A DNA stretch of 64,000 bases, taken from assembly GCA_002347605.1 (NCBI GenBank), contig DDXN01000001.1, positions 9,701 to 73,700 of the forward strand. Reading direction: 5' to 3'. The stretch's first letter is position 1; each line of letters opens with the position of its first letter. This document shows, one piece after another, positions 1-64,000 of this stretch. Origin of the DNA: Candidatus Dojkabacteria bacterium UBA2259. GTDB lineage: Bacteria > Patescibacteriota > Dojkabacteria > SC72. Below the pieces are notes generated by a model. It was not told the origin of the DNA, searched no databases, and saw only the letters and a program-made list of their open reading frames with translations. The position numbers and the translations under genes are program-made.

Positions 1-133
1 AGAGAGAAAGAGAGGAATACAAATGTAGTTTTTGTGGGAGAGTACCTTACTGATGTAAAAAAGATTGTAGAAAATACAAAAGGGCTCCATATGAAAGAAC
101 CCTTTAATATCTATATCCTTGTACTATTTGAAC

Positions 134-2395
134 CTATTCCGTAGCTTCGTCTATCTCCTCTATTTCTTCTACATTGATATCAGCACCTAACTCTTTAAGT
201 GAGTTTACAATACTTTCATATATCTCACCTGTATCCTGTTTGTTTACTTCTAGAATCTCTTTTGCTGCTTCAAGATAGGCTATAGAATTCTCTTTATCCC
301 CCTGCTCATTTAATATACTTGCTGAAAGGACAAGAGATGGAACATGTTGACGATTAATTGTCAACACAGTATTAAATGCAGACAGAGCCTTCTCGTAATC
401 TTCTTTTACCATATATATCTGACCTGCCTTGTAGTATGAATCATAATCCAAAGGATTAATATTTACAGAATTTTGAAGTGCACTTAATGCATCTTCGCTG
501 TAATCAGATAGACCCACACCAATTAAACCAACATATACTGATGCTCTAGTGTTCCAGTTAGCATATGTAAGTGGAGATGTTTTTACGGCTTCCTTAGATA
601 GATCTATTGCAGTATTTTTCCAAAGAGTAATACTTGATAAAATACCGTCTTTAGTAGTATCCTCTGCATCTTCGTATTGTTCACTCAAGAGTCTTACTAT
701 TTCAAGAGATACTAAACTTGCTTTTCTGTTAACATATGGATCCTTTGCATCATACTGAAGAGCTTTGTCATAGTACCCCGCCATCCTTTCCAGATACTCC
801 TCTCTAACATCCATTGGCACTTCTCCTTCATAATCTGCATACTCTGCATTCTTCTCAAGATTATATGACTCTGCCCTTACTACGTAAGCAACACTCATTG
901 TTTTGACAAAGAGAAACACCATCCCTGCAGTAACCATAAGAGTAACAAGAATTGTAAAGAACCAATTAATACCCTCCATTGTCTTGTTAATATTCTTTGT
1001 TTCTTTCCCAACATTTACAGCCCAGAACTTGAGAATAAACTCTTCATTATTATCCTCTTTGTTATTAAAGACTATTAGAAGTAATGTTGATACAAACAGA
1101 AGGAAGTAAATCAAGAAAGAGAAAGGCAAGAATATTGATCCTAAGAATATGAATAGACTGTTTAGACCAAGTAAAAATACTAATGTACCTCTTTCGCTTT
1201 TTGCGGAGGCAATCTGTTTGATGAGAAGTTTTAGGTATGAAAGACCCAAGATTACCCATACAGTAACACCAATTAACCCTCGATTAGCTAGAACCGTAAA
1301 GACTTCATTCGAACCAGAAACAAAGGTAGTATTACCAAGTGCAATAACCCCATCGGTAGAAGGTTTAAATAGGTTGTATGCAATACCAAATGAATCATTC
1401 CCTAAACCAATCAGACCTCTTAGAAAATCATTCACTATTGAGGAACTGGCAACTACCCAAGATATATCAGCACCTAATCGAATTGGATTTAATGTACTAA
1501 AGGTATCTCCCAATATTGATTTAATAAAGGACTCATATTGGAATCCAATACTAAAAGCAAGAGAAAGGGCAGAGAACGCAAACAACAAAATTGGAATAGC
1601 CTTAAGTGATTTCTCAAGCTTTAACCAAAGTAGTATACATACAGGTATCATTACAACAAAGAATAGTACTGGTATCAAGGCACCCTGACTAACTGAGAAC
1701 ATAGTTAAAGAGAGAAATGAAACAACTAAAGCAACAATAGGGTATATTATTGCTTGGATTTTTTTCTTCTGAATGAAATTGATTAACAAGAAAACATTAA
1801 GAAATATTGAAACACCCGAAAGTAGCATTATCTCTTGAAATGAGAAAGTTAGTGGTAATCCAACTACAAAGAAATTTTTTACATATGGAATCCAACCAAA
1901 CACATTAACTTTTAACATTGATAATGCACTTATTCCAATAAGGGAAAGTAAACCAAGAGAAAGTGCTGTAACAGCTTTTACTATCTCTGACTTCTTCTGA
2001 AGAAAACCTCTTGATAGATAGAAGAAAAGGAAAAGGAATATCATTACAAAGAATCCTGTCCCAAACCTCCCATCATAACCCCACATGGACATCCATGGAT
2101 CCCTTGCAAACACCGTTGATAGCAGGAAAGAGATTAAAAGAAGGAGAAATATCTTATCCAGTGAAGATTTAACAATAGATATTTTACCATCCCAAATCCA
2201 CTTAATAATCTCTAGAAGAATTATTAAAGAGGAAAGGAATATAAAGACAATACCCTTTATCTTCTCTGTTGAATCGTATGGTAGGGGAATAATAAACCAT
2301 GGAATCACAAAGAGTGTGATGTAAAGTACAATCCTTTGTAATTTCGAAATCATATCGAATACAGAAGATATAGATGTGTTTTTCTCTTCAGACAT
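134..2395 (-). CDS. Polytopic membrane protein, O-antigen ligase/Wzy-like N-terminal domain (about 12 TM helices) fused to C-terminal TPR repeats
   Basis: 753-aa ORF. The N-terminal ~430 aa is a run of hydrophobic helices typical of the O-antigen ligase family. The C-terminal ~250 aa carries TPR-like repeats (e.g. YYDKALQYDAKDPY, YYKAGQIYMVKEDYEKALSAFNTVL). Family assignment is by pattern only. Confidence 0.55.
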   Translation of the reverse strand: MSEEKNTSISSVFDMISKLQRIVLYITLFVIPWFIIPLPYDSTEKIKGIVFIFLSSLIILLEIIKWIWDGKISIVKSSLDKIFLLLLISFLLSTVFARDPWMSMWGYDGRFGTGFFVMIFLFLFFYLSRGFLQKKSEIVKAVTALSLGLLSLIGISALSMLKVNVFGWIPYVKNFFVVGLPLTFSFQEIMLLSGVSIFLNVFLLINFIQKKKIQAIIYPIVALVVSFLSLTMFSVSQGALIPVLFFVVMIPVCILLWLKLEKSLKAIPILLFAFSALSLAFSIGFQYESFIKSILGDTFSTLNPIRLGADISWVVASSSIVNDFLRGLIGLGNDSFGIAYNLFKPSTDGVIALGNTTFVSGSNEVFTVLANRGLIGVTVWVILGLSYLKLLIKQIASAKSERGTLVFLLGLNSLFIFLGSIFLPFSFLIYFLLFVSTLLLIVFNNKEDNNEEFILKFWAVNVGKETKNINKTMEGINWFFTILVTLMVTAGMVFLFVKTMSVAYVVRAESYNLEKNAEYADYEGEVPMDVREEYLERMAGYYDKALQYDAKDPYVNRKASLVSLEIVRLLSEQYEDAEDTTKDGILSSITLWKNTAIDLSKEAVKTSPLTYANWNTRASVYVGLIGVGLSDYSEDALSALQNSVNINPLDYDSYYKAGQIYMVKEDYEKALSAFNTVLTINRQHVPSLVLSASILNEQGDKENSIAYLEAAKEILEVNKQDTGEIYESIVNSLKELGADINVEEIEEIDEATE

Positions 2396-2439
2396 TTTAG
2401 GACAGTAATTAATTTATCTTAGAGTATATGCTAACAGAA

Positions 2440-2470
2440 AATTGAGGGGGCTCCAAGCCCCCTTTAATTT
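2440..2470 (-). terminator. Rho-independent terminator-like GC hairpin downstream of dnaK
   Basis: GGGGGCT-cca-AGCCCCC perfect 7-bp stem at 2446-2462, flanked by T/A-rich runs on both strands. GC-rich hairpins are rare in this AT-rich sequence. It sits directly 3' of the dnaK stop on the minus strand. Confidence 0.5.
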
Positions 2471-4396
2471 TTATTCAACTACTTCTCCCTCTTTGACATC
2501 CTCGTCCTTTTTTTTGTCATCATCATCACCCTTCTTCTCCTTGTCATCATCATCTTTCTTCTCTTCCTTTTTAGAAGAGTCTGCTGATGCTTTCTCATAC
2601 ATTTTTTTACTAACCTTTTGCATCTCCTCTGTTAGTTTCTCTACTTTCTCTTCAACTTCTTCACTATTAAAATCGTCCTTCTCAATTAATTTCTTTACTT
2701 CTTCAACTCCTTTCTCTAACTCTTTTTTGTCATCTTCCTCAATCTTGTCTCCATTCTCTTTAAGAAGTTTCTCTATGTTGAAACATAGTGAATCTGCATT
2801 ATTTCTCTTCTCTGCCCTCTCCTTTTTCTTTTTGTCTTCATCTGCATGTTTTGCAGCCTGGGCAACCATCTCTTCAACCTCTTCGTCCTTTAACCCTGTA
2901 GATGCGGTAATAGTAATCTTTTGCTCTTTATTAGTTGCTAGATCTTTAGCGTTAACATTTAAAATACCATTAGCATCTATTGTAAAGATAACTTCAATCT
3001 GAGGGATACCTCTTGGTGCAGGTGGAATACCATCAAGTATAAATCTACCCAAAGTCTTGTTATCCTCTGCCATCTCTCTTTCTCCTTGAAGAATATGAAT
3101 CTCTACACCAGGTTGATTATCAGCAGCCGTACTAAATATCTGTTTCTTCTCAACGGGTATAGTTGTATTTCTGTCTATCAATTTAGTCATAACACCACCT
3201 AAGGTTTCTAAACCTAAAGATAGGGGAGTGACATCTAAAAGAGTAATATCTTTAACATCTCCGCCTAATACACCTCCTTGAACAGCAGCACCAATAGCGA
3301 CTACTTCATCAGGGTTTACTCCTTTGTTTGGTTCTCTGTTAAATATCTCTTTGACCTTTTTAATTACAGCCGGCATTCTAGTCATACCACCAACAAGTAA
3401 GACCTCATCAATATCCTTTGTACTTAGTTTTGCATCTTTAAGTGCTTTCTCACATGGTTTAACAGTTTTCTCTATTAAATCAGCTGTTAATTTCTCCAAA
3501 TCAGACCTATTCATCTTAACTTTAAGATGTTTTGGCCCAGAGGATGTAGCAGTAATGTATGGAATATTAATTTCTGTTTCTTCTGATGTAGAAAGTTCAA
3601 TCTTCGCTTTTTCAGCAGCCTCCTTAAGTCTTTGAAGTGCAGTCCTATCTCCTTTAAGATCTACTCCATCACTATCTTTAAAATCTTTAGCAAGCTTGTC
3701 AATTATCTTTTGATCAAAATCATCACCACCAAGATGTGTATCTCCATTTGTTGAAAGTACTTCAAATACTCCATCACCAATCTCTAACAGGGAAATATCA
3801 AATGTACCACCACCTAGGTCAAAAATAGCAATCTTTTCATCTTTGTGATTATCCAATCCATAAGCAAGAGCTGCTGCTGTTGGTTCGTTTACAATCCTTT
3901 TAACATCTAAACCAGCTATTTTACCTGCATCCTTTGTTGCTTGTCTTTGAGAATCATCAAAGTATGCTGGAACTGTAATTACAGCCTCAGTAACTTTCTC
4001 ACCCAAAAACTCTTCAGCATCTTTTTTCATCTTAGCTAATATCTTTGCTGATATCTCTTGAGGTGTGAACCAGTTATCACCCATCTTAACCTCAACACCA
4101 TCACTTTTGGATTTCCTCATCTCAAAAGGAAGTAACTCCCTATCCCTTTGGACCTCTGGATCATCCCAAGATCTACCAATTAATCTCTTAACAGAGTAGA
4201 TTGTTCCCTCTGGATTTGTAATTGCTTGGTTTTTTGCTGGAGCACCAACCAAAGTTTCTCCTTTATCATCTAATGCAACCACAGATGGAGTTAGTCTCCC
4301 TCCCTGTGCATTCGCAATAATGTTTGGCTTACCACCAGACATATATGCCATGGCACTATTAGTAGTACCTAGGTCTATTCCTATAATTTTACTCAT
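2471..4396 (-). CDS. dnaK: Molecular chaperone DnaK (Hsp70)
   Basis: N-terminus [26 protein letters not shown] and [13 protein letters not shown] are Hsp70 signatures. The C-terminus has a ~50-aa K/D/E-rich tail. Confidence 0.97.
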
Positions 4397-4414
4397 TATT
4401 GTATATATAAAAAA

Positions 4415-4990
4415 TTATTTACTCTTAGTAACGACCACTCTTGATGGTCGTATAACAGTATCATCTAAAACATATCCCGGTTGAATCACATCAAAAATAA
4501 CTCCTGGAGTATCTCCATCTACTACACTTAACGCCTCATGGACAGACGTATCAAATTTTGTACCTTTCTGGGGTACAAACTTTTTCAACCCAATATCCTC
4601 TAATCCTTTTTCTAAATTACTTAATATCCCAATTACACCATTAGCCCAAGAGAGTGATTTCTCATCAAAAGTAATACTCTCTTTGCTTTTAATAGCCATC
4701 GTTAAATCATCAACAACAGGTATTAATTTTTCAACCAAAGATTTCCTTGATTGTAGATACAAAAGATTTAATCTCTTTTGAGTATTAGCCTCAAGGTTAT
4801 GATAATCTGCTAATGCTTTCTTAAGCTGATTAATAATTGTCAACTTCTCATCCTCAACAGTATCAATAAGTAAAGCTAACTCTTGTATTTTCTTTTCTAA
4901 TTCAACTTCTTTTTTTACAGTCTTTTCCTTTGTAACACCTTTTGTGTTATTAATATTTTTCATAATACTTGATATATATTTTAACTCCAT
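4415..4990 (-). CDS. grpE: Nucleotide exchange factor GrpE
   Basis: 191 aa, coiled-coil N-terminal half and beta-rich C-terminus (VIQPGYVLDDTVIRPSRVVV) typical of GrpE. Sits between hrcA and dnaK as in the canonical operon. Confidence 0.85.
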   Translation of the reverse strand: MELKYISSIMKNINNTKGVTKEKTVKKEVELEKKIQELALLIDTVEDEKLTIINQLKKALADYHNLEANTQKRLNLLYLQSRKSLVEKLIPVVDDLTMAIKSKESITFDEKSLSWANGVIGILSNLEKGLEDIGLKKFVPQKGTKFDTSVHEALSVVDGDTPGVIFDVIQPGYVLDDTVIRPSRVVVTKSK

Positions 4991-5721
4991 CCTCTCATAA
5001 CATTACGCATAGAGTGTTGGACCTCTCTTAGCGCAGGAACACTTTTTGCATAATCCATTCGTTTGGAACCAATTACTCCAATATGTGCATTGCTTGTATC
5101 CCAAAATGGCAATTGTGTGAATACCATTGAACACTCTCCCAACCCCTCTATACCTGATTCTTCTCCTATGACAAGGGATACTCCAGAGCCACTGTATTTC
5201 TTCATCATATTATTTAGAAAATCACTATCTTCTAAAATATTTACTATCCTTTGTAACTTCTCCCAATCTCTTAACTCTTCATATTTAAACAGATTAGAGA
5301 TTCCCCAATATCTAGAAATATTCTCGATTACAATAAAGGCAACAGAGTCTGTTTCTTCTGAGAGTATCTTAAGTATTGAATTGATTACACTCTCTTTCGA
5401 GAATCTATCTCTAAAAATTCCCTGTCTAATTTCAACAGTAATCATTGGATTTAAAGAGCTACTACCTAATACATTCCCTACATACATTCTGAGTGCTTGA
5501 TCTGTAGGATATCTACCAGAGGAGATATGACTTTTTTCAAGTAAACCAAGCTCCATTAATCTAGACATTTCATTTCTAATTGTTGCAGAGCTAACTCCTA
5601 AGTCATATTTCTCAAGTAAAGAGAGAGACCCTATCTCATCAGCACTTTCCATAAACTCACTTATTATCGCCATTAATATCTCTCTTTGTCTTTCTGTTAT
5701 ACTTTGCATATTAGCACTCAA
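4981..5721 (-). CDS. hrcA: Heat-inducible transcription repressor HrcA (short form)
   Basis: N-terminal winged-helix region matches HrcA (TERQREILMAIISEF...ATIRNEMSRLMELGLLEKSHISSGRYPTDQALRMYV). The ORF track starts at a TTG (5721); an in-frame ATG at 5709 is the more likely start. The overlap with grpE suggests coupling. Confidence 0.85.
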   Translation of the reverse strand: MSANMQSITERQREILMAIISEFMESADEIGSLSLLEKYDLGVSSATIRNEMSRLMELGLLEKSHISSGRYPTDQALRMYVGNVLGSSSLNPMITVEIRQGIFRDRFSKESVINSILKILSEETDSVAFIVIENISRYWGISNLFKYEELRDWEKLQRIVNILEDSDFLNNMMKKYSGSGVSLVIGEESGIEGLGECSMVFTQLPFWDTSNAHIGVIGSKRMDYAKSVPALREVQHSMRNVMRGWS

Positions 5722-5737
5722 TCAGTTTACCTGCTAA
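5711..5737. promoter_or_regulatory. CIRCE-like inverted repeat (HrcA operator candidate)
   Basis: TTAGCACTC-N9-ACCTGCTAA versus consensus TTAGCACTC-N9-GAGTGCTAA. The left arm is a perfect 9/9 match and the right arm 6/9, with a perfect TTAGCA/TGCTAA core. It lies immediately 5' of, and overlapping, the hrcA start. Confidence 0.5.
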
Positions 5738-5823
5738 GAGTATATTGGTAAATTTTAAATCCGTCAAGAGCAATTGGCTATAAATTGCAAAATGCCTTCT
5801 TCTTTGCTATACTCTGACTCATT

Positions 5824-6507
5824 ATGGAAAAACTGAAACTACAAAAAAGGGAGGTCGTTGGTAAAAAAGTAAGACATCTTAGACAGAAGGGATTAACTCC
5901 AGCTGTTGTTTACAATGCAAAAGGAGAATCAATTAATACCTTAATGAGCAACTCTGATGCAGATTGGCTATACAGAAATACTACATCAACAACGATATTA
6001 GATACTCAATTAGACAAAGACTCGTACAAAACATTAGTAAAAGAATTTAGCATTAATCCTGTTACCGAGGAAATTAATCATGTATCTCTCTTTCAAATAG
6101 ATGAGAATGCTCCAATGGTATTTACAATACCTTTCAATCTTACTGGTATCTCCCCTGCAGTTAAGAATAACTTAGGAGTATTAGTAAATGTTTTGGATAG
6201 CATTGATGTAAAATGTAAACTCTCCGAATTACAACCATACATTGAGATAGACATATCAAGTCTCGAGAACGTTGGTCAGAATATAAATGTTGATGATATT
6301 AAACTTCCTAAGGGAATGAGTTTAATAAATGACGATTTAGCGAATGCTACAATCGTAACTATTACTGAGATACAAAAGATTGAGGAAGTTGAAACTCCTG
6401 TAGCAGAAGAGGGTGTTGAGGGAGAAGAGGCCTTAGCAGAAGGAGAAGTTCCTGCAGAGGGAGAGGTTCAAACACCACAATCCACACAAGAAGAAAACAA
6501 AAAGTAA
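5824..6507 (+). CDS. rplY: Ribosomal protein L25 / general stress protein Ctc
   Basis: N-terminal L25 fold (LKLQKREVVGKKVRHLRQKGLTPAVVYN), then a Ctc-like C-terminal domain and an acidic tail. Confidence 0.85.
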   Translation: MEKLKLQKREVVGKKVRHLRQKGLTPAVVYNAKGESINTLMSNSDADWLYRNTTSTTILDTQLDKDSYKTLVKEFSINPVTEEINHVSLFQIDENAPMVFTIPFNLTGISPAVKNNLGVLVNVLDSIDVKCKLSELQPYIEIDISSLENVGQNINVDDIKLPKGMSLINDDLANATIVTITEIQKIEEVETPVAEEGVEGEEALAEGEVPAEGEVQTPQSTQEENKK

Positions 6508-6547
6508 AACAGCTATTCATTTTTCCTATTTCTATATATAATCGAAC

Positions 6548-7489
6548 ATGATATCGATAGTTATTACATCTTGGAAAGAACCAGAAACAATAGGGAAATG
6601 TATAAGGTGTATTGCAGATAGAAAATACTCTGGTTTAAATAAACCTTTCGAAATACTACAGATATCTCCTGATAAAGAAACCCTAGATGCCGGATTATTA
6701 GAAGCAAAGAATCTTAATCTTTCAAATACAGAGTATATACAAATTCAAGATCCGAGAAAGGGAAAACCTTCTGCGCTTAACTTAGCTTTTAAGAAGGTAA
6801 AGGGAGAGATAATTATTCTCACTGACGGAGATACATATTTCGAAAAAGATGCAGTAAAAAATCTTCTCATACCATTTAAGAATAAAAATGTCGGGGGAGT
6901 AAGTGGAAGACCGGTATCACAAGACCCACTAAATAACATGTTCGGATACTGGGGACACCTACTCTCTGATTCTGCTCATCATAGAAGATCTCATACAATG
7001 TCTAAGGTTAAAGATACTGAGTACCATATTAGTGAGAAGACTTTTTTCCCACTGAGTGGGTATATTTCGGCTATAAGGAATTTGGAAATAATTCTACCTG
7101 AAAATGTCCTCATTGATGATGGCTACATTTCTTATGCAATCAGAAATCTTGGGTTTGAGATAGCCTATACGCCCAAAGCAATCTCTTATGTAAAATTCCC
7201 CCAGAACATGAGTGATTATATGAAACAAAAGATAAGAGATTTAAGTGGTTTCATACAATTAAAGAAATTTGGATTATTTATTAGAGATAAACAAACAAGA
7301 AGTTTCTGGATTGAACTACAATATGGATTATGGGTATTACTATATGCTAAGAATTTAAAAGAGTTTTTTTGGTCTCTCTATCTCTTTCCTATCAGACTAA
7401 TCGCATGGATTAGATCTTTTTGGAGAGCAAGAATTCTTAATCAAGATTTACCTAAAACTGGATGGGAACGCATCGAGAGTACAAAGTAG
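6548..7489 (+). CDS. Family 2 glycosyltransferase
   Basis: IVITSWKEPETIGKCIRCI and ILTDGDTYF (DxD) are GT-A/GT2 motifs. Hydrophobic C-terminal segments are present. Confidence 0.7.
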   Translation: MISIVITSWKEPETIGKCIRCIADRKYSGLNKPFEILQISPDKETLDAGLLEAKNLNLSNTEYIQIQDPRKGKPSALNLAFKKVKGEIIILTDGDTYFEKDAVKNLLIPFKNKNVGGVSGRPVSQDPLNNMFGYWGHLLSDSAHHRRSHTMSKVKDTEYHISEKTFFPLSGYISAIRNLEIILPENVLIDDGYISYAIRNLGFEIAYTPKAISYVKFPQNMSDYMKQKIRDLSGFIQLKKFGLFIRDKQTRSFWIELQYGLWVLLYAKNLKEFFWSLYLFPIRLIAWIRSFWRARILNQDLPKTGWERIESTK

Positions 7490-7565
7490 CTTCTATTTAC
7501 AATTTCAATATATACTTTAAGATATGTTATCATCCTTAATATCTAACATTTATTAGTAGAATATC

Positions 7566-8475
7566 ATATCTAAACGACCAGTTGCATTCATAACGGGAAT
7601 AACAGGCTAAGATGGATCATATTTAACAGAATTACTATTAGAAAAAGGTTATGATGTTCATGGTATGGTAAGAAAAGCCAGTAATTTCAATACTCAAAGA
7701 TTAGATTCTATCTACAAGGATCCACATGAGTTAGATTCGCATCTTTTTTTTACATTTTGGTGATTTAGCCTCTTCTTCTGTTGTCGATTATCTAATCAGA
7801 CAAATACAACCCAACGAAGTATATAATCTCGGCGCACAAAGCCCACAGAATGAAGATACTCCGTTCTATCCTAGATCTCCATATGGATGTGCGAAGTTAT
7901 TTGGGTATTGGGTTACTAAAAATTACAGAGAAAGTTTCAATATGTTCACATGTAATGAGATACTTTTTAATCATGAATTACCTAGAAGAGGAAAAACTTT
8001 TGTCTCTAGAAAAGTTACACAGGCAGTTGTAAATATCAAATTAGGTAAACAAGAATGTGTATATATGGGAAATATGGACTCCAAAAGAGATTGGGGATAT
8101 GCAAAAGATTATGTAGAAGCTATGTGGCTCATGTTACAAAGAGAAAAACCTGATGATTATGTAATATCTACAGAAGAGACACACTCTGTAAGAGAATTCG
8201 TCGAATTATCATTTAAGTATGTCGACATAGATATTGGATGGTAAGGGAAGGGGTTGGATGAGATAGGTGTAGACAAAGCAACTGGGATAACTAGAGTAAA
8301 AATTGATGAAAAATATTTTAGACCTGCAGAAGTAAATTCCCTTATGGGAGATTCTTCTAAAGCAAGAAAGCTTCTTAATTGGAAACCAAAGGTATCATTC
8401 GAACAATTAGTAGAAATGATGGTTAAGTCTGATTTAGAAAATGAGACCAAAGAGGATACAAAACATCAATTCTAA
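7566..8475 (+). pseudogene. gmd: GDP-mannose 4,6-dehydratase pseudogene (degraded start, nonsense codons, frameshift, internal deletion)
   Basis: Conceptual translation gives (I)[48 protein letters not shown]...FGDLASSS...NLGAQS/...[63 protein letters not shown]...[17 protein letters not shown]...[19 protein letters not shown]...[37 protein letters not shown]. This is a clear GMD sequence, but ATA replaces ATG at 7566 and there is an in-frame TAA at about 7608. A frame break occurs after a T-run near 7745, about 50 codons are missing after NLGAQS, and there is an in-frame TAA at about 8244. ORF-track pieces 7850-8032, 7942-8244 and 8254-8475 are fragments of this pseudogene. Confidence 0.8.
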
Positions 8476-8489
8476 TTAAGATAGGCTAA

Positions 8490-8957
8490 TTACCATCTAA
8501 AATGTGCAAATGCTTTATTCGCTTCCGCCATTCTCTCAACATCATTCTTCTTCTTAATAGCATCTCCCTCTCCGTTATATGCATTTACCATTTCAACTTC
8601 GAGTAACTTCTCAAAGGATTTACCTGTTTTTGATCTTGACATATCAACAAGCCATCTTACAGCTAAAGTCTCTTGCCTTCTTGGACTAACAGGAACTGGG
8701 ACCTGGTAGTTTGCACCACCGACTCTCCTTGATTTAATCTCAAGTGCAGGCCTAACGTTATCAATTGAGGTATGAACAAACTCAATTACAGGAGAGCTCA
8801 CTTTCTTAGCACCAGACTCAATTGCTTCATACACAAGCTCTTGGGCAATTGACTTTTTCCCTCCTTGCATAACCTTATTGATTAGTCTCCCTATAACCTC
8901 ATCGTTATACTTACTATCTTTTGCAATTATTCTTCTTTTAGATCTCTTACCTCTCAT
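8490..8957 (-). CDS. rpsG: 30S ribosomal protein S7
   Basis: MRGKRSKRRIIAKDSKYNDEVIGRLINKVMQGGKKSIAQELVY, full-length S7. Confidence 0.95.
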   Translation of the reverse strand: MRGKRSKRRIIAKDSKYNDEVIGRLINKVMQGGKKSIAQELVYEAIESGAKKVSSPVIEFVHTSIDNVRPALEIKSRRVGGANYQVPVPVSPRRQETLAVRWLVDMSRSKTGKSFEKLLEVEMVNAYNGEGDAIKKKNDVERMAEANKAFAHFRW

Positions 8958-8975
8958 TACTTATTTCTTAATATA

Positions 8976-9392
8976 TTATTCCTCTTTTGGTTTTTTGGCA
9001 CCATACTTAGATCTAGCCTTCTTTCTACCTTTTACACCAGCAGTATCATACTTACCCCTTACTACAATATATTTAACACCTGGTAAGTCTCTTTTTCTAC
9101 CTGCTTTAACCATTACTACTGAGTGTTCCTGAAGATTGTGTCCCTCACCTGGTATATATGCAGTTACTTCCATTCCATTTGAAAGCCTTACTCTTGCAAC
9201 CTTACGAAGTGCTGAGTTAGGTTTTTTAGGAGTCATAGTTTTAACTTGAATACATACAGCCCTCTTAAACGGGTTATTAACTCTTTTATACCTATTCTTT
9301 AAAGGATTAAAATTTGTAGCTAAGGCGATATGTTTCCTTTTCTCTTTCTTAGCTTCCCTAGGTTTTCTTATCAACTGATTAATAGTCGGCAT
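8976..9392 (-). CDS. rpsL: 30S ribosomal protein S12 (with N-terminal region insertion)
   Basis: [10 protein letters not shown]...[42 protein letters not shown] is the S12 core. A ~25-aa insertion follows the N-terminal segment. Confidence 0.95.
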
Positions 9393-9417
9393 GGTTCGTA
9401 TTATACAACAAAATCAA

Positions 9418-12400
9418 TTAAATTTTAATCTCTTCTAGATCCTTTATCTCTGTTAGCGCAGCACTCGCTCCAGATGGAATCCTTCTTCCAATTATTACAT
9501 TCTCTTTCATACCTCGAAGGAAGTCTGTCTTACCAAGAATTGCACTATTAGTTAAAACTCTTACCTGCTCTTGGAATGACATAGCCGAAAGGAAGCTTTC
9601 TGTATACAGTGCAGAGGCTTTAATACCAAGTAATTTTGGAACTATTCTAGCTTTTCTCTGTCCCTTATCTACAAGTATTCTGTTTTTTACATCTGATACA
9701 AACCTATTTACCATTGATCCAACCAAATACTCGGTATCCCCTGAGCTCATAACTTTTCCTAATCTTGCCATCTGTCTAATAATTACCTCAATATGAAGGT
9801 CATCAATTGCAACAGCTTGCTCATTGAAAACTTTCTGTACTTGATCAAGTATGTACTTTTGTGCAACCTGAAGACCAGCGACCTCTGCTAACTTCTTAGG
9901 GTCAACTGCACCACCTACAAGTTGTGTACCTGCCTCAATCTCTTGGCCATCATGAACCAAAATCTCAATATTTGGTAAAACAGATACGCTCTCTTCTGCT
10001 TTAACTGAGCCCGAAAGAGTTAATACTCCTCCCTCTATTTTCACATCACCCTCAAACGGTGCCTGTTTTTCCATCCCCTCAGAATCAATATATATAGCTT
10101 GACCACCCTTTACCTTAGCTCCATCAGTAACCAATACACTCTTAGCATCAGAAACAACTTCTTCTTTTATCATATCTCTCTTTCCTACAATTGTTATTGT
10201 TGCGGAATCATCTTCTGCCCTATCTATATGTACCTTTCCACTAATACTGGATATTTCGGCTTCTGCTTTTGGAGACCTTGCTTCAAACAACTCTTCAATC
10301 CTAGGCAATCCTTGTGTTATATCTGTGGTCTGAACACCTCCTTTATGGAATGTCTGCATAGTCATTTGGGTACCAGGTTCACCAATGGATTGAGCAGCAA
10401 TTACTCCAACAGCTTTACCCATTTCTATCTCTTCACCATTTTCCAGATTAAGACCGTAACACTTCTTACACATTCCTAAGGGTGATTTACATAGAATTGG
10501 TGTTCTAACAGATACCTCTTCAATTCCCTCATTGTTTATTTTTTCTGAAAGCTCTCTTGTAATCTGTTCGTTCTTTTTGATTATGACATTTCCTTTGGAA
10601 TCTTTTAAATCCTTTGCAACTACTCTTCCAAACAATCTTTTGTCAAATGGCATTCTTCTATCATCACTTCTTCTAATTGGGAATCCGTCTCCTTCATATC
10701 CACAATCGTCAACCCTAATTATTACATCATGTGCAACATCGACTAATTTTCTAGTTAAATAGCCTGAAGAAGAAGTCCTTAAAGATCTATCAGCAATACC
10801 TTTTCTTCCACCATTTGCTGAAACAAAGTATTCAAATGCATTAAGCCCATCTCTATAGTTTCCCTTAATTGGAAGTGGGACCCAATTTCCTCTAGAATCC
10901 CTAACTACACCTTTAATTGTTAATACCTGTCTTGCCTGAATCTTTCCACCATTTGCCCTTGATTCAACCATTTCATATACAGGATTATTCTTGTCCAATG
11001 TCTTCCATGCTTCATCTGCTAAATCAGAAGCAAAGTCATTCCACATCTCTGTAGAAAGATTAATCTTCTCTTTCTCAGTAATCAGTCCTTGAAGATAGTT
11101 TTCCTGGAGTTGAATATCCTTCTCTTCCATCTCTTTAATCTGAAGTTTTACATCAAAATCTACCTTACAATCTTCAGTACCAAATGAGAAACCAAGGTTA
11201 GTAGCAAATTTAAATCCCATTTCTTTGAGATTGTCTAAAAGCTCAACTACTACTTCTAAAGGATATTTATCCTTTATGCCTTCAACAATATGTGAGATTG
11301 TTTCTCCACTAACTCTTTCGTTAACAAATGGGTATCCTTGTGGCATGATACTGTTGAAAATACATCTCCCAACAGAAGTACTTACTACTTCTTCACCGAT
11401 TTTAACAAGTATCTCCTCACTTATACTAATAATCTCTCTTTCATATGCTTTTATTGCTAAATCAACTGAACCAAAGATTCTTGGTTTTTTACTCTCGTTT
11501 TTGTCAGTCATTAGGTAGAAACCAATTAACATATCTTTTGCTGGGGTAGCTAATACCTCGCCATTAGATATATTAACAATATTTCTAGATGCCATAATAT
11601 CTCTTTTAGCCTCTTCTAATGCCTCTTGGGTTAGAAGTACATGAACAGACATTTGATCTCCATCGAAGTCGGCATTGAAAGCTTTACATACTAATGGGTG
11701 TAACCTAATAGCTTCTCCCTCAACTAGCTTAGGATAGAAGGCTTGAATACTATATTTGTGTAGTGTAGGCGCACGATTCAGCAACACAGGTTTCCCATCT
11801 ATGACCTTTTCTAAGATATCCCATATCATATCCTCTTCCTCTTCTATCATGTCTTTTGCAACCCTAACATTTGGTGCAAACTCTTTATCTAATAGCTCGT
11901 GTATTACAAAGGGCTTGAACATCTCTAGTGCAACAGACTTTGGGATACCACACTGGTCTAATTTCAAGCTAGGGTCTCCAACAATAACGGCACGGCCAGA
12001 GTAGTCAACTCTTTTACCTAGAAGATTCTTTCTAAAGATTCCCTTTTTACCTCTTAAATCGTCCGTAAGTGATTGGTATGGTAATCTCTTACTGTTCATC
12101 ATAGCCTTAGATGGCCTATGAGAGTTATCTATTACAGCATCCACAGACTCTTGGAGCATTCTTTTCTCATTTCTTAATATTACATCTGGTGCTCCTATCT
12201 CAATCAATCTAGCTAACCTATTATTTCTGTTAATTACCCTCCTGTACAAATCATTTAAATCAGAAGTAGCAAATTTACCCCCTGAGAGAGGAATAATTGG
12301 CCTTAACTCTGGTGGAAGTACTGGCAGAATCTCAATAACCATCCAACTTGGGTCAATACCATTTTGATTAAAACCTTCTAGATACTGTATTCTCCTTATT

Positions 12401-13302
12401 GTAGAAAGTTTTTTATCTCCTTTCTCTTTCTTAACATCCCTTCTTAATCTTTCTAACTCTTCATCAACATTAAGATCTTTTAGAAGTTTCTTTACTGCCT
12501 CTGCACCCATCATCGCTGTAAAGAAAAGTAGCTCTCTATCATACAGATCAATATATTCATCCTCCGTTAATACTGACCCTATTTCAACTTTTTCAATAAT
12601 CTGCTGTAATTTAGAGTAGAAGTTATCAACCTCTTCCTCTCTCTCTGCGAAATCTTTTCTTACCTTTGCAACCGCCTGTTTTTTTCTGTGATCTAACTGG
12701 TTAATCTTAAAATCTGTTCCTCCCTTTTCCTTTTTGGAAGCTTTGATATCTGCATCGTATGTAGCCTCTGTTGCTTTTAACTCCTCTTCTAACTCAACCT
12801 TTAGGTCATTAAATTCATCTTTCTTTAACTTCTCAATCTTTGATACCATATCCTTTCTCTTGTCCTCTTCAATCTCTACCACCATATATCTTGTGTAGTA
12901 TATTACAGACAAGAGTTTCTTATGTGACATATCCAAAACGATAGACATCTTGTTAGGAATCCCATATGCAAACCAAACATGAGCCACAGGAACAGCTAAC
13001 TTGATATGGCCCATTCTCTCTCTTCTTACATCCTTAGTAGTAACTTCTACACCACACTTATCACAAACTATTCCCTTATATCTAATCTTTTTATACTTAC
13101 CACAGTAACATTCATAGTTTTTTGTAGGACCAAATATCTTTTCACAGAACAAACCATCTGGTTCAGCTCTAAATGTTCTGTAGTTGATTGTTTCAGCTTT
13201 TGTTACCTCTCCATATGACCAATCCAGTATCTGGTCAGAAGAGGCTAACGTTAGTCTTAATGCATCGAAATCTTCGAATGCGTTTTTAGTATGATTATTC
13301 AT
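9418..13302 (-). CDS. rpoC: DNA-directed RNA polymerase subunit beta-prime
   Basis: 1294 aa. Zn-binding CYCGKYKKIRYKGIVCDKCGVEV, the NADFDGD catalytic loop, and trigger-loop/bridge-helix regions are present. Confidence 0.97.
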   Translation of the reverse strand: MNNHTKNAFEDFDALRLTLASSDQILDWSYGEVTKAETINYRTFRAEPDGLFCEKIFGPTKNYECYCGKYKKIRYKGIVCDKCGVEVTTKDVRRERMGHIKLAVPVAHVWFAYGIPNKMSIVLDMSHKKLLSVIYYTRYMVVEIEEDKRKDMVSKIEKLKKDEFNDLKVELEEELKATEATYDADIKASKKEKGGTDFKINQLDHRKKQAVAKVRKDFAEREEEVDNFYSKLQQIIEKVEIGSVLTEDEYIDLYDRELLFFTAMMGAEAVKKLLKDLNVDEELERLRRDVKKEKGDKKLSTIRRIQYLEGFNQNGIDPSWMVIEILPVLPPELRPIIPLSGGKFATSDLNDLYRRVINRNNRLARLIEIGAPDVILRNEKRMLQESVDAVIDNSHRPSKAMMNSKRLPYQSLTDDLRGKKGIFRKNLLGKRVDYSGRAVIVGDPSLKLDQCGIPKSVALEMFKPFVIHELLDKEFAPNVRVAKDMIEEEEDMIWDILEKVIDGKPVLLNRAPTLHKYSIQAFYPKLVEGEAIRLHPLVCKAFNADFDGDQMSVHVLLTQEALEEAKRDIMASRNIVNISNGEVLATPAKDMLIGFYLMTDKNESKKPRIFGSVDLAIKAYEREIISISEEILVKIGEEVVSTSVGRCIFNSIMPQGYPFVNERVSGETISHIVEGIKDKYPLEVVVELLDNLKEMGFKFATNLGFSFGTEDCKVDFDVKLQIKEMEEKDIQLQENYLQGLITEKEKINLSTEMWNDFASDLADEAWKTLDKNNPVYEMVESRANGGKIQARQVLTIKGVVRDSRGNWVPLPIKGNYRDGLNAFEYFVSANGGRKGIADRSLRTSSSGYLTRKLVDVAHDVIIRVDDCGYEGDGFPIRRSDDRRMPFDKRLFGRVVAKDLKDSKGNVIIKKNEQITRELSEKINNEGIEEVSVRTPILCKSPLGMCKKCYGLNLENGEEIEMGKAVGVIAAQSIGEPGTQMTMQTFHKGGVQTTDITQGLPRIEELFEARSPKAEAEISSISGKVHIDRAEDDSATITIVGKRDMIKEEVVSDAKSVLVTDGAKVKGGQAIYIDSEGMEKQAPFEGDVKIEGGVLTLSGSVKAEESVSVLPNIEILVHDGQEIEAGTQLVGGAVDPKKLAEVAGLQVAQKYILDQVQKVFNEQAVAIDDLHIEVIIRQMARLGKVMSSGDTEYLVGSMVNRFVSDVKNRILVDKGQRKARIVPKLLGIKASALYTESFLSAMSFQEQVRVLTNSAILGKTDFLRGMKENVIIGRRIPSGASAALTEIKDLEEIKI

Positions 13303-16300
13303 TCTCTATGACCTCCTCAGACTTTTTAGAAATTAATTCCATATTTAAACAGAGAGCGTTTAGCTCTTTTATTAATACTTTAAAAGATTCTGGAACATTT
13401 ACACTCTCTATCTTCTCTCCATGAATTATAGCTTTGTAAGCACTAGACCTACCCTTTATGTCATCAGATTTAATTGTTAACATTTCTTGCAAAGCGTAAG
13501 GTGCACCATGAGATTCAAGTGCCCAGACTTCCATTTCTCCAAATCTCTGTCCACCTCTCTGAGCTTTTCCACTTAAAGGCTGTTGTGTTACTGCAGTATA
13601 TGGTCCAGTGGATCTAGCATGAACCTTTTCATCAGCAATATGGTGTAACTTTAATATATACTTCATACCTACTGTAACCTTTCGTGGGAATTTCTTACCC
13701 GTTCTACCATCGTATAGATCTGTTTTTTGTTCAATTTTATACCCCTGCTTCTTCATTTCCTTTTCTAACCACTCCATATTTACTTCCTCAAAAAGTGGGA
13801 ACGCAAATTTATCCTTAAGAAGTTTCGCATACAGTCCGAAGTGAACTTCCTCTGCTTGACCCATGTTCATTCTTTTTAAGAAAGTAGGTGTAAGAACAAT
13901 ATCAACTGGTTCCCCATCTGCTGTAAAAGGCATATCCTCAATTGGGCGAATTGCAGAAACAGTGTTTTTATCCCCATGTCTACCTGATATTTTATCTCCA
14001 TAACCTAATTTTTTAGTATCAGCAACCCATATCTTTACCTCTTCTAACACTCCAGGTGGTAATTTGTCTCCCTTGTTTGCAGAGAGTCTCTGAGAGTGTA
14101 TTACAATTCCTTCCTCTCCATGTGGTAATCGAAGCGAGTTATCTCGGACATCACTTGCAGACTCACCAAAGATTGCTCTAAGCAATCTTTCCTCAGCTGT
14201 TAATTCTTTTTCTCCCCTTGGTGCAATAACACCAACAAGAATGTCTCCTGCCTTTACTTTCATTCCTTCTCTTACTATTCCTAACATATCTAATTTTTGT
14301 AAAATCCTATCATTAACATGTGGAATATCAGCTGTAATTAACTCAGGTCCTAACTCTGTATCTCTTACTTCAACCTTATGCTCTCTAATGTTTATGGATG
14401 TTAAAAGATCATCTCTAACAATTCTTTCAGAGATAACCACAGCATCCTCATAGTTATACCCTTCATAGAACATTAAAGCTGCCCTAAGATTTATACCAAT
14501 AGCTAATTCACCTCCTACACATGTAGGTCCATCAACTATGGCATCTCCTTTTTTAAATTTCTGACCCAGTTTTACTGCTGACTTCTGTGAGAAAGACCTG
14601 TTATCATTTGTTCTGTAGAAGTTAACTAATTTGTAATCCTGTATCCCATTCTTTTTGTATTTAACAGTCACCCTGTTTGCATCAACATACGTGACCTCTC
14701 CATCGTCTATTGCAAATACTGACCAGTTAGATTGTCTTGCAACAATTTCTTCAACCCCAGTCCCAACTAATGGTGCCTCCTGTTTAACTAAAGGAACTCC
14801 CTGTCTCTGCATATTAGCACCGGCTAGTGCTCTCATCGCTTCGTCATGAGAAACAAATGGAATTAAAGCCATACCTAAACCTGCCTGTTGATATGTTAAT
14901 ACATCTACATGACTAACAAGATTAACATCCTCTAAAATGAAATCTCCTGCGTGTCTTACAGGAACTAATAGCTCAAGTATGTTGTTGTATTCATCAGTAT
15001 TAACAGATGGAATACTAATATATTTATCCTCTTCATCCAAAGCATCAAAGTAATCAACCTCTTCAGAGATGAAGGGCTTTACTTTAAGTGTCTTAATATC
15101 TTTTTTAGCAGTAATTTTTTCAGACAATTCTTTTGTAATCATTGTCCCACTCTTTGCGATTCCTTTTATATCCTCATCTAATATCCTGTTTAAGACCTCT
15201 GTTTTGGTATTCTTTACACTCTTTTTTACTCTTCTGTATGGAGACTCTAAAAATCCATACTCATTTACTCTTGCAAGAATGGAAAGCTGTGTAACTACAC
15301 CTATATTTGCACTCTCAGGACTTGTTACTGGGTCAAATTTCGCATACTGAGAGTTATGAACCTCACGAATTGAAAAGGTTGCCCTCTCTTTGACAATACC
15401 ACCAGGACCAGCAGCTGTAACTTTCCTTTTATGCTCTAATTCAGCTAGAATATTTGTTTGATCCATAAATGCAGAAAGCTGATTTGCACCAAAGAAAGAC
15501 TGAATGGAAGCTGCAATAGGTTTTGTACCAACTAACATAGATGGAGTAACCTTTGCATCCTGTCCATACAAACTCATTTTATCTTTGATATTCTTCTCTA
15601 ATCTTCTAATACCAGCAAGTAACTGTCTCTCTAATACTTCACCCACACTTCTAATTCTCCTATTAAAGAGATGGTCTATATCATCTGGTGCATCTACACC
15701 ATTATTTATTCTTATTAATTTCTTTACTATTAATATGATATCTTCCGGATACAAAACTGCTTCATCTGGTTTATTTACATCGTATGATGTTCCTAATTTT
15801 CTGTTTAACTGATATCTTCCAATTTTACCCAAATCAAACTTTCTTTTATTAAAGAAATTGCTCTTAATATATTTTTCTGCACTCTCTATGGTAACGGATT
15901 CGTCTGGTCTTAATTTGTTGTAAATACTAATAATTGCATCCTCTTTGCTCTTTGTAAAATCTCGAGCTAATGTAGCCTCTATATATTTGTACTCCTCATG
16001 TGTATCCACATCTTTAAAAAGTTTAAGAATCTCCTGATCACTCTCGTAACCAAGAAGTCTTAAAAATTCAGTAACTAATACCCTCGGTCTTTTAGGTAAT
16101 ATTCTCATTGAGATAACATTGTATTTATTTGTTTCTATCTCATACCAAGGACCTCTTCCAGGCATAAGTCTTGCTTTATACAAAGTTCTGTATGGAAGAA
16201 CATCTGCCTCTTCAAAGAGAACTCCCTCGGCTCTGACTATCTGGTGTGTAACAACTCTTCGAACACCATTAACTATAAAGGAACCATCATCTGTCATCAT

Positions 16301-16648
16301 TGGTAAATCTGCAACAAAAATCTCTTGCTCTTTAATCTCTCCTGTCTTGTTGTTTAGAAGTTGAACTGTTGCATATACAGGAATTTCATAGGAAAGCCCC
16401 TTTGCTAAAGCTTCCTCTATACCTCTGTACGGATCTCCATATCTGAAAGATTTGAATTCCAGTGTCCACATCCTCTCCATTGTGTCCTTTACTGGGTTGA
16501 TTTCCTCAAAGAGTCTATCAAAACCTCCGTCATAAAAATCTTTGAACGAAGATTTCTGAGCTTCTATTAGACTGGGTATCTCGAATGAAGAAGAGAAGCC
16601 TTTTCCGAGATTCAATCTAGAGGCTCTATTTCGCTTGGGTTCTATCAT
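13295..16648 (-). CDS. rpoB: DNA-directed RNA polymerase subunit beta
   Basis: 1117 aa. Rif-region and beta signature blocks are present (GPGGIVKERATFSIREVHNSQY..., KLHHIADEKVHARSTGPY). There is an 8-nt overlap with rpoC. Confidence 0.97.
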   Translation of the reverse strand: MIEPKRNRASRLNLGKGFSSSFEIPSLIEAQKSSFKDFYDGGFDRLFEEINPVKDTMERMWTLEFKSFRYGDPYRGIEEALAKGLSYEIPVYATVQLLNNKTGEIKEQEIFVADLPMMTDDGSFIVNGVRRVVTHQIVRAEGVLFEEADVLPYRTLYKARLMPGRGPWYEIETNKYNVISMRILPKRPRVLVTEFLRLLGYESDQEILKLFKDVDTHEEYKYIEATLARDFTKSKEDAIISIYNKLRPDESVTIESAEKYIKSNFFNKRKFDLGKIGRYQLNRKLGTSYDVNKPDEAVLYPEDIILIVKKLIRINNGVDAPDDIDHLFNRRIRSVGEVLERQLLAGIRRLEKNIKDKMSLYGQDAKVTPSMLVGTKPIAASIQSFFGANQLSAFMDQTNILAELEHKRKVTAAGPGGIVKERATFSIREVHNSQYAKFDPVTSPESANIGVVTQLSILARVNEYGFLESPYRRVKKSVKNTKTEVLNRILDEDIKGIAKSGTMITKELSEKITAKKDIKTLKVKPFISEEVDYFDALDEEDKYISIPSVNTDEYNNILELLVPVRHAGDFILEDVNLVSHVDVLTYQQAGLGMALIPFVSHDEAMRALAGANMQRQGVPLVKQEAPLVGTGVEEIVARQSNWSVFAIDDGEVTYVDANRVTVKYKKNGIQDYKLVNFYRTNDNRSFSQKSAVKLGQKFKKGDAIVDGPTCVGGELAIGINLRAALMFYEGYNYEDAVVISERIVRDDLLTSINIREHKVEVRDTELGPELITADIPHVNDRILQKLDMLGIVREGMKVKAGDILVGVIAPRGEKELTAEERLLRAIFGESASDVRDNSLRLPHGEEGIVIHSQRLSANKGDKLPPGVLEEVKIWVADTKKLGYGDKISGRHGDKNTVSAIRPIEDMPFTADGEPVDIVLTPTFLKRMNMGQAEEVHFGLYAKLLKDKFAFPLFEEVNMEWLEKEMKKQGYKIEQKTDLYDGRTGKKFPRKVTVGMKYILKLHHIADEKVHARSTGPYTAVTQQPLSGKAQRGGQRFGEMEVWALESHGAPYALQEMLTIKSDDIKGRSSAYKAIIHGEKIESVNVPESFKVLIKELNALCLNMELISKKSEEVIENE

Positions 16649-16860
16649 AGAACAGTGATTTATAGGTTATAAATTACATCCAACAAAGCGATAAATCCTA
16701 AACCACTCTAAAAATGATCTAGGAAAACTGTAATAACCGCTTTAATTAAAGCAAAAATTAGGTAACTTAGCGAGTCTATCACATTTGAACGATATAGTCA
16801 AAGGATTCTTACATCTTTTGCAATCCTTTTACATAAAGGATAATATATGTTGAGGAGTCT

Positions 16861-19113
16861 TTGTCAAAAGACCTATGTTCCTCTATTATTATATATATCT
16901 TTACTACGATGTCACGGAAGAAAAAAAAGAAAGAAATCAATATTAAAAGCTCAGAGACCAAAATATTCTTTGGTTTAGTACTTCTGGTGCTTGGTATTGC
17001 ATTGATTTTAACCCCCTTTATTAAAGACGAAGCCGATATCTTCATCTACATCTCAACTTTACTTGGGTGGCCATCAATGGTTTGGGGAATAGCCGTTAGT
17101 GCAATATCAATTAATTTACTTACTCAGGGTAAGAATTTTAATAAAAAGATTCAGATATTAGGATTTCTTCTTCTTTCTGTCTCACTTAACACCCTTTTAA
17201 CTTTCTGGATTCCTGTCGACACATTAGAAAACACAGCTACTTTGCAAAAAGCAGGTGGTACTCTTGGAAAAATTATTCATGTTGCACTAAATGATACAAT
17301 GGGCGATATTTTAGAGCTCATAATAGTACTAATAGTACTAATCGTTGCCTTCTCCTTCATAACTGGAATAGCCATTAAACAGATTGCAGAGGTAATTAGC
17401 CAACTCTTTACAAAGATTAATATAAATGATTTGAAGGGGAAAATTGGAAGTACTGTAAGTGAAGGGAAGATGATAATTAGTGGAGCAGATGGTGAGGATG
17501 ATGGCTTAGATATTGATCAAAACGAGCAGATACATATTCAAGAGGGTATCCACGAGATAGCCCAAAATCCTGTCATAGCTCCAATAAGTCCAATTCCTGT
17601 GGAACCGAACCTAGTTGATAACAACAAGAGTCACAATATTGATACTGCTCCTGCTAAACCAAAATATCTAAACTGGAAATATCCAAGTATTGATAAGTTA
17701 CAAGAACCCTTAAAAACAGAACAGCCAAAAGAGGTCTACAAAAATGAAGCAAGAGTAATTGAAAGTGTACTTAGAAGTTTTAAAATCCCTGCAAAAGTTG
17801 TAGAGATTACGATAGGACCAACCGTTGTAAGATACGCCCTTTCCATACCTGCTGGTGTTGCAGTAAATAGAGTTAAAAGACAAAGTAGCGATATAGAGGT
17901 GGCACTAAGAGTATCAAGAGGTATGATGAGAATAGAAGCCCCTATACCAGGTACATCATATATAGGAATAGAGATACCAAATAAGAGTCCTAACTACGTG
18001 TATATGAAAGAGATGGCTAGAAAACTCCTTTCAGAAGCAGATAGATATGAGCTTCCTCTAATACTTGGAAGGGATATTGCTGGAAAACCTGAAATTAGAG
18101 ATTTAGTTAATATGCCACATCTTTTAGTTGCAGGTATGACCAGAGCTGGAAAATCTGTAGGTATAAACTCCATACTTGGAGGTTTTCTTCTTTCTAAAAC
18201 ACCTGATGAATTAAGGTTACTTCTTGTAGACCCTAAAATTGTTGAAATGGAGGCATATAATGGGATACCACATCTACTTGCACCAGTTATTAACGATATG
18301 GAACTTGTTGTTAATGCACTGCAGTGGGCAATAGTTGAAATGATGAAAAGATATAGAATGTTAAAGCAGGTATTAACAAAAAATATTGTTCAGTACAATC
18401 AGAAAATGGGGTACCCTGCAATGCCATATTTAATAATCGTGATCGATGAAATGGCTGACTTAATGCTTGTTGCAGGACCAGAGGTTGAAGCAAAAATACA
18501 AAGAATTGCGCAAATGGGAAGAGCTGTTGGTATACACTTAATTCTAGCCACACAAAAACCCGTAGTTACAGTAATAACTGGATTAATAAAATCGAATATC
18601 TCAGGAAGAATAGCCTATGCAGTACCCTCTGCAATGGACTCTAGGGTAATACTTGACCAAACAGGAGCAGAAAATCTCTTAGGTAATGGTGATATGTTGT
18701 ATAAAGATCAAACAATGTCTAAACCAATCAGAATCCAAGGCTGCTTTATATCCACTGAAGATACAATGGATATTATTGAACAAATAAAGACACAGAGTAT
18801 TGAAGAAAACGAAGATGATAAAGTAGATATTATGAAATCTGTTAACTCCGGAATCGGAACCAGTGGGATATCAAACGAGCGAGACCCTGAGTTCCCTCAG
18901 GCACTCCAGGTAGTCATATCAGAGGGAAAAGCATCTGCATCTTTACTACAAAGGAGGTTAAGTATAGGGTACAACAAGGCAGCAAGACTAATGGAACAGC
19001 TTGAAAAGGCTGGCGCTATAGGTAAACAGGATGGAGTCAAACCAAGAGAAGTACTTGTATCATCTTCCTCTGATATCCTGGGAAAATCAGATGATATGTC
19101 GGAGGATTTCTAG
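16861..19113 (+). CDS. ftsK: DNA translocase FtsK/SpoIIIE
   Basis: N-terminal TM helices, a linker, a motor domain with Walker A GMTRAGKSVGINS and Walker B IIVIDEMADL, and a C-terminal gamma winged-helix (LLQRRLSIGYNKAARLMEQLEKAGAIG). The true start is probably the ATG at about 16909 (MSRKKKKK...). Confidence 0.9.
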   Translation: MSKDLCSSIIIYIFTTMSRKKKKKEINIKSSETKIFFGLVLLVLGIALILTPFIKDEADIFIYISTLLGWPSMVWGIAVSAISINLLTQGKNFNKKIQILGFLLLSVSLNTLLTFWIPVDTLENTATLQKAGGTLGKIIHVALNDTMGDILELIIVLIVLIVAFSFITGIAIKQIAEVISQLFTKININDLKGKIGSTVSEGKMIISGADGEDDGLDIDQNEQIHIQEGIHEIAQNPVIAPISPIPVEPNLVDNNKSHNIDTAPAKPKYLNWKYPSIDKLQEPLKTEQPKEVYKNEARVIESVLRSFKIPAKVVEITIGPTVVRYALSIPAGVAVNRVKRQSSDIEVALRVSRGMMRIEAPIPGTSYIGIEIPNKSPNYVYMKEMARKLLSEADRYELPLILGRDIAGKPEIRDLVNMPHLLVAGMTRAGKSVGINSILGGFLLSKTPDELRLLLVDPKIVEMEAYNGIPHLLAPVINDMELVVNALQWAIVEMMKRYRMLKQVLTKNIVQYNQKMGYPAMPYLIIVIDEMADLMLVAGPEVEAKIQRIAQMGRAVGIHLILATQKPVVTVITGLIKSNISGRIAYAVPSAMDSRVILDQTGAENLLGNGDMLYKDQTMSKPIRIQGCFISTEDTMDIIEQIKTQSIEENEDDKVDIMKSVNSGIGTSGISNERDPEFPQALQVVISEGKASASLLQRRLSIGYNKAARLMEQLEKAGAIGKQDGVKPREVLVSSSSDILGKSDDMSEDF

Positions 19114-19134
19114 ATTTGATATACTCTCTTTAAT

Positions 19135-20064
19135 ATGATAACTGCAGGAGAGGTAATCAAAAATAAAAGGGAGTCCCTTGGTAAAAATTTACATACTGTA
19201 AGTACAGATACAAAGATACAGCAAAGATTCCTAGAATATATTGAGAATAATGAGTTTAATAGGTTTGATTCTGAAATTTTTGCATCTGGATTTCTAAAAA
19301 TATATTCTAAATATCTTGGTTTAGATGAAGAAAAGATACTTGCACTTTACAGGAGAGGAAGACATCCAGTAACAAAAACAACTAAGAAAAACCAAATTAA
19401 CACCGTAAGAAAAAAATTGTCCATATCTCCTAAATCAATTGGCATAATTACTTTAATATTCTTTTTAGCCTCAATCATAGGATATATTGGATATCAGATA
19501 TACAAATTTCAAAAGCCCCCCGCATTAACAGTAACAGAACCCCTAAACGAATATGTCTCAAAAAAAGAGATCATTACAGTAAAAGGAAATACAGAGATAT
19601 CAACCCTTGTAGAAGTAAATGGCTCCCAAGCAACAGTGAACGAAACTGGTGAGTTTGAAATTGAATTGAAATTAAAAACTGGTGTGAATAGTATATCAGT
19701 AAAAGCTTGGAAAGAATCTAATACAAAATTACAGACAACTCATACCCTAAAAGTTATATATTCTCCAGAAGATGAGCTCCCTCTTGAAAATCAACAGGAA
19801 GAATTTCTACTTGTTCTGACAATATCTCAATCTCCTTCTTGGATAAAATTAGATATTGATGGAGAAAGTAAAATATCTCAAGTACTACAACCTAACACAC
19901 AACATGAATATCCTGTATTACAAGGATTCTCGTTGGTAACAGGTAGAATACAAAATACAAAATTACAAATAAATGAGGAGGAGCTTCAAATACCTTCTTC
20001 CAGTACAACTGGTATCGGGCAAATTACCTGCAAAATTGAAAATAACGAATTGTTATGCGAATAG
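19135..20064 (+). CDS. RodZ-like protein (N-terminal XRE-type HTH, single TM, C-terminal extracytoplasmic domain)
   Basis: The N-terminal HTH-like region (AGEVIKNKRESLGKNLHTVSTDTKIQQRFLEYIEN) plus the TM IGIITLIFFLASIIGYIGY and a beta-rich C-terminal domain match the RodZ/DUF4115 architecture. Confidence 0.5.
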   Translation: MITAGEVIKNKRESLGKNLHTVSTDTKIQQRFLEYIENNEFNRFDSEIFASGFLKIYSKYLGLDEEKILALYRRGRHPVTKTTKKNQINTVRKKLSISPKSIGIITLIFFLASIIGYIGYQIYKFQKPPALTVTEPLNEYVSKKEIITVKGNTEISTLVEVNGSQATVNETGEFEIELKLKTGVNSISVKAWKESNTKLQTTHTLKVIYSPEDELPLENQQEEFLLVLTISQSPSWIKLDIDGESKISQVLQPNTQHEYPVLQGFSLVTGRIQNTKLQINEEELQIPSSSTTGIGQITCKIENNELLCE

Positions 20065-20089
20065 TACCAAGAAATTGGTATAATTAGAG

Positions 20090-21814
20090 ATGGATTCATC
20101 AAGAGACCAAATACAAGAGATAAAAGAGCGCCTAGATATTGTAGATATTGTTGGAAAGTATGTTCAATTAAAACAGACTGGAAAGAACTTTTCAGGTCTC
20201 TGTCCATTTCATACTGAAAAGACACCCTCCTTTATAGTCAGTCCTGAGTTACAAAGATACAAATGCTTTGGATGTGGTGAGTCTGGAGATATATTTAACT
20301 TTGTTCAAAAGATAGAAAATATTGACTTCCCCGAAACCTTAGAGAAACTTGCAAAAGAAGCAGGTATTACATTGAGAAAACAAAATACAAACACACAATA
20401 TCAAAGGATTGAAGAGATAAATAAAAGGGCAACAATATACTTCTTTAGAGAGTTAAAGAATAAAAGAAATATTAAGGTACTTGAGTATGTATATAGCAGG
20501 GGGATTACTGATGATAGTATTAAAAGCTTTGGCTTAGGATACTCTCCCGGAGGAATAGGCCTATTAGATTTTATCCAAAAAGAGGATAAATACTCCAAAG
20601 CTGAGCTACTAGCTTCTGGTCTCTTTGTTGAAAAGGAAGGCAAACTTAGGGGAAAGTTTTACAAAAGGGTAATGTTTCCGATTAGGTCTAGCTCTGCAAA
20701 GGTAATCGCATTCACAGGAAGAGTGTTACCAGGCAATGATTTCGGTCCTAAGTATATGAATTCTCCAGAGACCCCAATATATCACAAAAGTGATAACCTC
20801 TATGGTCAATACGAATCAAGACAAGAGATTAGAAAACAGGATTTAGCAATAGTATGTGAAGGAACAACTGATGTAATATCTTCTCACCAAATAGGTATAA
20901 AGAATATTGTTGCACCTTTGGGAACAGCTCTAACCAAAGAACAGTTAACAAAAATATCTAAGTTGACAAAAAATGTTCTCTTTCTCTTTGATAGCGATAG
21001 TGCTGGCCAAAATGCATTAGAAAAAGCCTTTCAACTTTCCCAAGAGCTATCCTTGAATACTTATGCTGCAAATACTCTCCCATACAAAGATATTGATGAG
21101 ATGATTAAAAAGAACCCAAAGCTATTTATTAAGCTTGTTAAAACAAGAATAGATGCATACACCTATCTACTCGCTCAATTTATCAAAGACAAGGATCCAA
21201 ATAAGTTCGAAGATTATCATCGGATTGTTTCATGGATGGAGAGTATGCTTTCTCATGTCAAGAATCGTTCAAATTTTTTATTCTATGTGAAATCGTCTTA
21301 TCAAATGACACGAATTCACCCATTCAAAAAAGTCTCTAATAAAGCCTTTTCGGATGATGAGGGTTTTCGTGGAAATTTGGCACCTCAAAAGCCTAGTAAA
21401 GACGCCATATTTTTACAGCATCTTCTTTTTCAAAATAATTTTAACGTCTGGAAAAAATTTGATATAAAATTTTTTGAAGATGAAAAAATTTTGGAAATCC
21501 TTTCCTTTGTTTCACAAAACCCTGATTCTAATAGGGAAGATATACTATCACATTTTGAGGAGAATCCCGTTATTAAAGGATTAATTGAAGATAGCATCTT
21601 TTCTTTCTCAAAAGGAGAGAGTAATATTGAAGAATTAGAAAACATATACAACAATATTGTAAAGGATTACTACAAACGAAAAGAGCTTGAATACAATATG
21701 AGAATAGCCTCAGCTGAACAAACTGGGGATTTGAAAGAAAGCGAAAAGCTTTTTAAAGAGTTTCAAGATTTAACAAGAGAGAAACAGAAATATGAACAAA
21801 ATAGCAGATTATGA
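20090..21814 (+). CDS. dnaG: DNA primase
   Basis: CHC2 zinc finger CPFHTEKTPSFIVSPELQRYKCFGCGESGD and Toprim AIVCEGTTDVISSHQ...LFDSDSAGQNA. Confidence 0.9.
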   Translation: MDSSRDQIQEIKERLDIVDIVGKYVQLKQTGKNFSGLCPFHTEKTPSFIVSPELQRYKCFGCGESGDIFNFVQKIENIDFPETLEKLAKEAGITLRKQNTNTQYQRIEEINKRATIYFFRELKNKRNIKVLEYVYSRGITDDSIKSFGLGYSPGGIGLLDFIQKEDKYSKAELLASGLFVEKEGKLRGKFYKRVMFPIRSSSAKVIAFTGRVLPGNDFGPKYMNSPETPIYHKSDNLYGQYESRQEIRKQDLAIVCEGTTDVISSHQIGIKNIVAPLGTALTKEQLTKISKLTKNVLFLFDSDSAGQNALEKAFQLSQELSLNTYAANTLPYKDIDEMIKKNPKLFIKLVKTRIDAYTYLLAQFIKDKDPNKFEDYHRIVSWMESMLSHVKNRSNFLFYVKSSYQMTRIHPFKKVSNKAFSDDEGFRGNLAPQKPSKDAIFLQHLLFQNNFNVWKKFDIKFFEDEKILEILSFVSQNPDSNREDILSHFEENPVIKGLIEDSIFSFSKGESNIEELENIYNNIVKDYYKRKELEYNMRIASAEQTGDLKESEKLFKEFQDLTREKQKYEQNSRL

Positions 21815-22718
21815 TACATATGACTATGACTACAGTACATACTGGAACAAAAGAGAGTATGAACATAAGTCAGAGATATTAGTATTGGAAAAATTACTAA
21901 AACATAATAGTGGAAGATGGTTTCTTGATATAGGAGGCTCTTTTGGGAGATTAACTAAAACATATTCCAAAAGATATACAAATCCCGTTATTGTTGACTA
22001 CTCATTAAAAACATTACAAAAAAACTACGCTTCTTTAAAAAAGGAAACTCCAAGTATAGAATTAATAGCTGCTAATGCTTACTTTCTACCATTCAAAAAC
22101 AATACATTTGATGGATCCTTAATGGTAAGGGTATTACATCATATTGAAAAACCAAAAGAGTGTGTAAGAGAAATATATAGAGTGCTAGGCCATAATGGGA
22201 TATACATACAAGAGTATGCAAACAAACTACACATAAAGGCCGTAATTAGAGCGATATTAACATTAGACTTCTCGCTTTTTAATAAGGAACCGTATCAGCA
22301 GCCTGACAAACACCATTACGAAGGAACAAAAGAGGGTTCGAAGGTACTCTTTTTCAATTATCACCCACGTTGGATTGCTACTCTTTTGACAGATATAGGC
22401 TACAATATTAAGAAAAAGTATGGTTGCTCCTTTCTTAGATTAAATATTCTAAAAAAGCTTTTGAGTACTAAATTCCTACTCTTTTGGGAGAATATATTCC
22501 AATATACTCTTTCCTGGTCAAATATTTCTCCAAGCATATTTATTAAATCCCTTGTAAACAAGAAAACTGAAAATACAGAAGAACCTAATGATTTCGCCTC
22601 CATTCTTCTTTGTCCCAGATGTAAAGGAAATTTAGATATACAAAACAACAGGGCAATATGTAACAACTGTAAAAACGAATACCTTAAAAAGGAAAATATT
22701 TGGGATTTTAGAATATAA
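21792..22718 (+). CDS. Class I SAM-dependent methyltransferase with C-terminal Trm112-like zinc ribbon
   Basis: Motif I FLDIGGSFGRLT and motif post-I/II are present. The C-terminus has CPRCKGNLDIQNNRAICNNCKNEY, a CxxC...CxxC Trm112-like ribbon. Overlaps the dnaG 3' end by 23 nt. Confidence 0.7.
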   Translation: MNKIADYDTYDYDYSTYWNKREYEHKSEILVLEKLLKHNSGRWFLDIGGSFGRLTKTYSKRYTNPVIVDYSLKTLQKNYASLKKETPSIELIAANAYFLPFKNNTFDGSLMVRVLHHIEKPKECVREIYRVLGHNGIYIQEYANKLHIKAVIRAILTLDFSLFNKEPYQQPDKHHYEGTKEGSKVLFFNYHPRWIATLLTDIGYNIKKKYGCSFLRLNILKKLLSTKFLLFWENIFQYTLSWSNISPSIFIKSLVNKKTENTEEPNDFASILLCPRCKGNLDIQNNRAICNNCKNEYLKKENIWDFRI

Positions 22719-23447
22719 ATGAAAGCTAAAAAATCTTTAGGTCAGAATTTCTTTATTAACAAAAACTTAGGTAATCATATTCTTAATATACTTAAAGATA
22801 CCCATTGTGACTCCGTTGTTGAAATAGGCCCAGGTACGGGTTTTTTTACCGAGAAGTTACAGGAGATATTTACCAATGTTACTGTAATTGAAAAAGATTC
22901 TGAACTATCAAAACAATTACAGCAAGAATTCCCCAATATTCAGATAATTAACCAAGATTTTCTTGAAACCAATCTAGATTTAATTTCAAACAAGGATTCC
23001 TTCTTCTTTGGTTCTTTACCTTTTAATGTCTCAAAACCAATTATACGAAAGATTATTGAAAGTAATCATTTCTTAAATCCTGCCTTCTTCATAATTCAAA
23101 ATGAAGTAGCAAAAAAGTATTTATACAAACCACCATATTCTCCCCTCTCCCTATTAACTTCAGTATATGCTGATTGTAAAAAAATCCTTGATATATCACC
23201 TGATTCTTTTAGACCAAAACCCCACGTAAACAGTAGCCTAATATCTTTTTTACCAAACCGTAAAGAAGTAAAAGATCTCTCTTTACTGGAAAGCTTAATA
23301 AATAGCGCGTTTAAACATCCAAGAAAAAATATACATAACAATTTAAAGGGCACAAAATTTGAAAAAGGAGCTTTCGGATTTCTCACCCTAAGACCTGGGC
23401 AACTATCCTTAGACGAGTATCTTAAGATTTGTGAATATTCTCTTTGA
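22719..23447 (+). CDS. rsmA: 16S rRNA (adenine1518/1519-N6)-dimethyltransferase RsmA/KsgA
   Basis: KKSLGQNFFINKNLGNHIL...VVEIGPGTGFFTEKL is the KsgA signature. Start abuts the upstream stop. Confidence 0.85.
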   Translation: MKAKKSLGQNFFINKNLGNHILNILKDTHCDSVVEIGPGTGFFTEKLQEIFTNVTVIEKDSELSKQLQQEFPNIQIINQDFLETNLDLISNKDSFFFGSLPFNVSKPIIRKIIESNHFLNPAFFIIQNEVAKKYLYKPPYSPLSLLTSVYADCKKILDISPDSFRPKPHVNSSLISFLPNRKEVKDLSLLESLINSAFKHPRKNIHNNLKGTKFEKGAFGFLTLRPGQLSLDEYLKICEYSL

Positions 23448-23467
23448 TCTTTTGATATAATTGGTGG

Positions 23468-23914
23468 ATGAAAAAGCAAAAGAAAGAGAAACAGTTACAA
23501 TTTGGTCTAAAAAACACTCCCCAAAATGTATATTACAAATACAAAAAACAGTATGAGCTTTGGTTGGCTGGTCTTGAAACAAAAAAATACATTAAAGACC
23601 CATTAACTTGGTTTTCAATTATTCTCTCTCTCTCTCTTATAGCTACACAGATATATCTGATTGAAACTAAGGAGAAAATCCCTAACAAAGTAGCTATTCT
23701 AGGATATTTCCTTAATCCCTCAGAAAGATTAATGTCTAGCGACTATATCTACCTGTTTCCACTCATATGCATAGTAATTCTCATCCTAGCAATTGCTCTT
23801 TCAAACAAATACTACCACAAAGAAAGAGATCTCTCTAAAGTAATTATAGTTGTAACCCTTCTTGCTAATCTCTCTCTCTGTTTGATATTTCTCAAATTAT
23901 TTTTAATTTTTTAA
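23468..23914 (+). CDS. Hypothetical small membrane protein (3 TM)
   Basis: ORF with three hydrophobic helices. No recognisable motif. Confidence 0.4.
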   Translation: MKKQKKEKQLQFGLKNTPQNVYYKYKKQYELWLAGLETKKYIKDPLTWFSIILSLSLIATQIYLIETKEKIPNKVAILGYFLNPSERLMSSDYIYLFPLICIVILILAIALSNKYYHKERDLSKVIIVVTLLANLSLCLIFLKLFLIF

Positions 23915-23916
23915 AT

Positions 23917-25125
23917 ATGGATATCTCAATACCAACAAAGTTCCTTGAAAAAATACTACAAATTGGAAATCTCAGTATCTCATCTCAGTATGATAAATAC
24001 TTAAATTATTGGCCACTATTCCTTTTCGGATTACTACTCTCCTTCCTGTTATTACCCATAATTGGAAAAATCGCAACAAAATTTGGTATTACATACAAAC
24101 CAAGAACAAAAAGAAGAAATAGGGAGTTTGATAATCCCGAGAAAGCCCTCCATGACAAGGAAACTCCCGCATTGGGAGGACTTGCAGTAACAATACCCGT
24201 ATTGATACTAATCCCTATACTCTTTAGATTAGATCCCTTTACCTTACCTATTTTCCTAGCTATAGCAGTTCTTGTTATTGGCTCTGTACTAGACGACATC
24301 TTTAACCTACCATCAAAAGTTCAACTTGGATACCAAATCCTAGCTGCTGGAATAATTGCTTTCTCTGTATTAGATCTATCCCATGTTAGCTTTTTTACCA
24401 ACGATTTTCTTAACTTAGCGGGAATAAGCTGGAGTGCCAAGATTTTCTCCTTCCCAATCTCATTTGTATTCCCAGGAGATTTAATACTCCTAGGTTGGAT
24501 ACTACTCTGTATTAACTCTGTAAAATGGGTAGGAGGCTCTCCAGGTTTGGTAGAATCCTACTCCCTAGCAATCTTCCTTCTCATCTTTGTCCTTGGTATA
24601 AGTACTTTCTCATTATTTTCATCAAGTTTAAGCATATTAATATCTGGATCTTTAATCTCTCTGTTGTACTTTGCATTTCCACCTCCTAAGATTATGTCTG
24701 GTTCAAGTGGAAAATCCATCTACGGTTTTCTAATCAGTGTACTGGCACTACTAAGTGATGCAAAATTCTCAACAACAATTATGCTACTAGCATTACCAAT
24801 AATTGATGCTTTTTACGTTATTATTTACAGATATATAACATACAAACCAAAGAATATCTTAGAACTAATGAAGATAAATGATACCTCTCATTTACATCAC
24901 CAATTGCTTAAACTTAATTTCTCGAACAGGCAGATTCTCCTCATAGAAACATCCTTTTCTCTGCTTGTTGGTTCCTTTGCAATCCTTTCAACTGGAGCAT
25001 TAAGATACTTCGCTTTGATATTTGGAATAGCCTTGGTAATCGTGTTTGTTGTATATATAAACTACAGGGCTAGAATGAAGGAGAAAGACAAAAAAGAGTC
25101 TCCTGAATCAAAATACTCATACTAA
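23917..25125 (+). CDS. Polyprenyl-phosphate N-acetylhexosamine-1-phosphate transferase, MraY/WecA (GT4 family)
   Basis: Polytopic protein with ALGGLAVTIP, the DDIFNL aspartate-rich motif and a later HHQL region typical of MraY/WecA-type transferases. The mid-region is low-complexity S/L-rich. Confidence 0.65.
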   Translation: MDISIPTKFLEKILQIGNLSISSQYDKYLNYWPLFLFGLLLSFLLLPIIGKIATKFGITYKPRTKRRNREFDNPEKALHDKETPALGGLAVTIPVLILIPILFRLDPFTLPIFLAIAVLVIGSVLDDIFNLPSKVQLGYQILAAGIIAFSVLDLSHVSFFTNDFLNLAGISWSAKIFSFPISFVFPGDLILLGWILLCINSVKWVGGSPGLVESYSLAIFLLIFVLGISTFSLFSSSLSILISGSLISLLYFAFPPPKIMSGSSGKSIYGFLISVLALLSDAKFSTTIMLLALPIIDAFYVIIYRYITYKPKNILELMKINDTSHLHHQLLKLNFSNRQILLIETSFSLLVGSFAILSTGALRYFALIFGIALVIVFVVYINYRARMKEKDKKESPESKYSY

Positions 25126-25156
25126 TTTCTAGACAAATCACGGTACCCTGATATAA

Positions 25157-25819
25157 TTGATATATATGAAAAAATGGAAACCTGCCCTCATAATTATGCT
25201 ACTTGTCATACTCCTTTCTGTCTTCTTTTTTTTCGTTCCTCTAGATAATATTGTTAAGAATATTCCTGTCATAAAAAGCTTTTACAAAAATACTACACTA
25301 GATATAACGACTCCAAATGGGAAAGCTACTGTAAAAATAGATGGAAAAGAGTATGGGGATACTCCTGTAAATATCACAAACCTAGTAGCTGGAACCTATC
25401 AAGTTGAATTGAATAGGACATCACAAAAAGAGGGTTTTTACAAGCCCCATTTCTTTAACATTGAACTAACGAAAAACTCAACATCAAGAATAAATATGGA
25501 GATAGGGCCTGGTGATTATCTACATGGAGTCGTCCTTTTCTACATAGAAGATAAAACTATTGAGTCGGGAAAAGGGAAAATAATGCTGACCTCTAGCGCA
25601 GATGATGCAAAGGTATATATTAACGATGAGTACTTCGATACAACCCCACTTACAAACATTGTGCTTGAAAAAGGGGAATATAGTATCAAATTAGAAAAAA
25701 CAACCTTTGAGGATTTAGAGTTCCCAATTGTAGTTAGTGCTGGTCATGTATTGAATATCAAAGGGTATCAATTCCCTCTTCCTATAACTTTTGTAACAGA
25801 GAAAAAAGATGAGCAATAA
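25157..25819 (+). CDS. PEGA domain protein (N-terminal TM anchor, two PEGA repeats)
   Basis: GKATVKIDGKEYGDTPVNITNLVAGTYQVEL and AKVYINDEYFDTTPLTNIVLEKGEYSIKLE fit the PEGA pattern. Confidence 0.6.
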   Translation: MIYMKKWKPALIIMLLVILLSVFFFFVPLDNIVKNIPVIKSFYKNTTLDITTPNGKATVKIDGKEYGDTPVNITNLVAGTYQVELNRTSQKEGFYKPHFFNIELTKNSTSRINMEIGPGDYLHGVVLFYIEDKTIESGKGKIMLTSSADDAKVYINDEYFDTTPLTNIVLEKGEYSIKLEKTTFEDLEFPIVVSAGHVLNIKGYQFPLPITFVTEKKDEQ

Positions 25820-28817
25820 AGAGGATTTAAGTAAAATTAAAGGACAAACCCCTATCTCCGTAATAGTACATGGAGGCAATTATATATCTTTCTTACTCGC
25901 AAAAACCCTTCTTGAACAGGGTAGCCATGTTGTAATGATAGATAAATACACAAATACCTCAAAACAGTATTTTACTGAGTTAAAAAAGACTGGAAGAGTC
26001 AGCTTCATAGATTTTAAAGGTCTTAAATCCTTCTATGAAAAAATTGCGAGGGTAGACTACCTCTACTACATGCTTGGCGAAAAGGTTGAAGGAAGTAAAA
26101 ATGTTGATAGTAAAGACTTTCTTTCAGAAACTGACTATCTTAACCAAAGCTTAACATGTGCTAACAAATACAAAGCGAAGATGTCACTAATTACCTCTTT
26201 GAGGTTAAACAGAGAGCTTTCAAATAGAATAAACAACGAGAAAGATGGAAAAACAAAACCATACTCCCCACTTGAGTTACAAAGGTATGGAGAGAACTAT
26301 ACTGCAGAGTATGTAGACAAAACAAAAGCCAATTTACGAATAATTAGATTAGGAACAGTAATTGGGAAAGGAGTAAATCAAATATCAGATGATACCTTAG
26401 ATAAGCTATTTACCGATGCAACTCAAAGACACCAAATTGATATCGAGGGAGAGGGTTTAGAGATACACAACATTATTCATGAAAGTGATGCAATATATGG
26501 AATACTTAAATTAACATTCTCGGATGATACAAAAGGGGAGGTAGTATCTCTCTGTAATAAGAACGATTACTCAACTCTTTCGATTGCATATAAATTACTT
26601 GAGCTAGATGTTGAAGCAAAGGCTATAAAATTTGTTGAAAGAGAAGATAGTAGTATGGTACTTCAAGATCTCTATGTCCCAGCACCAAACGCTTCTGAAT
26701 ATGGATGGAAACAGAATGTCTCCTTAGAAGAAAGTACACTTGACCAGGCTAAGGCTTACTACGAGAAATCAGATAAAAAGTGGGAAGGAGACAAAACAGA
26801 GGGAGTATCAAAATACAAGGTCCAGGAAGATACAACAAATGTTTCCAAAACCAAACTCGGAAACATGCTTGCCTCTCTTATCAAGCCCTTTAGAGTCCTC
26901 ACTAACCCTAAACAGCTTTTTAAAAAGATTGACTATTTAAAGATATTAAAATGGGTATCACTTTCTGCACTATTTCTTTCCTTTGTATACTTCTTTTTGG
27001 CACCATTAATTAGTATCTCTTTAGGTGGAATCTTAATATACAGACAAGAAAAATCCCTAGAGGAGTCCATCTCTAATCTCGATTTTGATAATATTGAAAA
27101 AAGTACTTCCTCTCTTTCAAAAAATGTCTCTAAAATTGAAAACAGTTTAAATCGATTGTTTTGGGTATTTGTAATAACAGACCTAAGAGGTGAATATACA
27201 AACCTCTTCCAGGTTGTCCAGGGAACTAAATATATTGCAGAGAGTGGAAAGGATTTGGTTGTAGGATTAAAACCTTTAGGACAATATATTAAAGATTTTC
27301 AACCATCAATACGATTAGAAAACAGCAAGCCAGAGACAGTAGAGGAGTACAACCAGTATTTAGAATCTATCGATGACAACAAATATCTCATAAAAGAGGG
27401 AATATACAAAATGTCTCTTGCTCAAAACCTAATTACAACAACCAATACAAGTAACTTCCCACCCTTTTTAAAGAATTTTGTGTTTGATTACAAAGAGTTG
27501 GTTACAAATATTGACAATATAGTTAAACCCTTAGAAAAAGTCTCTCAGTTTCTACCTGATATATTGGGATTAAATGAAAGAAAAAGATACCTAATACTAC
27601 TTCAGGATAACGGAGAGATAAGAAGTACAGGAGGAAGAATATCTAGTTACGCTATTGTAGCAATAGAGAACGGCCAGATAAGAGAGCTTTACGTTGATGA
27701 CGCATACAATGCACAAGCGATACTAAATCTTAAAGGCTACTACTACAGACCACAAAACTCCCTAGTCAGGGCACTTCCTAGCACTCCATTTGCCCTACCT
27801 TTGGTAAACTGGGATCCAAACCTTGATAATGTGCTTCTCTCTTCAGAACAGTTTATCTATGACCTTGGAAAAGGAGACTCTCTTGATGGAGTTATTACTC
27901 TCGACATAGTCTTTTTACAAAAACTCTTAGATAAATGGAATGGTATTCAAGTTCCAGGAGAAAGCGAACTAACAACCTCAGAAACTCTTTACTCAAAAAT
28001 ATTCGAAACATACTCAGAGGAGGGACCAAATACTCCAAGTAAATCTACATTTCTAACAGACTTCTTTAACGCAGTAATCACAAAGATATTCTCAACCAAG
28101 ATAACGGATAGTAAAGATATTTACAATACAATATCGGAGACAATTGAAGAGAAACATATCCTTTTCACCTTTAAAAACTCAATGGCCAGATCCTATGCCG
28201 ATGACAGAGGATTCGATGGGAATTTAGATGCCAAATTCCAAAGTGCCCCAATTAATATTGATTGGAATTGGGGAAATAACAAAGCTAATCTGTATATTAA
28301 GAAAAATCATACACTAGATATATATATAAAGGATGAGAATACAATTGACTATACATACCAAATTGCTATACAAAATGACTCAACAAAAGAAGAGTACCCA
28401 CAAGGAACATACAAAAACTATGTAAGAATATATATACCATACAGTGCAACAGTAACTGGAATAAAGGGGATTACAAATAACAAGTATGATGTATACGAAG
28501 AGGGTGGATACAAAGTAATTGCTGGGTGGTTTAATATCCCAATTAAAGACACTTCAATATTAGAAATAAAGTACAGGGTATCCAATCAGAGTAATGATTC
28601 TAACTTCCTTTTAACTAAAGATGAAACTCATTACAAAATGGATATAAATATATACAAACAGCCTGGAAGTAGAAAAGATGCATATAATCTCTCAATTAGT
28701 TATCCAACTGCATGGGTAATTGAAAGTAGTGATGGATTAACAAGAATAGAAAACAATATAAACAGAAGGTTTGAACTATCCTCAGATCAATATTTCTATC
28801 TATCTTGGCAAAGATAA
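25809..28817 (+). CDS. Large membrane-anchored protein: N-terminal Rossmann/NAD-binding epimerase-like domain, TM, C-terminal DUF4012-like domain
   Basis: 1002 aa. N-terminus VIVHGGNYISFLLAKTLLEQGSHVVMID is Rossmann-like. A TM lies at about aa 380-405. The long C-terminal region resembles the DUF4012 proteins common next to cell-envelope genes in CPR genomes (pattern-level call). Confidence 0.5.
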   Translation: MSNKEDLSKIKGQTPISVIVHGGNYISFLLAKTLLEQGSHVVMIDKYTNTSKQYFTELKKTGRVSFIDFKGLKSFYEKIARVDYLYYMLGEKVEGSKNVDSKDFLSETDYLNQSLTCANKYKAKMSLITSLRLNRELSNRINNEKDGKTKPYSPLELQRYGENYTAEYVDKTKANLRIIRLGTVIGKGVNQISDDTLDKLFTDATQRHQIDIEGEGLEIHNIIHESDAIYGILKLTFSDDTKGEVVSLCNKNDYSTLSIAYKLLELDVEAKAIKFVEREDSSMVLQDLYVPAPNASEYGWKQNVSLEESTLDQAKAYYEKSDKKWEGDKTEGVSKYKVQEDTTNVSKTKLGNMLASLIKPFRVLTNPKQLFKKIDYLKILKWVSLSALFLSFVYFFLAPLISISLGGILIYRQEKSLEESISNLDFDNIEKSTSSLSKNVSKIENSLNRLFWVFVITDLRGEYTNLFQVVQGTKYIAESGKDLVVGLKPLGQYIKDFQPSIRLENSKPETVEEYNQYLESIDDNKYLIKEGIYKMSLAQNLITTTNTSNFPPFLKNFVFDYKELVTNIDNIVKPLEKVSQFLPDILGLNERKRYLILLQDNGEIRSTGGRISSYAIVAIENGQIRELYVDDAYNAQAILNLKGYYYRPQNSLVRALPSTPFALPLVNWDPNLDNVLLSSEQFIYDLGKGDSLDGVITLDIVFLQKLLDKWNGIQVPGESELTTSETLYSKIFETYSEEGPNTPSKSTFLTDFFNAVITKIFSTKITDSKDIYNTISETIEEKHILFTFKNSMARSYADDRGFDGNLDAKFQSAPINIDWNWGNNKANLYIKKNHTLDIYIKDENTIDYTYQIAIQNDSTKEEYPQGTYKNYVRIYIPYSATVTGIKGITNNKYDVYEEGGYKVIAGWFNIPIKDTSILEIKYRVSNQSNDSNFLLTKDETHYKMDINIYKQPGSRKDAYNLSISYPTAWVIESSDGLTRIENNINRRFELSSDQYFYLSWQR

Positions 28818-29162
28818 TTACACTAATACTCTCTCTTTTTCTTTCAGATAGAGATACAAATCTAAAATCTCTTCTACAGATGTTTCCTTCATAGATGCGA
28901 ACTTCCCTATCTCTTCAACATCCAAATCTGTATTAATAGGCATTCTATTACTAATACCAATTGGTTTAAAAAATGTTGCTATGTGATTAGATTTACAATT
29001 TGGGCATGAGAAGTGTATAATACTTGATATGTTCGTGTCCTGTATTATTTCTAGATTACTCTTAGAATAAAGGTTACCACACTTGTCACAAAATTTAGCA
29101 ATTGTATCAATAAAGAACTGCTTCTTTTCATCTAAATTGTTTATACTTGAACGTTTTACCAT
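28818..29162 (-). CDS. Hypothetical zinc-ribbon protein
   Basis: CDKCGNLY...CPNCKSNH four-Cys ribbon. Convergent with the upstream gene. Confidence 0.4.
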   Translation of the reverse strand: MVKRSSINNLDEKKQFFIDTIAKFCDKCGNLYSKSNLEIIQDTNISSIIHFSCPNCKSNHIATFFKPIGISNRMPINTDLDVEEIGKFASMKETSVEEILDLYLYLKEKERVLV

Positions 29163-29186
29163 ATCTAATTATACCATAACAAAATT

Positions 29187-30272
29187 ATGAGTAACTCAGC
29201 GAAATCAAAACATATTCAAGAATTAGTTAAGAAGGGAAAAGAACAAGGCTTTCTTTCTCAGGAGGATATCTTAGAGGTATTTCCCACTATTGAGGAGGAT
29301 ATTGTACTGTTGGATGATATTTTTAGAGAGTTACAAGAAAATGATGTAGAGGTATTAGAGCCCGAAGAGGATACTGTATCTGACAATGAGGAGTTAACCT
29401 TAGAAAAAAAGATTAGAATACTAAAAACAATTCAGTCAAGTCTTTCAACCGACGCAATTAGATCCTATCTTTATGAAATAGGAAAGATTCCACTTCTAAC
29501 GGGGGAGGAGGAGGTAATACTTGCAAAAAGAATAGAAAAAGGAGACAAAGAAGCTGGACAACTTTTAATAACAGCAAACCTTAGATTGGTTGTAAGTATC
29601 GCTAAAAAATATAGTAAGAGTGGCTTAGAGTTATTAGATCTAATCCAAGAGGGAAATATCGGATTAATGAGGGCTGTAGAGAAATTTGACTATCACAAAG
29701 GATTTAAATTCTCAACATACGCTACATGGTGGATTAGACAGGCAATAACTAGAGCCATTGCAGACCAGGCAAGAACTATAAGGGTACCTGTTCATATGAT
29801 AGAAACTATTAATAAATTCAACAAAGTAAATGGTACTCTTACAACAAGATTGGGAAGACAACCAACTGATGAAGAGATAGCAAAAGAAATGGATATTGAA
29901 TTAGAAAAGATAGCCGAAATAAGGAAGATAAAACAGAACCCTTCCTCTTTAGCAACACCCATAGGTGATGAGAAAGATAGTAAATTACAGGATATTCTTC
30001 CTGACGAATGGTCACAAAGTCCAGAAGATTTTGCTACTGCAGAATATTTGAAAAACCAATTAAAAGATATTCTAGACTCTTTACAAGATAGAGAAAGGAG
30101 GGTCCTTTCACTTAGATTCGGATTGACAGATGGGGTAACAAGAACATTAGAAGAGGTTGGTAGAGAGTTTGGCGTAACAAGAGAAAGAATAAGACAGATA
30201 GAAGCAAAAGCACTTAAAAAACTAAAGGAGAAGTCCTCTGAAAAGAAACTGGACGACTATATAGATACTTAA
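29187..30272 (+). CDS. rpoD: RNA polymerase sigma-70 factor RpoD
   Basis: Region 2 ([54 protein letters not shown]) and region 4 ([27 protein letters not shown]) are present. Confidence 0.93.
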
Positions 30273-30526
30273 TTGGTAGAATCCTCTTCTCCCTCTGTCA
30301 TTTCAAAAAAGGAATCAGGTTGAATTGCAAAACCATTTTCTATTTTCTCTGACACTAAATCGAGAATCTCTTCGTTAAATTTTGGGCTTAGTGTCTTTGT
30401 ATATCTTTCTGCATTTGGGTTAATAGTTGTTAGGGATTTACTTGAAAAAACAGCTATTCCTCCCCACACAATAGCGATTATTACTGACAAAAGAATTATT
30501 ACAAAATATTTTCTAAAAGTTTCCAT
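30269..30526 (-). CDS. Hypothetical small membrane-anchored protein (possible PilP-like accessory)
   Basis: 85 aa with a single N-terminal TM. Last gene of the pilN-pilO-like operon. No motif. Confidence 0.35.
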
Positions 30527-30530
30527 ATTT

Positions 30531-31160
30531 TTAATCGTAAAAGTTTACATTCTCTATCTGATATATCCTTAATCCAAGAGAGTAATCAGTATTCCCTCGT
30601 TCATCAACATCACTGCTATATGAAATACTTTCGATAACTGGAAACATTGGTAATGCCTCTAAATCTTTAAGAAAACTTATTAGATTTATTCTATTCCCTG
30701 AAACTGATAATCTCACTGAGTATGGCTTTAAAGCTGATGTTTTTAATTCTGTTTCCGTTTTTTGTGATTTCTTCTGATCCGAAAATCCAATGGATTTAAG
30801 TACAAAATTATTTCTTGTTACAATCGCATCTATGTTTGCTAAAAACAAACTAAAATTCTGGGATGTAGGAAATATTAACGTTAAATTCTCAAATGTCTCT
30901 CTATTTTCCGTGTACTGTCCATCTAAACTTGTTAATGCTTCTAGTTTACTCTTGAGTGCAGATGATATTTGCTCTTTTTTCTTTATCTCAGAGTTAATAT
31001 TCTTCACTGTTTTAAACGTTGGAACCAGGGCAAACACAATTAATAGTATCGCCACTATATATGTTAAACCTGTGAAAATCATCTCTCTTTTCTTTCCTGT
31101 ACCACCTTTAACCATTTTCACATATTCAACTTTTCTTGCACTACTTTCTAATGTCCCCAT
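30531..31160 (-). CDS. PilO-like type IV pilus assembly protein
   Basis: Short cytoplasmic N-terminus, one TM, a coiled-coil, and a C-terminal alpha/beta domain. Immediately downstream of, and 1 nt from, the PilN-like gene. Confidence 0.45.
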   Translation of the reverse strand: MGTLESSARKVEYVKMVKGGTGKKREMIFTGLTYIVAILLIVFALVPTFKTVKNINSEIKKKEQISSALKSKLEALTSLDGQYTENRETFENLTLIFPTSQNFSLFLANIDAIVTRNNFVLKSIGFSDQKKSQKTETELKTSALKPYSVRLSVSGNRINLISFLKDLEALPMFPVIESISYSSDVDERGNTDYSLGLRIYQIENVNFYD

Positions 31161-31161
31161 A

Positions 31162-31719
31162 CTATTCTATTTCCTTAATAACAGTAAAATTAATAGATAC
31201 ATCATACTCATTCCCAACCTTGTCTATACTAACTCTCACATCACTATAATATGTATTATTCTTTAAAGAATCCTCATAGTCCCTTAATGCTTTGAAATCC
31301 GAAGTGGTTAGAGAAAGAGTTACTCTTTGACTACTAATTGAAATACTCTCAACATTCATTGTAAGAGGAATCCCATTTATAATCTCTGATATTAGGTTAG
31401 AATTAAGCTCTTGTCCCTCCTTAATAACTTTTATGTCACCCAAAAGAGTTTGGAGATTTTCATACTTAATAACATTCTTTTTCCATGTTTCGTTTTCAAG
31501 TACCTTTACCTGAGCATCAATCTTAGATGTTAAATCATTGTTTTTCCCATCATTTATTAATCTGAAAGCGAAAGCCCCCAGAACTATCGCTTGAACACCC
31601 ATTAACATCCATTTCCCAATAGTTGTAAGCCACGAAAAAGAGGTCTGTAAAACAGAATCTGTACTTCCTGCAGGTTCTAAGAAATTAATAGATTTTGTTT
31701 GATCTTTTGCTTTTAACAT
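31162..31719 (-). CDS. PilN-like type IV pilus assembly protein
   Basis: N-terminus contains SINFLEP, which resembles the conserved PilN INLLP PilM-binding motif. This is followed by one TM and a periplasmic coiled-coil/ferredoxin-like region. Confidence 0.5.
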   Translation of the reverse strand: MLKAKDQTKSINFLEPAGSTDSVLQTSFSWLTTIGKWMLMGVQAIVLGAFAFRLINDGKNNDLTSKIDAQVKVLENETWKKNVIKYENLQTLLGDIKVIKEGQELNSNLISEIINGIPLTMNVESISISSQRVTLSLTTSDFKALRDYEDSLKNNTYYSDVRVSIDKVGNEYDVSINFTVIKEIE

Positions 31720-31821
31720 TGGGCAGTATCTAGTATTACTATTACAGTATACAAAGCTTTATGAAAAGTTTCCATATGTTAGTACACAAAAACATATTCT
31801 GATATAATAAAAACTGTAAAT

Positions 31822-33561
31822 ATGAACAAATTTGAATCAAATAAAATCTTTGTAGGTGTCTCATGGCCATATGCTAGTGGTGAAATTCATCTTGGACATC
31901 TTGCTGGACAGAATATTGCCTGTGATGTTTTTGCTAGATACCATAGGTTAAAGGGCAATAGAGTCTTAATGGTATCAGGAAGTGATAGTCATGGAACACC
32001 AATACTTTACAAATCAGAAGAGCTGGGGATATCTCCGCAAGAGCTTGTAGAAACATCACATAAGAATATCTTAGATACTTTTAAGAAACTTTCCCTAATC
32101 TATGAGAACTACACCTCAACAACTACACAAAATCACAAAAAGGTTGTACAAAATATTTTTTTGGTACTTAAAGAATTGGGCTACCTGTATGTACAGAAAT
32201 CAGAACAGTACTATGATGAGAAAGTAAAAAGATTTCTACCTGATAGGTATGTAAGAGGAAAATGTCCAGAGTGTGGAGAAGAGAATGCAAGGGGAGATGA
32301 ATGCTCCAAGTGTGGTAAGTTCTTGTTCCCAAATGATTTAATTAATCCTTACAGTACACTCTCAGATACAAAACCTGTATTAAAAGAAACGGAGCACTTC
32401 TATCTCGATTTAAAGAAACTTGAACCACAGCTAAGGGTATGGATAGAAAAGAGCAGTGGAAACTGGAGGAAATGGGTTAGAGAGTTTTCTAAAGGATGGA
32501 TAAAAGAGGGATTAGAGCCAAGGGAGGTAACTAGAGATATGAAATTTGGAATACCTGTTCCAGTAGAAGGTTGGGATGAGAAAGTAATATATGTATGGAT
32601 TGAGGCTGTTGTAGGATATCTTTCTGCTGCCATAGAGTGGGCAGAAAATATTGGAGAACCAAGTAAGTGGGAAGAGTTTTGGAAAGACCCAAATTGCAAG
32701 CACTACTACTTTATAGCTGGGGGAAATGTACCTTTCCATACAATAATATGGCCTGCACAGTTACTTGCATACAGCGAGAAATACAGCAATGACCAGCTTT
32801 GGGCAAAATACAAATTACCCGGAGAAAGTAAAAGGGAGAAATTAAATCTCCCCTTTGATGTACCTGCAAACAAAATGTTACTTTCAAAAGGGAAAAAAAT
32901 GTCAAAAGAAGATGGTACTGGTACGTCTGTAAGCTCTTTGCTTGAAAAGTATAGTCCAGATTTAATTAGGTTTTTCTTTGTACGTAACGCTCCAGAAAAC
33001 CATGATAGGGAGTTTGAATGGAAAGACTTCATAAATTGCAATAATAACGAACTAGTTGGAAATATTGGGAATTTCATTAATAGAACACTTACATTCGTAA
33101 ATAGTAAATTTTCTAATACGGTTCCTAATGGAGTCTTAGATAGTGAAGTTAAACAGTGTATTGATACCACATTTAAAGAAATTGGAGGGTATTTAGAAAG
33201 TTGCGAGTTTGTTAAAGCAAGTGAATCCCTACTTAAATTTGGAGATTTCGCTAACAGGTACTTTAATGAAAAAGCCCCTTGGATATCATACAAAGAAAAT
33301 ATAAAAGATTGTGAAAATACAATATACAACTCAATCCAACTTGTGAATGCTTTTAGAATCCTGCTTAAACCATTTGTTCCTAATAGCTCTAAAACCCTCT
33401 CTAATATGCTGAATATAGGGGAGGAGTATGATCCAAATATTGATTTAGAGAAAACGGGAAAAGTAAGTAAGATAGAAAACCATTGGAGTTTCTTTCCCCT
33501 AGAGCTTGGCACAAAACTCAATACACCAAAGATCCTCTTTGAGAAGATACAAGAGGGTTAA
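31822..33561 (+). CDS. metG: Methionine--tRNA ligase
   Basis: HIGH motif (HLGHLAGQ), a CxxC...CxxC zinc knuckle (CPECGEEN...CSKCGK) and KMSKE. Confidence 0.92.
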   Translation: MNKFESNKIFVGVSWPYASGEIHLGHLAGQNIACDVFARYHRLKGNRVLMVSGSDSHGTPILYKSEELGISPQELVETSHKNILDTFKKLSLIYENYTSTTTQNHKKVVQNIFLVLKELGYLYVQKSEQYYDEKVKRFLPDRYVRGKCPECGEENARGDECSKCGKFLFPNDLINPYSTLSDTKPVLKETEHFYLDLKKLEPQLRVWIEKSSGNWRKWVREFSKGWIKEGLEPREVTRDMKFGIPVPVEGWDEKVIYVWIEAVVGYLSAAIEWAENIGEPSKWEEFWKDPNCKHYYFIAGGNVPFHTIIWPAQLLAYSEKYSNDQLWAKYKLPGESKREKLNLPFDVPANKMLLSKGKKMSKEDGTGTSVSSLLEKYSPDLIRFFFVRNAPENHDREFEWKDFINCNNNELVGNIGNFINRTLTFVNSKFSNTVPNGVLDSEVKQCIDTTFKEIGGYLESCEFVKASESLLKFGDFANRYFNEKAPWISYKENIKDCENTIYNSIQLVNAFRILLKPFVPNSSKTLSNMLNIGEEYDPNIDLEKTGKVSKIENHWSFFPLELGTKLNTPKILFEKIQEG

Positions 33562-33626
33562 TACTTTACAATTTTAATATCGCTAACTCTCTCCATCTCT
33601 TTCTTTTAAATATTTATCAGGTTGTA

Positions 33627-35864
33627 TTAAATTTGTTCACCCATTAATACCCCACTTGCAAGATTTAGTGATACTAACTCCTGCCATACGGATTCAGTAA
33701 CAAATGGTATAAAGGGATGCATAATCTTTAGATTCTGTTTAAGAATGTATAGCAGCTCGGACAGTTTTGATATCCTAACCTCAGACCCTATCTCTTCATT
33801 CTGAATCTCTGTTTTAATCTCCTCTATCCAGATATCACATAGCTGATGCCAAAAGAACTCTCTAATTGCTTCTGCTCCTAAATTAAATTGGTACCTCTCA
33901 AGATATTTAGAAACTGTTTTAACATGCTCCTCTGTTTTGGAAATCCTCTCTGTATCAGTACTAACTTCATACTTAGATATCTTCTCAATCTCGGTATCAT
34001 CAATATTCATTAGAATGAACCTACTAGCATTCCATATCTTGTTTACAAAATTCCTGTTCCCTTTAATCTTTTCTTCCCTAATTGGAGCGTTTGAACCAGG
34101 TAGCGCATCTGAATAGTACCAAAACCTAAGTGCATCTGCCCCATATTTCCCTATAATCTCACTAGGCTCTACACCGTTACCCTTAGACTTCGACATTTTG
34201 GTTCCATCTGCCGCAAGTATTATGCCATGCAAAAAGACGACTTCAAATGGAGTGTGTCCTGTTCTGTAAATACCCATCATTATCATTCTTGCAGACCACC
34301 AATAGAGGATATCTCTTGCATGAATCATCATTTGCGTAGGATAGTATGATTTGTAATCTTTACCATCTATGCCTCCTAAGGTGGAGTAAGGTAGTTGACT
34401 AGAACTAAACCAAGTATCAAACATATCAGTTTCAGCTTCCCAACTACCAGATTTGTCTGGTGCTTCCTCTCCCAGATAGATTTCTCCTGTTCCATTTACC
34501 TTGTTTTTTGTTTCTTTAATATAGTCATCGACACTTTTACCTTTGTTCTCCCTTAACCAATCATACAGATGTTTTCCTCCGCTATACCATACTGGTATTC
34601 TTTGTCCCCACCAAAGCTGTCTTGATATACACCAAGGCTGGATATTTTCAAAAAAATACTCTAAAGCCTTCTGTTGGCCAGAAGGTATCACATATATCTC
34701 TTTACTCTTTAATGCTTCTAACGCTCTTTTTGCTAATGGTTTTACATCAACATACCACTGGTTAGAAATAATGGGTTCTATGGGTGTTCGACATCTTTCA
34801 CATACCGCCACCTCATGTTTAATATTTTGAATATCTTCTAAAAGCCCTAATGCATCTAACTCTTCACACAGCTTTTTTGAGCAAGATAGGGTATCTAAAC
34901 CTTTAAATCTTTCAGGTATATCTCCAACCATTACCCCGTCCTCATTAATTACATTTACAATCTCTAAGTTATGCTTTTTACCTAATTCAAAATCTACTGG
35001 AGAGTGAGCCGGAGTAACTTTTACAGCACCAGTTCCTAGCTCCATATCAACATCTTTGTCTGAAATAATGGGGATCTCTTTGTTCTGGATAGGAAGTAAA
35101 ACATTTTTGCCAATATATTTTTTGTATCTATCATCCTCTGGATTAACTGCAACTGCACTGTCTCCAAGCATTGTTTCGGGTCGAGTGGTTGCTACCATGA
35201 TATATTCATCCTTACTACCAACTACTGGATACTTAATATATGCAAATATACCTCTCCTTTGCTCATACTCAGTATCAACATCTGCTAATGCTGTTTTACA
35301 GTTAGGACATTGGTTTACAATCCTTTTGTCTCTGTATACCAAACCCTCCTTAAACATTTTGTAGAATGTTTCGTAAACAATCTTTGTTAATTTGGGATCT
35401 AATGTAAAATACTCCCTTGAATAGTCAGCAGAAAGACCAATATTTTTTTCCTGTTGTCTAGCGTTCTCAGCATTTTTAAGACTAAATTCATAACACATAT
35501 CATAGAATTTTTCCCTACCTAACTCCCATTTATCTATACCTCTCTCCTTTAGAACTTTTGTAAACGATGTCTCTGTTTGAATACCTGCATGATCCTTCCC
35601 TGGAAGAAGTAGTGTAGGATGTCCTGTCATTCTCATATATCTTCCAATTGCATCATGGAAAGAGTAACCACACATATGACCAATATGTAAATTGGCATTT
35701 GCATTTGGAGGAGGTAGTGAAATTGTAAAAGGTTTTTTTATCTCATCTCCCCACTTCTTAAGATACTCTTTCATGCCCTCTGGACTAGCAAGTTTTGAAC
35801 TTTCCCAAAGAGAGTATATCTCTTTTTCTTTCTGTTGGAATGTTTTTGATATTTCTCTTTTCAT
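33627..35864 (-). CDS. valS: Valine--tRNA ligase (short form lacking long C-terminal coiled-coil)
   Basis: PPPNANANLHIGH (HIGH), editing-domain blocks, KMSKSKGN. 745 aa. Confidence 0.88.
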   Translation of the reverse strand: MKREISKTFQQKEKEIYSLWESSKLASPEGMKEYLKKWGDEIKKPFTISLPPPNANANLHIGHMCGYSFHDAIGRYMRMTGHPTLLLPGKDHAGIQTETSFTKVLKERGIDKWELGREKFYDMCYEFSLKNAENARQQEKNIGLSADYSREYFTLDPKLTKIVYETFYKMFKEGLVYRDKRIVNQCPNCKTALADVDTEYEQRRGIFAYIKYPVVGSKDEYIMVATTRPETMLGDSAVAVNPEDDRYKKYIGKNVLLPIQNKEIPIISDKDVDMELGTGAVKVTPAHSPVDFELGKKHNLEIVNVINEDGVMVGDIPERFKGLDTLSCSKKLCEELDALGLLEDIQNIKHEVAVCERCRTPIEPIISNQWYVDVKPLAKRALEALKSKEIYVIPSGQQKALEYFFENIQPWCISRQLWWGQRIPVWYSGGKHLYDWLRENKGKSVDDYIKETKNKVNGTGEIYLGEEAPDKSGSWEAETDMFDTWFSSSQLPYSTLGGIDGKDYKSYYPTQMMIHARDILYWWSARMIMMGIYRTGHTPFEVVFLHGIILAADGTKMSKSKGNGVEPSEIIGKYGADALRFWYYSDALPGSNAPIREEKIKGNRNFVNKIWNASRFILMNIDDTEIEKISKYEVSTDTERISKTEEHVKTVSKYLERYQFNLGAEAIREFFWHQLCDIWIEEIKTEIQNEEIGSEVRISKLSELLYILKQNLKIMHPFIPFVTESVWQELVSLNLASGVLMGEQI

Positions 35865-35945
35865 TCTTCTTCCTGTATTATATCAGCCTCTTTCAACTTA
35901 ATACACTTTTCAATATGTTTAAGAGTAATTTGATATAATTGGAGA

Positions 35946-37643
35946 ATGAACAATACAAAAACAAAATATTACAAGAATGACAACCTTAAGTTGTGCACCC
36001 TGTCAGGAACAAGTGAGATAGGTAGAAATTGTAACTTTCTTGAATACGGAGACGAAATCATCATAGTTGATTCTGGTTATTCATTTCCTGGGCAAGAGAT
36101 GTACGGCATTGATTACCTGATTCCAAATATTAAATATTTAAGAAAAAACAAAAAAAGAGTTAAAGCTATACTAATAACCCATGGGCATCTTGATCATACA
36201 GGAGCATTAAGATGGATATTACCTGACTTAGACTTCCCTCCAGTATATGCTGGAGCTTTTGCTAAGGCATTAATAGAAGAGAGACTAGAAGAATACGGTT
36301 TGAAGAGTAAAACTAAAATATTTGGAGTAACAAGGCATACAACTATAAATATTGGAAAGAGTTTTAGAGCTACCTTTATAGGGATTAATCATAGTATCCC
36401 AGATGCTTTTTCAATATTTGTACAAACCCCTAGGGGTAATGTTTTCTTTTCAGGAGATTACAAAATAGATACACAACCAACTAACGAACTTGAGGCTGAC
36501 TATGAAAAATTAAAATCCTTAAGAGGCCGTGTTGATTTAGCACTCATGGATAGTACAAACGCATCTAACACAGGAAAGTCTCCCTCTGAAACCGAGGTAT
36601 ACAGGAATTTAGAGAATGTAATTGCAAAGATAGAAGGTAGAGTCATAGTTGCTGCTTTTTCATCTCTTCTTACAAGGCTTTACTCACTCTTTGAAATCGC
36701 AAAAAGAACAAACAGAAAAATCGTAATATCTGGAAGAAGCCTAGACCAATCGATATCTATTGCAAGTAAACAGGGATATATAAAGATACCACAAGGATTA
36801 ATGATTAAAGAGAGAGATATCCCTAAGTACAAAGATAACGAGCTATTAATTCTTTGTACAGGTAGTCAAGGGGAGAGATTTGCTGCTCTAAACAGAATAT
36901 CCTTAAATGAGCATAAATATATTAAGATTAAAAGGGGAGATCTTGTTATCATGTCCTCTTCTGAGATACCTGAAAACGTTTCTAGTATTGAGCATATGAC
37001 AGACAGATTAATTGCATTAGGATCAGACTTAATTAAGGATACAATTGAAACAAAAATACACTCCACAGGACACGGAAATCAAGAAGATATGAAAATTATG
37101 CATGACCTTATCCAACCCAAAGCAGTAATGCCGATACACGGACCACTCACATTTAGATACTTTAATAAAAAGAATTATATTTCTTGGGGGATGAAAGAGG
37201 AGAATGTATATCTTACTAACGATGGTCAAATATGGGTATTTAATGGTAAGTATTGGACAAAAGATAAATCTATTGAATCCAAGCCAATCCTCATAGATGG
37301 ATTGGGTGTAGGAGATACTGGAGAGATTGTTTTAGGTGACAGGAAGCAACTTTCAGAGTATGGTATGTTCATAATTGTTCTTAATTTAAGTACAAAAACA
37401 CATAGGTTGCTTGGTCGACCACAATTTGTCTCTCGTGGATTCATATATATGAAAAAATCTCAAGAGTTACTCAAAGAAATTCAAACTATAATATATGATG
37501 TACACAAAGGGTGGGAAAATACTTCCAGATCAAAGAATAAATATGAATATGACGAGCTAAAATCCTTAATGGAGAAATCAATAGGGAAGTATATTTACAA
37601 AAAAACAGAAAGGGAGCCAATTATTCAAATAGTTGTTGTATAG
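35946..37643 (+). CDS. rnj: Ribonuclease J (metallo-beta-lactamase/beta-CASP)
   Basis: HGHLDHTGAL motif, beta-CASP region and a C-terminal domain. 565 aa, typical RNase J length. Confidence 0.9.
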   Translation: MNNTKTKYYKNDNLKLCTLSGTSEIGRNCNFLEYGDEIIIVDSGYSFPGQEMYGIDYLIPNIKYLRKNKKRVKAILITHGHLDHTGALRWILPDLDFPPVYAGAFAKALIEERLEEYGLKSKTKIFGVTRHTTINIGKSFRATFIGINHSIPDAFSIFVQTPRGNVFFSGDYKIDTQPTNELEADYEKLKSLRGRVDLALMDSTNASNTGKSPSETEVYRNLENVIAKIEGRVIVAAFSSLLTRLYSLFEIAKRTNRKIVISGRSLDQSISIASKQGYIKIPQGLMIKERDIPKYKDNELLILCTGSQGERFAALNRISLNEHKYIKIKRGDLVIMSSSEIPENVSSIEHMTDRLIALGSDLIKDTIETKIHSTGHGNQEDMKIMHDLIQPKAVMPIHGPLTFRYFNKKNYISWGMKEENVYLTNDGQIWVFNGKYWTKDKSIESKPILIDGLGVGDTGEIVLGDRKQLSEYGMFIIVLNLSTKTHRLLGRPQFVSRGFIYMKKSQELLKEIQTIIYDVHKGWENTSRSKNKYEYDELKSLMEKSIGKYIYKKTEREPIIQIVVV

Positions 37644-38930
37644 TTGAATAGGTTTAATGATATAATCTGGGGTATGATTAAACTGCCAAAGAAAAAATCA
37701 AAAAGAGGTACTCTGTTAGATGGAATAACTCCCATAGTTGCTTTGGACATTGGTACAGAGACTATTAAAAGTCTCCTTTTTACAATGGGAGAATATGGTG
37801 TATCTGTAAATAGAATATCCAGAATACAACAGCAACAGCATGCAATGAGAAGTGGAATTATCAAAAATCTTGATACGGTGCTCGAGAACTGCAAACTATC
37901 CATAAATCAACTACTTAGCAACCTGAAACCTGAAGAGTATCCCAAGAAGGTAATGATGGGTATAGCTGGAGAATATATACAAGGAGTCTCAATAGTCGTT
38001 AACTACGAGAGAGAAGAGCATTTTGAAAAAGAAGTAACTAAAAAAGAACAGGATAGGATTATAGGGGAAGTTAAATCTCAGATAGCTGTAAGTGGTAGAG
38101 AAGACTTAGGTCTTAGAACAGGTTTAAAGAATGAAGATATCGAAATACTACACATTACCCCAACTGGACTTGAGATAGGGGGTATGCCTGTAAACTCATT
38201 AATAGGGTATAAGGGTAGAGATGTTAGATTGAATTTCTACGCATCCTTTGCCCCTAAAACATATACTGAAGCTCTTAGGAAAGTTGCTTCTTCGCTCAAT
38301 TTTGATGTTTTAGAGATAGTATCTCAACCATTTGCAGTAGCTAGAGCACACTCTGGGGGTAAAAATACTAATTTCTCAGCAATCTTTATAGACGTTGGTG
38401 GTGGTACTACAGATGTTGCAATAGTAAAACATGGGAACGTTGCAGAAACGCAAATGTTTGCATTTGGAGGAAGAGCATTTACAAAAGAGTTGGCAAGATT
38501 AACAGATTCTGATTTTAGACATGCAGAGCAAAGAAAAATAAAGTACTCAGAAAAAGATTTACCAAAAGAAGTTATGAGACAGGTTCAAAAGACTATGTAT
38601 TCAACGGCAACACTTTGGATGAGAACATTAAAGGTTGCTTTGGAAAGCTGTGAAGATGTAGGACCTCTTCCAACACAGATATATCTTTGTGGTGGTGGTG
38701 CACTACTTCCTGATATTAAACAGTCTTTAATGGAATTCCCTTGGAAGAAGTATCTACCAATTGCTGTTGTTCCAAAAATTGATATGTTTACACCTAATCT
38801 GCTAGGCTCAGTTGTTGATAATAGTGGTGATTTGCAAAATCTTTACGATATTACTCCAGCATCTTTAGCAAAATTCTTGTATGATATGGAAATAGATAGG
38901 ACAACTAAGAATATAAATTGGGATGCATAA
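37644..38930 (+). CDS. Actin-like ATPase of the FtsA/PilM family
   Basis: IVALDIGTETIK (phosphate 1), FIDVGGGTTDVAIV (phosphate 2) and IYLCGGGALLPDI (adenosine) are actin-fold motifs. The sequence cannot distinguish FtsA from PilM. Confidence 0.75.
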   Translation: MNRFNDIIWGMIKLPKKKSKRGTLLDGITPIVALDIGTETIKSLLFTMGEYGVSVNRISRIQQQQHAMRSGIIKNLDTVLENCKLSINQLLSNLKPEEYPKKVMMGIAGEYIQGVSIVVNYEREEHFEKEVTKKEQDRIIGEVKSQIAVSGREDLGLRTGLKNEDIEILHITPTGLEIGGMPVNSLIGYKGRDVRLNFYASFAPKTYTEALRKVASSLNFDVLEIVSQPFAVARAHSGGKNTNFSAIFIDVGGGTTDVAIVKHGNVAETQMFAFGGRAFTKELARLTDSDFRHAEQRKIKYSEKDLPKEVMRQVQKTMYSTATLWMRTLKVALESCEDVGPLPTQIYLCGGGALLPDIKQSLMEFPWKKYLPIAVVPKIDMFTPNLLGSVVDNSGDLQNLYDITPASLAKFLYDMEIDRTTKNINWDA

Positions 38931-40789
38931 ATATGGAAGAAAAAATCTCTACAGCAAAAATCATAATAGATGAAAACAATGAAATTACAGACTTAGTGAG
39001 AGAAATTCACAAAAGTAAGGCAGAGAGAGTTGTGCTTACTTTTACAGAACAAACAGATATCTTAATTAGCCCTATTAATCTAAAAGTTCTACACGAAGCA
39101 GCCGAAAGAGAAGGGAAATTACTAATTGCTCAGATAATACAAAACCCAACAGGTATACGTAATTCAAAGTTAGCTGGTATTAAGACTATAGATACCCCTT
39201 CTAATCCAACAGAGTATGATTGGGAAGAGGCTTTTGAAATGATACAAGCTAAAAAGAAAGAGAAGCTTGAAAAAAAGAAACTCCTTGAAGAGTTGCCAAC
39301 AAAAGAAGATGAGAAGGAGATATTTGAAGAGAAAGTAGAAGATAGTATTGAAAAAGTAAAACCTCCTAAGGTAGAGACTACATCGCAGTATATAGATAAG
39401 AGGGGAGTTAAGCGTGCCACCCCCTTTATATCCATAGATGATGATATACCTCAAACTTTAGAGAGTAATCCTGTACAAGCCGGTATTTTGCCTGCTGTAG
39501 GTGCCATTCCTTTAAAAAAGAGGTTTAGAATTAATATATTTAAGAATCTTAAGAGTTCAATTAGGCCAAAAGTTGGTGAAACTGTTAGAGTAGGAAACAA
39601 AAAGAAGATACTTAAGATTTTACTCTTTACACTCGTTCCTTTAGTATTACTTTCTGCATTAGGTTTCTTCCTGTATAACAGGTATGCAACATTTGTAAAA
39701 GTAAGAGTGTTTGTAGAATCCAAACCTGTTGAAGTAGAAAATCTCCTCGTCGGTGATACGACTATTGAAGAGATTGATTTTGAGAGCTTAAAGATACCAA
39801 TAAAGATGGAGGAGAAAACGAAGAGTCTTTCTAATAGTATCACCGCTACTGGTAAAGCATATAGAGGAGAGAAGGCAAAAGGTACAATTGTAATTTTTTA
39901 CAATGGGGATTGTGATGGAGATACCCCAGATATTTCCCTTCCTGTTGGGCAAGCTGTTACTTCAAGTGGACTCTCATTCAAATTAATTAATAGCGTATCT
40001 TTTACATGTAGCGAGGCTTTCTCATCGGGTGTTCAGGTTGAAGCAGATACTTTTGGGGATGAATATAATATTGTGTCTGGTAAAAGTTTTTCAATTGATG
40101 GACACTCCCTTGATACTCTTTTTGCAAAAAGTACAAGTAATTTTACTGGTGGTACTAAAGAGGAATACACTGTTCTTTCTCAAACAGATGTAAATAATGG
40201 AGTTGAAGCTTTGAGTACTACTGCTATTGAAGAGGTTAAATCAGAGTTAAGAGAAATTGCTGGGGACTGGGAGATTATCGAAGACACTATTCGTAGTGAG
40301 GTAGACAAGACTACTATTGTAACAGACAAAAAGGTCGGTGTACAAGCAGATATTGTTAATTTAGATCTTACTATTAAGGGTAGTGCCACCTATTACAAAA
40401 CAACTGGTTTAGATGAAAAGCTTACACAACTTTTAGAAAATAAGGCTCAAGAGGAGAATCTTTTTGAAAGTAATAAAGATTTAGAGCTTGTCTTGGGTGA
40501 TGATATCCAAAAGAGTATTACTGTAGAAGAGAGTAAGAAGAGTGTAGTAAAGATAAAGATTGTAGCAAAGGCAACTATTAAACCTAAGGTAGATAAAGAC
40601 CAGCTACAGAACAAGTTAAAGGGTATGGAGTGGGATGAGGGAAAAACATATTTAAATACATTGAATTATGCACAGAGAAAACCTGAGGCTGTGTTTAATC
40701 CCTTAAACTATCCAGCTTTTTTACAGAGGTTCCCTGATAGAAGGGGAGGGGTCTTAGTGAGTATTGTTGAACTTGAGGCTGAGGAATAA
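38918..40789 (+). CDS. Hypothetical bitopic membrane protein (cytoplasmic N-domain, KE-rich linker, TM, ~370-aa extracytoplasmic domain)
   Basis: 623 aa. Overlaps the ftsA/pilM-like gene by 13 nt. TM KILLFTLVPLVLLSALGFFLY at about aa 225-245. No recognisable motif. Confidence 0.5.
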   Translation: MGCINMEEKISTAKIIIDENNEITDLVREIHKSKAERVVLTFTEQTDILISPINLKVLHEAAEREGKLLIAQIIQNPTGIRNSKLAGIKTIDTPSNPTEYDWEEAFEMIQAKKKEKLEKKKLLEELPTKEDEKEIFEEKVEDSIEKVKPPKVETTSQYIDKRGVKRATPFISIDDDIPQTLESNPVQAGILPAVGAIPLKKRFRINIFKNLKSSIRPKVGETVRVGNKKKILKILLFTLVPLVLLSALGFFLYNRYATFVKVRVFVESKPVEVENLLVGDTTIEEIDFESLKIPIKMEEKTKSLSNSITATGKAYRGEKAKGTIVIFYNGDCDGDTPDISLPVGQAVTSSGLSFKLINSVSFTCSEAFSSGVQVEADTFGDEYNIVSGKSFSIDGHSLDTLFAKSTSNFTGGTKEEYTVLSQTDVNNGVEALSTTAIEEVKSELREIAGDWEIIEDTIRSEVDKTTIVTDKKVGVQADIVNLDLTIKGSATYYKTTGLDEKLTQLLENKAQEENLFESNKDLELVLGDDIQKSITVEESKKSVVKIKIVAKATIKPKVDKDQLQNKLKGMEWDEGKTYLNTLNYAQRKPEAVFNPLNYPAFLQRFPDRRGGVLVSIVELEAEE

Positions 40790-40839
40790 TCCTTTATTTT
40801 AATCAAATTTATTGATAGAATTGCGTACTTATCTATTAT

Positions 40840-40916
40840 GTACCCGTAGCTTAATTGGATAGAGCAATTGCCTTCTAAGCAGTAGGTTGCCGGTTCGATT
40901 CCGGCCGGGTACACCA
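40840..40916 (+). tRNA. tRNA-Arg (anticodon TCT), CCA encoded
   Basis: Cloverleaf: acceptor GTACCCG/CGGGTAC, D-arm GCTTAATTGGATAGAGC, anticodon loop CTTCTAA, T-arm TGCCGGTTCGATTCCGGC, then ACCA. Confidence 0.85.
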
Positions 40917-41003
40917 GGAGAGATGCCTGAGCGGTCGAAAGGACACGCTTGGAGAGCGTGCGTATGAGAAATCGTACCGTGGGTTCGAATCCCACTCTCT
41001 CCG
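40917..41003 (+). tRNA. tRNA-Ser (anticodon GGA), long variable arm, no encoded CCA
   Basis: Acceptor GGAGAGA/TCTCTCC, anticodon stem CACGC/GCGTG with loop TTGGAGA, a 19-nt variable arm, and T-arm TGGGTTCGAATCCCAC. Starts immediately after the tRNA-Arg CCA. Confidence 0.85.
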
Positions 41004-41262
41004 TTTGATAAGGTTAATACAAAATAATTCCAAAACTACCCTATATCTTTTTTACACTAGATATCTCATTTTGTATAAAACCAATTAAACTATCTTTAAG
41101 GTGAAGTAAAAGCATATCTTTCCTGTAGAAAAAACAAACAGAATACCATTAATGCACTTAAATTTGAGATAAACTTAGAACAAAACCTTCTAACTCTTCA
41201 AAAACTACTACCACTTCGTGGATGGGTAAATTAAAAATTCCTAAATTACCAAATTCTAAACA

Positions 41263-42603
41263 CTAGTCCCGGGAGACACAACGAACACCGAAGGAAGTAT
41301 ACGTCTTCTCGTCATTGTGGGTATCCCCATCGCCCAAGCGTACGTACCAAGCAAGAAAGGAAAGGAAGGCAGTCTCGGACGAAGACCAATATGTCCCATA
41401 GTGTATTGCCCGACCATCTCCAGTTGTAAACTCTGCCGCTTCTTGTAATGTGTTCCCTGCTTGATTATACATCCCATCTATATATGCTAACATTAACTCT
41501 TTTTGTGATGGTAAATACCAATTACTTCTACCATCTAGTTCCAACTCTGCACACCAGTTTATTGCATTACCACAATCAGCGTCTAAACCATCATATAAAC
41601 TTCTTGGTACTGAATTAAAGTAATCACAGACTCCAAGAGATATTTCTGTAAAATTATTTGTATTAGATATTGGTGGATCTTGTGATAACATTACAGGAGT
41701 CTGATCACTACTCCAATATATTCCTGCTCTCTCATCCTTCCATATATTGTCTGATACATAGGTCCATATGGCTTCTTCCCCATGATAGTCTTCTGGTGAT
41801 AACGGCTTTTCAAACCATCCAAAATAGTCTACTCCTCCCATATTATCATATGCACTGTACTGCATATTACTAAAATCTATTGGTGTTGGTGGGGTATATG
41901 TACCTGTTAATAGTGTTCCTGAATTTGAATAGAATTTCTTCCCATCTAATACCTCATCTACTCCTGCATCTCCTAGAAATGACCATGTACCTGTTAATAG
42001 TGTACTTGAGTTAGAATAGAATTTCTTGCCTGACATTACGTCTGTTACAGATGTATCTCCTAAATACGATACTACTGGTGGAGTATATATACCTGTTAAT
42101 AATGTCCCTGAATTTGAATAAAAAGTCTTACCCGCTAATACATCTGATACTGATGCACTCCCCTTATACGATACTATTGGTGTTGAAGGAAGTACAAGAG
42201 TACCTGTAAGTAACTCCCCTGAATCTGAATAGAATCTATTTCCTGTTAAAACATCCTCTACCGATGTGTCTCCTAGGAATGTAAACTCCTCTGGAGTGTA
42301 TGTACCCGTTTGAATATCCCTAGACCTATTGTAAAAAGTCTTCCCCTCTAACACATCACTCGCTGTTACACTACCATTAGGAGCCCATTCTGAAGCTTCT
42401 GTTACTTTCTGTACTATTACATCAATATCATCCTCTGGGACATCTTGAGTATATCCTAGCTCTACTAACTTCCCATATATACCTTTTACATCTCCCTCTA
42501 TACTCTTGGTACTTACTTCTTCTTTAAGTGGTTTAAAAAGGAATACTATTATCAAAGTTACTATTGCACCAATTATGAACGAAAGGATATATTTCTTGTT
42601 CAT
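41263..42603 (-). CDS. DUF1566 (Lcl C-terminal domain) protein with N-terminal TM anchor and internal tandem repeats
   Basis: The C-terminus ...WYLPSQKELMLAY...YWSSSETAFLSFLAWYVRLGDGDTHNDEKTYTSFGVRCVSRD matches the DUF1566 pattern (YWSS...vRCVR). The middle has at least four copies of a ~38-aa unit (DTSVxDVLxGKxFYSNSGTLLTGTYTPP). Confidence 0.6.
   Translation of the reverse strand: MNKKYILSFIIGAIVTLIIVFLFKPLKEEVSTKSIEGDVKGIYGKLVELGYTQDVPEDDIDVIVQKVTEASEWAPNGSVTASDVLEGKTFYNRSRDIQTGTYTPEEFTFLGDTSVEDVLTGNRFYSDSGELLTGTLVLPSTPIVSYKGSASVSDVLAGKTFYSNSGTLLTGIYTPPVVSYLGDTSVTDVMSGKKFYSNSSTLLTGTWSFLGDAGVDEVLDGKKFYSNSGTLLTGTYTPPTPIDFSNMQYSAYDNMGGVDYFGWFEKPLSPEDYHGEEAIWTYVSDNIWKDERAGIYWSSDQTPVMLSQDPPISNTNNFTEISLGVCDYFNSVPRSLYDGLDADCGNAINWCAELELDGRSNWYLPSQKELMLAYIDGMYNQAGNTLQEAAEFTTGDGRAIHYGTYWSSSETAFLSFLAWYVRLGDGDTHNDEKTYTSFGVRCVSRD
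41895..42370. repeat. Intragenic tandem repeats (~114 bp x ~4, diverged) inside the DUF1566 gene
   Basis: Recurrent DNA blocks (e.g. tacctgttaatagtgt[a/t]cctgaatttgaatagaatttcttccc...). Coordinates are approximate. Confidence 0.5.
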
Positions 42604-42878
42604 TTAATATATATAATTTGATGTTTAATAATATGGTTAATGATAGCAATATATGAAAAATATTTCAAAAACTTATGGAGGTTATAGTAGAAGGCTATAT
42701 GTAATACAAGTAAAAAGTTCCAAAATATTTCTATATGCATATTTTTATATAATCTTTTGTAACATTAATAACCCTTTGATAAGGAAAAACTTTTTATTGT
42801 TTTCAATATTCTGTTGAAATCTATTAAACACTTAATACTCTATTAAATAGGTAGTAGAAAATATGTGAACAATAAGTA

Positions 42879-43397
42879 TTATTCCTCGCTCTCTTCCTCT
42901 TTTTCTTTACTATCTGAATCTTTCAATATCTTTTTATCACTGACTGGAATAATCTTTACTCTTCTGTCTTCTCCCTCTCCAACGCTCTCTGTTTTAATAT
43001 CATCAAATACCTGAAGTGTAACATGAACTGTTCTCCTATCTGATGGACTCATAGGCTCTAACTCAATAGGCTCTCCTAGTATTCTTGCATCATCTGCTTT
43101 CTGCATAGCAATACTCTCTATTTTTTTGTTTCTCTCCTGCTTGTACCCACAAACATCTAAGAGTACTCTGTAGTTAGTACCCTCCGCTAACTTCTTTCTC
43201 AAGATCATACTAAATATATATTGAAGAGATTCCAAGTGTTTACCACGATTTCCAATTAAATACCCTAGGTTGTCTCCAGAAAAAGAAACTTTAATATATG
43301 AAACTCCATCTGTCTCTTCAATTTTAAGTTCATATATTGCATCTATATCTAAAAATGAAAGTAGGGAATCTAATTCTTTTTTAATAGTTTCTTCCAT
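42879..43397 (-). CDS. jag: Jag/R3H RNA-binding protein (KH + R3H)
   Basis: KH-like IGNRGKHLESLQYI and the R3H region. Position downstream of yidC is canonical. Confidence 0.8.
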   Translation of the reverse strand: MEETIKKELDSLLSFLDIDAIYELKIEETDGVSYIKVSFSGDNLGYLIGNRGKHLESLQYIFSMILRKKLAEGTNYRVLLDVCGYKQERNKKIESIAMQKADDARILGEPIELEPMSPSDRRTVHVTLQVFDDIKTESVGEGEDRRVKIIPVSDKKILKDSDSKEKEEESEE

Positions 43398-43414
43398 CTA
43401 AATATTTATTAAAA

Positions 43415-44263
43415 TTATTTCTTCTTTTTCTTAAGAACATCTAAGAGGTTTTGGACACCCTTTTTTGTTTTGTTAAAATCAAATGATACATATTGAACAA
43501 CTAGGAGAAGGGACTGTATCATCCAATACCATCCCAGTGCCGTTGGCATACTAATTGTAAAGAATACTGTCATAGCCGGAAGTAAAAACATTGTAGATTT
43601 CTGCATACCTGCTTGCATCCCCTCCATCGGAGATGCCTCTGCCCTCTTCTTTGTATTGTCCTTTTTAGGTGCAGACACATTCTGCATCTTCTGTGTAAAG
43701 AGAGTGGTAAAGTACTGAGTAACACCTACAAGTACTGAAAGAAGAATGTACGGAATACTCTGCCCAGAGAATTTACCAAACTCAGCAGCTACATCTTTGT
43801 ATGATTTTGTTAATTCCCAAAACAGAAACTTTGTATTAATGCTAACATCTTCTGATATGTTCGTGACATTTACAACCCATGGATAGAGACCCTCTAGGTT
43901 ACTTGAGGTCACGGCCCTGATAACCCCTATTAATGCGGAGAGTATTACTAACTGTGGTATAAAGGTACCTATACAACCAAGTGGGTTATACCCTGTCTTT
44001 TTATACAACTTTACCTGCTCTTGTGCTAATAGCTCTTTGTTGTTTGCATACTTCTTTTGTAATTTGTCTAACTCTGGTTTAATAGCTGCCATCTTTCTTG
44101 TCATACCTGTTTGCTTTTTTACAAGAGGTATCATTACAATCCTTGCTACAACAGCAATACCTAGTATTGCCAACCCTAGGTTGTTACCAAAAAAATGGTA
44201 AAACAAAATCATTAGGTTAAGTATCGGATAGAAAAGGACTGTATTCCAAATTGTTGAAAACAT
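43415..44263 (-). CDS. yidC: Membrane protein insertase YidC (short form)
   Basis: 282 aa with 5 TM and the conserved block GLAILGIAVVARIVMIPL...KMAAIKPELDKLQKKY. Confidence 0.88.
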   Translation of the reverse strand: MFSTIWNTVLFYPILNLMILFYHFFGNNLGLAILGIAVVARIVMIPLVKKQTGMTRKMAAIKPELDKLQKKYANNKELLAQEQVKLYKKTGYNPLGCIGTFIPQLVILSALIGVIRAVTSSNLEGLYPWVVNVTNISEDVSINTKFLFWELTKSYKDVAAEFGKFSGQSIPYILLSVLVGVTQYFTTLFTQKMQNVSAPKKDNTKKRAEASPMEGMQAGMQKSTMFLLPAMTVFFTISMPTALGWYWMIQSLLLVVQYVSFDFNKTKKGVQNLLDVLKKKKK

Positions 44264-44315
44264 ATTATTATTAAGAAAAATATTAGAAATCTAGAGAATT
44301 ATACACTAAACTTAA

Positions 44316-44621
44316 CTATTTTTCAGGTATTGGGTCATACTGCCCTGGCTTACTCCACGGATTACATCTTACAACCCTTCTAATTAGTAAATAATTGCCT
44401 TTAAATATTCCAAATCTTTTTACAACACCATATCCATATTCTGAACATGTTGGAGTAAACTTGCATGCCCTTAGATTTGGGTATATTTTACCTAAATACC
44501 CATGATCTAGAGAGAGTGTTCTTTTATACAGGTCTATTGTTAGTAGTTCAAGCTTTAAGAGTATCTCGAAGGGCAGTTTCAAACTGTATATTAAAGTCTT
44601 TTTCCAGTTTTTCATATTCAT
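44316..44621 (-). CDS. yidD: Membrane protein insertion efficiency factor YidD
   Basis: YPNLRACKFTPTCSEYGYGVVKRFG...RCNPW matches the YidD/hemolytic-domain pattern. Confidence 0.8.
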   Translation of the reverse strand: MNMKNWKKTLIYSLKLPFEILLKLELLTIDLYKRTLSLDHGYLGKIYPNLRACKFTPTCSEYGYGVVKRFGIFKGNYLLIRRVVRCNPWSKPGQYDPIPEK

Positions 44622-44883
44622 TACAATATTTATATGCTATATATATTCCTTTCATACCAATCCCATCCTTAATGTGCGTTTTAGTAATCTCCCTAAGTAG
44701 TCTTGTCATCCTATTTCTTTGTACTGCGTTCCCTATTTTTTTACTTACTACAAAGGCAAACCTAAACTCCTTTTGGGTACTTTTTTGTATAACCAACATA
44801 CCATACTCTCCACGAAATTTTTTACCCTGTTTATGAAGTAGTTGAAAGTATTTTTTGTTCAAACGATTTTCTTTGGGAAGCAT
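44548..44883 (-). CDS. rnpA: Ribonuclease P protein component
   Basis: Basic 111-aa protein with FRFAFVVSKKIGNAVQRNRMTRLLRE (RNR motif). Overlaps yidD by 74 nt in another frame. Confidence 0.85.
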   Translation of the reverse strand: MLPKENRLNKKYFQLLHKQGKKFRGEYGMLVIQKSTQKEFRFAFVVSKKIGNAVQRNRMTRLLREITKTHIKDGIGMKGIYIAYKYCNEYEKLEKDFNIQFETALRDTLKA

Positions 44884-44896
44884 ATGCTAGTATACA

Positions 44897-45079
44897 CTAT
44901 CTGGCTCTAGACAGTGGTCTTTTTCTCTTAAGTTTGTATTCATTACTTACTGTAAGGAATTTTCTTCCTTTGGCTTTTCTCCTCTTTAAAACCTTTTTAC
45001 CATTGGCATTTTTGTTTCTTGCCATAAATCCAAACTTTCTGATTCTTTTTAAATTTTTTGGCTGATATGTTCTTTTCAT
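44897..45079 (-). CDS. rpmH: 50S ribosomal protein L34 (C-terminally extended)
   Basis: [45 protein letters not shown] is L34. A ~15-aa basic extension follows. Confidence 0.85.
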
Positions 45080-45357
45080 TTTTATTTATTCATTCAAAAG
45101 CAGGCCTATTATATATTACCTTGTGGAGAGATAGCAAATATATTACATAAATTCTTTAAAGAAGAAATTCCCTTCCTATATGTATATTACTGATAGACAA
45201 AGGGCCAATAGAAAAGAAATCTTTCTTTACAAGCCTTTTTAAACATACAACTCTACTTTATCCACATTTTTTAGGAAATCAATATAATGAGATATTAGTC
45301 CCAATCGACCATGACTGCCCCTGTGTTTTATATATCTTCTTTATACTTTAATAGAGT
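45080..45357. promoter_or_regulatory. rpmH-dnaA intergenic region with a perfect DnaA box (TTATCCACA at 45257-45265), probable dnaA promoter and origin-associated region
   Basis: Exact consensus 9-mer seen in the sequence. Canonical rpmH<->dnaA divergent arrangement. Confidence 0.6.
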
Positions 45358-46830
45358 ATGGATAAAATTGATTTTGAACAGTATGCCCAAAATATTCCAA
45401 AACCAGAGATAAAAGAGGTAGACGCATCTACCCTTGATATAGATGTGGATGATGTATGGAAGATTGTTAATGAGAATTTAAGGATGGTGTTAGATAGGGT
45501 AGAGTATGATTCTTGGTTTTCAGGTGCATATCTTGAAAGGATTCAAAACGGTGTAGCTACAATTTCATGTCCAAACGAATTCAAAAGGTCTGCAATATTA
45601 AAAGATTACAATAAGTTTTTGCAAAGCTGTTTAACTAAAGCTACTGGTCAGAATTTGCAGTTAGAGGTTGTTGTAAAGGCTGGTGAATCACAAAGACCTA
45701 AAGAGAGATACAGGTTTGTTACTCAAACGGGTAACCCAGTAGTTGACCTATTTACAAAAATGGAGGGAGACAAAAAGAAGTATGAAGATGCTGTTAAAAA
45801 GGCTAGATTAAATCCAAGATATACCTTTAAGACCTTTGTCGTGGGAAGTAACAATAGACTAGCAGAGGCTGTTGCCCAATCTGTTGTTTCAGATATGGAG
45901 AATGAAAGTATTGCTAAATCATATAACCCAGTTTTTTACTATGGTAATACCGGCGTAGGTAAAACTCACTTAATGCAAGCAATCGGGAATGAAGTATTAA
46001 GAGTAAATCCTACCAGAAGTGTAGTATATGTTTCAATTGAACAGTTCCTTAATGAAATGATAGAGGCTATTCGAACTAAAAAGAATGAAGATTTTAGAAC
46101 AAAGTACAGGGATGTGGACCTTTTAATAATTGACGATATTCAGTTTGTAGAAACATACCCTAAAACCCAAGAGGAGCTCTTCCACACCTTTAATACCTTG
46201 TACCAAGCGAATAAACAGATTATTCTAGCTTCAGATAGACCTCCAAGAGATATCAAAAATATTACAGATAGATTAAGAACAAGGTTCGAAGGAGGTATGG
46301 TGTGTGATATCCAGGCTCCAGAGTATGAGACAAGGTTGGCCATTCTAAAACAGATTATGCTTGAAAAAGGAGTAACCGTTCCAGATGCATTCTTGGATTT
46401 AATAGCTAAAAACATTGTAAATAGTGTAAGAGAGTTAGAGGGTGCTCTTAACAAAGTAATTACTCTCACAAAGCTTGGTCAGGTTCCATCTTACGAAGAG
46501 GTTGCTAGAATTTTACAAGTTGATATTGAGAGTAAAAGAAGAAGAGTTACTCCTGAAAAGGTTCTAGAAGTTGTATGCTCTGTCTTTGATGTATCAATAC
46601 GTTCAATTAAAAGTCCTAAAAAGACAGCAAGTTTAGCAACACCAAGACAGGTTGTTATGTTTCTTCTTAGAACGGAGTTAGAAACTTCATTGCTAGATGC
46701 GGCGAAGTGTGTTGGAAGAAAGGATCACACAACTGTGCTTCATGCTTGTGCTGCGATTCCAAAAAAAATAAAGTCAGATTCTACATTGTCAGAAAAAATT
46801 GAAAAGTGTAGGGGAGATCTCTTCTATTAG
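45358..46830 (+). CDS. dnaA: Chromosomal replication initiator DnaA
   Basis: Walker A GNTGVGKTHL, Walker B LLIIDDIQF, the sensor region and the C-terminal DNA-binding domain. Confidence 0.95.
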   Translation: MDKIDFEQYAQNIPKPEIKEVDASTLDIDVDDVWKIVNENLRMVLDRVEYDSWFSGAYLERIQNGVATISCPNEFKRSAILKDYNKFLQSCLTKATGQNLQLEVVVKAGESQRPKERYRFVTQTGNPVVDLFTKMEGDKKKYEDAVKKARLNPRYTFKTFVVGSNNRLAEAVAQSVVSDMENESIAKSYNPVFYYGNTGVGKTHLMQAIGNEVLRVNPTRSVVYVSIEQFLNEMIEAIRTKKNEDFRTKYRDVDLLIIDDIQFVETYPKTQEELFHTFNTLYQANKQIILASDRPPRDIKNITDRLRTRFEGGMVCDIQAPEYETRLAILKQIMLEKGVTVPDAFLDLIAKNIVNSVRELEGALNKVITLTKLGQVPSYEEVARILQVDIESKRRRVTPEKVLEVVCSVFDVSIRSIKSPKKTASLATPRQVVMFLLRTELETSLLDAAKCVGRKDHTTVLHACAAIPKKIKSDSTLSEKIEKCRGDLFY

Positions 46831-47248
46831 TTAGTGTGGATTGTATGTGTATTATTGTTGATAACCTACTTAGTACTCCACATTCAAAAACGTTGATCTG
46901 TTAATAGAGTCCCTATTTAACAATGTTTCTTTAACAGACTCTTAAACACATAAATGCACATATTAACGATATTTATACACATTTTGTATACACATAGAAG
47001 AGAGACGGTAGTGAAGATATTTTAATGTATTGATAACTAAAATGAACAGTTAGGTTATCAACATTTGAAATTTATGAAAAAATCATTTACTAGAATCTGT
47101 AATTTAATTAATTTAAAACAGTTATCAACTTATCCATACTCTCTACTACTATGATAACTATATATATTTAATATTATAATAGTAGCAAAGAGATCCAATT
47201 TTAAGTAAAATATACTAGATAACTGCCTACTATCTAATATTAAATAAT
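46831..47248. other. Probable oriC: AT-rich dnaA-dnaN intergenic region with multiple DnaA-box-like 9-mers
   Basis: TTATACACA, TTATCAACA and TTATCCATA (each one mismatch), TTATCAACT, and reverse-orientation GATAACT boxes, plus long AT runs. Boxes counted by eye. Confidence 0.6.
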
Positions 47249-48376
47249 ATGAAAATGCAATTTACATGTAACCAAGATACCTTAGCGAAATACCTAGAGA
47301 TTATTAGCAGGGTAGTAAGTAGTAAACCAGGATTACCAATCCTTAATAATGTTCAGTTTGAAACAAGTAAGGGTAAGCTTCTAATGACTGCAACTGACTT
47401 AGAAATTGGGATTAGTACATGGATAGGTGCAGATGTTAAATCTGAGGGAAAAACTACAGTACCTGCTAAGCAGTTGACCGAGTTTGTTACATCTATTCCT
47501 TCTGATACAGTAGATGCTACTTTAGATAATCAAACTTTTAATATATCTACTACAAATAACTCTGCGAATTTCAATACCATGTCTGCAGAGGAATTTCCCT
47601 CAGTTGCTACTGTTACAGGGAAAAAACCTCTATTTAAGATATCTAAAGAGGATCTTTCTAAGGCTGTAAATAGAGTTGCATTTGCATCTGCCACAGATGA
47701 TATTAAACCTGTTTTAACAGGAGTACTTCTTGAAGTTTTAGGAGAGAGTGTTTCTTTTGTAGGTACAGATGGTTTGAGATTATCAAGACAGATTATCAAG
47801 TTAGACTCTAGTGCTGAAAAAGATGTAAACATATTAGTACCTGTTAAAGCCCTATTTGAGTTAGCACATATTGTTTCAGAAGTAGGGGATGATGATGATG
47901 TAGAAGTATATTTAATAGAGGACAGAAATCAGATTCTGTTTAGGTATAGCGATGTAGATTTGGTATCAAGATTAATTGATGGGCAGTTTCCAGAGTACAG
48001 GCAGATTATTCCTACTGGATACAAAACAATGTGTAAGGTATCTAGATCGGATTTTCTTAACTCTCTAAAAGTAACCAATATTATAGCCAAAAGTGTGCTT
48101 GGGAATAAATTGATATTGGATATTGACCCCTCTAATGACAAGATAGTTCTTTCTGCTACACAAACAGATTTGGGTAGCAACAAGAGCACATTTGAAGGGA
48201 AGATAGAAGGGGATAGTTTAAAAATAGCTTTTAGTTCGAGATTACTTGCAGATATTTTAAATCACTTAGATTCAGAAGATATATCTTTTGAATGTTGCGA
48301 AACTGTTAAACCAGGAGTGTTTAAAATTATTGATGATCCTGATTTTGTTCATCTAGTAATGCCGATGATGCTTTAA
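47249..48376 (+). CDS. dnaN: DNA polymerase III beta sliding clamp
   Basis: 375 aa with three-domain clamp pattern. N-terminus MKMQFTCNQDTLAKYLEIISRVVSSK...LMTATDLEIGIS. Confidence 0.9.
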   Translation: MKMQFTCNQDTLAKYLEIISRVVSSKPGLPILNNVQFETSKGKLLMTATDLEIGISTWIGADVKSEGKTTVPAKQLTEFVTSIPSDTVDATLDNQTFNISTTNNSANFNTMSAEEFPSVATVTGKKPLFKISKEDLSKAVNRVAFASATDDIKPVLTGVLLEVLGESVSFVGTDGLRLSRQIIKLDSSAEKDVNILVPVKALFELAHIVSEVGDDDDVEVYLIEDRNQILFRYSDVDLVSRLIDGQFPEYRQIIPTGYKTMCKVSRSDFLNSLKVTNIIAKSVLGNKLILDIDPSNDKIVLSATQTDLGSNKSTFEGKIEGDSLKIAFSSRLLADILNHLDSEDISFECCETVKPGVFKIIDDPDFVHLVMPMML

Positions 48377-49040
48377 AATCTTTGATTCTGTAACCCTGCC
48401 CATGAACAGTTTCAATTAAGCTTTTTCTAGGTAGCTTGTCTCTAAGCCTTTTAATATGTACATCAATTGTATTGGAACCTGTATAGCTTCTGTAATCCCA
48501 TACATGATCTAGTAGTTCACACCTACTAATGGTTCTATTTTTGTTTCTAACCAGATATTCTAATAACTGATACTCCTTCTTTCTTAAATCAATATCACTA
48601 TTCTTTGTTGATACAGTCTTGTTATTAGTATCAAGTAAGACATCTCCAATATACATTTTACTATCGACATAACTTAAAGGTCTTCTAAGTAGAGATTGTA
48701 TTCTTGCTATTAACTCTTGCATAGGAAAAGGGTAGGAAAGAACATCATCCCCACCATTATTTAGGAAACTAACCTTATCTTTCCATGTACCAATACTACA
48801 TATGCCCAATATCTTACTTTTGGAGTCTTTCTTACCCTTAACCTTTTTTAATATATCTAAAGTAGAATATTTACCTACCAGATTTGTATCTATAATTATT
48901 ATCTCAAAAAGACCCCTATTTACTAAATTTACACTAGCGAAATCTGCACTATCCTGGGTGATATTATACCCATATGCAAGTAAAGAATGTTTAAGGATAT
49001 GGGAAATGGTCTTAGATTTCTCTATAATTAAGATATTCAT
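48327..49040 (-). CDS. OmpR/PhoB-family response regulator with atypical receiver domain (orphan)
   Basis: The C-terminal winged helix ...LLEYLVRNKNRTISRCELLDHVWDYRSYTGSNTIDVHIKRLRDKL...VHGQGYRIKD is canonical. The N-terminal receiver has ILIIEKSK in place of the acidic DD pocket, though a central IIIDTNL aspartate is present. No histidine kinase is nearby. The 3' end overlaps dnaN by 50 nt (convergent). Confidence 0.7.
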   Translation of the reverse strand: MNILIIEKSKTISHILKHSLLAYGYNITQDSADFASVNLVNRGLFEIIIIDTNLVGKYSTLDILKKVKGKKDSKSKILGICSIGTWKDKVSFLNNGGDDVLSYPFPMQELIARIQSLLRRPLSYVDSKMYIGDVLLDTNNKTVSTKNSDIDLRKKEYQLLEYLVRNKNRTISRCELLDHVWDYRSYTGSNTIDVHIKRLRDKLPRKSLIETVHGQGYRIKDFKASSALLDEQNQDHQ

Positions 49041-49084
49041 ATATTAATGTATAAAATTAATTTTAAAGAATAGAACTAAAGAGA

Positions 49085-49483
49085 ATGGATTCAAAACCCT
49101 ATAATCCAAGAAATCTTAAATTTGTATTTGTACTTACATTTCTATTAATACTCTCTGTTGTAATTTTGTTGTATTTACTCTCATTAAGAAATTTCTTACC
49201 ATTTAATACACAAAATCAGTATAACTGGATGAATATATTTACAGTTAGCTCTCTTCTTTTTTCATCTCTTTTTTCTCTTTCATCCTTGATATCCTACTTT
49301 TTACTACGTGTTGTTCTTAAAAAAGAGGAGGGTAGAGAGTTAAAGATAGTTTGTATAAAATGGGGGATGTTTTTTACACTTGGGATATTTCTCGTTGTAT
49401 TACTAAATTTCTTCCATATACTTAATATATATTGGGGATTAGGAATCCTTTTAGTTGTTATTGCTACCTCCTTTGTTATATGA
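49085..49483 (+). CDS. Hypothetical small membrane protein (4 TM)
   Basis: Hydrophobic ORF. No motif. Confidence 0.4.
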   Translation: MDSKPYNPRNLKFVFVLTFLLILSVVILLYLLSLRNFLPFNTQNQYNWMNIFTVSSLLFSSLFSLSSLISYFLLRVVLKKEEGRELKIVCIKWGMFFTLGIFLVVLLNFFHILNIYWGLGILLVVIATSFVI

Positions 49484-49492
49484 TATTGATAT

Positions 49493-50182
49493 ATGGCTGA
49501 ATCTTTCAAAAAGACAATAAAAAACGAATTTAGTGATATTATGGATATTCTCTCTGGAGAAATGAAACTGAGAGAGAGGGAGGAAAGTATTCAAAGGCTT
49601 AAAGAAGAGGCAAAAACTAGACAGAAAACTGAGAAAAGAAGAAGAATTGCCCAAAAGGAAATGGTATTAGAGGAGAGTGATATACCAACCAAAAAGGTAG
49701 TACAAAATATTAAGCTTTTTGAATGGGAAGCACCTGATAGATATAAACTTGATTTCAATAGGAAGAGTTTTTGGGTAATACTTGCATTTACACTTCTCTT
49801 TGTTCTTTTTTTGGCTATATTAGAACAGTATTACTTAATGGCTGCAATGATCTCCCTAATCTTCTTTATATATGTTGCTGGAACAAATAAACCAGTTACT
49901 ATTAAACATAGGATAACAGCAAGGGGAATAGATGCAGGGGGGAAGCTGTATGAATGGTTTATGTTAGATTCTTTCTGGTTTTCAATAAAAAATGGGCAGT
50001 ATTTTTTAATTGTTGAAACTAAACTAAGATATCCAAAGTCTTTAATTTTGCTTTTGGAAGGGGCAGACAAGGATGCAATATTTGTATTACTTCAGGAGAA
50101 AGTTTTGTACAAGGATATTAGGAAACAGAGTAGGATGGATATTCTCACTTATGGTAATTACATCCCATTTGAAGAGATTTAG
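49493..50182 (+). CDS. Hypothetical membrane protein (charged N-terminus, 2 TM, C-terminal soluble domain)
   Basis: ORF of 229 aa. No recognisable motif. Confidence 0.4.
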   Translation: MAESFKKTIKNEFSDIMDILSGEMKLREREESIQRLKEEAKTRQKTEKRRRIAQKEMVLEESDIPTKKVVQNIKLFEWEAPDRYKLDFNRKSFWVILAFTLLFVLFLAILEQYYLMAAMISLIFFIYVAGTNKPVTIKHRITARGIDAGGKLYEWFMLDSFWFSIKNGQYFLIVETKLRYPKSLILLLEGADKDAIFVLLQEKVLYKDIRKQSRMDILTYGNYIPFEEI

Positions 50183-50218
50183 TATATATTGATGTATAAT
50201 TTCCAATAAGATATAGAT

Positions 50219-50312
50219 GGAGAGGTGCTAGAGTGGTCGAATAGGGCACACTCGAAATGTGCTGTTCGGGATATTTCCTGAACCGTGGGTTCAAATCCCA
50301 CCCTCTCCGCCA
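50219..50312 (+). tRNA. tRNA-Ser (anticodon CGA), long variable arm, CCA encoded
   Basis: Acceptor GGAGAGG/CCTCTCC, anticodon stem GCACA/TGTGC with loop CTCGAAA, a ~21-nt variable arm, and T-arm GTGGGTTCAAATCCCAC, then GCCA. Confidence 0.8.
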
Positions 50313-50408
50313 TTATTAATATGTTTCAAGAACACTTTTTCTATAATTTACAAGTATATATAAAAATGTTAATGTGTACTTGGAATAAATTCATAAAACT
50401 ATTGAAAG

Positions 50409-51233
50409 ATGGACAACCAAATACAAACTGATAATCAAGAAACTCAAAACCCCAAAAAGGTTTCTATAAAAAGGATACTTATCGTCCTATGTATCATATT
50501 TTTACTATTTACCTCCCTTCTATTTGCATACCTTTATTATTCGGAGACACAGAAGGATATCAATACACCAGACCCTTCAAAGGCAGGAGCTGAAGATCAA
50601 CCCCAAGAGGATGAAGATAATCAAGCAAACGAGGATGATGAACAGGGAGATAAAAATCAAATAACTTTTAGATTTAGAGAGGAACTCCCAGACTTGTTAG
50701 TTAAATTAGATTATTTAGGAGAATTTGAAGAAGTAGGGGACCCTGTTTTCCCCTCACACCAATCATATTGCACTAGGGGTAGGGATGTGTATGTTCCTGA
50801 CTGTTTCTCTTATTATCCGAACAAAGAGATAATGATAAAATCTCTAGCAGATGACGAGACGATTGAATATCAAGATTTAAAGAAAGTTGCAAATATGAAT
50901 GATACCTATTACTTAAAAAGAGAGATTTCATGTGATGATTGTGATCCAACAGGCCGGGTTATTTCATGGACCCCAAAAATACAGGTAAAGGGCTACGAGG
51001 CAATACATATAACTTTTTATTATAATCCAACAGAGCTTGCTGGTGAAAAAACAGATTATAATAAAGATGCTTACTCTAGGGATGGTGGGGAAGATTGCGT
51101 AATTGATCTTAGCAAGATTCGTAGTACAGAAGAAGGATATTTGGTATTCTCCGGAATGCAAGCAGGAGAATCAAATATAGACTCCTGTGAGACATTAAAT
51201 AATATGACTACTTTTGAAATCAGCTTTCTTTAG
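50409..51233 (+). CDS. Hypothetical signal-anchored, acidic, Cys-rich secreted protein (paralogue of 52033-52794)
   Basis: N-terminal 55 aa align with the 52033 ORF (same polar head / TM / SETQKDINTPDPS vs SEVSRDTNSPDTS). An acidic QPQEDEDNQANEDDEQGD stretch follows, with at least 8 Cys in the extracytoplasmic part. Confidence 0.45.
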   Translation: MDNQIQTDNQETQNPKKVSIKRILIVLCIIFLLFTSLLFAYLYYSETQKDINTPDPSKAGAEDQPQEDEDNQANEDDEQGDKNQITFRFREELPDLLVKLDYLGEFEEVGDPVFPSHQSYCTRGRDVYVPDCFSYYPNKEIMIKSLADDETIEYQDLKKVANMNDTYYLKREISCDDCDPTGRVISWTPKIQVKGYEAIHITFYYNPTELAGEKTDYNKDAYSRDGGEDCVIDLSKIRSTEEGYLVFSGMQAGESNIDSCETLNNMTTFEISFL

Positions 51234-51460
51234 ATTAGAGGTTTAACGATATTTTGAATATACTCTTGTAGAACTATACAATCTTATCAATCAGTTTTAA
51301 ATCCAACGCCTGTTGAGCAGTTGGGTATATACCCATATTTGAATTAGCTTTTATCATCTCTTCAACCCCTAAAGAGTTTTCTTTGGAAAGATTTTTTGTT
51401 CTTGTGCAATTATACCTGTTGATATATATTTGATTATATTAAATTTTTAAAATACCCCCG

Positions 51461-51931
51461 ATGAAGAGAAAAGGCCTTCGAATTTTTGTTATCCTGGCAG
51501 TATCAATTTCTTTTCTAATATTATTCCTGTTACTAACGAAAGATTCCGATATACAAGAAACCATCGGTAGCAAAGTATTTACAAATATAAATAAGATATC
51601 TTGTATACGTGTAAACGATGATACACAGAGTCTCGAAGGTATTGAAGCATATGAAAACGGATCCAAAACAGTGGAGGGTATCCTATACGACGGAGGGGAC
51701 AAAGAAACTTTTATTTATACTCTTATAAAAAATGGAGATATTATTACCTTTCAGCATGCATATGCAGACGTATGCCTAGTGTCGGAGTCAGAAGATAGCG
51801 AATTGGACATCTTAACCTATAAAGTTAGGCAGGTATATTTCACAAGCAAGAAAAATGTTGAAAAATATACTTTCTCTGTAACGATAGATAAGAATACTAA
51901 CCAGGTTAAAGTAGTAACGCCAGGATTATAA
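51461..51931 (+). CDS. Hypothetical small signal-anchored protein
   Basis: 156 aa with an N-terminal TM. No motif. Confidence 0.4.
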   Translation: MKRKGLRIFVILAVSISFLILFLLLTKDSDIQETIGSKVFTNINKISCIRVNDDTQSLEGIEAYENGSKTVEGILYDGGDKETFIYTLIKNGDIITFQHAYADVCLVSESEDSELDILTYKVRQVYFTSKKNVEKYTFSVTIDKNTNQVKVVTPGL

Positions 51932-52032
51932 AAGGCTGGAAAGCTTTAAAAATAGTTATTTTAAAACCCTCCAATTGACGACCTCAGAATTTTACTTTAA
52001 ACTAGAAGTTAATAAAATTATATCTTAAACAA

Positions 52033-52794
52033 ATGGACGAACAAATTACTTCCGTTTCCCCTCAAAAGAGAATCTCCCTCAAAAGAGTTGTTGCGGTTTC
52101 TTTAATTGCCATTTTAGCATTTACATCTCTTGTTCTGGCATATCTATACCTTTCTGAGGTATCTAGAGACACTAATTCTCCTGACACATCAAGTACACAG
52201 GATGGAGAAAACGAGGAAACAGAAGAAGGGGTTATCTGCGACTTTGATAAGCTAAAAGGAGATGCACAAAAAGACAATGCCAGGGTTAAACTAGCATATG
52301 AATATATTCTAGAACCCAACGCTTCACCAGCAAGTCCTTATGCAGCATGTAAAGAAACATTAAAAACAACAATTAAGAATATTTTTACTGAGCAAGAAGA
52401 TATTACATCTGACAAAGAGGAGTTAGCAATGCTTAAATCGGAGATTGACGAAGATATGGTAAAGTATCTTATAGATGATATCTTTGTTGTATATACCCCC
52501 TATGGGAAAATATGGGAAGTCGATATAGTGAAAGAAACTGTTGATCTGCTTTGGGAGATAGAAAGTGAAAGCAGAATTGGAATTTATGATGCACATATCA
52601 TAAGTGAATATAATACTTCCAGAATGTTTTTCTCCACAAAAGTAGATGGACTTGGAGGAGCAACCGAAGAAGACAACGAGGCTATCGATAACTTGATAGA
52701 ACAATTGTGTAAGGAGAAAGATTTGGCAATATGGATGTATGACACTGCAACAGAGGCCGTAACAAGAATTGCAGATTCTGAACAATGTTTATAA
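52033..52794 (+). CDS. Hypothetical signal-anchored acidic protein (paralogue of 50409-51233)
   Basis: Conserved N-terminus with the 50409 ORF. Acidic segment STQDGENEETEEG. Four Cys. Confidence 0.45.
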   Translation: MDEQITSVSPQKRISLKRVVAVSLIAILAFTSLVLAYLYLSEVSRDTNSPDTSSTQDGENEETEEGVICDFDKLKGDAQKDNARVKLAYEYILEPNASPASPYAACKETLKTTIKNIFTEQEDITSDKEELAMLKSEIDEDMVKYLIDDIFVVYTPYGKIWEVDIVKETVDLLWEIESESRIGIYDAHIISEYNTSRMFFSTKVDGLGGATEEDNEAIDNLIEQLCKEKDLAIWMYDTATEAVTRIADSEQCL

Positions 52795-52949
52795 ATTGCT
52801 ATGTATTAGGAGTTGAATTTTACCAAAGGAAGATACTGTTTAAGTAGCTTGTGTATTTCTGGGTTATTCTCAAATGTAAGTAATTCTAATTCTCTATCTA
52901 AATCTATCCACTGGTTCTTTACTACAACACCATCTTCATATGTTTCGGG

Positions 52950-53327
52950 CTACTTTCCTTCTCCCTTAGAACTATTTAATAGAGCTAAGAAATAGTGATC
53001 TGGTTTCATTTGTATTTCATCCCAATCTATTTCATACGTACTTGAACCCAAATACCTTAATAACGTTATATCTGTATAGCCAGATTCCTCCATTACCTCT
53101 CTTAAGGCAGCCTCTTCTAAGCTCTCCTCTCCTTCTTTATGACCTTTAGGTAATACATACCTTTCATTACCATCTTGCCAAACCTTCTTTATTACTAGCA
53201 ATTGGATGTTGTTATTATCGTTTTTACGTACAAGATAACATCCCGCTGACGTATTAACTCTTCTTTGTTTTGCTAAAGACGAACTGTTTCCAATTCTTAT
53301 TGTTTTTGGTAATACATCATTTCCCAC
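52950..53327 (-). CDS. NUDIX hydrolase
   Basis: Nudix box GHKEGEESLEEAALREVMEESG (GX5EX7REVXEESG). Confidence 0.75.
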   Translation of the reverse strand: MGNDVLPKTIRIGNSSSLAKQRRVNTSAGCYLVRKNDNNNIQLLVIKKVWQDGNERYVLPKGHKEGEESLEEAALREVMEESGYTDITLLRYLGSSTYEIDWDEIQMKPDHYFLALLNSSKGEGK

Positions 53328-53521
53328 GTCAACTCTAATTAATTTAATTATTAAAGTATATCAAATTTGTGTAAGTAAGAAGATACCCACATTTTTAGTT
53401 CCTGTGTGGACAAAAGAAAAAGAGTTGCTATATAGGGGTTTTAGGTATATATATTACTATATTATTCCAGTTATCATATTATCGGCCGTTATCTACTGCT
53501 ATATTAAATCCCTTACATTTT

Positions 53522-54067
53522 TTGTATTATGTATATATGGGAGAGTCTGATTTAAATGCAGAAACAATTAATTTTGTTCCTACAATTCCAAAAGAAAAGA
53601 AGGAACCTAAAAATAAGCTGAAAATAACAGAAATAATGTTAATACTCTCAGCAGTAGGTATAGTCATATTTCTTGTCCTCCTTGCAATTAATCCAAACAA
53701 AGAGGCTGCAGAAGCAAGAAATTTAAAAAGATCTGCAGATATATCAACAATTCTTACATATGTGAGCTCTTTTGTTGTAGCTAATGACAAAACCATACCT
53801 ACAGAGATTCCTAAATCCATGACCTGTGTTGAATATACTCACGAAATATGTAAGACAGGACCGTATGACTGCACCGATTTAGTTAATATGGGTTTTCTGA
53901 CTAAGGAAGGTGACGAAGAGTTAGTTAATATTCCTAACGACCCCCTTTACATTTCAGTGAATGGTACAGGGTATTTCATATCTCATGATGGAGGAGGTAG
54001 TGTTACTGTTTGTGCCCCTCACGCAGAAAGAAATGAACAGATATCATTTTCTAAATACATGTATTAG
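53522..54067 (+). CDS. Hypothetical signal-anchored protein, weakly pilin/pseudopilin-like
   Basis: A charged N-terminus, then KLKITEIMLILSAVGIVIFLVLLAINPNKEAAEA. The hydrophobic helix followed by P..K..A resembles the ComGC/pseudopilin layout, but there is no canonical G/FTLIE cleavage motif. Confidence 0.3.
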   Translation: MYYVYMGESDLNAETINFVPTIPKEKKEPKNKLKITEIMLILSAVGIVIFLVLLAINPNKEAAEARNLKRSADISTILTYVSSFVVANDKTIPTEIPKSMTCVEYTHEICKTGPYDCTDLVNMGFLTKEGDEELVNIPNDPLYISVNGTGYFISHDGGGSVTVCAPHAERNEQISFSKYMY

Positions 54068-54086
54068 AATGTAATTAGATATATCT

Positions 54087-55043
54087 ATGAACAAAGAAAT
54101 AACAAAACTAAAGGTTAAGGAAAGGGAGTTAATAATACTGGTATCTGTTTTTCTTTTTCTCTTGTTTGCATACCTATCTGGGAATTTTGCTTGGATGAAG
54201 GACTTTCAGCGCTTAGTAGACCTGTTTGCAAGCGTATTTGCTTTTTTCATTGGAATTCTAGCACTAGTTCGCTTCTATACAAAGAAAACATATACAAACT
54301 ATCTGCTATTAGGTTTGGGATTTCTCACAATCTCTGTTTTAGATGGTTTTCAATTACTACTCTCATTTGAAGGATTTTCGGAATTTCTCTCAGTTAATAC
54401 ATCTGAAATGTTTCCAAGCAGTATTGTACTCTCAAGAGTTTTTCTCTCTTTGATTTTCTTTTTTAGCTGGATTCTAATGAAAGAGGAAAAGATAGTAAAA
54501 AGTTTTAAAGAGAAAGCTGCTTTTGCATCACTATTATTCTCCGTTTCTCTGTTTACAATAGTTGTTTCAACCTTTACCAATTTTTTTGAAGGTTTTGAAT
54601 CATATACTTTTGCTATAGCGATGCAAACAATTGCCCTTATGGTGTATCTGATAACACTACTTGGTTACACACAAAGCAAGGGGATGTATAAACGAAATTT
54701 TGATTTTTGGATAGTATTTTCACTAACCTTTTCAATTCTTGCACAGATATTTTTCCTCCCATACTTAAATATTGAATACGAATTAATGTTAAACCTTTCA
54801 ACATTAGCAAAGTTCTTTAGTTATACAATACTGATGATAGGGTTTCTTTCTAGCATATATGAGATGTACAAAAGCGAAGAGAGAGCTCAAAATGAATTAA
54901 AAAGAAAAAATATGCTTCTTACTTTAACTAAAAAGAAAGTAGAGGAGGCGTATATGATTTTAAGGGAAGAGAAGTGGAAAATATCTAAAGAACAGAAAAA
55001 GAAAAGTACAGACAAGATATTTAAAGATATATTAAAGAAGTAA
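54087..55043 (+). CDS. Hypothetical polytopic membrane protein (about 7 TM) with C-terminal coiled-coil
   Basis: Resembles a membrane sensor module but has no kinase or other output domain. Confidence 0.45.
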   Translation: MNKEITKLKVKERELIILVSVFLFLLFAYLSGNFAWMKDFQRLVDLFASVFAFFIGILALVRFYTKKTYTNYLLLGLGFLTISVLDGFQLLLSFEGFSEFLSVNTSEMFPSSIVLSRVFLSLIFFFSWILMKEEKIVKSFKEKAAFASLLFSVSLFTIVVSTFTNFFEGFESYTFAIAMQTIALMVYLITLLGYTQSKGMYKRNFDFWIVFSLTFSILAQIFFLPYLNIEYELMLNLSTLAKFFSYTILMIGFLSSIYEMYKSEERAQNELKRKNMLLTLTKKKVEEAYMILREEKWKISKEQKKKSTDKIFKDILKK

Positions 55044-55044
55044 T

Positions 55045-55773
55045 ATGTACTCTCCTAAGATAAAGAGGTATCAAAAGAAGTTTGAATATTCATATGCCTT
55101 TGGTGCGTATCCTGTATTAGATTTACTTAAACAGTATCCAGACAAAGTTTACAAGATTATACTATCAAGAGATGGGCTAAGTAGTGATGGGATAGAAGAG
55201 ATAGGGGGCATATGTAAAGAGAAGAATATATTTGTGGAGGTAAATGACAGGTTAATAGAAAAGATAGCCGTAAAGGAGAACACATACGTTGTTGGAGTAT
55301 TTAAAAAGTATGAGCTACATATTCAAGAGAATGAAAACCATGTTGTTTTAGTTAACCCTTCTAATATGGGAAATCTTGGAACCATTATTAGAACAATGTT
55401 GGGTTTTGGATTTAGAGATTTAGCAATAATTAGACCAGGCGTAGATATCTTTGATCCATTGGTTATTAGATCTACAATGGGAGCTATCTTTAAAATTAGG
55501 TTTGAATATTTTAGTAGTATAGAAGAATATTTAGAGAGGTTTCCTAAGCAGAATAAATATGCATTTATGTTAAAGGGAAGCAAAAGTATCAAAGAGATAG
55601 AATTTGTTAAGCCGTATTCCATAATACAAGGTAATGAATCAAAGGGATTAGATAGTTCATATTTGAATATTGGTCAGAGTGTATATATTCCTCATGGGAA
55701 AGAAATAGACTCTTTAAATCTTTCAGTAGCAACGGCAATTAGTTTGTGGGAGGCTTCCCAAAAGAGTAGGTAG
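55045..55773 (+). CDS. TrmH/SpoU-family RNA 2'-O-methyltransferase
   Basis: SPOUT motifs VVLVNPSNMGNLGTIIRTMLGFG, IIQGNESKGL and IPHGKEIDSLNLSVATAI. Confidence 0.85.
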   Translation: MYSPKIKRYQKKFEYSYAFGAYPVLDLLKQYPDKVYKIILSRDGLSSDGIEEIGGICKEKNIFVEVNDRLIEKIAVKENTYVVGVFKKYELHIQENENHVVLVNPSNMGNLGTIIRTMLGFGFRDLAIIRPGVDIFDPLVIRSTMGAIFKIRFEYFSSIEEYLERFPKQNKYAFMLKGSKSIKEIEFVKPYSIIQGNESKGLDSSYLNIGQSVYIPHGKEIDSLNLSVATAISLWEASQKSR

Positions 55774-55828
55774 TATAATAGTAAGATTTGTGTTATTATT
55801 GTATATTAAATTATACAAATTTAACACA

Positions 55829-56137
55829 AATATGAACAAAGTAAAAACATACAAAAGTATTACAAAACAGATAACATTTCCACAAAAGTTGATGGACAGA
55901 GTTGAGAGTAAGGCTGAAAGTTTAGGGTATTCTCTTCCTGCATATGTTAGATATGTACTTACCAAGGAGATTGAAAAACAATCATATCCAGTACTTGATG
56001 GTGTAGTGATAGATGAAGAGATGGTCAATAGTCTTAAAAAGGGTATAAAAGAACACAAGGAAGGGAAATCAAAAGAGCTCAAAAGTGTAAAAGATATTGA
56101 AATGTTCTGTAGGGGGATTTTGAAAGATGAGAATTAA
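55829..56137 (+). CDS. DinJ/RelB-family antitoxin
   Basis: ITFPQKLMDRVESKAESLGYSLPAYVRYVL resembles the DinJ N-terminal ribbon-helix-helix (IDEDLKNQAADVLAGMGLTISDLVRITL). The ORF track starts at 55790 (MLLLYIK...), but the ATG at 55829 (MNKVKTYK...) is the more likely start. Overlaps the toxin gene by 11 nt. Confidence 0.6.
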   Translation, partial: NMNKVKTYKSITKQITFPQKLMDRVESKAESLGYSLPAYVRYVLTKEIEKQSYPVLDGVVIDEEMVNSLKKGIKEHKEGKSKELKSVKDIEMFCRGILKDEN

Positions 56138-56420
56138 ATATCCCTTTAAATATACCCAAGACTTCTATTATAATTTCAAAAGGATTGCGAAAAAGGATAG
56201 GCGTTTAATAATTAGTATAGAAAAAGTTTTAAAGACACTATCTATAGAACCTTTTTCAAAATCTCTCAGAACTCATTATGTGGAAGTATCTTCTCTAGGA
56301 AAGGTATATAGCTCAAGAGTAAATGGAGATATCCGAATCTTATGGATAATTGATAATCAAGGGACCATTCTTATTCTAAGAGTCGGTAGTCACTCTGGTA
56401 GTTCAAAGGTATATAGATAA
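56127..56420 (+). CDS. RelE/YafQ-family mRNA interferase toxin
   Basis: C-terminus GDIRILWIIDNQGTILILRVGSHSGSSKVY parallels the RelE YRLVYQVIDEKVVVFVISVGKRERSEVY. 97 aa. Confidence 0.7.
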   Translation: MRIKYPFKYTQDFYYNFKRIAKKDRRLIISIEKVLKTLSIEPFSKSLRTHYVEVSSLGKVYSSRVNGDIRILWIIDNQGTILILRVGSHSGSSKVYR

Positions 56421-56451
56421 ATGGTATAATATACACGTTCTTTAAGAATAT

Positions 56452-56863
56452 GGGGACGTTAGGCTTTCGACAGAAGTATATAGGTGCTGTTGTCACAAAT
56501 CGTTTTTTAGTTCGTAAAACTAAAACACAGATAAGTGTAGAAAACAAACTTAACGCTTTTGCAAGTAAGCTAAGGGCTGCATTTATTGCACCTTCTTATG
56601 CTTACAATTTTGCATAAGTTTGATCAATTAATTTTGGTCAATGTCTACCTTTCTTATCCCTAGTTAGGGGAGATAGACAGTCGTTACTAGGGTATAGTAT
56701 GTATTCTTTGTCAGTAGAGGATCCATAGTGAATATAATTACTGAGTAGGTTATACTTTTTGTTAGATTTTTTAGTGTAATCTAGCTATATAAATCTAAAT
56801 ATATTTGTAAATGACATTGTACTTAGCTTTTGGACGTGGGTTCAAATCCCACCGTCTCCACCA
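56452..56863 (+). ncRNA. ssrA: tmRNA (ssrA)
   Basis: 5' GGGGACGUUAGGCUUUCGACAG... and 3' ...GGACGUGGGUUCAAAUCCCACCGUCUCCACCA closely resemble Bacillus-type tmRNA ends (from memory). The acceptor 5' GGGGACG pairs with 3' CGUCUCC, including the G3:U70 alanine identity pair. A T-arm and encoded CCA are present. The tag ORF is not assigned with confidence. Confidence 0.75.
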
Positions 56864-58412
56864 TATCAGGTTCGTTATTGGTAATTGCTTCAAAAAGGGT
56901 TATTGGAAGAGAATAGTTAGGGGTTCGATAACCCTCTATTTTGTCATACTCTAAATTCGTATCAAAGATAAAAGAAAAGAACTTCTGTTTTTGATATACA
57001 TCGTAGTTTTCCCATACAGTATAAGGTTTCTGTAAAACCTCAAGAACTTCTTTAGAAGAGGTTCGATAAGGAATAGAGTAATCAACATCTGTCTTTATTC
57101 TGTTTTCCAGTATCTCTACCTCTTCTCCATATTTCTGAATTTGTTTTTCGTATTGTTTTAACACGGTTGAATTAGTGGTTCTAATTGCGAAAGAGGCGTA
57201 TTTCTCTATTTCGTGTTCTATTTTCTCCTTGTTTCCTATGTCTTCTTCTCTTGCGTTTTGGAGGTTACCTATCTCTATCTTCCAAGCATCTTCAAAGATA
57301 GCAAGGGATAGGTTTATTAGGTCCTCTGACGCCCTGATTTGACCTAGAAGGGCACTAAAACCTGCATGTATGTCTTCTGCCCTAATGCTTTTCCCATACA
57401 TCTCACACTCCTTGTTGGCACATTTGTAATAAGGGTGTAGTTTCCCTGTTTTACTTCTAGAAGATGCACCTGTCAGTTTCTTCCCGCAACAAGCACAGTT
57501 AATTAATCCTCTGAGGAAAAAATCCTCTCTTATATCTTTTCTTACAAAGGAAGGTGTTTTACCTTCTAAGATTTTCTGATTTCTTTCAAAGGTCTTAATA
57601 TCTATAATACCCTTATGATGTCCCTCCCTTCTAATTACTTCCCATTTTGGAAACTCTATATAACCTGCATAAAAGGGGTTCTTAAGAAGGTTTGTAAAGG
57701 TTACAATCCCTTTGTTGGCGTGTTGGTTGTTGCTTATAACACCTTTCTTTTGGAGATATCTTACAGCATCAATTTTATTTTCGAATCTTCTATTAGCAAA
57801 ACCCTCTAACGCCCCTTTAATAAACTCTGCATTCCTTGTAGGGATATCTATAGTCCCATGTATAGGGTCTTTTATTTTCTTGTATCCTAGAGGCGCACAG
57901 AACGCCCAATAACCGTTTCTAAGTCGTGCTTGTTGTTTCTGTATCACTTGTCTTTGGTTTTGTTGTCTTTCTAGTTGATTATGTGCCGCCTGCAATGTCT
58001 CAAAGTAGATTCCCTCAGGAGTATCATCAAAATCGTAATTCAAACACAATAGAATAACATCTCTAATTTTTAAGGCACTTCGTAATTTAATATGACCTTC
58101 GGTATCTCTTGCAAACCTCTTAAGGTCATCAAATACAACAACAAAACTTTTATGCGGATTTTTATCTATATACTCTAGCATCTCTCTCATTGCGGGTCTT
58201 TTCATAAAATCTCCTCCCCCTGTAAAACTGTCAAAGAAACTCCTTTCATAAGGGATGTTTTCTTCTCTTAATTTGGATAAGCACCTTTCTTCTTGACTCT
58301 CTAATCCATGTCCTTCCGTTCTCTGTTTTCTTGCAGATACCCTTGCATATATTAATCCAACTTTGTTTTTATAAAGGTTGTTATTGCGAAACGAACCCAT
58401 TTCACTATCCAT
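56823..58412 (-). CDS. Large serine recombinase (phage-type integrase)
   Basis: N-terminal resolvase catalytic domain GLIYARVSARKQRTEGHGLESQEE with the catalytic Ser in YARVS. Also a recombinase domain, a zinc ribbon CACCGKKL...YYKCANKEC and a C-terminal coiled-coil. The last ~13 codons overlap the ssrA 3' end. Confidence 0.85.
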   Translation of the reverse strand: MDSEMGSFRNNNLYKNKVGLIYARVSARKQRTEGHGLESQEERCLSKLREENIPYERSFFDSFTGGGDFMKRPAMREMLEYIDKNPHKSFVVVFDDLKRFARDTEGHIKLRSALKIRDVILLCLNYDFDDTPEGIYFETLQAAHNQLERQQNQRQVIQKQQARLRNGYWAFCAPLGYKKIKDPIHGTIDIPTRNAEFIKGALEGFANRRFENKIDAVRYLQKKGVISNNQHANKGIVTFTNLLKNPFYAGYIEFPKWEVIRREGHHKGIIDIKTFERNQKILEGKTPSFVRKDIREDFFLRGLINCACCGKKLTGASSRSKTGKLHPYYKCANKECEMYGKSIRAEDIHAGFSALLGQIRASEDLINLSLAIFEDAWKIEIGNLQNAREEDIGNKEKIEHEIEKYASFAIRTTNSTVLKQYEKQIQKYGEEVEILENRIKTDVDYSIPYRTSSKEVLEVLQKPYTVWENYDVYQKQKFFSFIFDTNLEYDKIEGYRTPNYSLPITLFEAITNNEPDMVETVGFEPTSKS

Positions 58413-58887
58413 TTCTTTTTAATTCTAAGAGTTTATTTATTGCTTTATACATGCGATTCTCTATCGAGGTCTCATATCTTGCATAATAAGAGGATAAATA
58501 CTCCATGTGAGATGTTGTAACTACTGGTTTATAACCGTCCCTTTCTTTAAAAGTATCTAAATCAAGTAGTTTTGATACTATTGTTGGGTCGATGGCGGTC
58601 TTCATTAGTTCTGCTTCTGCTTTTGCAACTCTTAAAAGTTTTATATAGGCAACTGAGATTCTTTCTATCAAAATCTCTTCTAGAGTGTTTTTAGGTGGGA
58701 AATCTTGAGATAGTGAATTATAAAAATTAAGGAAATCAAACTCCTCATACTCAGATACACTTTTTTTTAAGATACCATGCTTAACTGCATTGAATCTTGA
58801 TACCTCTTTTCCTTCTTCGGTTTTGACTCCTCCCAATTTACTGTTTTCCCTGTTCGCCTCTAACTGTTTTTCTGTTATGTTCTTCAT
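58405..58887 (-). CDS. Hypothetical protein (island cargo)
   Basis: 160-aa ORF overlapping the recombinase start by 8 nt. No motif. Confidence 0.4.
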   Translation of the reverse strand: MKNITEKQLEANRENSKLGGVKTEEGKEVSRFNAVKHGILKKSVSEYEEFDFLNFYNSLSQDFPPKNTLEEILIERISVAYIKLLRVAKAEAELMKTAIDPTIVSKLLDLDTFKERDGYKPVVTTSHMEYLSSYYARYETSIENRMYKAINKLLELKRNG

Positions 58888-59053
58888 AAATCTTAATGTT
58901 TTTATTTATTATCTCTTTTGCTAAGGAATATATGTAATATCTGATTTTTTCAATGTCATCATTGCTTATATCCCTAGTGGGAAGGTATTCCCGACATTTT
59001 TCTACACTTAACATTTTATGTAATGGATAATCTGGTTCTAGGGTTTCTAGCAA
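58838..59053 (-). CDS. Hypothetical small protein
   Basis: 71-aa ORF. Weak support. Confidence 0.25.
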   Translation of the reverse strand: MLETLEPDYPLHKMLSVEKCREYLPTRDISNDDIEKIRYYIYSLAKEIINKNIKIYEEHNRKTVRGEQGKQ

Positions 59054-59092
59054 CTCAGATTAATAAGTAAGGGTTTCGATTTGTTCGACAAC

Positions 59093-59902
59093 CTATTTCT
59101 TATCAATGCGTTCTAAAAGAACAACCTTGCCGTTTTCTTGCTTAATTAATAGTTCCTTTCTTCCCTCTTCCTTGAGTGCTTTAGATATATACTCTTGGAC
59201 ATTCTTAGGATTTTGAGTTTTCTTAACATAATCAATTCTGTTAATCTTTTTATCTTGCACGGATATTCTAACCTCTCCTAAATTCTCTTCTGTCATTATA
59301 GAAAAGAGTAAATCAGTTTCCTTCTCGTTTGGACTTATTACTAAGTTTGTATTGTAACTAAGTTCTGGTTTTTTAACACTTCTCGAGAATATATCATTTA
59401 ATCTTATTACGATATGAGGGGAGGGAAGGGGACTAATTAATTGGGAATTTATATATTCTGTATCCAAGCAAAGGTCTGCCTCTCCTTTGGGAGTAATGAC
59501 CAGAAGGACATTGTCTTTAATAAACATTCTTCCAATAAACAATTCAAAGTAGAGGGTGTCCTCCTTTCCATCTTCTCTTCTATGGAAAATACATTTTTTG
59601 ATATTGTTAATCTTATCAAGGGGGAACCCGATTTTTCTTAGATCTCCTACAACACCTATCCAGAGAATATCAATTAAACTGAATTTCCTCCAACCAGAGT
59701 TTCTTCCTTTCTGTTTTAGTAATATATTTTTCTCTTCCCAATGATTGATGATTCTGTAACTTTGAGATGTAGAGGACATAGACACTTTTCTTTTTCTAAT
59801 AATCTCTCTTACGGGAGAAAACTTTTCACCTTGATAATCCCCTAACCAGAAGTCAAACCAATCGCTGTGATGTATTGTAAAAGGTAAGATGTTTATTCCC
59901 AT
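59093..59902 (-). CDS. MerR-family-like HTH protein (candidate element regulator / recombination directionality factor)
   Basis: The segment ILLKQKGRNSGWRKFSLIDILWIGVVGDLRKIGFPLDKI fits the MerR wing/helix pattern (ESGYRLYS..DL..L..I..LR..GFSL.EI). The remaining ~180 aa are unassigned. Confidence 0.45.
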   Translation of the reverse strand: MGINILPFTIHHSDWFDFWLGDYQGEKFSPVREIIRKRKVSMSSTSQSYRIINHWEEKNILLKQKGRNSGWRKFSLIDILWIGVVGDLRKIGFPLDKINNIKKCIFHRREDGKEDTLYFELFIGRMFIKDNVLLVITPKGEADLCLDTEYINSQLISPLPSPHIVIRLNDIFSRSVKKPELSYNTNLVISPNEKETDLLFSIMTEENLGEVRISVQDKKINRIDYVKKTQNPKNVQEYISKALKEEGRKELLIKQENGKVVLLERIDKK

Positions 59903-60004
59903 ATATAAATTATACGCCAGTGTATAATTTAGTCAAGGGGATTGTTTAATACCCATCTTTGGTTATTCAAGCGATGTGGGATATAATAAATAACAAAAAG
60001 ATAT

Positions 60005-62131
60005 ATGGACTCCACTTACAATAACAAAAAATTGACTTTATCAGAGATGCAGCAAATTGCAAAAGAAAGAGGAGGGGAGTGTCTGTCAGAAGAGTATGTA
60101 AATGTTATAACCCCATTAGAGTGGAAGTGTTCAGAAGGGCACAAATGGAAATCAACGCCACATAATATTAAAAGAGGAAGATGGTGTCCTGTTTGCGGTA
60201 GATACAAGAAAAGAAAGTATAAAACCAAATACTCTATTGTTGATATGAGGGAAATTGCAGAAGAAAGAGGAGGAAAGTGCTTATCTAAAGAATTTCTTAA
60301 TAGTAACACGCATTTAGTATGGGAGTGTAAGAGGGGTCATCGATGGAACGCCCGTCCAACACAAGTAATTAGTGGTTCATGGTGTCCCTTTTGTGTGTAT
60401 GAGGATAGGAAAAGAACCATAGAAGAAATGCAGCAAATTGCAAAAGAGAGAGGAGGGAAGTGCTTATCTACAGAGTATATAAACATTGATACAAAATTAC
60501 TTTGGGAGTGTTCGAAGGGTCATAAATGGGAAGCAATACCCTACAATATTGTTTCTGGGAGAAATTGGTGTCCTGTTTGTAGGAAAAAATATATTGCTAC
60601 TGATAATCCTTCGGGCTACACAATAAAAGACATGCAGAACATTGCTACTCAGAAAGGTGGAAAGTGTTTGTCAAAGAAATATCTGGGAAGTCATTATAAA
60701 TTGACATGGAGATGCAAAGTAGGTCACGAATGGGAATCTCGTCCAACAACTATACTTAGTGGTGGGTGGTGTCCTATATGTTCAATAGAGAAGAGGGCGA
60801 ATTCCTCAAGAAAGTATTCAATAAAAGATTTTAAAATAATTGCTGAAGAGAGGCATGGGGAATGTTTATCAACAGAGTTTACAAACAGTGATTTAAAATT
60901 AAGGTGGAGATGTAACAAAGGGCACGAATGGGAAGCAAGTGGGCGGGCAATTATTAACGGACAATGGTGTCCAATGTGTAGAACATATAGGAGAGAAGAG
61001 ATTTGCCGTAATATTATTGAGTATTATTTTGAAAAGCAATTCCCTAAGAAAAGACCTAAATGGCTAATCAATTCCAAAGGAAATATTATGGAATTGGATG
61101 GATACAACGAAGAGTTAGGGGTAGCATTTGAACACCAAGGACTTCAGCACTATGAGGAAACAGAATTTTTCAATAGGGAGAAAGATTTAGCAACTCAGAA
61201 AAAACTTGATAGGGAAAAACGGGAAAAATGCTTGGAGAAGGAGGTCTTTTTATTAGAAATCCCTTATTTAATACCTGTTGAAGAGTTGGAGAAATACATC
61301 TTGAATCTTTGTGACGAGAATTCTCTTGCAAGAAAAATAAAGAGGGAAATGACAAGGGATGAGATTTTAAATGTTTATAGTCCTAAGGAGACGGAAGAAC
61401 TAAGGGAGATAGCAAAGATGAGAGGTGGGAAACTGTTGTCTAAGGTTTATGTCACTGCCACGATACCCCTTGTCTGGAGGTGCAGCAAGGGGCACGAATG
61501 GAAGGCAAATCCCCACATGGTGAGAAGAGGAACCTGGTGCCCTATATGTGGCAATGATGTCCGTAGGGGCAACATAGAGGAGTGTATACAGTTAGCGAGG
61601 AAAATGGGTGGGGAATGTCTGTCTACAGAATATTTGAATAGTTACAAAAAGATGAAATGGAAGTGCAAAGAAGGTCATATTTGGTTTGCATCTTTTGGTC
61701 AATTGAAAAATGAAAACACATGGTGTTCAATATGCAGTAATAAAAAGAGGAGACTTGGCTTAGAGAGGATGAAAGAACTTGCGAGAGAACGGGGGGGAGA
61801 GTGTTTATCAACAGAATATTTTGGGATTGGGGAGAAATTAAAGTGGAGATGCAAATATGGTCACGAGTGGAATGTTGCACCAAAACATATTGTGGCAGAT
61901 GACTCATGGTGTCCTGTATGTGCCAGAGAGGGGAGGAAAAAAACAATAGAAGAGATGCAACAAATTGCAAAAGATAGGGGAGGAAAGTGTTTATCAAAAA
62001 AGTATGTAGGCGTAAATGCACATTTACTTTGGAAATGTAAACAAGGTCATAAGTGGAAAGCAACACCAAGCAATGTTTTGCGAGGAACGTGGTGTCCTGC
62101 ATGTGCTTTGACGCAACGGAAGAGGGGATAA
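60005..62131 (+). CDS. Multi-zinc-ribbon repeat protein (9 x ~62-aa GHxW...WCPxC modules) with a central Vsr/DUF559-like putative endonuclease domain
   Basis: Nine repeats of the form [ST]IEEMQQIAKERGGKCLSxEYxNxxxKLxWxCxxGHxWxAxPxxIxxGxWCPVC; five lie N-terminal and four C-terminal to the core. The central ~130-aa region ...IMELDGYNEELGVAFEHQGLQHY...DREKREKCLEKEVFLLEIPY resembles the DUF559/very-short-patch-repair-like PD-(D/E)xK pattern (vDG..H...D..R..L...G..VlR). The repeat resembles the GHEW/CP probable zinc-ribbon family (recalled as DUF4379). Confidence 0.6.
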   Translation: MDSTYNNKKLTLSEMQQIAKERGGECLSEEYVNVITPLEWKCSEGHKWKSTPHNIKRGRWCPVCGRYKKRKYKTKYSIVDMREIAEERGGKCLSKEFLNSNTHLVWECKRGHRWNARPTQVISGSWCPFCVYEDRKRTIEEMQQIAKERGGKCLSTEYINIDTKLLWECSKGHKWEAIPYNIVSGRNWCPVCRKKYIATDNPSGYTIKDMQNIATQKGGKCLSKKYLGSHYKLTWRCKVGHEWESRPTTILSGGWCPICSIEKRANSSRKYSIKDFKIIAEERHGECLSTEFTNSDLKLRWRCNKGHEWEASGRAIINGQWCPMCRTYRREEICRNIIEYYFEKQFPKKRPKWLINSKGNIMELDGYNEELGVAFEHQGLQHYEETEFFNREKDLATQKKLDREKREKCLEKEVFLLEIPYLIPVEELEKYILNLCDENSLARKIKREMTRDEILNVYSPKETEELREIAKMRGGKLLSKVYVTATIPLVWRCSKGHEWKANPHMVRRGTWCPICGNDVRRGNIEECIQLARKMGGECLSTEYLNSYKKMKWKCKEGHIWFASFGQLKNENTWCSICSNKKRRLGLERMKELARERGGECLSTEYFGIGEKLKWRCKYGHEWNVAPKHIVADDSWCPVCAREGRKKTIEEMQQIAKDRGGKCLSKKYVGVNAHLLWKCKQGHKWKATPSNVLRGTWCPACALTQRKRG
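60029..62120. repeat. Intragenic DNA repeats encoding the zinc-ribbon modules
   Basis: For example, agagatgcagcaaattgcaaaagaaagaggagg at about 60043, agaaatgcagcaaattgcaaaagagagaggagg at about 60424, and agagatgcaacaaattgcaaaagatagggg at about 61950. Confidence 0.55.
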
Positions 62132-62210
62132 TTAAACCATCTTTATCCTAAAAGAAATATGTAACCGAGATTTTGAGAACTTTAATTTCTCAAGGTATCT
62201 TTATATAATC

Positions 62211-62924
62211 GTGGTAATGCAAGGAAAGAAGTTTAAAGTTAAAAGCGAAAGCGGTGATATTCAAGAAATTCTGAGTTTTGTCCTTGTTATTTTTAATGAA
62301 GTTTTACCAATTGCTGGGGAAGAAGAGTGTATTGTATTTAATGATTCCAGTGCAGAATGTCCTATGCTTATTACTAACAAGAAATCCTTAGAAATCAGAT
62401 TAAACGTAGAGGAAGAATCTAAGTGGAACCAAGTTATCTATCAAATGTCTCACGAAATAATGCATTATGCTCTACGGCAGAAAAGAGAAAAGAAGGGTGA
62501 GATATTGAGTTGGTTTGAGGAAACTCTTTGTGAAGCATTTTCTTTATATACTATGTCGATTGCAATGACAAAGTGGAAGATTTGTAGTTTCTATAAATTG
62601 AATAAGAACTATTATAAGTATATTGGAAGTTACTTTAATAAAGAGTTGAATAAAAAGGGTGACAAAATATCAGAATGTGTTACCCTTGATTGTTTAAGAG
62701 AGATAGATAAAGAAGCAGAAACCCATCGAGAATGGAGATACGACATTAGAAATGCGGTTTTTGAATTGTTTAAGGTGTATCCGAAGGGTATTGCAGAGAT
62801 TCTTGACTATTCAGAATACGTTGAAGAAGATATGTTAACGATCAACTTTTATAAGTGGGAGCAAAATAGCAGGTTCCCTCAATTTATAAAAAAACTAGCA
62901 CTAATACAACCAGAGGTTTGTTAA
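62211..62924 (+). CDS. Hypothetical protein with HExxH motif (possible zinc metallopeptidase, ImmA/IrrE-like?)
   Basis: MSHEIMHYAL contains HEIMH. No other motif is confirmed. Confidence 0.35.
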   Translation: MVMQGKKFKVKSESGDIQEILSFVLVIFNEVLPIAGEEECIVFNDSSAECPMLITNKKSLEIRLNVEEESKWNQVIYQMSHEIMHYALRQKREKKGEILSWFEETLCEAFSLYTMSIAMTKWKICSFYKLNKNYYKYIGSYFNKELNKKGDKISECVTLDCLREIDKEAETHREWRYDIRNAVFELFKVYPKGIAEILDYSEYVEEDMLTINFYKWEQNSRFPQFIKKLALIQPEVC

Positions 62925-62935
62925 TAATTACATAT

Positions 62936-63382
62936 TCAATTTCTCTGTCCTGGTTTCTTTTTCTCTTGGTTCTTCAAATTTTCCCATTTCTTTTGTTCCT
63001 CCAGTTCCAAGACAGGATCTATATACTCTTTCCCTAATAATTTCTTAATTCTTCTGTGAATTTCATCTATCTGAGTCCATAATCTTTGAACCTCGTTTAC
63101 ATGTCTCTCATATTCTTCATTGTCCGATACGTCCATAAGTTCACGTTCATAAACATTTTGACTCAATGCCTTAATGTATTCCTTCCAATCGTTAATAATT
63201 TCTGGAATTTTTGAATTATCAAATTTGTATCTCTCATAAAGTCGAGTAAAATTTTTACTACCACAGTCAAAGAATACTCTTGGATCAGTAAGGTGCTGTT
63301 TGAGATGGGAATTGTTAATCTGATTTAAAAGTTCAAATTCCATCTCTCTCACAGCATCATATTCATTGGAATAGTTATTCAT
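62936..63382 (-). CDS. Hypothetical protein
   Basis: 148-aa charged, helical ORF. No motif. Confidence 0.4.
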   Translation of the reverse strand: MNNYSNEYDAVREMEFELLNQINNSHLKQHLTDPRVFFDCGSKNFTRLYERYKFDNSKIPEIINDWKEYIKALSQNVYERELMDVSDNEEYERHVNEVQRLWTQIDEIHRRIKKLLGKEYIDPVLELEEQKKWENLKNQEKKKPGQRN

Positions 63383-63536
63383 ATTACTAAATACTAAGAT
63401 ATTATCTTAAGTAGCAGAATTATAAATAAACTTTAATAATTTGTCCAATAGGTCCGTATTGTAAGTTTTTATTCTCCCAATTATGAGAGTGTTAGAGATA
63501 TTATTGTTGTATATATTCAATACCAATGTAGTGTAT

Positions 63537-63770
63537 CTATTCATACAGATTATTCTTGTCATTTAGGATATAATTAAGGGCAGGGGGATTGTATTTAAAG
63601 AATTCTGCCCATTGAAGAATAAAGGTTCTTAATGGGTTCGAACTTTTAACTACGATGTCCACCACTTTGATATTTGGGATATTAAGCTCGTTAACTATGC
63701 TGTAAGTAAGATACAATTCATTGGTTCGACATCCTTTATTTTGGAAATATTGAAATCCCTCTGGAAACAT
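63537..63770 (-). CDS. Hypothetical small protein
   Basis: 77-aa ORF. Weak support. Confidence 0.25.
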   Translation of the reverse strand: MFPEGFQYFQNKGCRTNELYLTYSIVNELNIPNIKVVDIVVKSSNPLRTFILQWAEFFKYNPPALNYILNDKNNLYE

Positions 63771-64000
63771 CTATTGTTGATTCAATGGTTCTCCACTCAA
63801 AATCTGGTCTGTTGCGTGGAGTTAGTATAATCCTCTATCTTGTTTTATGTAGTTTGTTTGCGATTGTTTTGCTAATATCTGAACTTAATTCTGTTATTAA
63901 AGCTGTCCTATTTATTCCATCATAGCTGTGGACATTTGTTGTTTATCTCCTTTAGATATTTGCTAAGATTAATACAATAATACCTAACACCATAAAAGGT

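Follow-up and report, generated by a model that had tools for sequence, protein, structure and literature searches.

A gmd relic, probably a recent unitary pseudogene, between a glycosyltransferase gene and rpsG in Candidatus Dojkabacteria

A short decayed gene lies between a glycosyltransferase gene and rpsG in the window, the whole 64-kb stretch of DNA that was analysed, from a bacterium of Candidatus Dojkabacteria, also known as WS6, in the candidate phyla radiation (CPR). Upstream of it on the same strand are rplY and an intact GT2 glycosyltransferase gene, both part of the Dojkabacteria backbone. From the other side it is met by rpsG and rpsL, which in turn lie downstream of rpoB and rpoC (Table 1). 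Pfam searches gave the domains listed in the table and agreed with the names that a sequence-only reading of this DNA had assigned to rplY, GT2, rpsG and rpsL. We found no account of this locus in the literature.

Table 1. Genes, lesions and intergenic features at the gmd locus, in window coordinates
Feature	Position	Strand	Details
rplY (ribosomal protein L25/TL5)	5824..6507	+	PF01386, PF14693; backbone gene
GT2 glycosyltransferase	6548..7489	+	PF13641, PF00535; intact backbone gene
GT2-gmd spacer	7490..7565	+	no terminator hairpin; MFE -4.1 kcal/mol
gmd relic (GDP-mannose 4,6-dehydratase; probable unitary pseudogene)	7566..8475	+	910 nt, against 1062 nt intact
Lost start codon	7566..7568	+	ATG>ATA; ATG in L009, L011 and L095-L100
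Nonsense codon 1 (TAA#1)	7608..7610	+	CAA(Gln15)>TAA within Rossmann motif GITGQDGSY; shared with variant strain L009
8-T homopolymer	7744..7751	+	+1 frameshift; 7 T in L009, L011 and L095-L100
Junction of in-frame 153-nt (51-codon) deletion	7834..7842	+	within short direct repeat GCACAAAGC
Nonsense codon 2 (TAA#2)	8242..8244	+	TAA; CAA in L095, AAG in L011; CAA, AAG or GAA in relatives
Strongest local hairpin of relic	8321..8366	-	-15.5 kcal/mol; ~125-170 nt downstream of rpsG stop
Original gmd stop codon, retained	8473..8475	+	aligned with L011 and L095 stops
Gap between gmd stop and convergent rpsG stop	8476..8489	.	14 nt; -0.5 kcal/mol
rpsG	8490-8957	-	PF00177; convergent on relic
rpsL	8976-9392	-	PF00164; convergent on relic
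rpoC	9418-13302	-	RNA_pol_Rpb1 domains; upstream of rpsL-rpsG
rpoB	13295-16648	-	RNA_pol_Rpb2 domains; upstream of rpsL-rpsG

The relic was identified from a repaired translation, in which one T was dropped and both TAA codons were read as Gln. This translation was matched by PF16363 with E=5.3e-116, in two pieces with a profile gap between them. Solved Gmd structures matched it with E values from 1e-112 to 1e-83, and here too the match falls into two parts with ~50 chain residues left out between them; human GMDS (6gpj) gave E=1e-112 and the E. coli enzyme (1db3) E=2.4e-108. Compared with an intact 353-aa Gmd from a sister species (P0001, from L011), the relic shows 92% amino acid identity over aligned columns, and its nucleotide identity to the intact orthologues of L011 and L095 is ~89-90% across gmd. 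The domain match and the alignment to intact orthologues bear out the sequence-only reading, which had placed a decayed gmd at 7566-8475.

The relic reads in frame 1 as ISKRPVAFITGITG*DGSYL... up to the 8-T run and in frame 2 (...LHFGDL...) from there to the terminal TAA. Most of the Rossmann motif is recognisable, but the Gln codon of GITGQDGSY (GxxGxxG) has become TAA. The YxxxK catalytic motif is kept as YGCAK, as is the C-terminal substrate-binding domain. The two ORFs of 100 aa and 73 aa reported here by the gene caller are pieces of the former reading frame. Rfam and ARAGORN returned no RNA gene at 7400-8600, their matches in the window being three tRNAs and one tmRNA elsewhere, and an RNA gene hidden in the relic was ruled out on this basis.

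Each of the lesions that the sequence-only reading had described was recovered: the ATG changed to ATA, the two in-frame TAA codons, the frame break at a poly-T run and an internal deletion put at ~50 codons, which proved to be exactly 51 codons (153 nt) and in frame. The start codon is ATG in the intact orthologues and in the variant strain L009, and the relic has no alternative start because an in-frame TAG lies 9 nt upstream of the ATA. At the homopolymer the ancestral T7 reading is CAT CTT TTT TTA CAT (HLFLH), as against 8 T in every window-strain assembly that covers the run. The second nonsense codon also occurs in a slightly different strain, L190.

The missing 153 nt are flanked by GCACAGAGT...TCACAAAGC in the intact gene of L011 and by GCAAAGCC...ACAAAGCC in that of L095. 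These flanking direct repeats are imperfect, 8-9 nt long and still seen in the intact genes, and we infer that the deletion arose by slippage or microhomology between them. The 51 deleted residues (columns 105-155 in an alignment with ten homologues) include the conserved YQASSSEMFG, and the PDB alignments of the repaired translation break at the same site. The QAS[ST]SE segment holds what we take to be, from the E. coli enzyme, the catalytic Ser/Thr and Glu of Gmd. The deletion is thus predicted to take out the catalytic Ser/Thr-x-Glu part of the active site. Since this segment is deleted, even a read-through product would be no dehydratase, and judged from its sequence the relic cannot give rise to a dehydratase-active product.

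The canonical str operon of most bacteria has the order rpsL-rpsG-fusA-tufA, and the sequence-only reading had seen a synteny break in the window, where fusA-tuf would be expected. Comparison with relatives did not support this. In the eight relatives in which the side beyond rpsG is visible (L015, L016, L097, L101, L102, L103, L187 and L188), fusA-tuf follows rpsG in none, and the window holds no EF-G- or EF-Tu-sized ORF with a GTP_EFTU domain. The locus resembles the canonical operon in that rpsL and rpsG are adjacent and lie downstream of rpoB-rpoC. It differs in that the Dojkabacteria operon ends at rpsG, whereas fusA-tuf follow in the canonical one, and in that gmd-less Dojkabacteria have a predicted bidirectional terminator after rpsG. 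The strand flip at rpsG is an old clade-wide arrangement, unconnected with the pseudogene.

The Dojkabacteria backbone runs dnaK-grpE-hrcA (minus strand), rplY-GT2 (plus strand) and rpsG-rpsL-rpoC-rpoB, with the block from dnaK to GT2 conserved in every context retrieved, the rplY-GT2 part present in 10/10 contexts and rplY upstream of GT2 in every relative examined. Orthologues of GT2 number in the hundreds at 62-70% identity, and across the whole range of 62-90% all have 310-314 aa; one at 90% carries the name Candidatus Dojkabacteria at NCBI. For S7, the best matches listed among species-representative genomes were a Candidatus Dojkabacteria MAG at 69% and another MAG at 65%. GT2 converges head-on on rpsG with no gmd between them in L016, L101 (GCA_002419125.1), L102, L103, L187 and L188, and the metagenome that yielded the window strain is also the source of L102. 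In L097 an intact gmd meets rpsG; in L015, rpsG is followed by a hairpin and then by a Wzy-like fragment, yidC and jag. The sequence-only reading had also proposed an inserted envelope-sugar cassette that is now eroding. This stands for gmd, which looks both inserted and eroding, but not for its neighbours: rplY and GT2 are not part of a cassette, because they form the backbone in all ten contexts and GT2 is intact (dN/dS 0.09).

In two sister species, the very same position is occupied by an intact gmd of 353 codons. In L011, GT2 is followed by gmd of 353 aa and then by the 3' end of rpsG, which the last 43 nt enter. The order rplY-GT2-gmd-rpsG with an intact gmd is found in L095 (GCA_018056375.1, contig JAGPFQ010000003, Ca. 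Dojkabacteria), L096, L097, L098 and L100. Similar to the relic, the gmd genes of L011 and L095 have rplY-GT2 upstream and a convergent rpsG downstream, with an upstream spacer of 76-78 nt and a downstream gap of 14 nt. Unlike the relic, they consist of 353 uninterrupted codons and evolve at dN/dS 0.05-0.10.

Substitutions were assigned to branches among three taxa (window, L011 and L095), each singleton difference going to one branch; TAA#2 was left out of the gmd counts as a three-state column. The window branch of gmd carries 12 nonsynonymous and 1 nonsense against 16 synonymous changes (dN/dS 0.20), compared with 10 against 52 on the L011 branch (dN/dS 0.05) and 15 against 36 on the L095 branch (dN/dS 0.10). 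The window branch differs from the two intact branches (Fisher p=0.019). GT2 has 9 nonsynonymous against 27 synonymous changes on the window branch, giving the dN/dS of 0.09 cited above, and on this branch alone the N:S ratios of gmd and GT2 do not differ significantly (p=0.12). Radical replacements in gmd on the window branch include G182E (CNGILF), S189L (NHESPRRG), G243R, G254E (STGETH) and D308N, at invariant or near-invariant columns; most replacements on the intact branches, by contrast, are exchanges of the V/I or K/R type. The substitution patterns indicate that purifying selection acts on the intact gmd of the sister species and that constraint has been relaxed on the window branch. 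Since dN/dS on that branch is 0.20 and not ~1, gmd was probably under constraint for most of it and died recently. Taking 0.075 as the functional rate and 1 as neutrality, the time after inactivation would cover, very roughly, the last seventh of the branch. The loss may reflect a GDP-6-deoxyhexose surface modification that had become dispensable, perhaps after loss of a partner enzyme.

In ~10 independent metagenome datasets, exact-sequence look-up returned the 1-kb relic region without a single base difference as far as the contigs extend, some of them breaking off within it. These datasets were located by exact match to two sequences, the 73-aa ORF at the tail of the relic and the protein of the adjacent GT2 gene. 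The identical set comprises SRR636559 (two assemblers: ENA, Logan), JGI 3300002446, 3300002219 and 3300002220, SRR1313243, SRR636597, ERZ27315067, ERZ27315072 and ERR1950817. A further dataset, JGI 3300000032 (L002), differs from the relic region by one N only.

A variant allele was found in L009 (Logan ERR14064755), where seven positions out of 2.2 kb differ from the window. This allele still has the ATG and 7 T, yet shares the codon-15 TAA and the 153-nt deletion with the window. Four further substitutions in the adjacent spacer mark L009 as a distinct strain and not an error. Because it carries the deletion and TAA#1 without the start loss and the frameshift, the first pair preceded the second. 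The L009 contig ends at window position 7887, short of TAA#2, so that this ordering covers the other four lesions. In the sister lineage, L099 differs from its siblings in gmd by AAA>TAA only. The difference may be a true polymorphism or a mistake in the sequence, and it hints that gmd is dispensable there too.

We considered whether the stops and the frameshift might be sequencing or assembly errors in a gene that is really intact. The T8 lesion does lie in a homopolymer, an error-prone context, and the L002 assembly has frameshift-like splits in dnaK and rpoB. However, the same 1 kb recurs base for base in ~10 datasets and three assembly pipelines, which excludes at the assembly level the artefact that the sequence-only reading had allowed for. 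Homopolymer errors cannot account for the 153-nt deletion or for the two stops, which are base substitutions, and T7 travels with five linked substitutions, so that T7/T8 is a strain difference. The chance that the gene is intact is therefore negligible. Hardly more credible is a gene kept functional by recoding, in which TAA would encode an amino acid and the T-run would direct a programmed +1 frameshift. TAA#1 replaces CAA (Gln) and TAA#2 may have done so (CAA in L095, AAG in L011), and the shift site is a slippery homopolymer. Against this, the relic lacks a start codon, the catalytic Ser/Thr-x-Glu segment has gone with the 51 deleted codons, invariant residues carry radical substitutions with a raised dN/dS, and the intact orthologues have CAA and T7. 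TAA is also the commonest stop among the 52 window ORFs of at least 100 aa (31 TAA, 15 TAG, 6 TGA), and it ends the neighbouring rplY and rpsG. Reassignment of TAA or an alternative genetic code was ruled out on these counts; the code is standard. It is also unlikely that the relic is a redundant duplicate fragment and that the genome has an intact gmd at another site. In other CPR bacteria gmd does occur within glycan clusters, and the search for a second copy covered the 64-kb window. That search found neither a second gmd-like sequence nor an fcl/rmd partner gene there, and the relic is no duplication fragment, since it still spans the gene from its start to its stop. Its position matches that of the sole gmd observed at this locus in the sister species, and because of this positional orthology with intact genes we regard it as the original copy. 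We conclude, with a probability of about 0.9, that the gmd at 7566-8475 is a lineage-specific accessory gene recently turned into a unitary pseudogene by multiple hits.

Between GT2 and rpsG, gmd occurs only where GT2 is at least 88% identical to that of the window (L011, L095-L098 and L100). The GT2 tree groups the gmd-positive lineages in a single tight clade, with the gmd-less lineages next to it. The next-closest Gmd proteins, at 63-65% identity, lie in large glycan-synthesis clusters elsewhere, and two of their three contexts (L012 and L014) have an adjoining 311-312-aa epimerase/reductase-like gene. A scan of metagenome contigs with P0001 gave 70% as the best among the matches listed, which did not include the known close relatives.

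The intergenic regions differ between the two groups. In the gmd-less relatives the GT2/rpsG spacer is 42-78 nt long and holds a hairpin of -12.9 to -14.3 kcal/mol. An example is AAAAGGAAGG-TTTC-CCTTCCTTTT, and the order of A-tract, GC-stem and T-tract makes it a textbook bidirectional terminator as predicted from sequence. The gmd-bearing clade has an AT-rich spacer of 76-78 nt before gmd and 14 nt between the gmd and rpsG stops, and no bidirectional terminator hairpin is present in either window spacer or in the L095 spacers. Because the insertion would have removed the shared terminator, rpsG transcripts must run antisense into the relic. The strongest hairpin that they would meet there has orthologous 45-mers of -9.4 kcal/mol in L011 and -8.7 kcal/mol in L095, and its GGGA/TCCC core is due to window-specific substitutions. 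A consensus terminator scan called no minus-strand terminator in the relic and gave counts equal to the shuffle expectation, which ruled out a canonical terminator or promoter inside it.

These data are consistent with gain followed by decay, the most parsimonious history being one insertion of one gene; this comparison of gain and loss was made by parsimony, with few lineages sampled and a midpoint-rooted tree of the GT2 gene alone. Under this history, GT2 and rpsG would originally have converged on a 42-78-nt spacer with a bidirectional terminator. On the stem of the sub-clade a single gmd with ~76 nt of upstream sequence would have been inserted between them, displacing the terminator. Two species of the sub-clade keep the 353-codon gene under purifying selection, and in the window species it is dead, the order read from L009 being the deletion and TAA#1 first and the start loss and T7>T8 later.

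A history in which gmd is ancestral at this site and was cleanly deleted several times, the window showing a loss in progress, has an outside chance. Few lineages were sampled and the tree is midpoint-rooted, and the L099 nonsense allele suggests a loss-prone gene. However, all gmd-positive loci fall in one tight clade, the gmd-less loci belong to divergent lineages (L101/L102, L103, L187/L188 and L016), and the closest outgroup Gmds sit in glycan clusters and not at this site. Clean deletions would also need to recreate the spacer hairpin, which is clearly homologous among L101, L103 and L187. We also asked whether the relic is kept because it has come to serve, where the GT2 and rpoBC-rpsLG transcription units converge, as a ~0.9-kb buffer and a new site of termination, which we regard as quite improbable. 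The terminator of the gmd-less relatives is missing in the window and the two stops are only 14 nt apart; the minus-strand hairpin at 8321-8366 has been strengthened by window-specific substitutions (-15.5 against -9.4 and -8.7 kcal/mol), and the length of the relic is unreduced apart from the 153-nt deletion. On the other side, the scan calls no terminator on that strand and its overall counts equal the shuffle expectation, and species with an intact gmd do without the hairpin. The ~29 substitutions on the branch make chance gain of a stem plausible, and recent death alone explains the kept length. That the relic might be an exapted 3' UTR evolving a replacement terminator at 8321-8366 is more doubtful still and its function speculative; chance is sufficient to explain the strengthening of the hairpin.

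The pseudogene shares full-length homology with functional Gmd (PF16363, extended short-chain dehydrogenase/reductase family; 1db3, 6gpj). It differs from the functional enzyme in lacking a start, in having two stops and a frameshift, and in the loss of 51 residues and the replacement of invariant ones. Skurnik and colleagues are said to have reported in 2000 inactivated gmd/fcl in the cryptic O-antigen cluster of Yersinia pestis. Similar to that cluster, the relic is a GDP-sugar gene for a dispensable glycan, with small lesions and its neighbours in place. Unlike it, the relic is a single inserted gene with ribosomal-protein genes for neighbours, its host belongs to the CPR, and an intermediate allele was caught in a population sample. 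As a case of stepwise gene death, it adds one more example to a well-known phenomenon.

In CPR genomes, coding densities are 76-95% (median 89%) and few pseudogenes are inferred (PMC9166423). The locus offers a reproducible case of accessory-gene death in such a genome, with little import beyond annotation. The intact state, the intermediate allele and the multi-hit relic are all in public metagenomes, which makes the order of lesions readable. For annotation, the 'GDP_Man_Dehyd' ORFs of 100 aa and 73 aa that public assemblies list are fragments of a pseudogene, and an rpsG without fusA-tuf behind it reflects the usual Dojkabacteria gene order, with no rearrangement involved.

The ENA record reads 'hydrocarbon metagenome', and the JGI names NAPDC, SCADC and MLSB presumably denote tailings from oil sands and enrichment cultures that degrade alkanes or naphtha. 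The loss is a hint that this species, as a member of hydrocarbon-degrading consortia, can do without a GDP-6-deoxyhexose surface modification.

In the metagenome contigs of the relic locus (L001–L008 and L189–L192), the relic of gmd appears in public gene calls as a pair of small ‘GDP_Man_Dehyd/Epimerase’ proteins of 100 and 73 aa, which are pseudogene fragments. Of the 13 replacements on the window branch, 8 lie within the 100-aa ORF. The relic sequence in one of these contigs, L002 (JGI 3300000032, Draft_c0001312), is the same as that of the window, despite the genes that are split in that assembly. The split genes are dnaK (304 + 312 aa) and rpoB (189 + 927 aa), and alignment to the window required five gap openings over 17.5 kb; L002 is evidently an error-prone assembly.

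A disrupted gmd was also found in one assembly of a sister species whose gene is otherwise intact. In this allele (L099, ERZ27257484, about 2630–2660), a single AAA>TAA change splits gmd into 208 + 136 aa; either the nonsense mutation arose independently or the change is a sequencing error. The T7 tract (CAT CTT TTT TTA CAT) is conserved at the nucleotide level in all intact orthologues (the L011 and L095–L100 runs), and it is at this site (window 7744–7751) that strains of the relic species differ, with T7 or T8. In principle, a homopolymer of such length could serve a surface-glycan gene as a slippage-prone switch.

The spacer following rpsG was compared between Dojkabacteria with and without gmd at the locus. 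A bidirectional terminator, consisting of an A-tract, GC-stem, and T-tract, is conserved in this spacer in the gmd-less relatives, and is missing throughout the gmd-bearing sub-clade, species with an intact gene among them. Inside the relic, downstream of rpsG, lies a hairpin of -15.5 kcal/mol, compared with -9.4 and -8.7 kcal/mol in intact orthologues, and the window-specific substitutions GAT>AAT and TTA>TCC strengthen it. The relic hairpin could be a product of chance or a nascent terminator. Species with and without the relic also co-occur, as a single hydrocarbon metagenome (ENA ERZ922796 / SRR636559) yielded two different Dojkabacteria species, one carrying the gmd relic (L001) and one, with a GT2 70% identical, that has no gmd at the locus (L102).

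Features of the window and of the post-rpsG spacer in gmd-less relatives
Feature	Sequence	Position	Strand	Remarks
Relic ORF, 100 aa	window	7942-8244		
Relic ORF, 73 aa	window	8254-8475		
Hairpin inside relic	window	8321-8366	-	
Spacer with terminator	L101	6940-6981		
Spacer with terminator	L103	6940-6987		
Spacer with terminator	L187	5940-5986		
Spacer with terminator	L016	5649-5726		
Spacer with terminator	L015	4851-4968		
Glycos_transf_4 protein	window	23917-25125		WecA/MraY-like
PEGA-domain protein	window	25157-25819		
1002-aa protein	window	25809-28817		DUF4012; weak N-terminal NAD-epimerase match
ORFs without Pfam match	window	30531-31719; 38918-40789; 49493-50182; 50409-51233; 52033-52794		E<=0.001
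jag/khpB	window	42879-43397	-	
yidC	window	43415-44263	-	
dnaA	window	45358-46830	+	
dnaN	window	47249-48376	+	
tmRNA gene (ssrA)	window	56452-56863	+	
Large serine recombinase gene	window	56823-58412	-	Resolvase, Recombinase, Zn_ribbon_recom domains
MerR-like gene	window	59093-59902	-	
DUF4379/CapR/BRCT protein	window	60005-62131		708 aa

Elsewhere in the window, the 3' end of the tmRNA gene is overlapped by a large serine recombinase gene, which is followed by the MerR-like gene and then the DUF4379/CapR/BRCT protein. Both GC (0.385) and GC skew (+0.35) reach their window maximum in the 60–62 kb bin. The region at 56452–58412, continuing to about 62900, has the appearance of a mobile element that integrated at ssrA. 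A second envelope-related gene group occupies 23917–28817. Several sizeable ORFs, one of 623 aa, gave no Pfam match at E<=0.001. The grouping of jag/khpB, yidC, dnaA, and dnaN, in which dnaA is flanked by 278 and 418 nt of non-coding sequence, probably marks 42879–48376 as the replication origin region.

Follow-up and report, generated by a model that had tools for sequence, protein, structure and literature searches.

The window analyzed here, a stretch of 64,000 nucleotides from a member of Candidatus Dojkabacteria (WS6, CPR), contained on its + strand two tightly coupled genes, the first encoding an actin-fold protein of the FtsA/PilM family and the second a large bitopic membrane protein. 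The same two genes were found side by side across the Dojkabacteria and in more distant genomes. These results suggest that the actin-like protein forms a branch of its own within the FtsA/PilM family of actins and that the bitopic protein is a dedicated partner, which would anchor the actin-like protein and couple it to the cell envelope, a reading for which the odds appear moderately favorable.

The CPR (Patescibacteria) account for a large share of bacterial diversity and, to our knowledge, the division and envelope building of their tiny cells are almost unknown. Housekeeping-level conservation of the actin-like protein, together with an uncharacterized partner family with thousands of cluster representatives, makes the gene pair a concrete candidate that can be tested as a core morphogenetic machine of the CPR and of one Chloroflexota lineage or more. 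The pair also suggests a connection of the cell interior with the envelope that has not been described before; no description of the actin-partner link was found in the searchable literature, in which queries for Dojkabacteria FtsZ, Southlakia FtsA, and FtsA with baseplate J returned nothing relevant. In addition, current annotations would be corrected, as the labels "FtsA", "PilM", and "baseplate J/gp47 family protein" can falsely imply that a full divisome, a part of the pilus, or a prophage is present.

Organization and conservation of the gene pair

The actin-like gene (37674..38930, + strand) lies directly 3' of a gene for RNase J (35946..37643, + strand; Pfam Lactamase_B, RNase_J_b_CASP, and RNase_J_C on orthologues). 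Its mechanical open reading frame begins at TTG 37644, straight after the RNase J stop codon, and would encode 428 aa. The first-pass annotation had placed an actin-fold ATPase gene at 37644-38930, and the fold was upheld by HMM searches, the AF2 model, and Foldseek, whereas the start was not: all homologues start at residues matching ATG 37674 (MIKLP...), and the protein is therefore 418 aa rather than 428 aa in length. The partner gene (38933..40789, + strand) showed the same pattern, with a mechanical open reading frame starting at TTG 38918 and 40 of 40 aligned homologues starting at the equivalent of ATG 38933 (MEE/MED...), giving a protein of 618 aa. Judging from this alignment, the 13-nt overlap between the two genes described earlier is an artefact that arises only when TTG 38918 is taken as the start; in its place there is a 2-nt gap between the actin stop codon (TAA, 38928-38930) and the partner ATG. 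In most of 89 loci, the first ATG in frame with the partner lay at a distance of -17 to +9 nt from the actin stop codon, and tight coupling of the two genes is the rule across loci.

Neither a promoter-like nor a terminator-like site above chance was detected between the RNase J, actin, and partner genes in the promoter and terminator scan. A promoter-like site was identified at 40812-40839, before the genes for tRNA-Arg(tct) and tRNA-Ser(gga) (40840..41003, + strand; ARAGORN), which delimit the unit on its downstream side. RNase J is possibly co-transcribed with the pair and lies outside the conserved module; it was located 5' of the pair in most Dojkabacteria loci and was displaced or absent in several of them (L058, L062, L067, and L071) and in distant loci.

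In 79 of the 80 Dojkabacteria species genomes, the actin and partner genes lay next to each other, with the actin gene directly 5' of the partner in each species locus with upstream room. A search of genome contigs with a narrow alignment of the partner family returned Dojkabacteria loci only, and 12 more distant loci with the adjacent pair (L085-L091 and L094-L098) were identified, including one from Ktedonobacteraceae (Chloroflexota); the first-pass annotation had called for a check of the pairing in relatives, and the pairing was conserved. The gene after the actin gene was the partner in all loci. Compared with the window proteins, those of the distant loci showed 21-35% identity for the partner and 29-51% for the actin-like protein, and their neighbors were varied and mostly unrelated (groES/EL, ftsW-murG-murC, alaS/ruvX/yceG, and PAP2). 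Genes for RNase J, aminoacyl-tRNA synthetases, tRNAs, yidC, and dnaA also neighbored the pair, and the identity of the actin-like protein across the Dojkabacteria (57-94%) was slightly above that of the adjacent RNase J (54-87%).

Relationship of the actin-like protein to FtsA and PilM

The actin-like protein scored 50.9 bits against Pfam FtsA and 39.4 bits against PilM_2 (threshold 27 bits; profile positions 182-295 of 340 only), and the thresholds of FtsA and MreB_Mbl were likewise passed. Since all three Pfam actin families pass, Pfam does not discriminate. The NCBIfam models were more restrictive, and neither cut-off was reached: the ftsA equivalog TIGR01174 gave 84.1 bits (cut-off 175.85) and the pilM model TIGR01175 gave 30.7 bits (cut-off 133). 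All eight orthologues tested, namely the window protein and seven distant ones, behaved similarly, with 68-109 bits for TIGR01174, all below 176 and with matches confined to profile positions ~2-273 of 371, and 27-41 bits for TIGR01175, one of the eight having no PilM match at the threshold used. In all eight, the FtsA score was two to three times the PilM score, and the best PDB sequence match of the window protein was also FtsA.

The AF2 model of the actin-like protein (pLDDT 80, pTM 0.78) contained a 1C/SHS2 subdomain, formed by a strand-helix-strand insert at approximately residues 103-194, and the sequence alignment spans 1C as well. The presence of 1C (SHS2) in place of 1B is a feature of FtsA that is common to PilM. 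Foldseek retrieved FtsA (7q6i) at 1e-22 and PilM (5eox) at 1e-20; the full-length FtsA matches 7q6i, 3wt0, and 4a2a had TM scores of 0.61-0.77, and PilM 2ych had a TM score of 0.79, normalised to the target. FtsA and PilM structures therefore fit the model equally, and the fold comparison does not discriminate between them.

The ATP-binding motifs (phosphate-1, phosphate-2, and adenosine) were intact, and DIGT, DxGGGTTD, and CGGG were invariant among orthologues. On the basis of these motifs, the protein is predicted to be probably active as an ATPase, and it may possibly form filaments. Neither a membrane-targeting C-terminal helix nor any hydrophobic segment was found in the window protein, whose chain stops 6 residues past the final helix of the core. 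The 15 C-terminal residues of this chain had a hydrophobic moment of 0.35, compared with 0.57 for the E. coli FtsA helix. An amphipathic C-terminal tail resembling the FtsA membrane-targeting sequence was present in three distant orthologues, and anchoring therefore cannot be the sole role of the partner.

These features raise the question of whether the protein is the sole, much diverged FtsA of its lineage, with ftsZ elsewhere in the genome and the partner serving as a new lineage-specific divisome component that replaces the membrane-targeting helix. FtsZ was not found in the window or among 91 sequences by tblastn (B. subtilis FtsZ query). Furthermore, no ftsZ, ftsA, or pilM was called in the ~10 kb past each window end, as represented by contigs with identical window proteins; an ordinary ftsZ just outside the window, as the first-pass annotation had considered, was thus not among the genes called there, which included groES/EL and murJ beyond the left end and, beyond the right end, a cluster for type IV pili (pilD, pilins, pilC, and a pilB fragment). 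In a published survey of CPR genomes, the FtsA Pfam domain was among the conserved neighbors of ftsZ (PMC9871819), and ftsA and ftsZ are adjacent in Dehalococcoidia (PMC10608941). These patterns suggest indirectly that a separate canonical ftsA exists, although the papers concern CPR and Dehalococcoidia and do not show this for Dojkabacteria. Together with the equivalog scores, with the lack of a match to the C-terminal third of the FtsA profile (the 2B/FtsZ-binding part), and with the negative ftsZ results in and around the window and in the 91 sequences, they argue against a sole divergent FtsA. The best HMM and PDB matches, the annotation of orthologues as FtsA by several sources, the amphipathic tails of the three distant orthologues, the housekeeping-level conservation, and the position of the L089 pair ~1.3 kb upstream of ftsW-murG-murC are all consistent with it, and we consider it unlikely. 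In a genome without a separate canonical FtsA, the actin-like protein would simply be the divergent FtsA of the lineage.

The other possibility to be weighed is that the protein is the PilM of the organism and serves the type IV pilus by binding the N-terminus of a distant PilN, with the partner as an extra pilus-associated envelope component. The window contained a PilN-like gene (31162-31719, - strand) 6 kb from the pair and on the other strand, in whose translation the INFLEP motif reported in the first-pass annotation was present at residues 11-16, as well as a neighboring PilO-like gene (30531-31160, - strand). Both assignments were themselves sub-threshold in Pfam (PilN, 17.7 vs 22.8 bits, E 0.0036; PilO, 18.1 vs 22 bits, E 0.003). 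As had been stated for the PilN-like gene, no pilM was seen beside these orphan genes, and none was seen in the right-hand type IV pilus cluster up to the contig end, which would leave room for a displaced pilM at the position of our pair. This reading is also compatible with the PilM_2 score above threshold, with the close fit of the PilM structures, and with the label PilM given by PGAP to one orthologue. Nevertheless, the PilM with a moved PilN, one of the two interpretations offered in the first-pass annotation, is disfavoured, and we regard it as improbable: FtsA outscored PilM in every orthologue tested, PilM scores were far below the cut-off, no PilN or PilO gene was called beside the pair in seven distant contexts with listed genes, and the conservation of the actin-like protein resembles that of a core housekeeping gene. 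In Saccharibacteria, moreover, pilM, pilN, and pilO are contiguous in both pilus loci (PMC11623550).

Domain architecture of the membrane partner

The window partner had no match to any Pfam or NCBIfam family, and at E<=1e-3 its family comprised 5157 cluster representatives, of which 291 remained at E<=1e-30. The overall architecture given by the first-pass annotation, namely a cytoplasmic part, a KE-rich linker, one transmembrane (TM) helix, and an outside domain, was retained in our analysis, while its length of 623 aa gave way to the 618 aa indicated by the homologue start. In the AF2 model (pLDDT 78.9), the cytoplasmic N-terminus (38933..39292, + strand; residues 1-120) formed an alpha/beta domain with four beta-alpha repeats and pLDDT above 90. 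This N-domain was the best-conserved region of the partner: mean identity was 71% here, 55% in the ectodomain, and 28% in the linker. It occurred in 122 of the 127 full-length representatives of the family, and the Chloroflexota member also had it. No PDB relative of the N-domain was found by sequence search.

The disordered KE-rich linker (residues 121-221) contained the motif FISIDDDIP (39425..39451, + strand; residues 165-173), in which F165, D169, D171, and P173 were invariant or nearly so in the 40-sequence alignment. A diverse alignment revealed G-F-x-M-x-x-G-G-D-I as the equivalent in some distant clades, and the motif was not evident in the family members P0426 and P0435, indicating that it is not universal in the family. 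FISIDDDIP may be a candidate second contact peptide. The single TM helix (39602..39682, + strand; residues ~224-250) was the only Kyte-Doolittle window above 1.6 and corresponded to an AF2 helix at 223-251. A KKK cluster on its N-terminal side and no signal peptide in the partner were observed, with the helix oriented N-in/C-out.

The extracytoplasmic domain (39686..40786, + strand; residues 252-618) included a beta-barrel of ~100 aa (nt 39878-40174; residues ~316-414), a type that baseplate-J/gp6/gp47 wedge proteins and GlxA also contain. The PDB profile match of the ectodomain was diffocin TRI-2 (E 7.9e-5), and Foldseek matched the partner to the baseplates of phi812, A-1(L), Mu, and diffocin, with a probability of 1.0 for the wedge-protein matches. 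Two family members passed Pfam PF04865 (Baseplate_J; 31 and 35 bits vs 21.1) over ~95 of 255 positions, other members matched the GlxA barrel PF21110 instead, and phrog_6, a baseplate wedge, was matched by two members. The window partner itself had no Baseplate_J match at E<=0.1 and no PHROG match. The partner is an example of a cellular membrane protein with a phage-wedge/GlxA-type barrel in its ectodomain. Baseplate J, gp6, gp47, TssF, and GlxA share this one domain with the partner and nothing more; wedge proteins are soluble parts of virions or injection machines encoded among tail genes, whereas the partner is a single-pass membrane protein with a cytoplasmic domain, encoded in a housekeeping context.

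The idea that the partner was left behind by a prophage or by the baseplate of a contractile injection system, and is incidentally adjacent to the actin gene, draws on these wedge matches and on the baseplate J/gp47 annotation of some homologues, and it is effectively refuted by the restriction of the similarity to a single barrel that also occurs in the cellular enzyme GlxA, by the cytoplasmic domain and TM helix, by the conserved housekeeping setting of the gene across the whole class and beyond, and by the fact that no tail, sheath, or tube genes were called in any locus with listed genes. A role in defense was likewise rejected, as neither the actin-like protein nor the partner had a PADLOC match.

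Proposed mechanism and comparison with known systems

The second interpretation offered in the first-pass annotation, in which the protein is FtsA-like and its membrane partner undescribed, has been strengthened by the conserved pairing, by the partner belonging to no Pfam or NCBIfam family, and by the outcome of the literature search. Conserved gene pairing is possible without binding between the products. We infer that the two proteins would bind each other and form a conserved two-protein transmembrane module, in which the Dojkabacteria actin-like protein, without a membrane helix of its own, would be held at the membrane by the partner. The cytoplasmic N-domain is proposed as the actin-binding module, perhaps aided by the FISIDxDIP linker motif, and the long flexible linker and the TM helix would join it to the extracytoplasmic domain. 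The baseplate-J/GlxA-type barrel ectodomain might function in oligomerisation or in contact with the wall or a surface layer, such that the module would link the nucleotide or assembly state of the actin-like protein to the structure of the envelope.

The housekeeping-level conservation of the actin-like protein and the core-gene neighborhoods point to cell division or envelope morphogenesis as the most likely role in the CPR and at least one Chloroflexota lineage, a role suggested by conservation and by analogy with known systems. More tentatively, and with rather less than even confidence, the pair could constitute a third functional class in the FtsA/PilM family, defined by an obligate bitopic partner whose cytoplasmic domain is STAS-like and whose single TM helix is followed by an ectodomain with a phage-wedge-type barrel. 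Such a class would be ancestral to the CPR, would be shared with one Chloroflexota lineage or more, and would serve core cytoskeleton-to-envelope coupling for division or morphogenesis beside the canonical FtsA-FtsZ and PilMNO systems.

The proposed logic is that of FtsA-FtsN, PilM-PilN, and MreB-RodZ. The module resembles FtsA in the actin fold with 1C/SHS2, in the best sequence and structure match, in the amphipathic C-terminal helix kept by some distant orthologues, and in the arrangement of a membrane-held actin that would communicate with a bitopic protein having a large outside domain. It differs from FtsA in that the window protein is below the equivalog cut-off, leaves the C-terminal third of the profile unmatched, is not adjacent to ftsZ, and has no membrane-targeting helix. 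The partner is also unrelated to FtsN: where FtsN has a short N-terminal peptide and a SPOR domain, the partner has a cytoplasmic domain that is folded and a barrel of the baseplate type.

PilM-PilN and GspL of type II secretion provide a parallel in which an FtsA-like actin has no anchor of its own and a bitopic protein, the product of the gene directly downstream, holds it through its cytoplasmic end, and PilM structures match the actin model. However, pilO, pilB, and pilC are not linked to the pair, and the PilM HMM score is far below the cut-off. The partner also lacked PilN features, with no match to Pfam PilN and no INLLP motif at the N-terminus. PilN binds by way of its short N-terminal INLLP peptide, which is followed by one TM helix and a small periplasmic domain of the ferredoxin-like type, whereas the partner has a folded N-terminal domain of 100 aa, a long linker, and an outside part of 367 aa with a different fold that includes a baseplate-type barrel.

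MreB-RodZ and FcmB-FcmC likewise combine a bacterial actin with a dedicated membrane protein, and FcmC is required for proper membrane localisation of FcmB in filamentous cyanobacteria (PMC12645912). MreB and FcmB fall in actin branches other than that of the window protein, with FcmB descending from ParM. RodZ differs from the partner in binding through a helix-turn-helix domain, and a separate RodZ-like gene was located in the same window at 19135-20064.

Organization and conservation of the gene pair

The window carries, on the forward strand, a gene for an FtsA/PilM-family actin-like protein (37674-38930) and, immediately downstream, a gene for a bitopic membrane protein (38933-40789), hereafter the partner; both open reading frames of the first-pass annotation were present. 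Mechanically, the actin frame opens at TTG 37644; all homologues begin at the equivalent of ATG 37674 (MIKLP...), giving 418 aa, and 40 of 40 aligned partner homologues begin at the equivalent of ATG 38933 (MEE...), giving 618 aa. The partner begins 2 nt after the actin stop codon (TAA, 38928-38930), and the previously described 13-nt overlap requires TTG 38918 as the start, which the homologues do not support. Tight spacing is a family trait: in the majority of 89 loci, the partner's first in-frame ATG falls between -17 and +9 nt of the stop codon of the actin gene. A promoter/terminator scan found no promoter-like or terminator-like signal above chance between the RNase J, actin, and partner genes, and two tRNA genes lie downstream of the partner.

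A search with the partner retrieved 80 species-representative genomes, all of them Dojkabacteria-like. In 79, the actin gene is the immediate 5' neighbour of the partner gene, and the remaining locus begins inside the partner gene, with no room upstream. The pair stays together even at loci that lack RNase J or have it displaced. It also occurs in 12 more loci, whose partners share 21-35% and whose actins share 29-51% identity with their window counterparts, and together these loci bear out the conserved pairing in relatives that the first-pass annotation had proposed to check. Where listed, the neighbours of the distant pairs are mostly unrelated, including groES-groEL-clpB (L085, L086, and L088), a recombinase island (L087), KH-trmD-ftsW-murG-murC (L089), and alaS upstream with ruvX-yceG downstream (L090); the pair also occurs on a Ktedonobacteraceae contig (L091) and on five metagenome contigs (L094-L098). 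In several distant lineages the pair is directly upstream of groES-groEL, and in the window's own genome groES-groEL lies ~3.5 kb past the left end of the window (loci L085, L086, L088, and L092). This proximity may be left over from an earlier gene order.

Relationship of the actin-like protein to FtsA and PilM

Pfam cannot discriminate the identity of the actin, since FtsA (50.9 bits), PilM_2 (39.4), and MreB_Mbl (29.3) all exceeded their thresholds. Both NCBIfam models scored below their cut-offs (ftsA, 84.1 bits against 175.85; pilM, 30.7 against 133), and the top match among PDB sequences was Vibrio maritimus FtsA (3.8e-9), with Myxococcus PilM at 3.9e-4. The AF2 model (pLDDT 80, pTM 0.78), which includes a 1C/SHS2 insert, matches FtsA structures (7q6i, 1e-22, TM 0.68/0.77) and PilM structures (5eox, 1e-20; 2ych, TM 0.65/0.79) about equally well in Foldseek. 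The phosphate-1 (DIGT), phosphate-2 (DxGGGTTD), and adenosine (CGGG) motifs are invariant, distant orthologues included. All seven distant actins tested share the HMM signature of the window protein, matching FtsA (68-109 bits) over profile positions ~2-273 only, and PilM at 27-41 bits where detected. The window actin and these seven form one orthologous group, nearer FtsA than PilM and under both curated cut-offs.

No hydrophobic segment was found in the actin, and its C-terminus ends six residues past the last core helix, indicating that it is without an FtsA-type linker and amphipathic helix. The actins of L089 (4659-5909), L090 (3556-4812), and L091 (Ktedonobacteraceae, 3-1298) have C-terminal amphipathic extensions (e.g., ILRRVLQGMKK) with hydrophobic moments of 0.48-0.66, like the membrane-targeting helix of E. 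coli FtsA (0.57). The Dojkabacteria proteins lack this extension, which suggests that the window's lineage has lost a membrane-targeting-type helix kept in these three distant orthologues.

That the actin is the sole FtsA of its lineage, as its nearness to FtsA might imply, is rather unlikely. No ftsZ was found in the 64-kb window or ~10 kb past each end, and tblastn detected none in the 91 sequences searched. Published surveys count the FtsA Pfam domain as a conserved neighbour of ftsZ in CPR (PMC9871819) and report that ftsA adjoins ftsZ in Dehalococcoidia (PMC10608941); on these indirect grounds, a separate canonical FtsA is likely.

A PilM whose PilN has moved, the other option of the first-pass annotation, fits the structural matches and seems quite improbable. 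Saccharibacteria have pilM, pilN, and pilO side by side in each of their two pilus loci (PMC11623550), and in the seven distant loci with genes listed no pilN or pilO was called beside the pair. In the window, a PilN-like gene with the INFLEP motif (31162-31719), a PilO-like gene (30531-31160), and a gene for a membrane protein of 85 aa make up a small reverse-strand operon (30269-31719) divergent from metG; the PilN-like and PilO-like Pfam matches are sub-threshold. No pilM adjoins this operon, and the genes for the pilus ATPase and platform lie elsewhere. The PilN-like gene is orphaned, as noted previously, together with the PilO-like gene. Just past the right end (~window 63950-69400; reverse strand, 13948-19406 of L093, a contig with window-identical proteins), a type IV pilus cluster that includes pilins encodes a prepilin peptidase (A24), several small proteins, an N_methyl protein of 646 aa, PilC (T2SSF), and a T2SSE (PilB) fragment of 183 aa, with no pilM, pilN, or pilO up to the contig end. 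The pilus genes of this genome are thus scattered over three sites or more.

The partner family and a putative transmembrane module

The partner matched no family in Pfam, NCBIfam, PHROG, or PADLOC. Its AF2 model (pLDDT 78.9) and hydropathy confirm and refine the earlier description of a cytoplasmic part, a KE-rich linker, one TM helix, and a large outside domain; the length is 618 instead of 623 aa. The N-domain (residues 1-120; beta-alpha x4, pLDDT above 90) is followed by a disordered, KE-rich linker (121-221), the TM helix (~224-250) with a KKK cluster on its N-terminal side, and a beta-rich ectodomain (252-618). Mean identity is 71% in the N-domain, 55% in the ectodomain, and 28% in the linker, which holds one conserved motif, FISIDxDIP; several distant clades have GFxMxxGGDI in its place, and the motif is not evident in every family member.

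Searching the partner profile against 1.84 billion cluster representatives gave 5157 matches at E<=1e-3, 3302 at E<=1e-10, and 291 at E<=1e-30. Among 127 near-full-length proteins in the best 150 matches, the N-domain was present in 122, and in 119 it was near the N-terminus and accompanied by a hydrophobic segment. Even at 21-27% identity to the window protein, family members keep this layout. The 911-aa partner of L091 (P0435, 1350-4085; Ktedonobacteraceae/Chloroflexota) has a Pro/Gln/Asp-rich, low-complexity cytoplasmic linker of ~450 aa between N-domain and TM helix, ~4x the CPR length.

The ectodomain holds a beta-barrel of ~100 aa that has relatives among baseplate wedge proteins, with a PDB profile match to diffocin TRI-2 (7.9e-5) and Foldseek matches to the phi812, A-1(L), Mu, and phiCD508 baseplates. 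Some homologues are annotated as 'baseplate J/gp47 family protein'; family members pass the Pfam Baseplate_J threshold over only ~95 of 255 positions or match the 'GlxA beta barrel' model, so this label reflects one shared domain. With a single barrel in common, the partner was rejected as a phage baseplate protein, and the chance that it is a phage remnant is negligible.

The best-supported reading is that the pair is a dedicated two-protein transmembrane module. The conserved cytoplasmic N-domain would hold the FtsA-family actin at the membrane, possibly assisted by the linker motif, and the outside domain, around its wedge/GlxA-type barrel, would engage the envelope. We infer a role in division or envelope morphogenesis because the actin shows housekeeping-level conservation (57-94% identity across Dojkabacteria; the neighbouring RNase J, at 54-87%, is slightly less conserved), the neighbourhoods consist of core genes, and no mobile or defence signature was seen. 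FtsA-FtsN, PilM-PilN, MreB-RodZ, and the recently described FcmB-FcmC (PMC12645912) follow the same logic, although the partner is unrelated to any of these. A bacterial actin teamed with a bitopic membrane protein is a known type of arrangement. As a family, the partner appears undescribed, and neither it nor the pairing was found in the searchable literature or curated family libraries.

Genomic setting

The region (G+C ~34%) is near the replication origin, with dnaA, dnaN, yidC, and jag in the window and rpoB/C, ftsK, a rodZ-like gene, dnaG, rpoD, metG, valS, and RNase J around the pair. Source records label near-identical proteins as Candidatus Dojkabacteria or candidate division WS6, placing the organism in the CPR/Patescibacteria.

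Additionally, an envelope-gene run (23917-28817) encodes a MraY/WecA-like member of glycosyltransferase family 4, a protein with a PEGA domain, and another large membrane protein. The last, of 1002 aa, combines an epimerase-like Rossmann domain at its N-terminus with a membrane segment and a DUF4012 domain outside. On the reverse strand, 41263-42603 encodes a secreted or anchored protein of 446 aa that has five or more internal repeats (V..V..GK.FYSNSG.LLTGT) and a C-terminal Lcl domain (Pfam E 1.3e-11); a Wzy_C (O-antigen ligase-like) gene takes its place in other Dojkabacteria. The 3' end of the tmRNA gene (56452-56863) is overlapped by a large serine recombinase gene (56823-58412, reverse strand), beyond which lie unknown ORFs, one encoding a 708-aa protein with faint BRCT/DUF4379 matches. 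The stretch 56452-62131 looks like an element integrated at ssrA, and the 60-62 kb block has a raised G+C of 0.385 and a strong GC skew of +0.35.

Follow-up and report, generated by a model that had tools for sequence, protein, structure and literature searches.

Positions 56864-63664 of the window (the whole 64,000-nucleotide stretch of DNA analyzed) hold a mobile element of 6,801 bp, sited at the 3' terminus of ssrA, the tmRNA gene, in a Patescibacteria (CPR) genome. It is very probably an integrative element whose own large serine integrase (LSI) inserted it where ssrA ends in CCA, with the phage-type attachment site attP lying within the integrase gene. This location of attP would explain why the integrase open reading frame (ORF) overlaps ssrA, and why the last 40 integrase residues are exchanged for 11 residues encoded antisense to ssrA.

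The ssrA gene (56452-56863, plus strand; ARAGORN) is complete, with an encoded CCA at 56861-56863, and Rfam RF00023 matched the same span with 109 bits over model positions 1-374 of 374. In its integrated form, the integrase gene (56823..58412, minus strand) encodes a large serine recombinase of 529 aa. The ssrA 3' end lies inside it, as the original prediction had stated, and the overlap amounts to 41 nt (56823-56863). Residues 519-529 (ETVGFEPTSKS) are encoded antisense to ssrA, and the C-terminal residues ..MVETVGFEPTSKS, followed by the stop codon, correspond to the acceptor and T-arm of ssrA translated antisense. A 7-bp core, TCCACCA (TGGTGGA in the integrase sense), is present at 56857..56863 (attL, at the CCA end of ssrA) and again at 63658..63664 (attR), and it is the sole identity block common to both junctions. 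The same arrangement was found in the independent assemblies L002, L113 and L114. The region had been placed about 10 kb from oriC; indeed, dnaA (45358-46830) and dnaN (47249-48376) are located about 9.6 kb upstream of ssrA. One point speaks against the proposed insertion: in L003, an assembly of the same population, ssrA runs into an unexplained 12-nt sequence.

Pfam analysis of the integrase revealed PF00239 Resolvase (E = 2.4e-18, residues 21-168), PF07508 Recombinase and PF13408 Zn_ribbon_recom. PHROG 95 (integrase) matched at E = 8e-59 and NCBIfam CcrB at E = 1.7e-22, which is under the curated cut-off. An alternative start at 58400 gives a 525-aa product, which is the database protein P0001. 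Among 44 homologs, Y22, R24, V25 and S26 are invariant, Ser26 being the catalytic-type serine of a YARVS motif, as are the zinc-ribbon residues C306, C309, C331 and C336. The AlphaFold model of the homolog P0018 (pLDDT 83) comprises a catalytic domain, a recombinase domain, a zinc ribbon and a coiled coil; the zinc ribbon is followed by long paired helices (369-417 and 421-446), a low-confidence linker (518-532) and a tail helix (530-547). In a Foldseek search with this model, the best PDB matches were the SPbeta, Bxb1, phiC31 and LI integrases (E = 1e-16 to 1e-10), at just 14-17% identity in the structural alignments. Thus, all domains expected of a large serine integrase were detected: a resolvase-type catalytic domain with a nucleophilic Ser, a recombinase domain, a four-Cys ribbon and a coiled coil. 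The recombinase is not the truncated relic that had been considered earlier; it keeps its full length and a conserved catalytic-type Ser, and both parts of the split integrase gene, the displaced 3' end included, are intact.

This displaced 3' end was found at 63537..63659 on the minus strand. It consists of 40 codons (DIVVKSSNPLRTFILQWAEFFKYNPPALNYILNDKNNLYE) plus a stop codon, has a tail HMM score of E = 1.8e-12, and resembles the C-terminal ends of unintegrated relatives. Joining attR to attL in silico yielded an in-frame 558-aa integrase ORF, which aligns about to the C-terminus of relatives (within 6-9 residues; 552/561 of L090 and 555/555 of L088). In the free form, attP would thus lie inside the integrase 3' end, with the P' arm in codons ~505-518, the crossover in TGGTGGA (codons 517-519) and the P arm in the first ~9 codons of the 40-residue C-terminal tail. 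The bacterial site attB would combine the ~25 nt that end ssrA (T-arm and 3' strand of the acceptor) with the DNA immediately downstream. Recombination would keep the mature tmRNA sequence whole, part ssrA from its native downstream DNA, and split the integrase gene. The attL side would then read into antisense ssrA and stop after 11 host-encoded residues (529 aa), while the 40-codon tail would stay at attR without a start. Excision would give back the 558-aa gene.

For this strain, the predicted attB junction is ..CGTCTCCACCA/CTTTGATATTTGGG and the predicted attP junction is ..CCTGATATGGTGGA/CATCGTAGTTAAAAG. Across 34 related loci, the core of the attL/attR pair is 5-12 nt long and contains GTGGA. 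The consensus B arm is GTG followed by GAGatGgggGGAATCGAACC, and the consensus P arm is GTG followed by GACATagtggGtAAAAcATtGAACC. The 3'-terminal ~25 nt of ssrA are the B arm of attB, and the outer motif of this arm is the T-loop plus T-stem of the tRNA or tmRNA. On the tail side, the attP arm imitates the T-arm of the tmRNA but is placed 5 bp farther from the core: identity between B and P arms was maximal with P shifted by +5 (0.40 versus about 0.25 at other shifts). In LSIs, the motif for the zinc-ribbon domain has been reported 5 bp nearer the centre in attB than in attP (PMC3783163). In line with this, the predicted att architecture appears to carry the LSI hallmark of a small core and a +5 offset, with the motif clear in one arm per site only. 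The P' and B' arms showed no clear dyad symmetry, and the alignment did not single out the crossover dinucleotide within the core. Weak attB symmetry has also been reported for A118 (PMC3556126).

Relatives number at least 574 in GTDB species representatives; 80 loci were kept, most of them from Patescibacteria-labelled MAGs. The architecture recurs in about 37 of the 80 loci, where the attR tail joins in frame, and these elements measure 3.3-11 kb. At the integrase 3' end, a tmRNA gene was identified in at least 34 loci (28 by ARAGORN and 6 more by Rfam), tRNA-Ala in 16, tRNA-Leu in 2, and tRNA-Thr and tRNA-Met in 1 each. Of the best 120 homologs, 106 have a C-terminus made of a tRNA/tmRNA-antisense peptide and 8 keep the native tail. 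The tail HMM gave about 47 matches at E < 1e-3, all on the integrase strand and 0 on the opposite strand; almost all of them map upstream of the integrase gene, and the rest are attached to intact genes (L042, L066 and L088-L090). The displaced tails are all open for 29-46 codons (mode 34), compared to a median of 15 codons at random positions.

We give even odds to the structure being as described but the C-terminal swap having no functional meaning, attP overlapping a dispensable gene end and both integrase forms acting alike. In the AlphaFold model, the swap falls beyond all canonical LSI domains, in the low-confidence linker and a single terminal helix (pLDDT about 60-74). Furthermore, the replacement peptides vary widely in sequence and length among relatives with the ORFs still intact, and part of the tail conservation (K-T/S-S/L-N = AAAACATYGAAC) could reflect a constraint on P-arm DNA rather than on protein. 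However, the tail (..LKxYLSRFWxYYQSSPxLQxALxNA) is conserved far past the ~25 bp expected of an att arm, and its length clusters around 34 aa (29-46) among integrases that are 40-55% identical, with no interruption before 29 codons. Conservation beyond the att arm together with the tight tail length therefore argues for selection on a translated, functional tail of the free form.

In L091 and L094, the A24-peptidase gene lies within 22-35 nt after ssrA and is followed by the same pilin/T2SSF genes as beside the element, and ssrA has an identical 3' 26-mer. Since ssrA is directly joined to the right-flank genes in these relatives, empty sites exist, and the comparison with related genomes proposed earlier favours the integrative element. 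In L095, L096, L098 and L103, the site is occupied by integrases 81-88% identical. Presence and absence at ssrA thus appear to be polymorphic in related species. Contiguous attP was detected on the natural metagenome contigs L088-L090 and L117-L120, which are all fragments and not closed circles. A search of JGI metagenomes for the attB junction predicted for this very strain gave 0 exact matches, neither an empty site nor an attP circle of the strain was found in JGI metagenomes and IMG/VR, and an attP-pattern scan of IMG/VR returned spurious matches only. The lack of an observed excision product for this strain, and the very widespread pairing of integrase and tmRNA gene in Patescibacteria, would suit a recombinase that has become fixed beside ssrA as a domesticated gene of the host (e.g., a regulator or invertase) and no longer belongs to a mobile element. 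We consider this very improbable: against it stand the empty sites of close relatives, the use of different tRNA genes as targets, the contiguous attP forms in metagenomes, the displaced tails that are intact everywhere, and the variable cargo between attR and the integrase gene (253 ORFs, with just 3 clusters in >3 loci). The integrative element is presumably still active.

The integrase-strand operon begins with the gene of a 269-aa MerR-like HTH protein (59093..59902, minus strand; Pfam MerR_1, E = 3.8e-6), which belongs to cluster 1 (18 of 37 elements) and has homologs in L088, L119 and L120. Upstream of it, a consensus scan indicated a promoter-like site, TTGACT-16-TATAAT (59909..59936, minus strand; 11/12 matches). 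The commonest accessory gene encodes a small conserved protein of about 58 aa (58838..59014, minus strand; ORF open up to 59053); its cluster 0, which lies on the integrase strand in every case, is found in 27 of the 37 mapped elements, with a homolog in L088. The gene of a 160-aa accessory protein (58405..58887, minus strand; BLASTP cluster 2, 6/37 elements; homolog in L090) overlaps the integrase start with its end, and the protein had no match in Pfam, PHROG, PADLOC or NCBIfam. The ~58-aa protein may be a directionality factor or a regulator, and we infer that directionality comes from one of the small genes that are conserved. The cargo comprises a 708-aa protein (60005..62131, plus strand) in which treble-clef zinc ribbons (DUF4379) recur around a core resembling a nuclease, a 237-aa protein (62211..62924, plus strand) with the HExxH motif HEIMH, and a 148-aa protein (62936..63382, minus strand). 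The 708-aa protein matched Pfam DUF4379 (E = 9e-44, 8 stretches) plus CapR, and PHROG 559 and 681 (HNH/homing endonuclease and endonuclease families); its gene contains the DNA repeats D1-D9. For the 237-aa and 148-aa proteins, no family was matched in Pfam, PHROG, PADLOC and NCBIfam. In these four databases, none of the element genes matched a recognized directionality factor, replication or transfer gene. Pfam, PHROG and ORF analyses thus agree with the original prediction on the MerR-like, zinc-ribbon repeat/nuclease-like and HExxH proteins.

The prediction that all genes up to the window end are non-core holds to position 63664. The remaining ~340 nt (63665..64000) are host DNA: they hold the B' side of attB and, from 63952 onward, a Peptidase_A24 (prepilin peptidase) gene on the minus strand, of which the 3' end falls in the window; in L001 and L113, this flank runs on into A24 peptidase, pilin and T2SSF genes (type IV pilus genes). 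It is very unlikely that we are dealing with a larger island or prophage remnant that ends past the window in a long ssrA 3' direct repeat. The region 56.9-63.4 kb indeed lacks housekeeping annotation, and tyrosine-integrase and Dehalococcoides ssrA islands end in repeats of at least 20 bp (PMC3146451). However, the displaced integrase tail and core occupy 63537-63664, and in relatives with an empty site the right-hand DNA adjoins ssrA as conserved host sequence, followed by the type IV pilus genes. In the window, the only other match to the ssrA 3' 26-mer (≤3 mismatches) is a tRNA-Ser gene, and at the far end of the element the displaced integrase 3' end is found instead of a long ssrA repeat. 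The larger island or prophage is contradicted by this attR tail, the core and the host right flank. Accordingly, the attR repeat expected beyond the window lies inside it, at 63658-63664, and is, as foreseen, a short core, of 7 bp only. PHROG structural, replication and packaging families were not matched by the element, the matches being limited to integrase and endonuclease-type families, and only 4 distant integrase relatives were detected among 2.9 M IMG/VR contigs. A temperate phage or prophage was rejected, as virion, packaging and lysis genes were not found and the size is 6.8 kb. Of the earlier reading as an island or prophage remnant, the integrative element therefore stands, whereas there is no sign of a prophage or remnant (6.8 kb, no phage structural, replication or packaging families, integrase parts intact). 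The suggested contrast in composition was not borne out: GC is 0.33-0.385 within the element versus 0.31-0.35 in the flanks, which does not set the element apart.

We give hardly any credence to the overlap being an ORF-calling artefact with the real protein terminating upstream of ssrA. The last 11 codons are indeed set by the tmRNA sequence and not by protein selection, but no in-frame stop precedes 56823, homologs are conserved through to the core codons D-V-E/D, and the frame leads into the conserved tail once attP is rebuilt.

Dehalococcoides already provides examples of serine-recombinase islands at ssrA: its ssrA-specific genomic islands carry the serine integrase DsiB (McMurdie et al. 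2011, PMC3146451). A serine integrase at ssrA is therefore uncommon, as had been remarked, but has a precedent. DsiB and the integrase described here are both serine recombinases of ~540 aa with CcrB-type affinity, encoded on the reverse strand and adjoining attL, and both kinds of element combine an integrase-proximal module with variable cargo. In contrast, the Dehalococcoides islands are bounded by direct repeats of 20 bp and are inferred to have inserted in the T-loop, whereas here a 7-bp core lies at the CCA end; their six-gene integration module includes a second, small serine recombinase (DsiA), whereas no second resolvase-domain gene is present here. The hosts also belong to different phyla, our element has relatives at tRNA-Ala, Leu, Thr and Met genes as well, and its attP is contained in the integrase ORF. 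By the description of the DsiB-type ssrA-GI class, the element falls outside it.

Islander-class islands (Williams 2002/2003) likewise target t(m)RNA 3' ends, carry an adjacent integrase gene and keep the target functional, but their integrase is of the tyrosine type and their direct repeat is a displaced t(m)RNA 3' fragment of tens of bp; our element shows neither feature. A classical t(m)RNA island was thus rejected (serine recombinase; sole repeat of 7 bp versus roughly ≥15 bp). Prochlorococcus tycheposons are also small, carry cargo and sit beside tRNA or tmRNA genes, and 27 of 937 use a large serine recombinase (bioRxiv 10.1101/2020.12.28.424599). However, they mostly have tyrosine integrases and often replication genes, reside in another host, and are not described with attP inside the integrase gene. 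Phage LSIs (Listeria A118/LI, Bxb1, phiC31 and SPbeta) share with our integrase the domain order, the predicted fold, short att sites with little identity beyond a small core, and an outer motif 5 bp nearer the centre in the attB-type arm; they differ in mostly targeting protein-coding or intergenic sites, whereas here tRNA/tmRNA genes are used by elements of 3-11 kb that are not phages. No phage large serine integrase is known to us whose own coding sequence contains attP, and none was found in a literature search.

The closest parallel in this respect is myxophage Mx8, in which attP lies within int and integration yields a new int 3' end, so that the C-terminus of the prophage integrase differs; altered integrase activity or specificity was shown experimentally (PMC6070905). 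As here, attP is inside the integrase coding sequence, the target is a tRNA-type gene and the integrase 3' end is rewritten. SSV1-type archaeal integrases provide a further parallel for attP inside the integrase gene. The trait shared with Mx8 and SSV1, an integrase ORF split on integration and restored on excision, was reproduced in silico for this element and also in 37 related loci. However, the Mx8 and SSV1-type enzymes are tyrosine recombinases with other chemistry and att organization. Since its integrase has serine recombinase domains only, the element would work like this attP-in-integrase class without being a member of it.

A serine integrase whose gene contains attP, and whose C-terminus is therefore swapped on integration, appears to be undescribed. 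Any functional effect of this swap is conjectural. Tentatively, and at rather less than an even chance, the conserved tail may matter for the free-form enzyme; if so, its loss on integration would alter integrase activity or directionality, comparable to the tyrosine integrase of Mx8.

The serine-integrase element at the tmRNA gene is a real feature of this locus; its junctions, the in-frame restoration of the integrase gene, the empty sites of related species, its recurrence throughout a family, the domains of a large serine integrase (LSI) and the spacing within the att sites are seen in the sequence. ARAGORN and Rfam agreed on a complete ssrA gene at 56452-56863 (+), and Pfam detected Resolvase, Recombinase and Zn_ribbon_recom domains in a 529-aa ORF at 56823-58412 (-). 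The original prediction that the ssrA 3' end lies within the recombinase gene on the opposite strand was borne out by these calls and the ORF coordinates. The overlap is 41 nt, and the recombinase's C-terminus (..MVETVGFEPTSKS, then the stop) is the ssrA acceptor and T-arm translated antisense. The neighboring genes also proved to be as described, with a MerR-type HTH protein, a zinc-ribbon-repeat/nuclease-like protein and an HExxH protein. The 708-aa protein to the right of the integrase has DUF4379 zinc-ribbon repeats and endonuclease-type PHROG matches. Exact look-up of the 529-aa protein returned no record; a 525-aa form (P0001) is present. The dnaA (45358-46830) and dnaN (47249-48376) genes are located ~9.6 kb upstream of ssrA. 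A host among the Patescibacteria (CPR, Parcubacteria-type) is indicated by named homologs and by how related loci are titled in their records.

The ARAGORN tag of this tmRNA (56452-56617) is unusually long, with 26 residues (VENKLNAFASKLRAAFIAPSYAYNFA); long tags ending ..FA or ..LA are also given by related Patescibacteria tmRNAs. A ParE/YafQ-like toxin (56127-56420) and, upstream of it, a 115-aa partner (55790-56137) are encoded in the interval from the SpoU methylase gene to ssrA. This pair is variable among relatives, being missing in L091, L094 and L100 and carried by L096, L098, L103 and L104. The 3' end of tRNA-Ser(CGA) (50219-50312) is only 2 positions off the ssrA 3' 26-mer (GGGTTCAAATCCCACCCTCTCCGCCA); this site is empty, and its core would be TCCGCCA, not TCCACCA.

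In the integrase sense, the junction at the ssrA side (attL) reads ..CCTGATA TGGTGGA GACGGTGGGATTTGAACCC and that at the far side (attR) reads ..ATATCAAAG TGGTGGA CATCGTAGTTAAAAGTTCGAACCC. The sole block common to both is TGGTGGA (TCCACCA on the plus strand), at 56857-56863 and 63658-63664. Thus, the right end, which had been expected beyond the window, lies within it, at 63658-63664; base composition and skew, proposed as an island marker, were uninformative when run. An open frame of 77 codons at 63537-63770 (-), which includes ..VVDIVVKSSNPLRTFILQWAEFFKYNPP.., matches the C-termini of minority recombinase homologs (P0018, P0022) without the tRNA-like end peptide. When the element side of attR was joined in silico to that of attL, an unbroken 558-aa ORF resulted, which aligns to the integrase of L088 up to its last residue (555/555) and to that of L090 up to residue 552 of 561. 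From the junctions and this in-frame join, we conclude that the element comprises 6,801 bp (56864-63664), that attP lies within the integrase gene, and that integration swapped the last 40 residues for 11 from the ssrA antisense strand. The predicted attP junction (integrase sense) is AACGAACCTGATATGGTGGA/CATCGTAGTTAAAAGTTCGAACCC and the predicted attB junction is CCCACCGTCTCCACCA/CTTTGATATTTGGGATATT. An attP-pattern scan of IMG/VR gave 3 matches, all spurious, and the attP-type contigs (L088-L090, L117-L120), when inspected for circular closure, were without terminal overlaps.

Contigs L001 and L113, which reach beyond the window, have host type IV pilus genes (Peptidase_A24, pilin, T2SSF) after the 148-aa ORF. 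The exact predicted attB junction had 0 matches in JGI metagenomes, and a scan with the ssrA 3' 26-mer yielded 15 loci. In L091 and L094, the A24-peptidase gene end is found 22-35 nt past ssrA, and after it come the 124-aa, 158-aa, pilin, 154-aa and T2SSF genes that the flank of the element has here. Relatives with an uninterrupted ssrA site, sought as a test of insertion, therefore exist, at the level of related species. The spacing from ssrA to the pilus-gene flank is 0.7-0.9 kb in L093, L100 and L105, and L104 has a different insert of 3.6 kb between ssrA and the flank genes. Furthermore, integrases 81-88% identical occupy the same ssrA position in L095, L096, L098 and L103, and the occupied arrangement recurs in independent assemblies (L002, L113, L114; 99.9-100% identity).

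This population is present in the raw data of JGI 3300000032, ENA ERZ27315046 and ERZ27315071, and SRA ERR1950817. Two contigs from one sample (ERZ27315071) disagree at this locus. L003 tracks the window to the CCA, continues with GTTTTAAAATAG (L003:11820-11831) and then ends. L001 is 99.99% identical to the window in ssrA, the element and the right flank; left of window position 56419 (L001:11983-12669), its SpoU gene is ~75% identical and the toxin pair is missing. Real recombination is a possible source of this disagreement; probably, the assembler crossed over in an ssrA sequence common to two co-occurring species.

A protein search retrieved 1461 homologs. Among the 120 best, 106 carry tRNA/tmRNA-antisense end peptides (such as ..DVEMGGIEPPC) and 8 carry the native tail. 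A scan of GTDB species representatives revealed at least 574 relatives, out of which 80 loci were kept. The integrase 3' end lies over a tmRNA gene on the opposite strand in at least 34 of the 80 (28 by ARAGORN and 6 more by Rfam), and in the same orientation over tRNA-Ala (16 loci), tRNA-Leu (2 loci), tRNA-Thr (1 locus) and tRNA-Met (1 locus). The acceptor arm of tmRNA is tRNA-Ala-like, from which the common ..TCCA(C) core of the targets would follow.

With a profile built from 14 tails (E<1e-3), ~47 tail fragments were matched, all on the integrase strand and 0 on the other strand. Nearly all are upstream of the integrase gene, the remainder being tails on intact genes (L042, L066, L088-L090). 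In 37 loci, tail fragment and integrase gene could be joined in frame via a common 5-12-nt core with GTGGA, which gave element sizes of 3.3-11 kb (median, ~6.2 kb). Each of the 37 displaced tails has an open length of 29-46 codons (mode, 34; median at random positions, 15), and they have in common the motif ..K(T/S)(L/S)NxLKxYLSRFWxYYQSSPxLQxALxNA. That the tails are intact and of fixed length implies selection on the free-form integrase gene, and hence that the elements may be cycling now or did so recently. In many loci, a hairpin with a T-run is present on the host side of attR, which, on visual inspection, we take for the tmRNA gene's native terminator in displaced form.

Some loci deviate from this picture. 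L033 has two separate displaced-tail fragments (L033:2966, L033:3927) upstream of one integrase gene, which suggests serial or nested integration at one tmRNA gene. In 8 of the 80 GTDB loci (L008, L017, L019, L058, L071, L074, L076, L078), the contig ends within or <50 nt past the integrase match, and the end comes within ~200 nt for L026 and L083; such breaks fit assembly failure from mixtures of occupied and empty sites, or from repeated att and tRNA sequence. In L035 (11530-11580) and L026 (11518-11540), the integrase ends few codons past the core without a tRNA gene, and the DNA downstream of the L035 integrase has a TCGAAC motif at attP-type spacing. These ends may be mutated attP forms or may reflect integration at non-tRNA sites.

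The consensus att arms, read from the core outwards, are GTG followed by GAGatGgggGGAATCGAACCccCG for the B arm (tmRNA side) and GTG followed by GACATagtggGtAAAAcATtGAACCgcc for the P arm (tail side). An AT(C/T)GAACC motif is located at +12 in the B arm and at +17 in the P arm, and the identity between the arms was highest at a shift of +5 (0.40 vs ~0.25 at other shifts). For LI integrase, the zinc-ribbon-domain motif is 5 bp nearer the center in attB than in attP (Rutherford et al., PMC3783163). By this analogy, the P arm looks like a mimic of the tmRNA T-arm at attP spacing. Clear symmetry was sought in the P' and B' arms and none was found; A118 attB likewise has little symmetry (PMC3556126). 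The B' flank in the window is T-arm-like (GGGATATTAAGC vs GGGATTTGAACC) and in a symmetric position about TG. Since this likeness was found neither in empty-site relatives nor in the family consensus, it was given no weight as a sign of dyad symmetry of attB/attP.

Among integrase homologs, neither the catalytic-type Ser26 nor any of the four ribbon Cys varies. The AlphaFold model of the tail-bearing homolog P0018 (mean pLDDT 83) has a catalytic domain, helix E and a recombinase domain, then the zinc ribbon plus its long coiled coil and a small C-terminal domain, followed by a low-confidence linker (518-532) and a terminal helix (530-547). The residues for which the attP core and the beginning of the P arm code fall within this linker. 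In Foldseek, the model groups with the integrases of SPbeta, Bxb1, phiC31 and LI.

The conserved genes of the element are all on the integrase strand. They encode a MerR-like protein of ~275 aa (18/37 elements by BLAST), a protein of ~50-60 aa (27/37) and, in a subset (6/37), a ~160-aa protein whose gene lies immediately upstream of that for the integrase; the remaining genes are variable cargo. A promoter-like site (59936-59909) lies ahead of the MerR-like gene. Searches of PADLOC, NCBIfam, Pfam and PHROGs gave no meaningful-score match to replication, transfer, virion or defence families in the element and no usable function for the accessory genes. A phage or prophage reading was rejected, because no virion family was matched and IMG/VR contains only 4 relatives of the integrase, all distant (35-37% identity). 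Together with the missing replication and transfer matches, this argues for a small integrative element without recognized transfer genes. In the 708-aa cargo protein (60005-62131), a nuclease-like core (residues ~330-480) is flanked left and right by zinc-ribbon units of ~60 aa (WxCxxGHxW...WCPxC), ~8-11 diverged copies in all; the protein matches phage HNH/homing-endonuclease PHROGs best.

Sister elements harbor the orphan LOOT RNA (Rfam RF03000). With 6 Rfam hits as the basis of a covariance model, we detected 48 copies, spread over 43 of the 80 related loci (L080:8426-8546(-), L023:6620-6742(-), L029:8645-8766(-), L031:8255-8376(+), L024:7770-7899(+) and ~38 others). Most of them lie 0.4-2.7 kb upstream of the integrase gene, and they occur on either strand. 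Where attR was mapped, 22/23 copies are inside the element, and 22/37 mapped elements have one. No copy, not even a weak match, was found in the window's element, and none in the empty-site loci. LOOT RNA is possibly a functional RNA of this element family.

To our knowledge, an attP within the element's own integrase gene was previously known only for tyrosine integrases (Mx8, SSV1). Our literature search, incomplete in coverage, turned up neither a serine integrase whose own gene contains attP nor a CPR serine-integrase/tmRNA element or this Patescibacteria family. The arrangement is documented for tyrosine integrases (PMC6070905). Serine-recombinase islands at ssrA are described in Dehalococcoides (integrase DsiB); these have a 20-bp repeat and an insertion point in the T-loop, with DsiA as the partner recombinase (PMC3146451). 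A few tycheposons rely on large serine recombinases at tRNA or tmRNA targets.

We infer that this insertion arose when the integrase recombined attP with attB at the CCA end of ssrA. The mature tmRNA is presumably unaffected, since the whole ssrA gene is kept. Excision would need a directionality factor, for which the 58-aa and 160-aa proteins are candidates. Speculatively, loss of the conserved tail may alter integrase activity or directionality, in parallel to what is reported for Mx8 (PMC6070905). Rather doubtful, in our estimate, is the further idea that the C-terminal swap is a built-in serine-integrase switch by which the element would sense, with no separate regulator, whether it is integrated. 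The free element would then make the 558-aa enzyme, whose conserved terminal helix would be needed for, or bias towards, integration. The integrated element would make the 529-aa enzyme, whose end is encoded by the tmRNA gene and whose activity or directionality would differ; it would also be subject to antisense read-through that starts at the strong ssrA promoter. Such read-through antisense to the integrase gene is speculative; a weak terminator-like hairpin is present at 56920-56935.

Definition at the base-pair level is rare for mobile elements of Patescibacteria (CPR), and the window gives exact ends for one that leads to a family of at least 574 members in species-representative genomes. 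For annotation, an integrase ORF ending in a ..VEMGGIEPP-type peptide marks an integrated copy, MAG contigs are often broken at these integration sites, and the orphan LOOT RNA acquires a genomic context. The sequence that the integrases read, the acceptor end and T-arm of tmRNA/tRNA-Ala, is nearly universal, and this conserved target could serve integrase-based engineering of uncultivated or non-model bacteria. Finally, through the attP-in-gene arrangement, it becomes testable whether the directionality of a serine integrase can be set by a change of its own C-terminus.

Follow-up and report, generated by a model that had tools for sequence, protein, structure and literature searches.

Large serine recombinases (LSRs) are used or mined for genome engineering by the thousands, and for most of them no recombination directionality factor (RDF) or regulator is known; native regulation and reversal have been described for only a handful of phages. 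In the window, the 64,000-nucleotide stretch of Candidatus Dojkabacteria DNA analyzed here, a gene for a 269-aa MerR-like protein lies close to an LSR gene, and an earlier note had proposed that its product is an excision or regulatory factor. The locus raises the question of whether this protein reverses integration or controls the expression of the genes around it.

The order on the minus strand is MerR-like gene (59902–59093), small ORF, 160-aa ORF (58887–58405), and LSR (58412–56823). All are on the same strand, and the placement two genes from the serine integrase that the earlier note had described is borne out by the ORF list, which puts the small ORF and the 160-aa ORF in between. From the small ORF onward, the reading frames overlap successively, and no terminator-like site was found between the operon genes on the minus strand. 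The MerR-like gene heads the operon MerR-like/58-aa ORF/160-aa ORF/LSR, and this head position is conserved. The operon and its upstream region comprise:

56823 to 58412, minus strand: large serine recombinase, 529 aa in the integrated state (Pfam Resolvase, Recombinase, and Zn_ribbon_recom; PHROG integrase, E 8e-59)
58405 to 58887, minus strand: 160-aa ORF, overlapping both neighbors and found only in a subset of modules
58838 to 59014, minus strand: conserved small ORF, 58 aa (MLSVEKCREY...), inside a 71-aa TTG-start ORF at 58838 to 59053; candidate RDF
59093 to 59902, minus strand: MerR-like gene, 269 aa (Pfam MerR_1 match and AF2 model)
59906 to 59931: perfect 10+6+10 dyad TAAATTATAC-ACTGGC-GTATAATTTA, putative operator of the MerR-like protein
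59909 to 59936, minus strand: sigma-70-like promoter TTGACT, 16-nt spacer, TATAAT (11/12 consensus matches)

The MerR winged helix-turn-helix (HTH) of the 269-aa protein, claimed for its N-terminal region from the sequence alone, is genuine: Pfam MerR_1 (PF13411) matches aa 47–101 with an E value of 3.8e-6 and 27.4 bits, exceeding the curated cutoff of 21.6, and the PDB matches of the family profile include MerR regulators. The peptide quoted in the earlier note (aa 70–95) corresponds to the MerR_1 wing and helix 3 and holds most of the family-invariant residues (W71, R72, F74, S75, W81, L88, R89, and G92), and the recognition-helix residues Y49, R50, I52, N53, H54, and W55 are kept across phyla in the family alignment. 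The suggestion of an excisionase-type HTH gained no support from the same search. At E ≤ 1, the Pfam scan returned MerR_1, which is of the transcription-factor type, and a weak Cds6_C match and nothing else, with no Xis, HTH_17, or AlpA model and no domain C-terminal of aa 105; the protein, at 269 aa, is not Xis-sized. PHROGs, NCBIfam, and PADLOC yielded nothing past the MerR HTH. The predicted architecture is as follows:

aa 14 to 36: two extra N-terminal helices (AF2 model)
about aa 37 to 105: MerR-type winged HTH (Pfam and AF2 model)
aa 106 to 175: alpha/beta region (AF2 model)
aa 178 to 191: linker, low confidence (AF2 model)
aa 193 to 269: C-terminal duplicated alpha-beta-beta unit, that is, a domain of 2 such units (AF2 model)

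A short helix (aa 117–127) and then beta strands (aa 132–167) come after the HTH in the model, with no long coiled-coil dimerization helix. Foldseek searches with the model gave weak top matches to YbjN/AmyR family proteins (prob 0.8–0.94, E about 0.1). The conserved C-terminal stretch of about 160–165 aa has no assigned family, and its roughly 160 conserved residues could carry a second function. No Cys occupies an invariant or near-invariant column of the family.

How widespread the protein is depends on the depth of the search: 16 relatives were recovered by a word-indexed search, and an exhaustive profile search of 50%-identity representatives recovered 2,658 at E ≤ 0.001, 1,822 at E ≤ 1e-10, and at least 518 at E ≤ 1e-30. 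The best 150 profile matches are nearly all 250–300 aa long and align over the whole profile. This is a large family without a description in the profile libraries past MerR_1. Genomic contexts were collected through exact-protein look-ups, a scan of one genome per species (20 loci), and a metagenome scan (80 loci). The 20 genome loci come from Bacteroidota, Alphaproteobacteria, Omnitrophota, Zhuqueibacterota, Deltaproteobacteria, and Dojkabacteria, and a truncated member of the window protein's own cluster is annotated as Candidatus Dojkabacteria; no relatives were found among INPHARED phages, PLSDB plasmids, or IMG/VR. Clustering of the MerR-like proteins at 80% identity produced 71 clusters, 52 of which have at least 1 kb of downstream sequence. 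A same-strand downstream LSR is present in 41 of these 52 (79%), in 40 of them within 1 kb, and Pfam confirmed the LSR for 17 downstream ORFs taken singly, of which two derive from one split gene. The linkage to large serine integrases that had been proposed from the window alone is thus upheld by 41 of 52 independent clusters from several phyla.

Conservation extends to the region upstream of the MerR-like gene. The -10 of the promoter lies in the right half-site of the dyad and ends 6 nt before the ATG, so that a leaderless mRNA is predicted; this AT-rich region shows no excess of promoter consensus matches (20 found versus 27 expected). The dyad core at 59908–59929 is the sole match with fewer than 3 mismatches in 64 kb, and the window's element carries this one dyad, at the promoter, and none at its ends or attachment sites. 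Family-wide, the dyad tAAAnnTAC-N6-GTAnnTTTa occurs upstream of essentially every member, often in two copies, and all near and distant homologues examined carry it, intact or with one mismatch, no more than ~130 nt upstream. Of 67 upstream windows of 133 nt, 50 contain the exact TAC-N6-GTA core, compared with 69 of 3,980 background windows (1.7%) from the same loci, and in the first 24 loci the dyad density is 7.4 per kb upstream versus 0.14 per kb elsewhere, a 53-fold difference; sites outside the upstream region of other loci showed no consistent position. Conservation across phyla of the dyad half-site together with the recognition helix matches the expectation of phylogenetic footprinting for a factor that regulates its own gene. 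At two further loci, L008 and L031, promoters read by eye have a spacer of 17 nt and place the -35 or the -10 inside a dyad. Since spacers of 16–17 nt do not have the 19–20-nt geometry of MerR activators, repression by occlusion is favored. The "regulatory factor" half of the earlier proposal accordingly fits a conserved, promoter-overlapping dyad, a putative operator. The dyads were also considered as LSR attachment sites and rejected, because they are internal to the element and occur in loci without an LSR as well.

On the evidence of its junction sequences, the element to which the MerR-like gene belongs is an integrative element of ~6.8 kb (56864–63664) at the 3′ end of the tmRNA gene, with the following parts outside the operon:

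56452 to 56863, plus strand: tmRNA gene (ssrA), the integration target (ARAGORN; junction sequences)
60005 to 63382: variable cargo, encoding 708-aa (plus strand), 237-aa with HExxH (plus strand), and 148-aa (minus strand) proteins
63515 to 63664: conserved distal element end, ending ...GGGTTCGAACTTTTAACTACGATGTCCACCA with the core TCCACCA (94.7% identity to loci L001, L002, and L003)
predicted junction of the circular form: ...GATGTCCACCA joined to TATCAGGTTCG...

The 7-bp core TCCACCA is common to both ends, at the int-proximal junction (56857–56863) and at 63658–63664. The distal end (GGGTTCGAAC...TCCACCA) is a mimic of the 3′ end of the tmRNA (GGGTTCAAATCCCACCGTCTCCACCA), and the distal core is followed by three unrelated host flanks, one in the window, one in L001 and L003, and one in L002. 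A 150-bp block that ends in a tmRNA-like TCCACCA and then gives way to three unrelated flanks places the element at 56864–63664. Comparison by blastn with the sister element L001, whose MerR-like protein is 88% identical, revealed 2 shared blocks: 56419–59937 (86% identity), comprising the tmRNA, the LSR, both small ORFs, and the MerR-like gene with its promoter, and 63515–63664 (150 bp, 94.7% identity). The DNA between the blocks differs, and the MerR-like gene therefore belongs to a conserved integration module rather than to the cargo. The similarity starts beside the -35, at 59937, and the conserved module begins at the promoter of the MerR-like gene. Beyond it, a 102-bp divergent intergenic region separates the MerR-like gene from the 708-aa cargo gene; the sister element has a ScaI-like restriction-modification system at the place of the cargo.

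The last 41 nt of the LSR gene, stop codon included, are antisense to the tmRNA 3′ end. When the element ends are joined, the integrase ORF lengthens from 529 to 558 aa and its tail changes from MVETVGFEPTSKS to MVDIVVKSSNPLRTF...NNLYE; in the circular form, the minus strand of the distal 150 bp would encode an alternative 42-residue integrase tail after a shared Met. With this tail supplied by the distal 150 bp, integration would swap the integrase C-terminus, and the swap could contribute to directionality or to expression control. A similar arrangement recurs in the clade, where 26 of 36 complete LSR genes have an antisense tRNA or tmRNA gene at their 3′ end (window 56823–56863 and 63515–63770; L001, L008, L015, L017, L020, L021, L024–L026, L028, L029, L031, L032, L034, L047, L052–L054, L057, L060, L066, L075, L093, L097, L101, and L113). 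The genes concerned are those for tRNA Glu, Asn, Ala, Thr, Arg, or His, or for tmRNA, and in most of the 26 cases the LSR frame ends inside the tRNA or tmRNA gene, giving C-termini such as ...GFEP, GVEP, and GLEP. From these frames, attP appears to lie inside the integrase gene. The LSR clade described here consistently targets tRNA and tmRNA genes; in a 2020 survey, use of such genes by serine integrases was recorded for 14 of 297 elements and was there called previously unreported (PMC7192596).

An LSR is absent from 11 of the 52 clusters, and 7 of these 11 form one derived clade of Bacteroidota in a neighbor-joining tree (L019, L022, L023, L069, L077, L079, and L087). The genes of this clade precede AIM24 and OmpA or OmpA-family genes, or adjoin convergent SPFH/flotillin or GH3/beta-lactamase genes. 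Comparison with the family profile showed the LSR-less members tested, L019, L022, and L023 among them, to be full length, and the exact dyad core is found upstream in most of the 7 loci. The clade looks like a domesticated regulator of envelope genes, and because it retains the full-length protein and the dyad, the core activity of the family is independent of the serine integrase. Also among the 11 are L006, whose homologue precedes a gene with weak, sub-threshold tyrosine-integrase matches, and L033, a decayed element in which an LSR fragment and a tRNA-Glu gene were found.

The small ORF behaves differently with respect to the LSR. It ends at 58838 and measures 71 aa when counted from its TTG start or 58 aa when counted from the conserved Met at 59014, and its family form, of about 50–60 aa, reads MLSIxECRxIL...[ST][DE]xE[IV]xxLRxxLYxLAxI. 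Its place is between the MerR-like gene and the LSR, the start of which it often overlaps, and it has no known family in Pfam, PHROG, or PDB. An HMM of the small ORF matches 38 of the 41 LSR-linked clusters versus 1 of the 11 LSR-less clusters. Because it tracks the LSR and encodes a small protein, it would be a better candidate for the excision factor than the MerR-like protein, and directionality more plausibly comes from this co-transcribed ORF. Homologues of the 160-aa ORF (E 1e-18 to 1e-42) occupy the corresponding position in some of the distant modules; many loci have one between the small ORF and the LSR, among them L044, L050, L051, L053, L063, L084, L100–L103, L110, and L112. Those modules therefore contain four genes, and the 160-aa ORF is, by its position and homology, a conserved optional fourth gene.

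Considering these results together, we regard the MerR-like protein as probably a noncanonical MerR-type factor that regulates, and most likely represses, its own promoter and thereby the integrase operon; it is the promoter geometry that would favor repression over activation. A dimer would bind the TAC-N6-GTA dyad through the invariant Y49-R50-x-I52-N53-H54-W55 helix, and occupancy of the dyad would block RNA polymerase and keep expression of the integrase and the candidate RDF low. The whole operon (MerR-like gene, 58-aa ORF, 160-aa ORF, and LSR) would be controlled through the promoter of the MerR-like gene, its mRNA being leaderless, and the C-terminal alpha/beta domains may mediate dimerization and/or sense a signal that lifts repression.

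The MerR-like protein could instead be the RDF itself, alone or besides autoregulation, its C-terminal domains contacting the integrase and so enabling attL × attR excision. Its tight synteny with LSRs across phyla (41 of 52 clusters), the conserved C-terminal ~165 aa without an assigned role, and the weak Foldseek top matches to the YbjN/AmyR family (prob 0.8–0.94, E about 0.1) leave room for such a function, as do the lack of a common fold among known LSR RDFs (PMC12286644) and the ability of winged-HTH RDFs of tyrosine systems, according to the RdfS paper, also to regulate transcription (PMC11963761). We nevertheless consider this reading unlikely. Co-occurrence with the LSR is not obligate, 11 of 52 clusters lacking one, among them a coherent clade of full-length members without a recombinase, and one homologue (L006) lies upstream of a weak tyrosine-integrase-like gene; the dyad of the window is confined to the promoter and absent from the element ends; none of the excisionase-type HTH models gave a match; and the small ORF, of typical small-RDF size, co-varies with the LSR far better (38/41 versus 1/11). 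The winged-HTH RDFs described in the RdfS paper are, moreover, tied to tyrosine recombinases (PMC11963761). What stands of the earlier interpretation is thus the HTH, the LSR linkage, and the regulatory role, whereas the excisionase assignment gained no direct support.

Two further readings connect the protein to the cargo. A classical effector-responsive MerR activator, answering to metal, drug, or redox signals and acting on the divergent cargo gene, with integrase proximity incidental, would agree with the confirmed MerR_1 domain and with the 102-bp divergent region common to the MerR-like and 708-aa genes, but what is conserved along with the integrase is the MerR-like gene with its promoter and not the cargo, which varies from one sister element to another, the 16-nt spacer differs from the 19–20 nt of MerR-activated promoters, the model has no long coiled-coil helix after the HTH, and the invariant and near-invariant columns hold no Cys; together these make such an activator highly improbable. 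Less far-fetched, yet still quite improbable, is another role in element maintenance, either silencing of cargo restriction enzymes or nucleases at establishment or immunity and exclusion against sister elements. The cargo of related elements consists mostly of restriction-modification systems, and leaderless expression would give early synthesis on entry; against this, the ScaI-type cargo has its own HTH_3 protein beside the restriction gene, and the dyad, the only one in the window's element, lies at the MerR-like gene's own promoter. A further reading, which we put forward as speculative, is that the MerR-like protein is the sensor and switch of a new, phylum-spanning class of miniature integrative elements, its C-terminal domain binding the integrase or the small protein so as to combine repressor and directionality factor. 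Such a class, no less speculative, might be defined by the MerR-like/small ORF/LSR module, insertion at tRNA or tmRNA 3′ ends, frequent restriction or nuclease cargo, attP in the integrase gene, and an integrase tail that differs between the 529-aa and 558-aa forms.

Among characterized systems, the closest in structure would be CvkR (Alr3614; PDB 7xn2), the MerR-type repressor of type V-K CRISPR-associated transposons, which has a leaderless mRNA and dimerizes via beta strands rather than a coiled coil (PMC9938897). Both proteins have a MerR winged HTH, lack the canonical antiparallel coiled coil (here from the AF2 model), are encoded inside a mobile element beside the genes that move it, and have a palindromic operator (here putative); leaderless translation is shown for CvkR and predicted for the MerR-like protein. 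By analogy, the latter may work like CvkR and like the leaderless-mRNA repressors of phages and transposons. The differences are nonetheless substantial: 7xn2 is absent from the PDB matches of the family profile at E ≤ 1, that is, the two have no detectable sequence relationship; the CvkR operator is AnnACATnATGTnnT, whereas the family dyad is TAC-N6-GTA; CvkR has 150 aa, whereas the protein here has 269 aa and, relative to CvkR, two additional N-terminal helices and one additional C-terminal domain; the CvkR gene is divergent from cas12k, whereas the MerR-like gene heads the recombinase operon; and its partner is a Tn7-like transposase rather than a serine integrase. Judged by sequence and by operator, the MerR-like protein is outside the CvkR family. 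With the canonical MerR activators (MerR, CueR, SoxR, and BmrR), it shares the MerR_1 winged HTH and a dyad within the promoter. Those activators, however, have a 19–20-nt rather than a 16–17-nt spacer, a dyad in mid-spacer rather than centered near the -10, a long dimerization helix that the model lacks, and an effector Cys or domain, whereas the present family has no conserved Cys or known effector domain. The protein is a member of the MerR superfamily by its HTH, yet departs from the canonical activators in coiled coil, spacer length, and effector site.

The winged-HTH excisionases and RDFs lambda Xis, Tn916 Xis, AlpA, RdfS, and phiRv1 Xis are short proteins. They resemble the MerR-like protein in winged-helix DNA binding and in the location of the gene in an integration module, and differ from it in that the latter has 269 aa, no HTH_17, Xis, or AlpA match, and its dyad at the promoter; the RdfS paper associates winged-HTH RDFs with tyrosine recombinases (PMC11963761). 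The RDFs of LSRs (phiC31 gp3, Bxb1 gp47, SPbeta SprB, TP901-1 Orf7, and A118 Gp44) are encoded, like the MerR-like protein, in the same element as a large serine integrase, and none of these five shows similarity to it. Having no common fold, they act by contact with DBD2 and the coiled coil of the integrase (PMC12286644), and the 58-aa ORF is closer to them than the MerR-like protein is, both in size and in strict LSR coupling. Matches to "MerR" in the LSR and RDF literature turned out to be the author name Merrick (top paper), and the Riemerella 10K island was discarded as a parallel because its integrase is of the tyrosine type. Against this background, the analysis defines a large uncharacterized family, comprising 518 or more 50%-identity clusters at E < 1e-30, as well as a conserved putative operator and a compact three-gene module with a strong small-ORF RDF candidate. 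The protein would be an autoregulator of the MerR type, encoded by a mobile element, whose C-terminal architecture is new and whose gene heads a conserved LSR operon.

The cargo itself merits a brief description. The 708-aa protein (60005–62131, plus strand) has nine matches to the DUF4379 treble-clef zinc finger, CapR-homology matches, strong matches to PHROG endonuclease families (phrog_559 HNH endonuclease, E 4e-96), and matches to homing-endonuclease families near aa 330–470. Its gene contains 174–198-nt internal repeats, and its GC content (0.385) and GC skew (+0.35) are both the maxima of the window. For the 237-aa protein (62211–62924, plus strand), no family match was obtained, and its HExxH motif (SHEIMHYAL) suggests a metallopeptidase-like protein. 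A promoter-like 28-nt direct repeat (75% identity), TTATTC...GGATATAAT, is present at 59963–59990, upstream of the 708-aa cargo gene, and at 63550–63577, near the distal element end. Just upstream of the tmRNA (55790–56420, plus strand), two small overlapping ORFs encode proteins of 115 and 97 aa that may form a toxin–antitoxin pair, the 97-aa one showing what looks like a RelE/ParE-like motif at its C-terminus. In L001, L002, and L003, the cargo is a ScaI-like type II system in which the gene for an HTH_3 protein lies beside the restriction gene, and the restriction cargo of L001/L002/L003, L004/L005, and L008, taken together, also includes a ResIII and methyltransferase (type III-like) pair and an Eco57I-type fusion with Mrr. 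The miniature LSR elements look like shuttles for restriction-modification systems. In L004, a tyrosine integrase gene (10779–11786) directly follows the LSR, where other loci have the target tRNA; no tRNA was found there, and the arrangement may represent a tandem or nested element.
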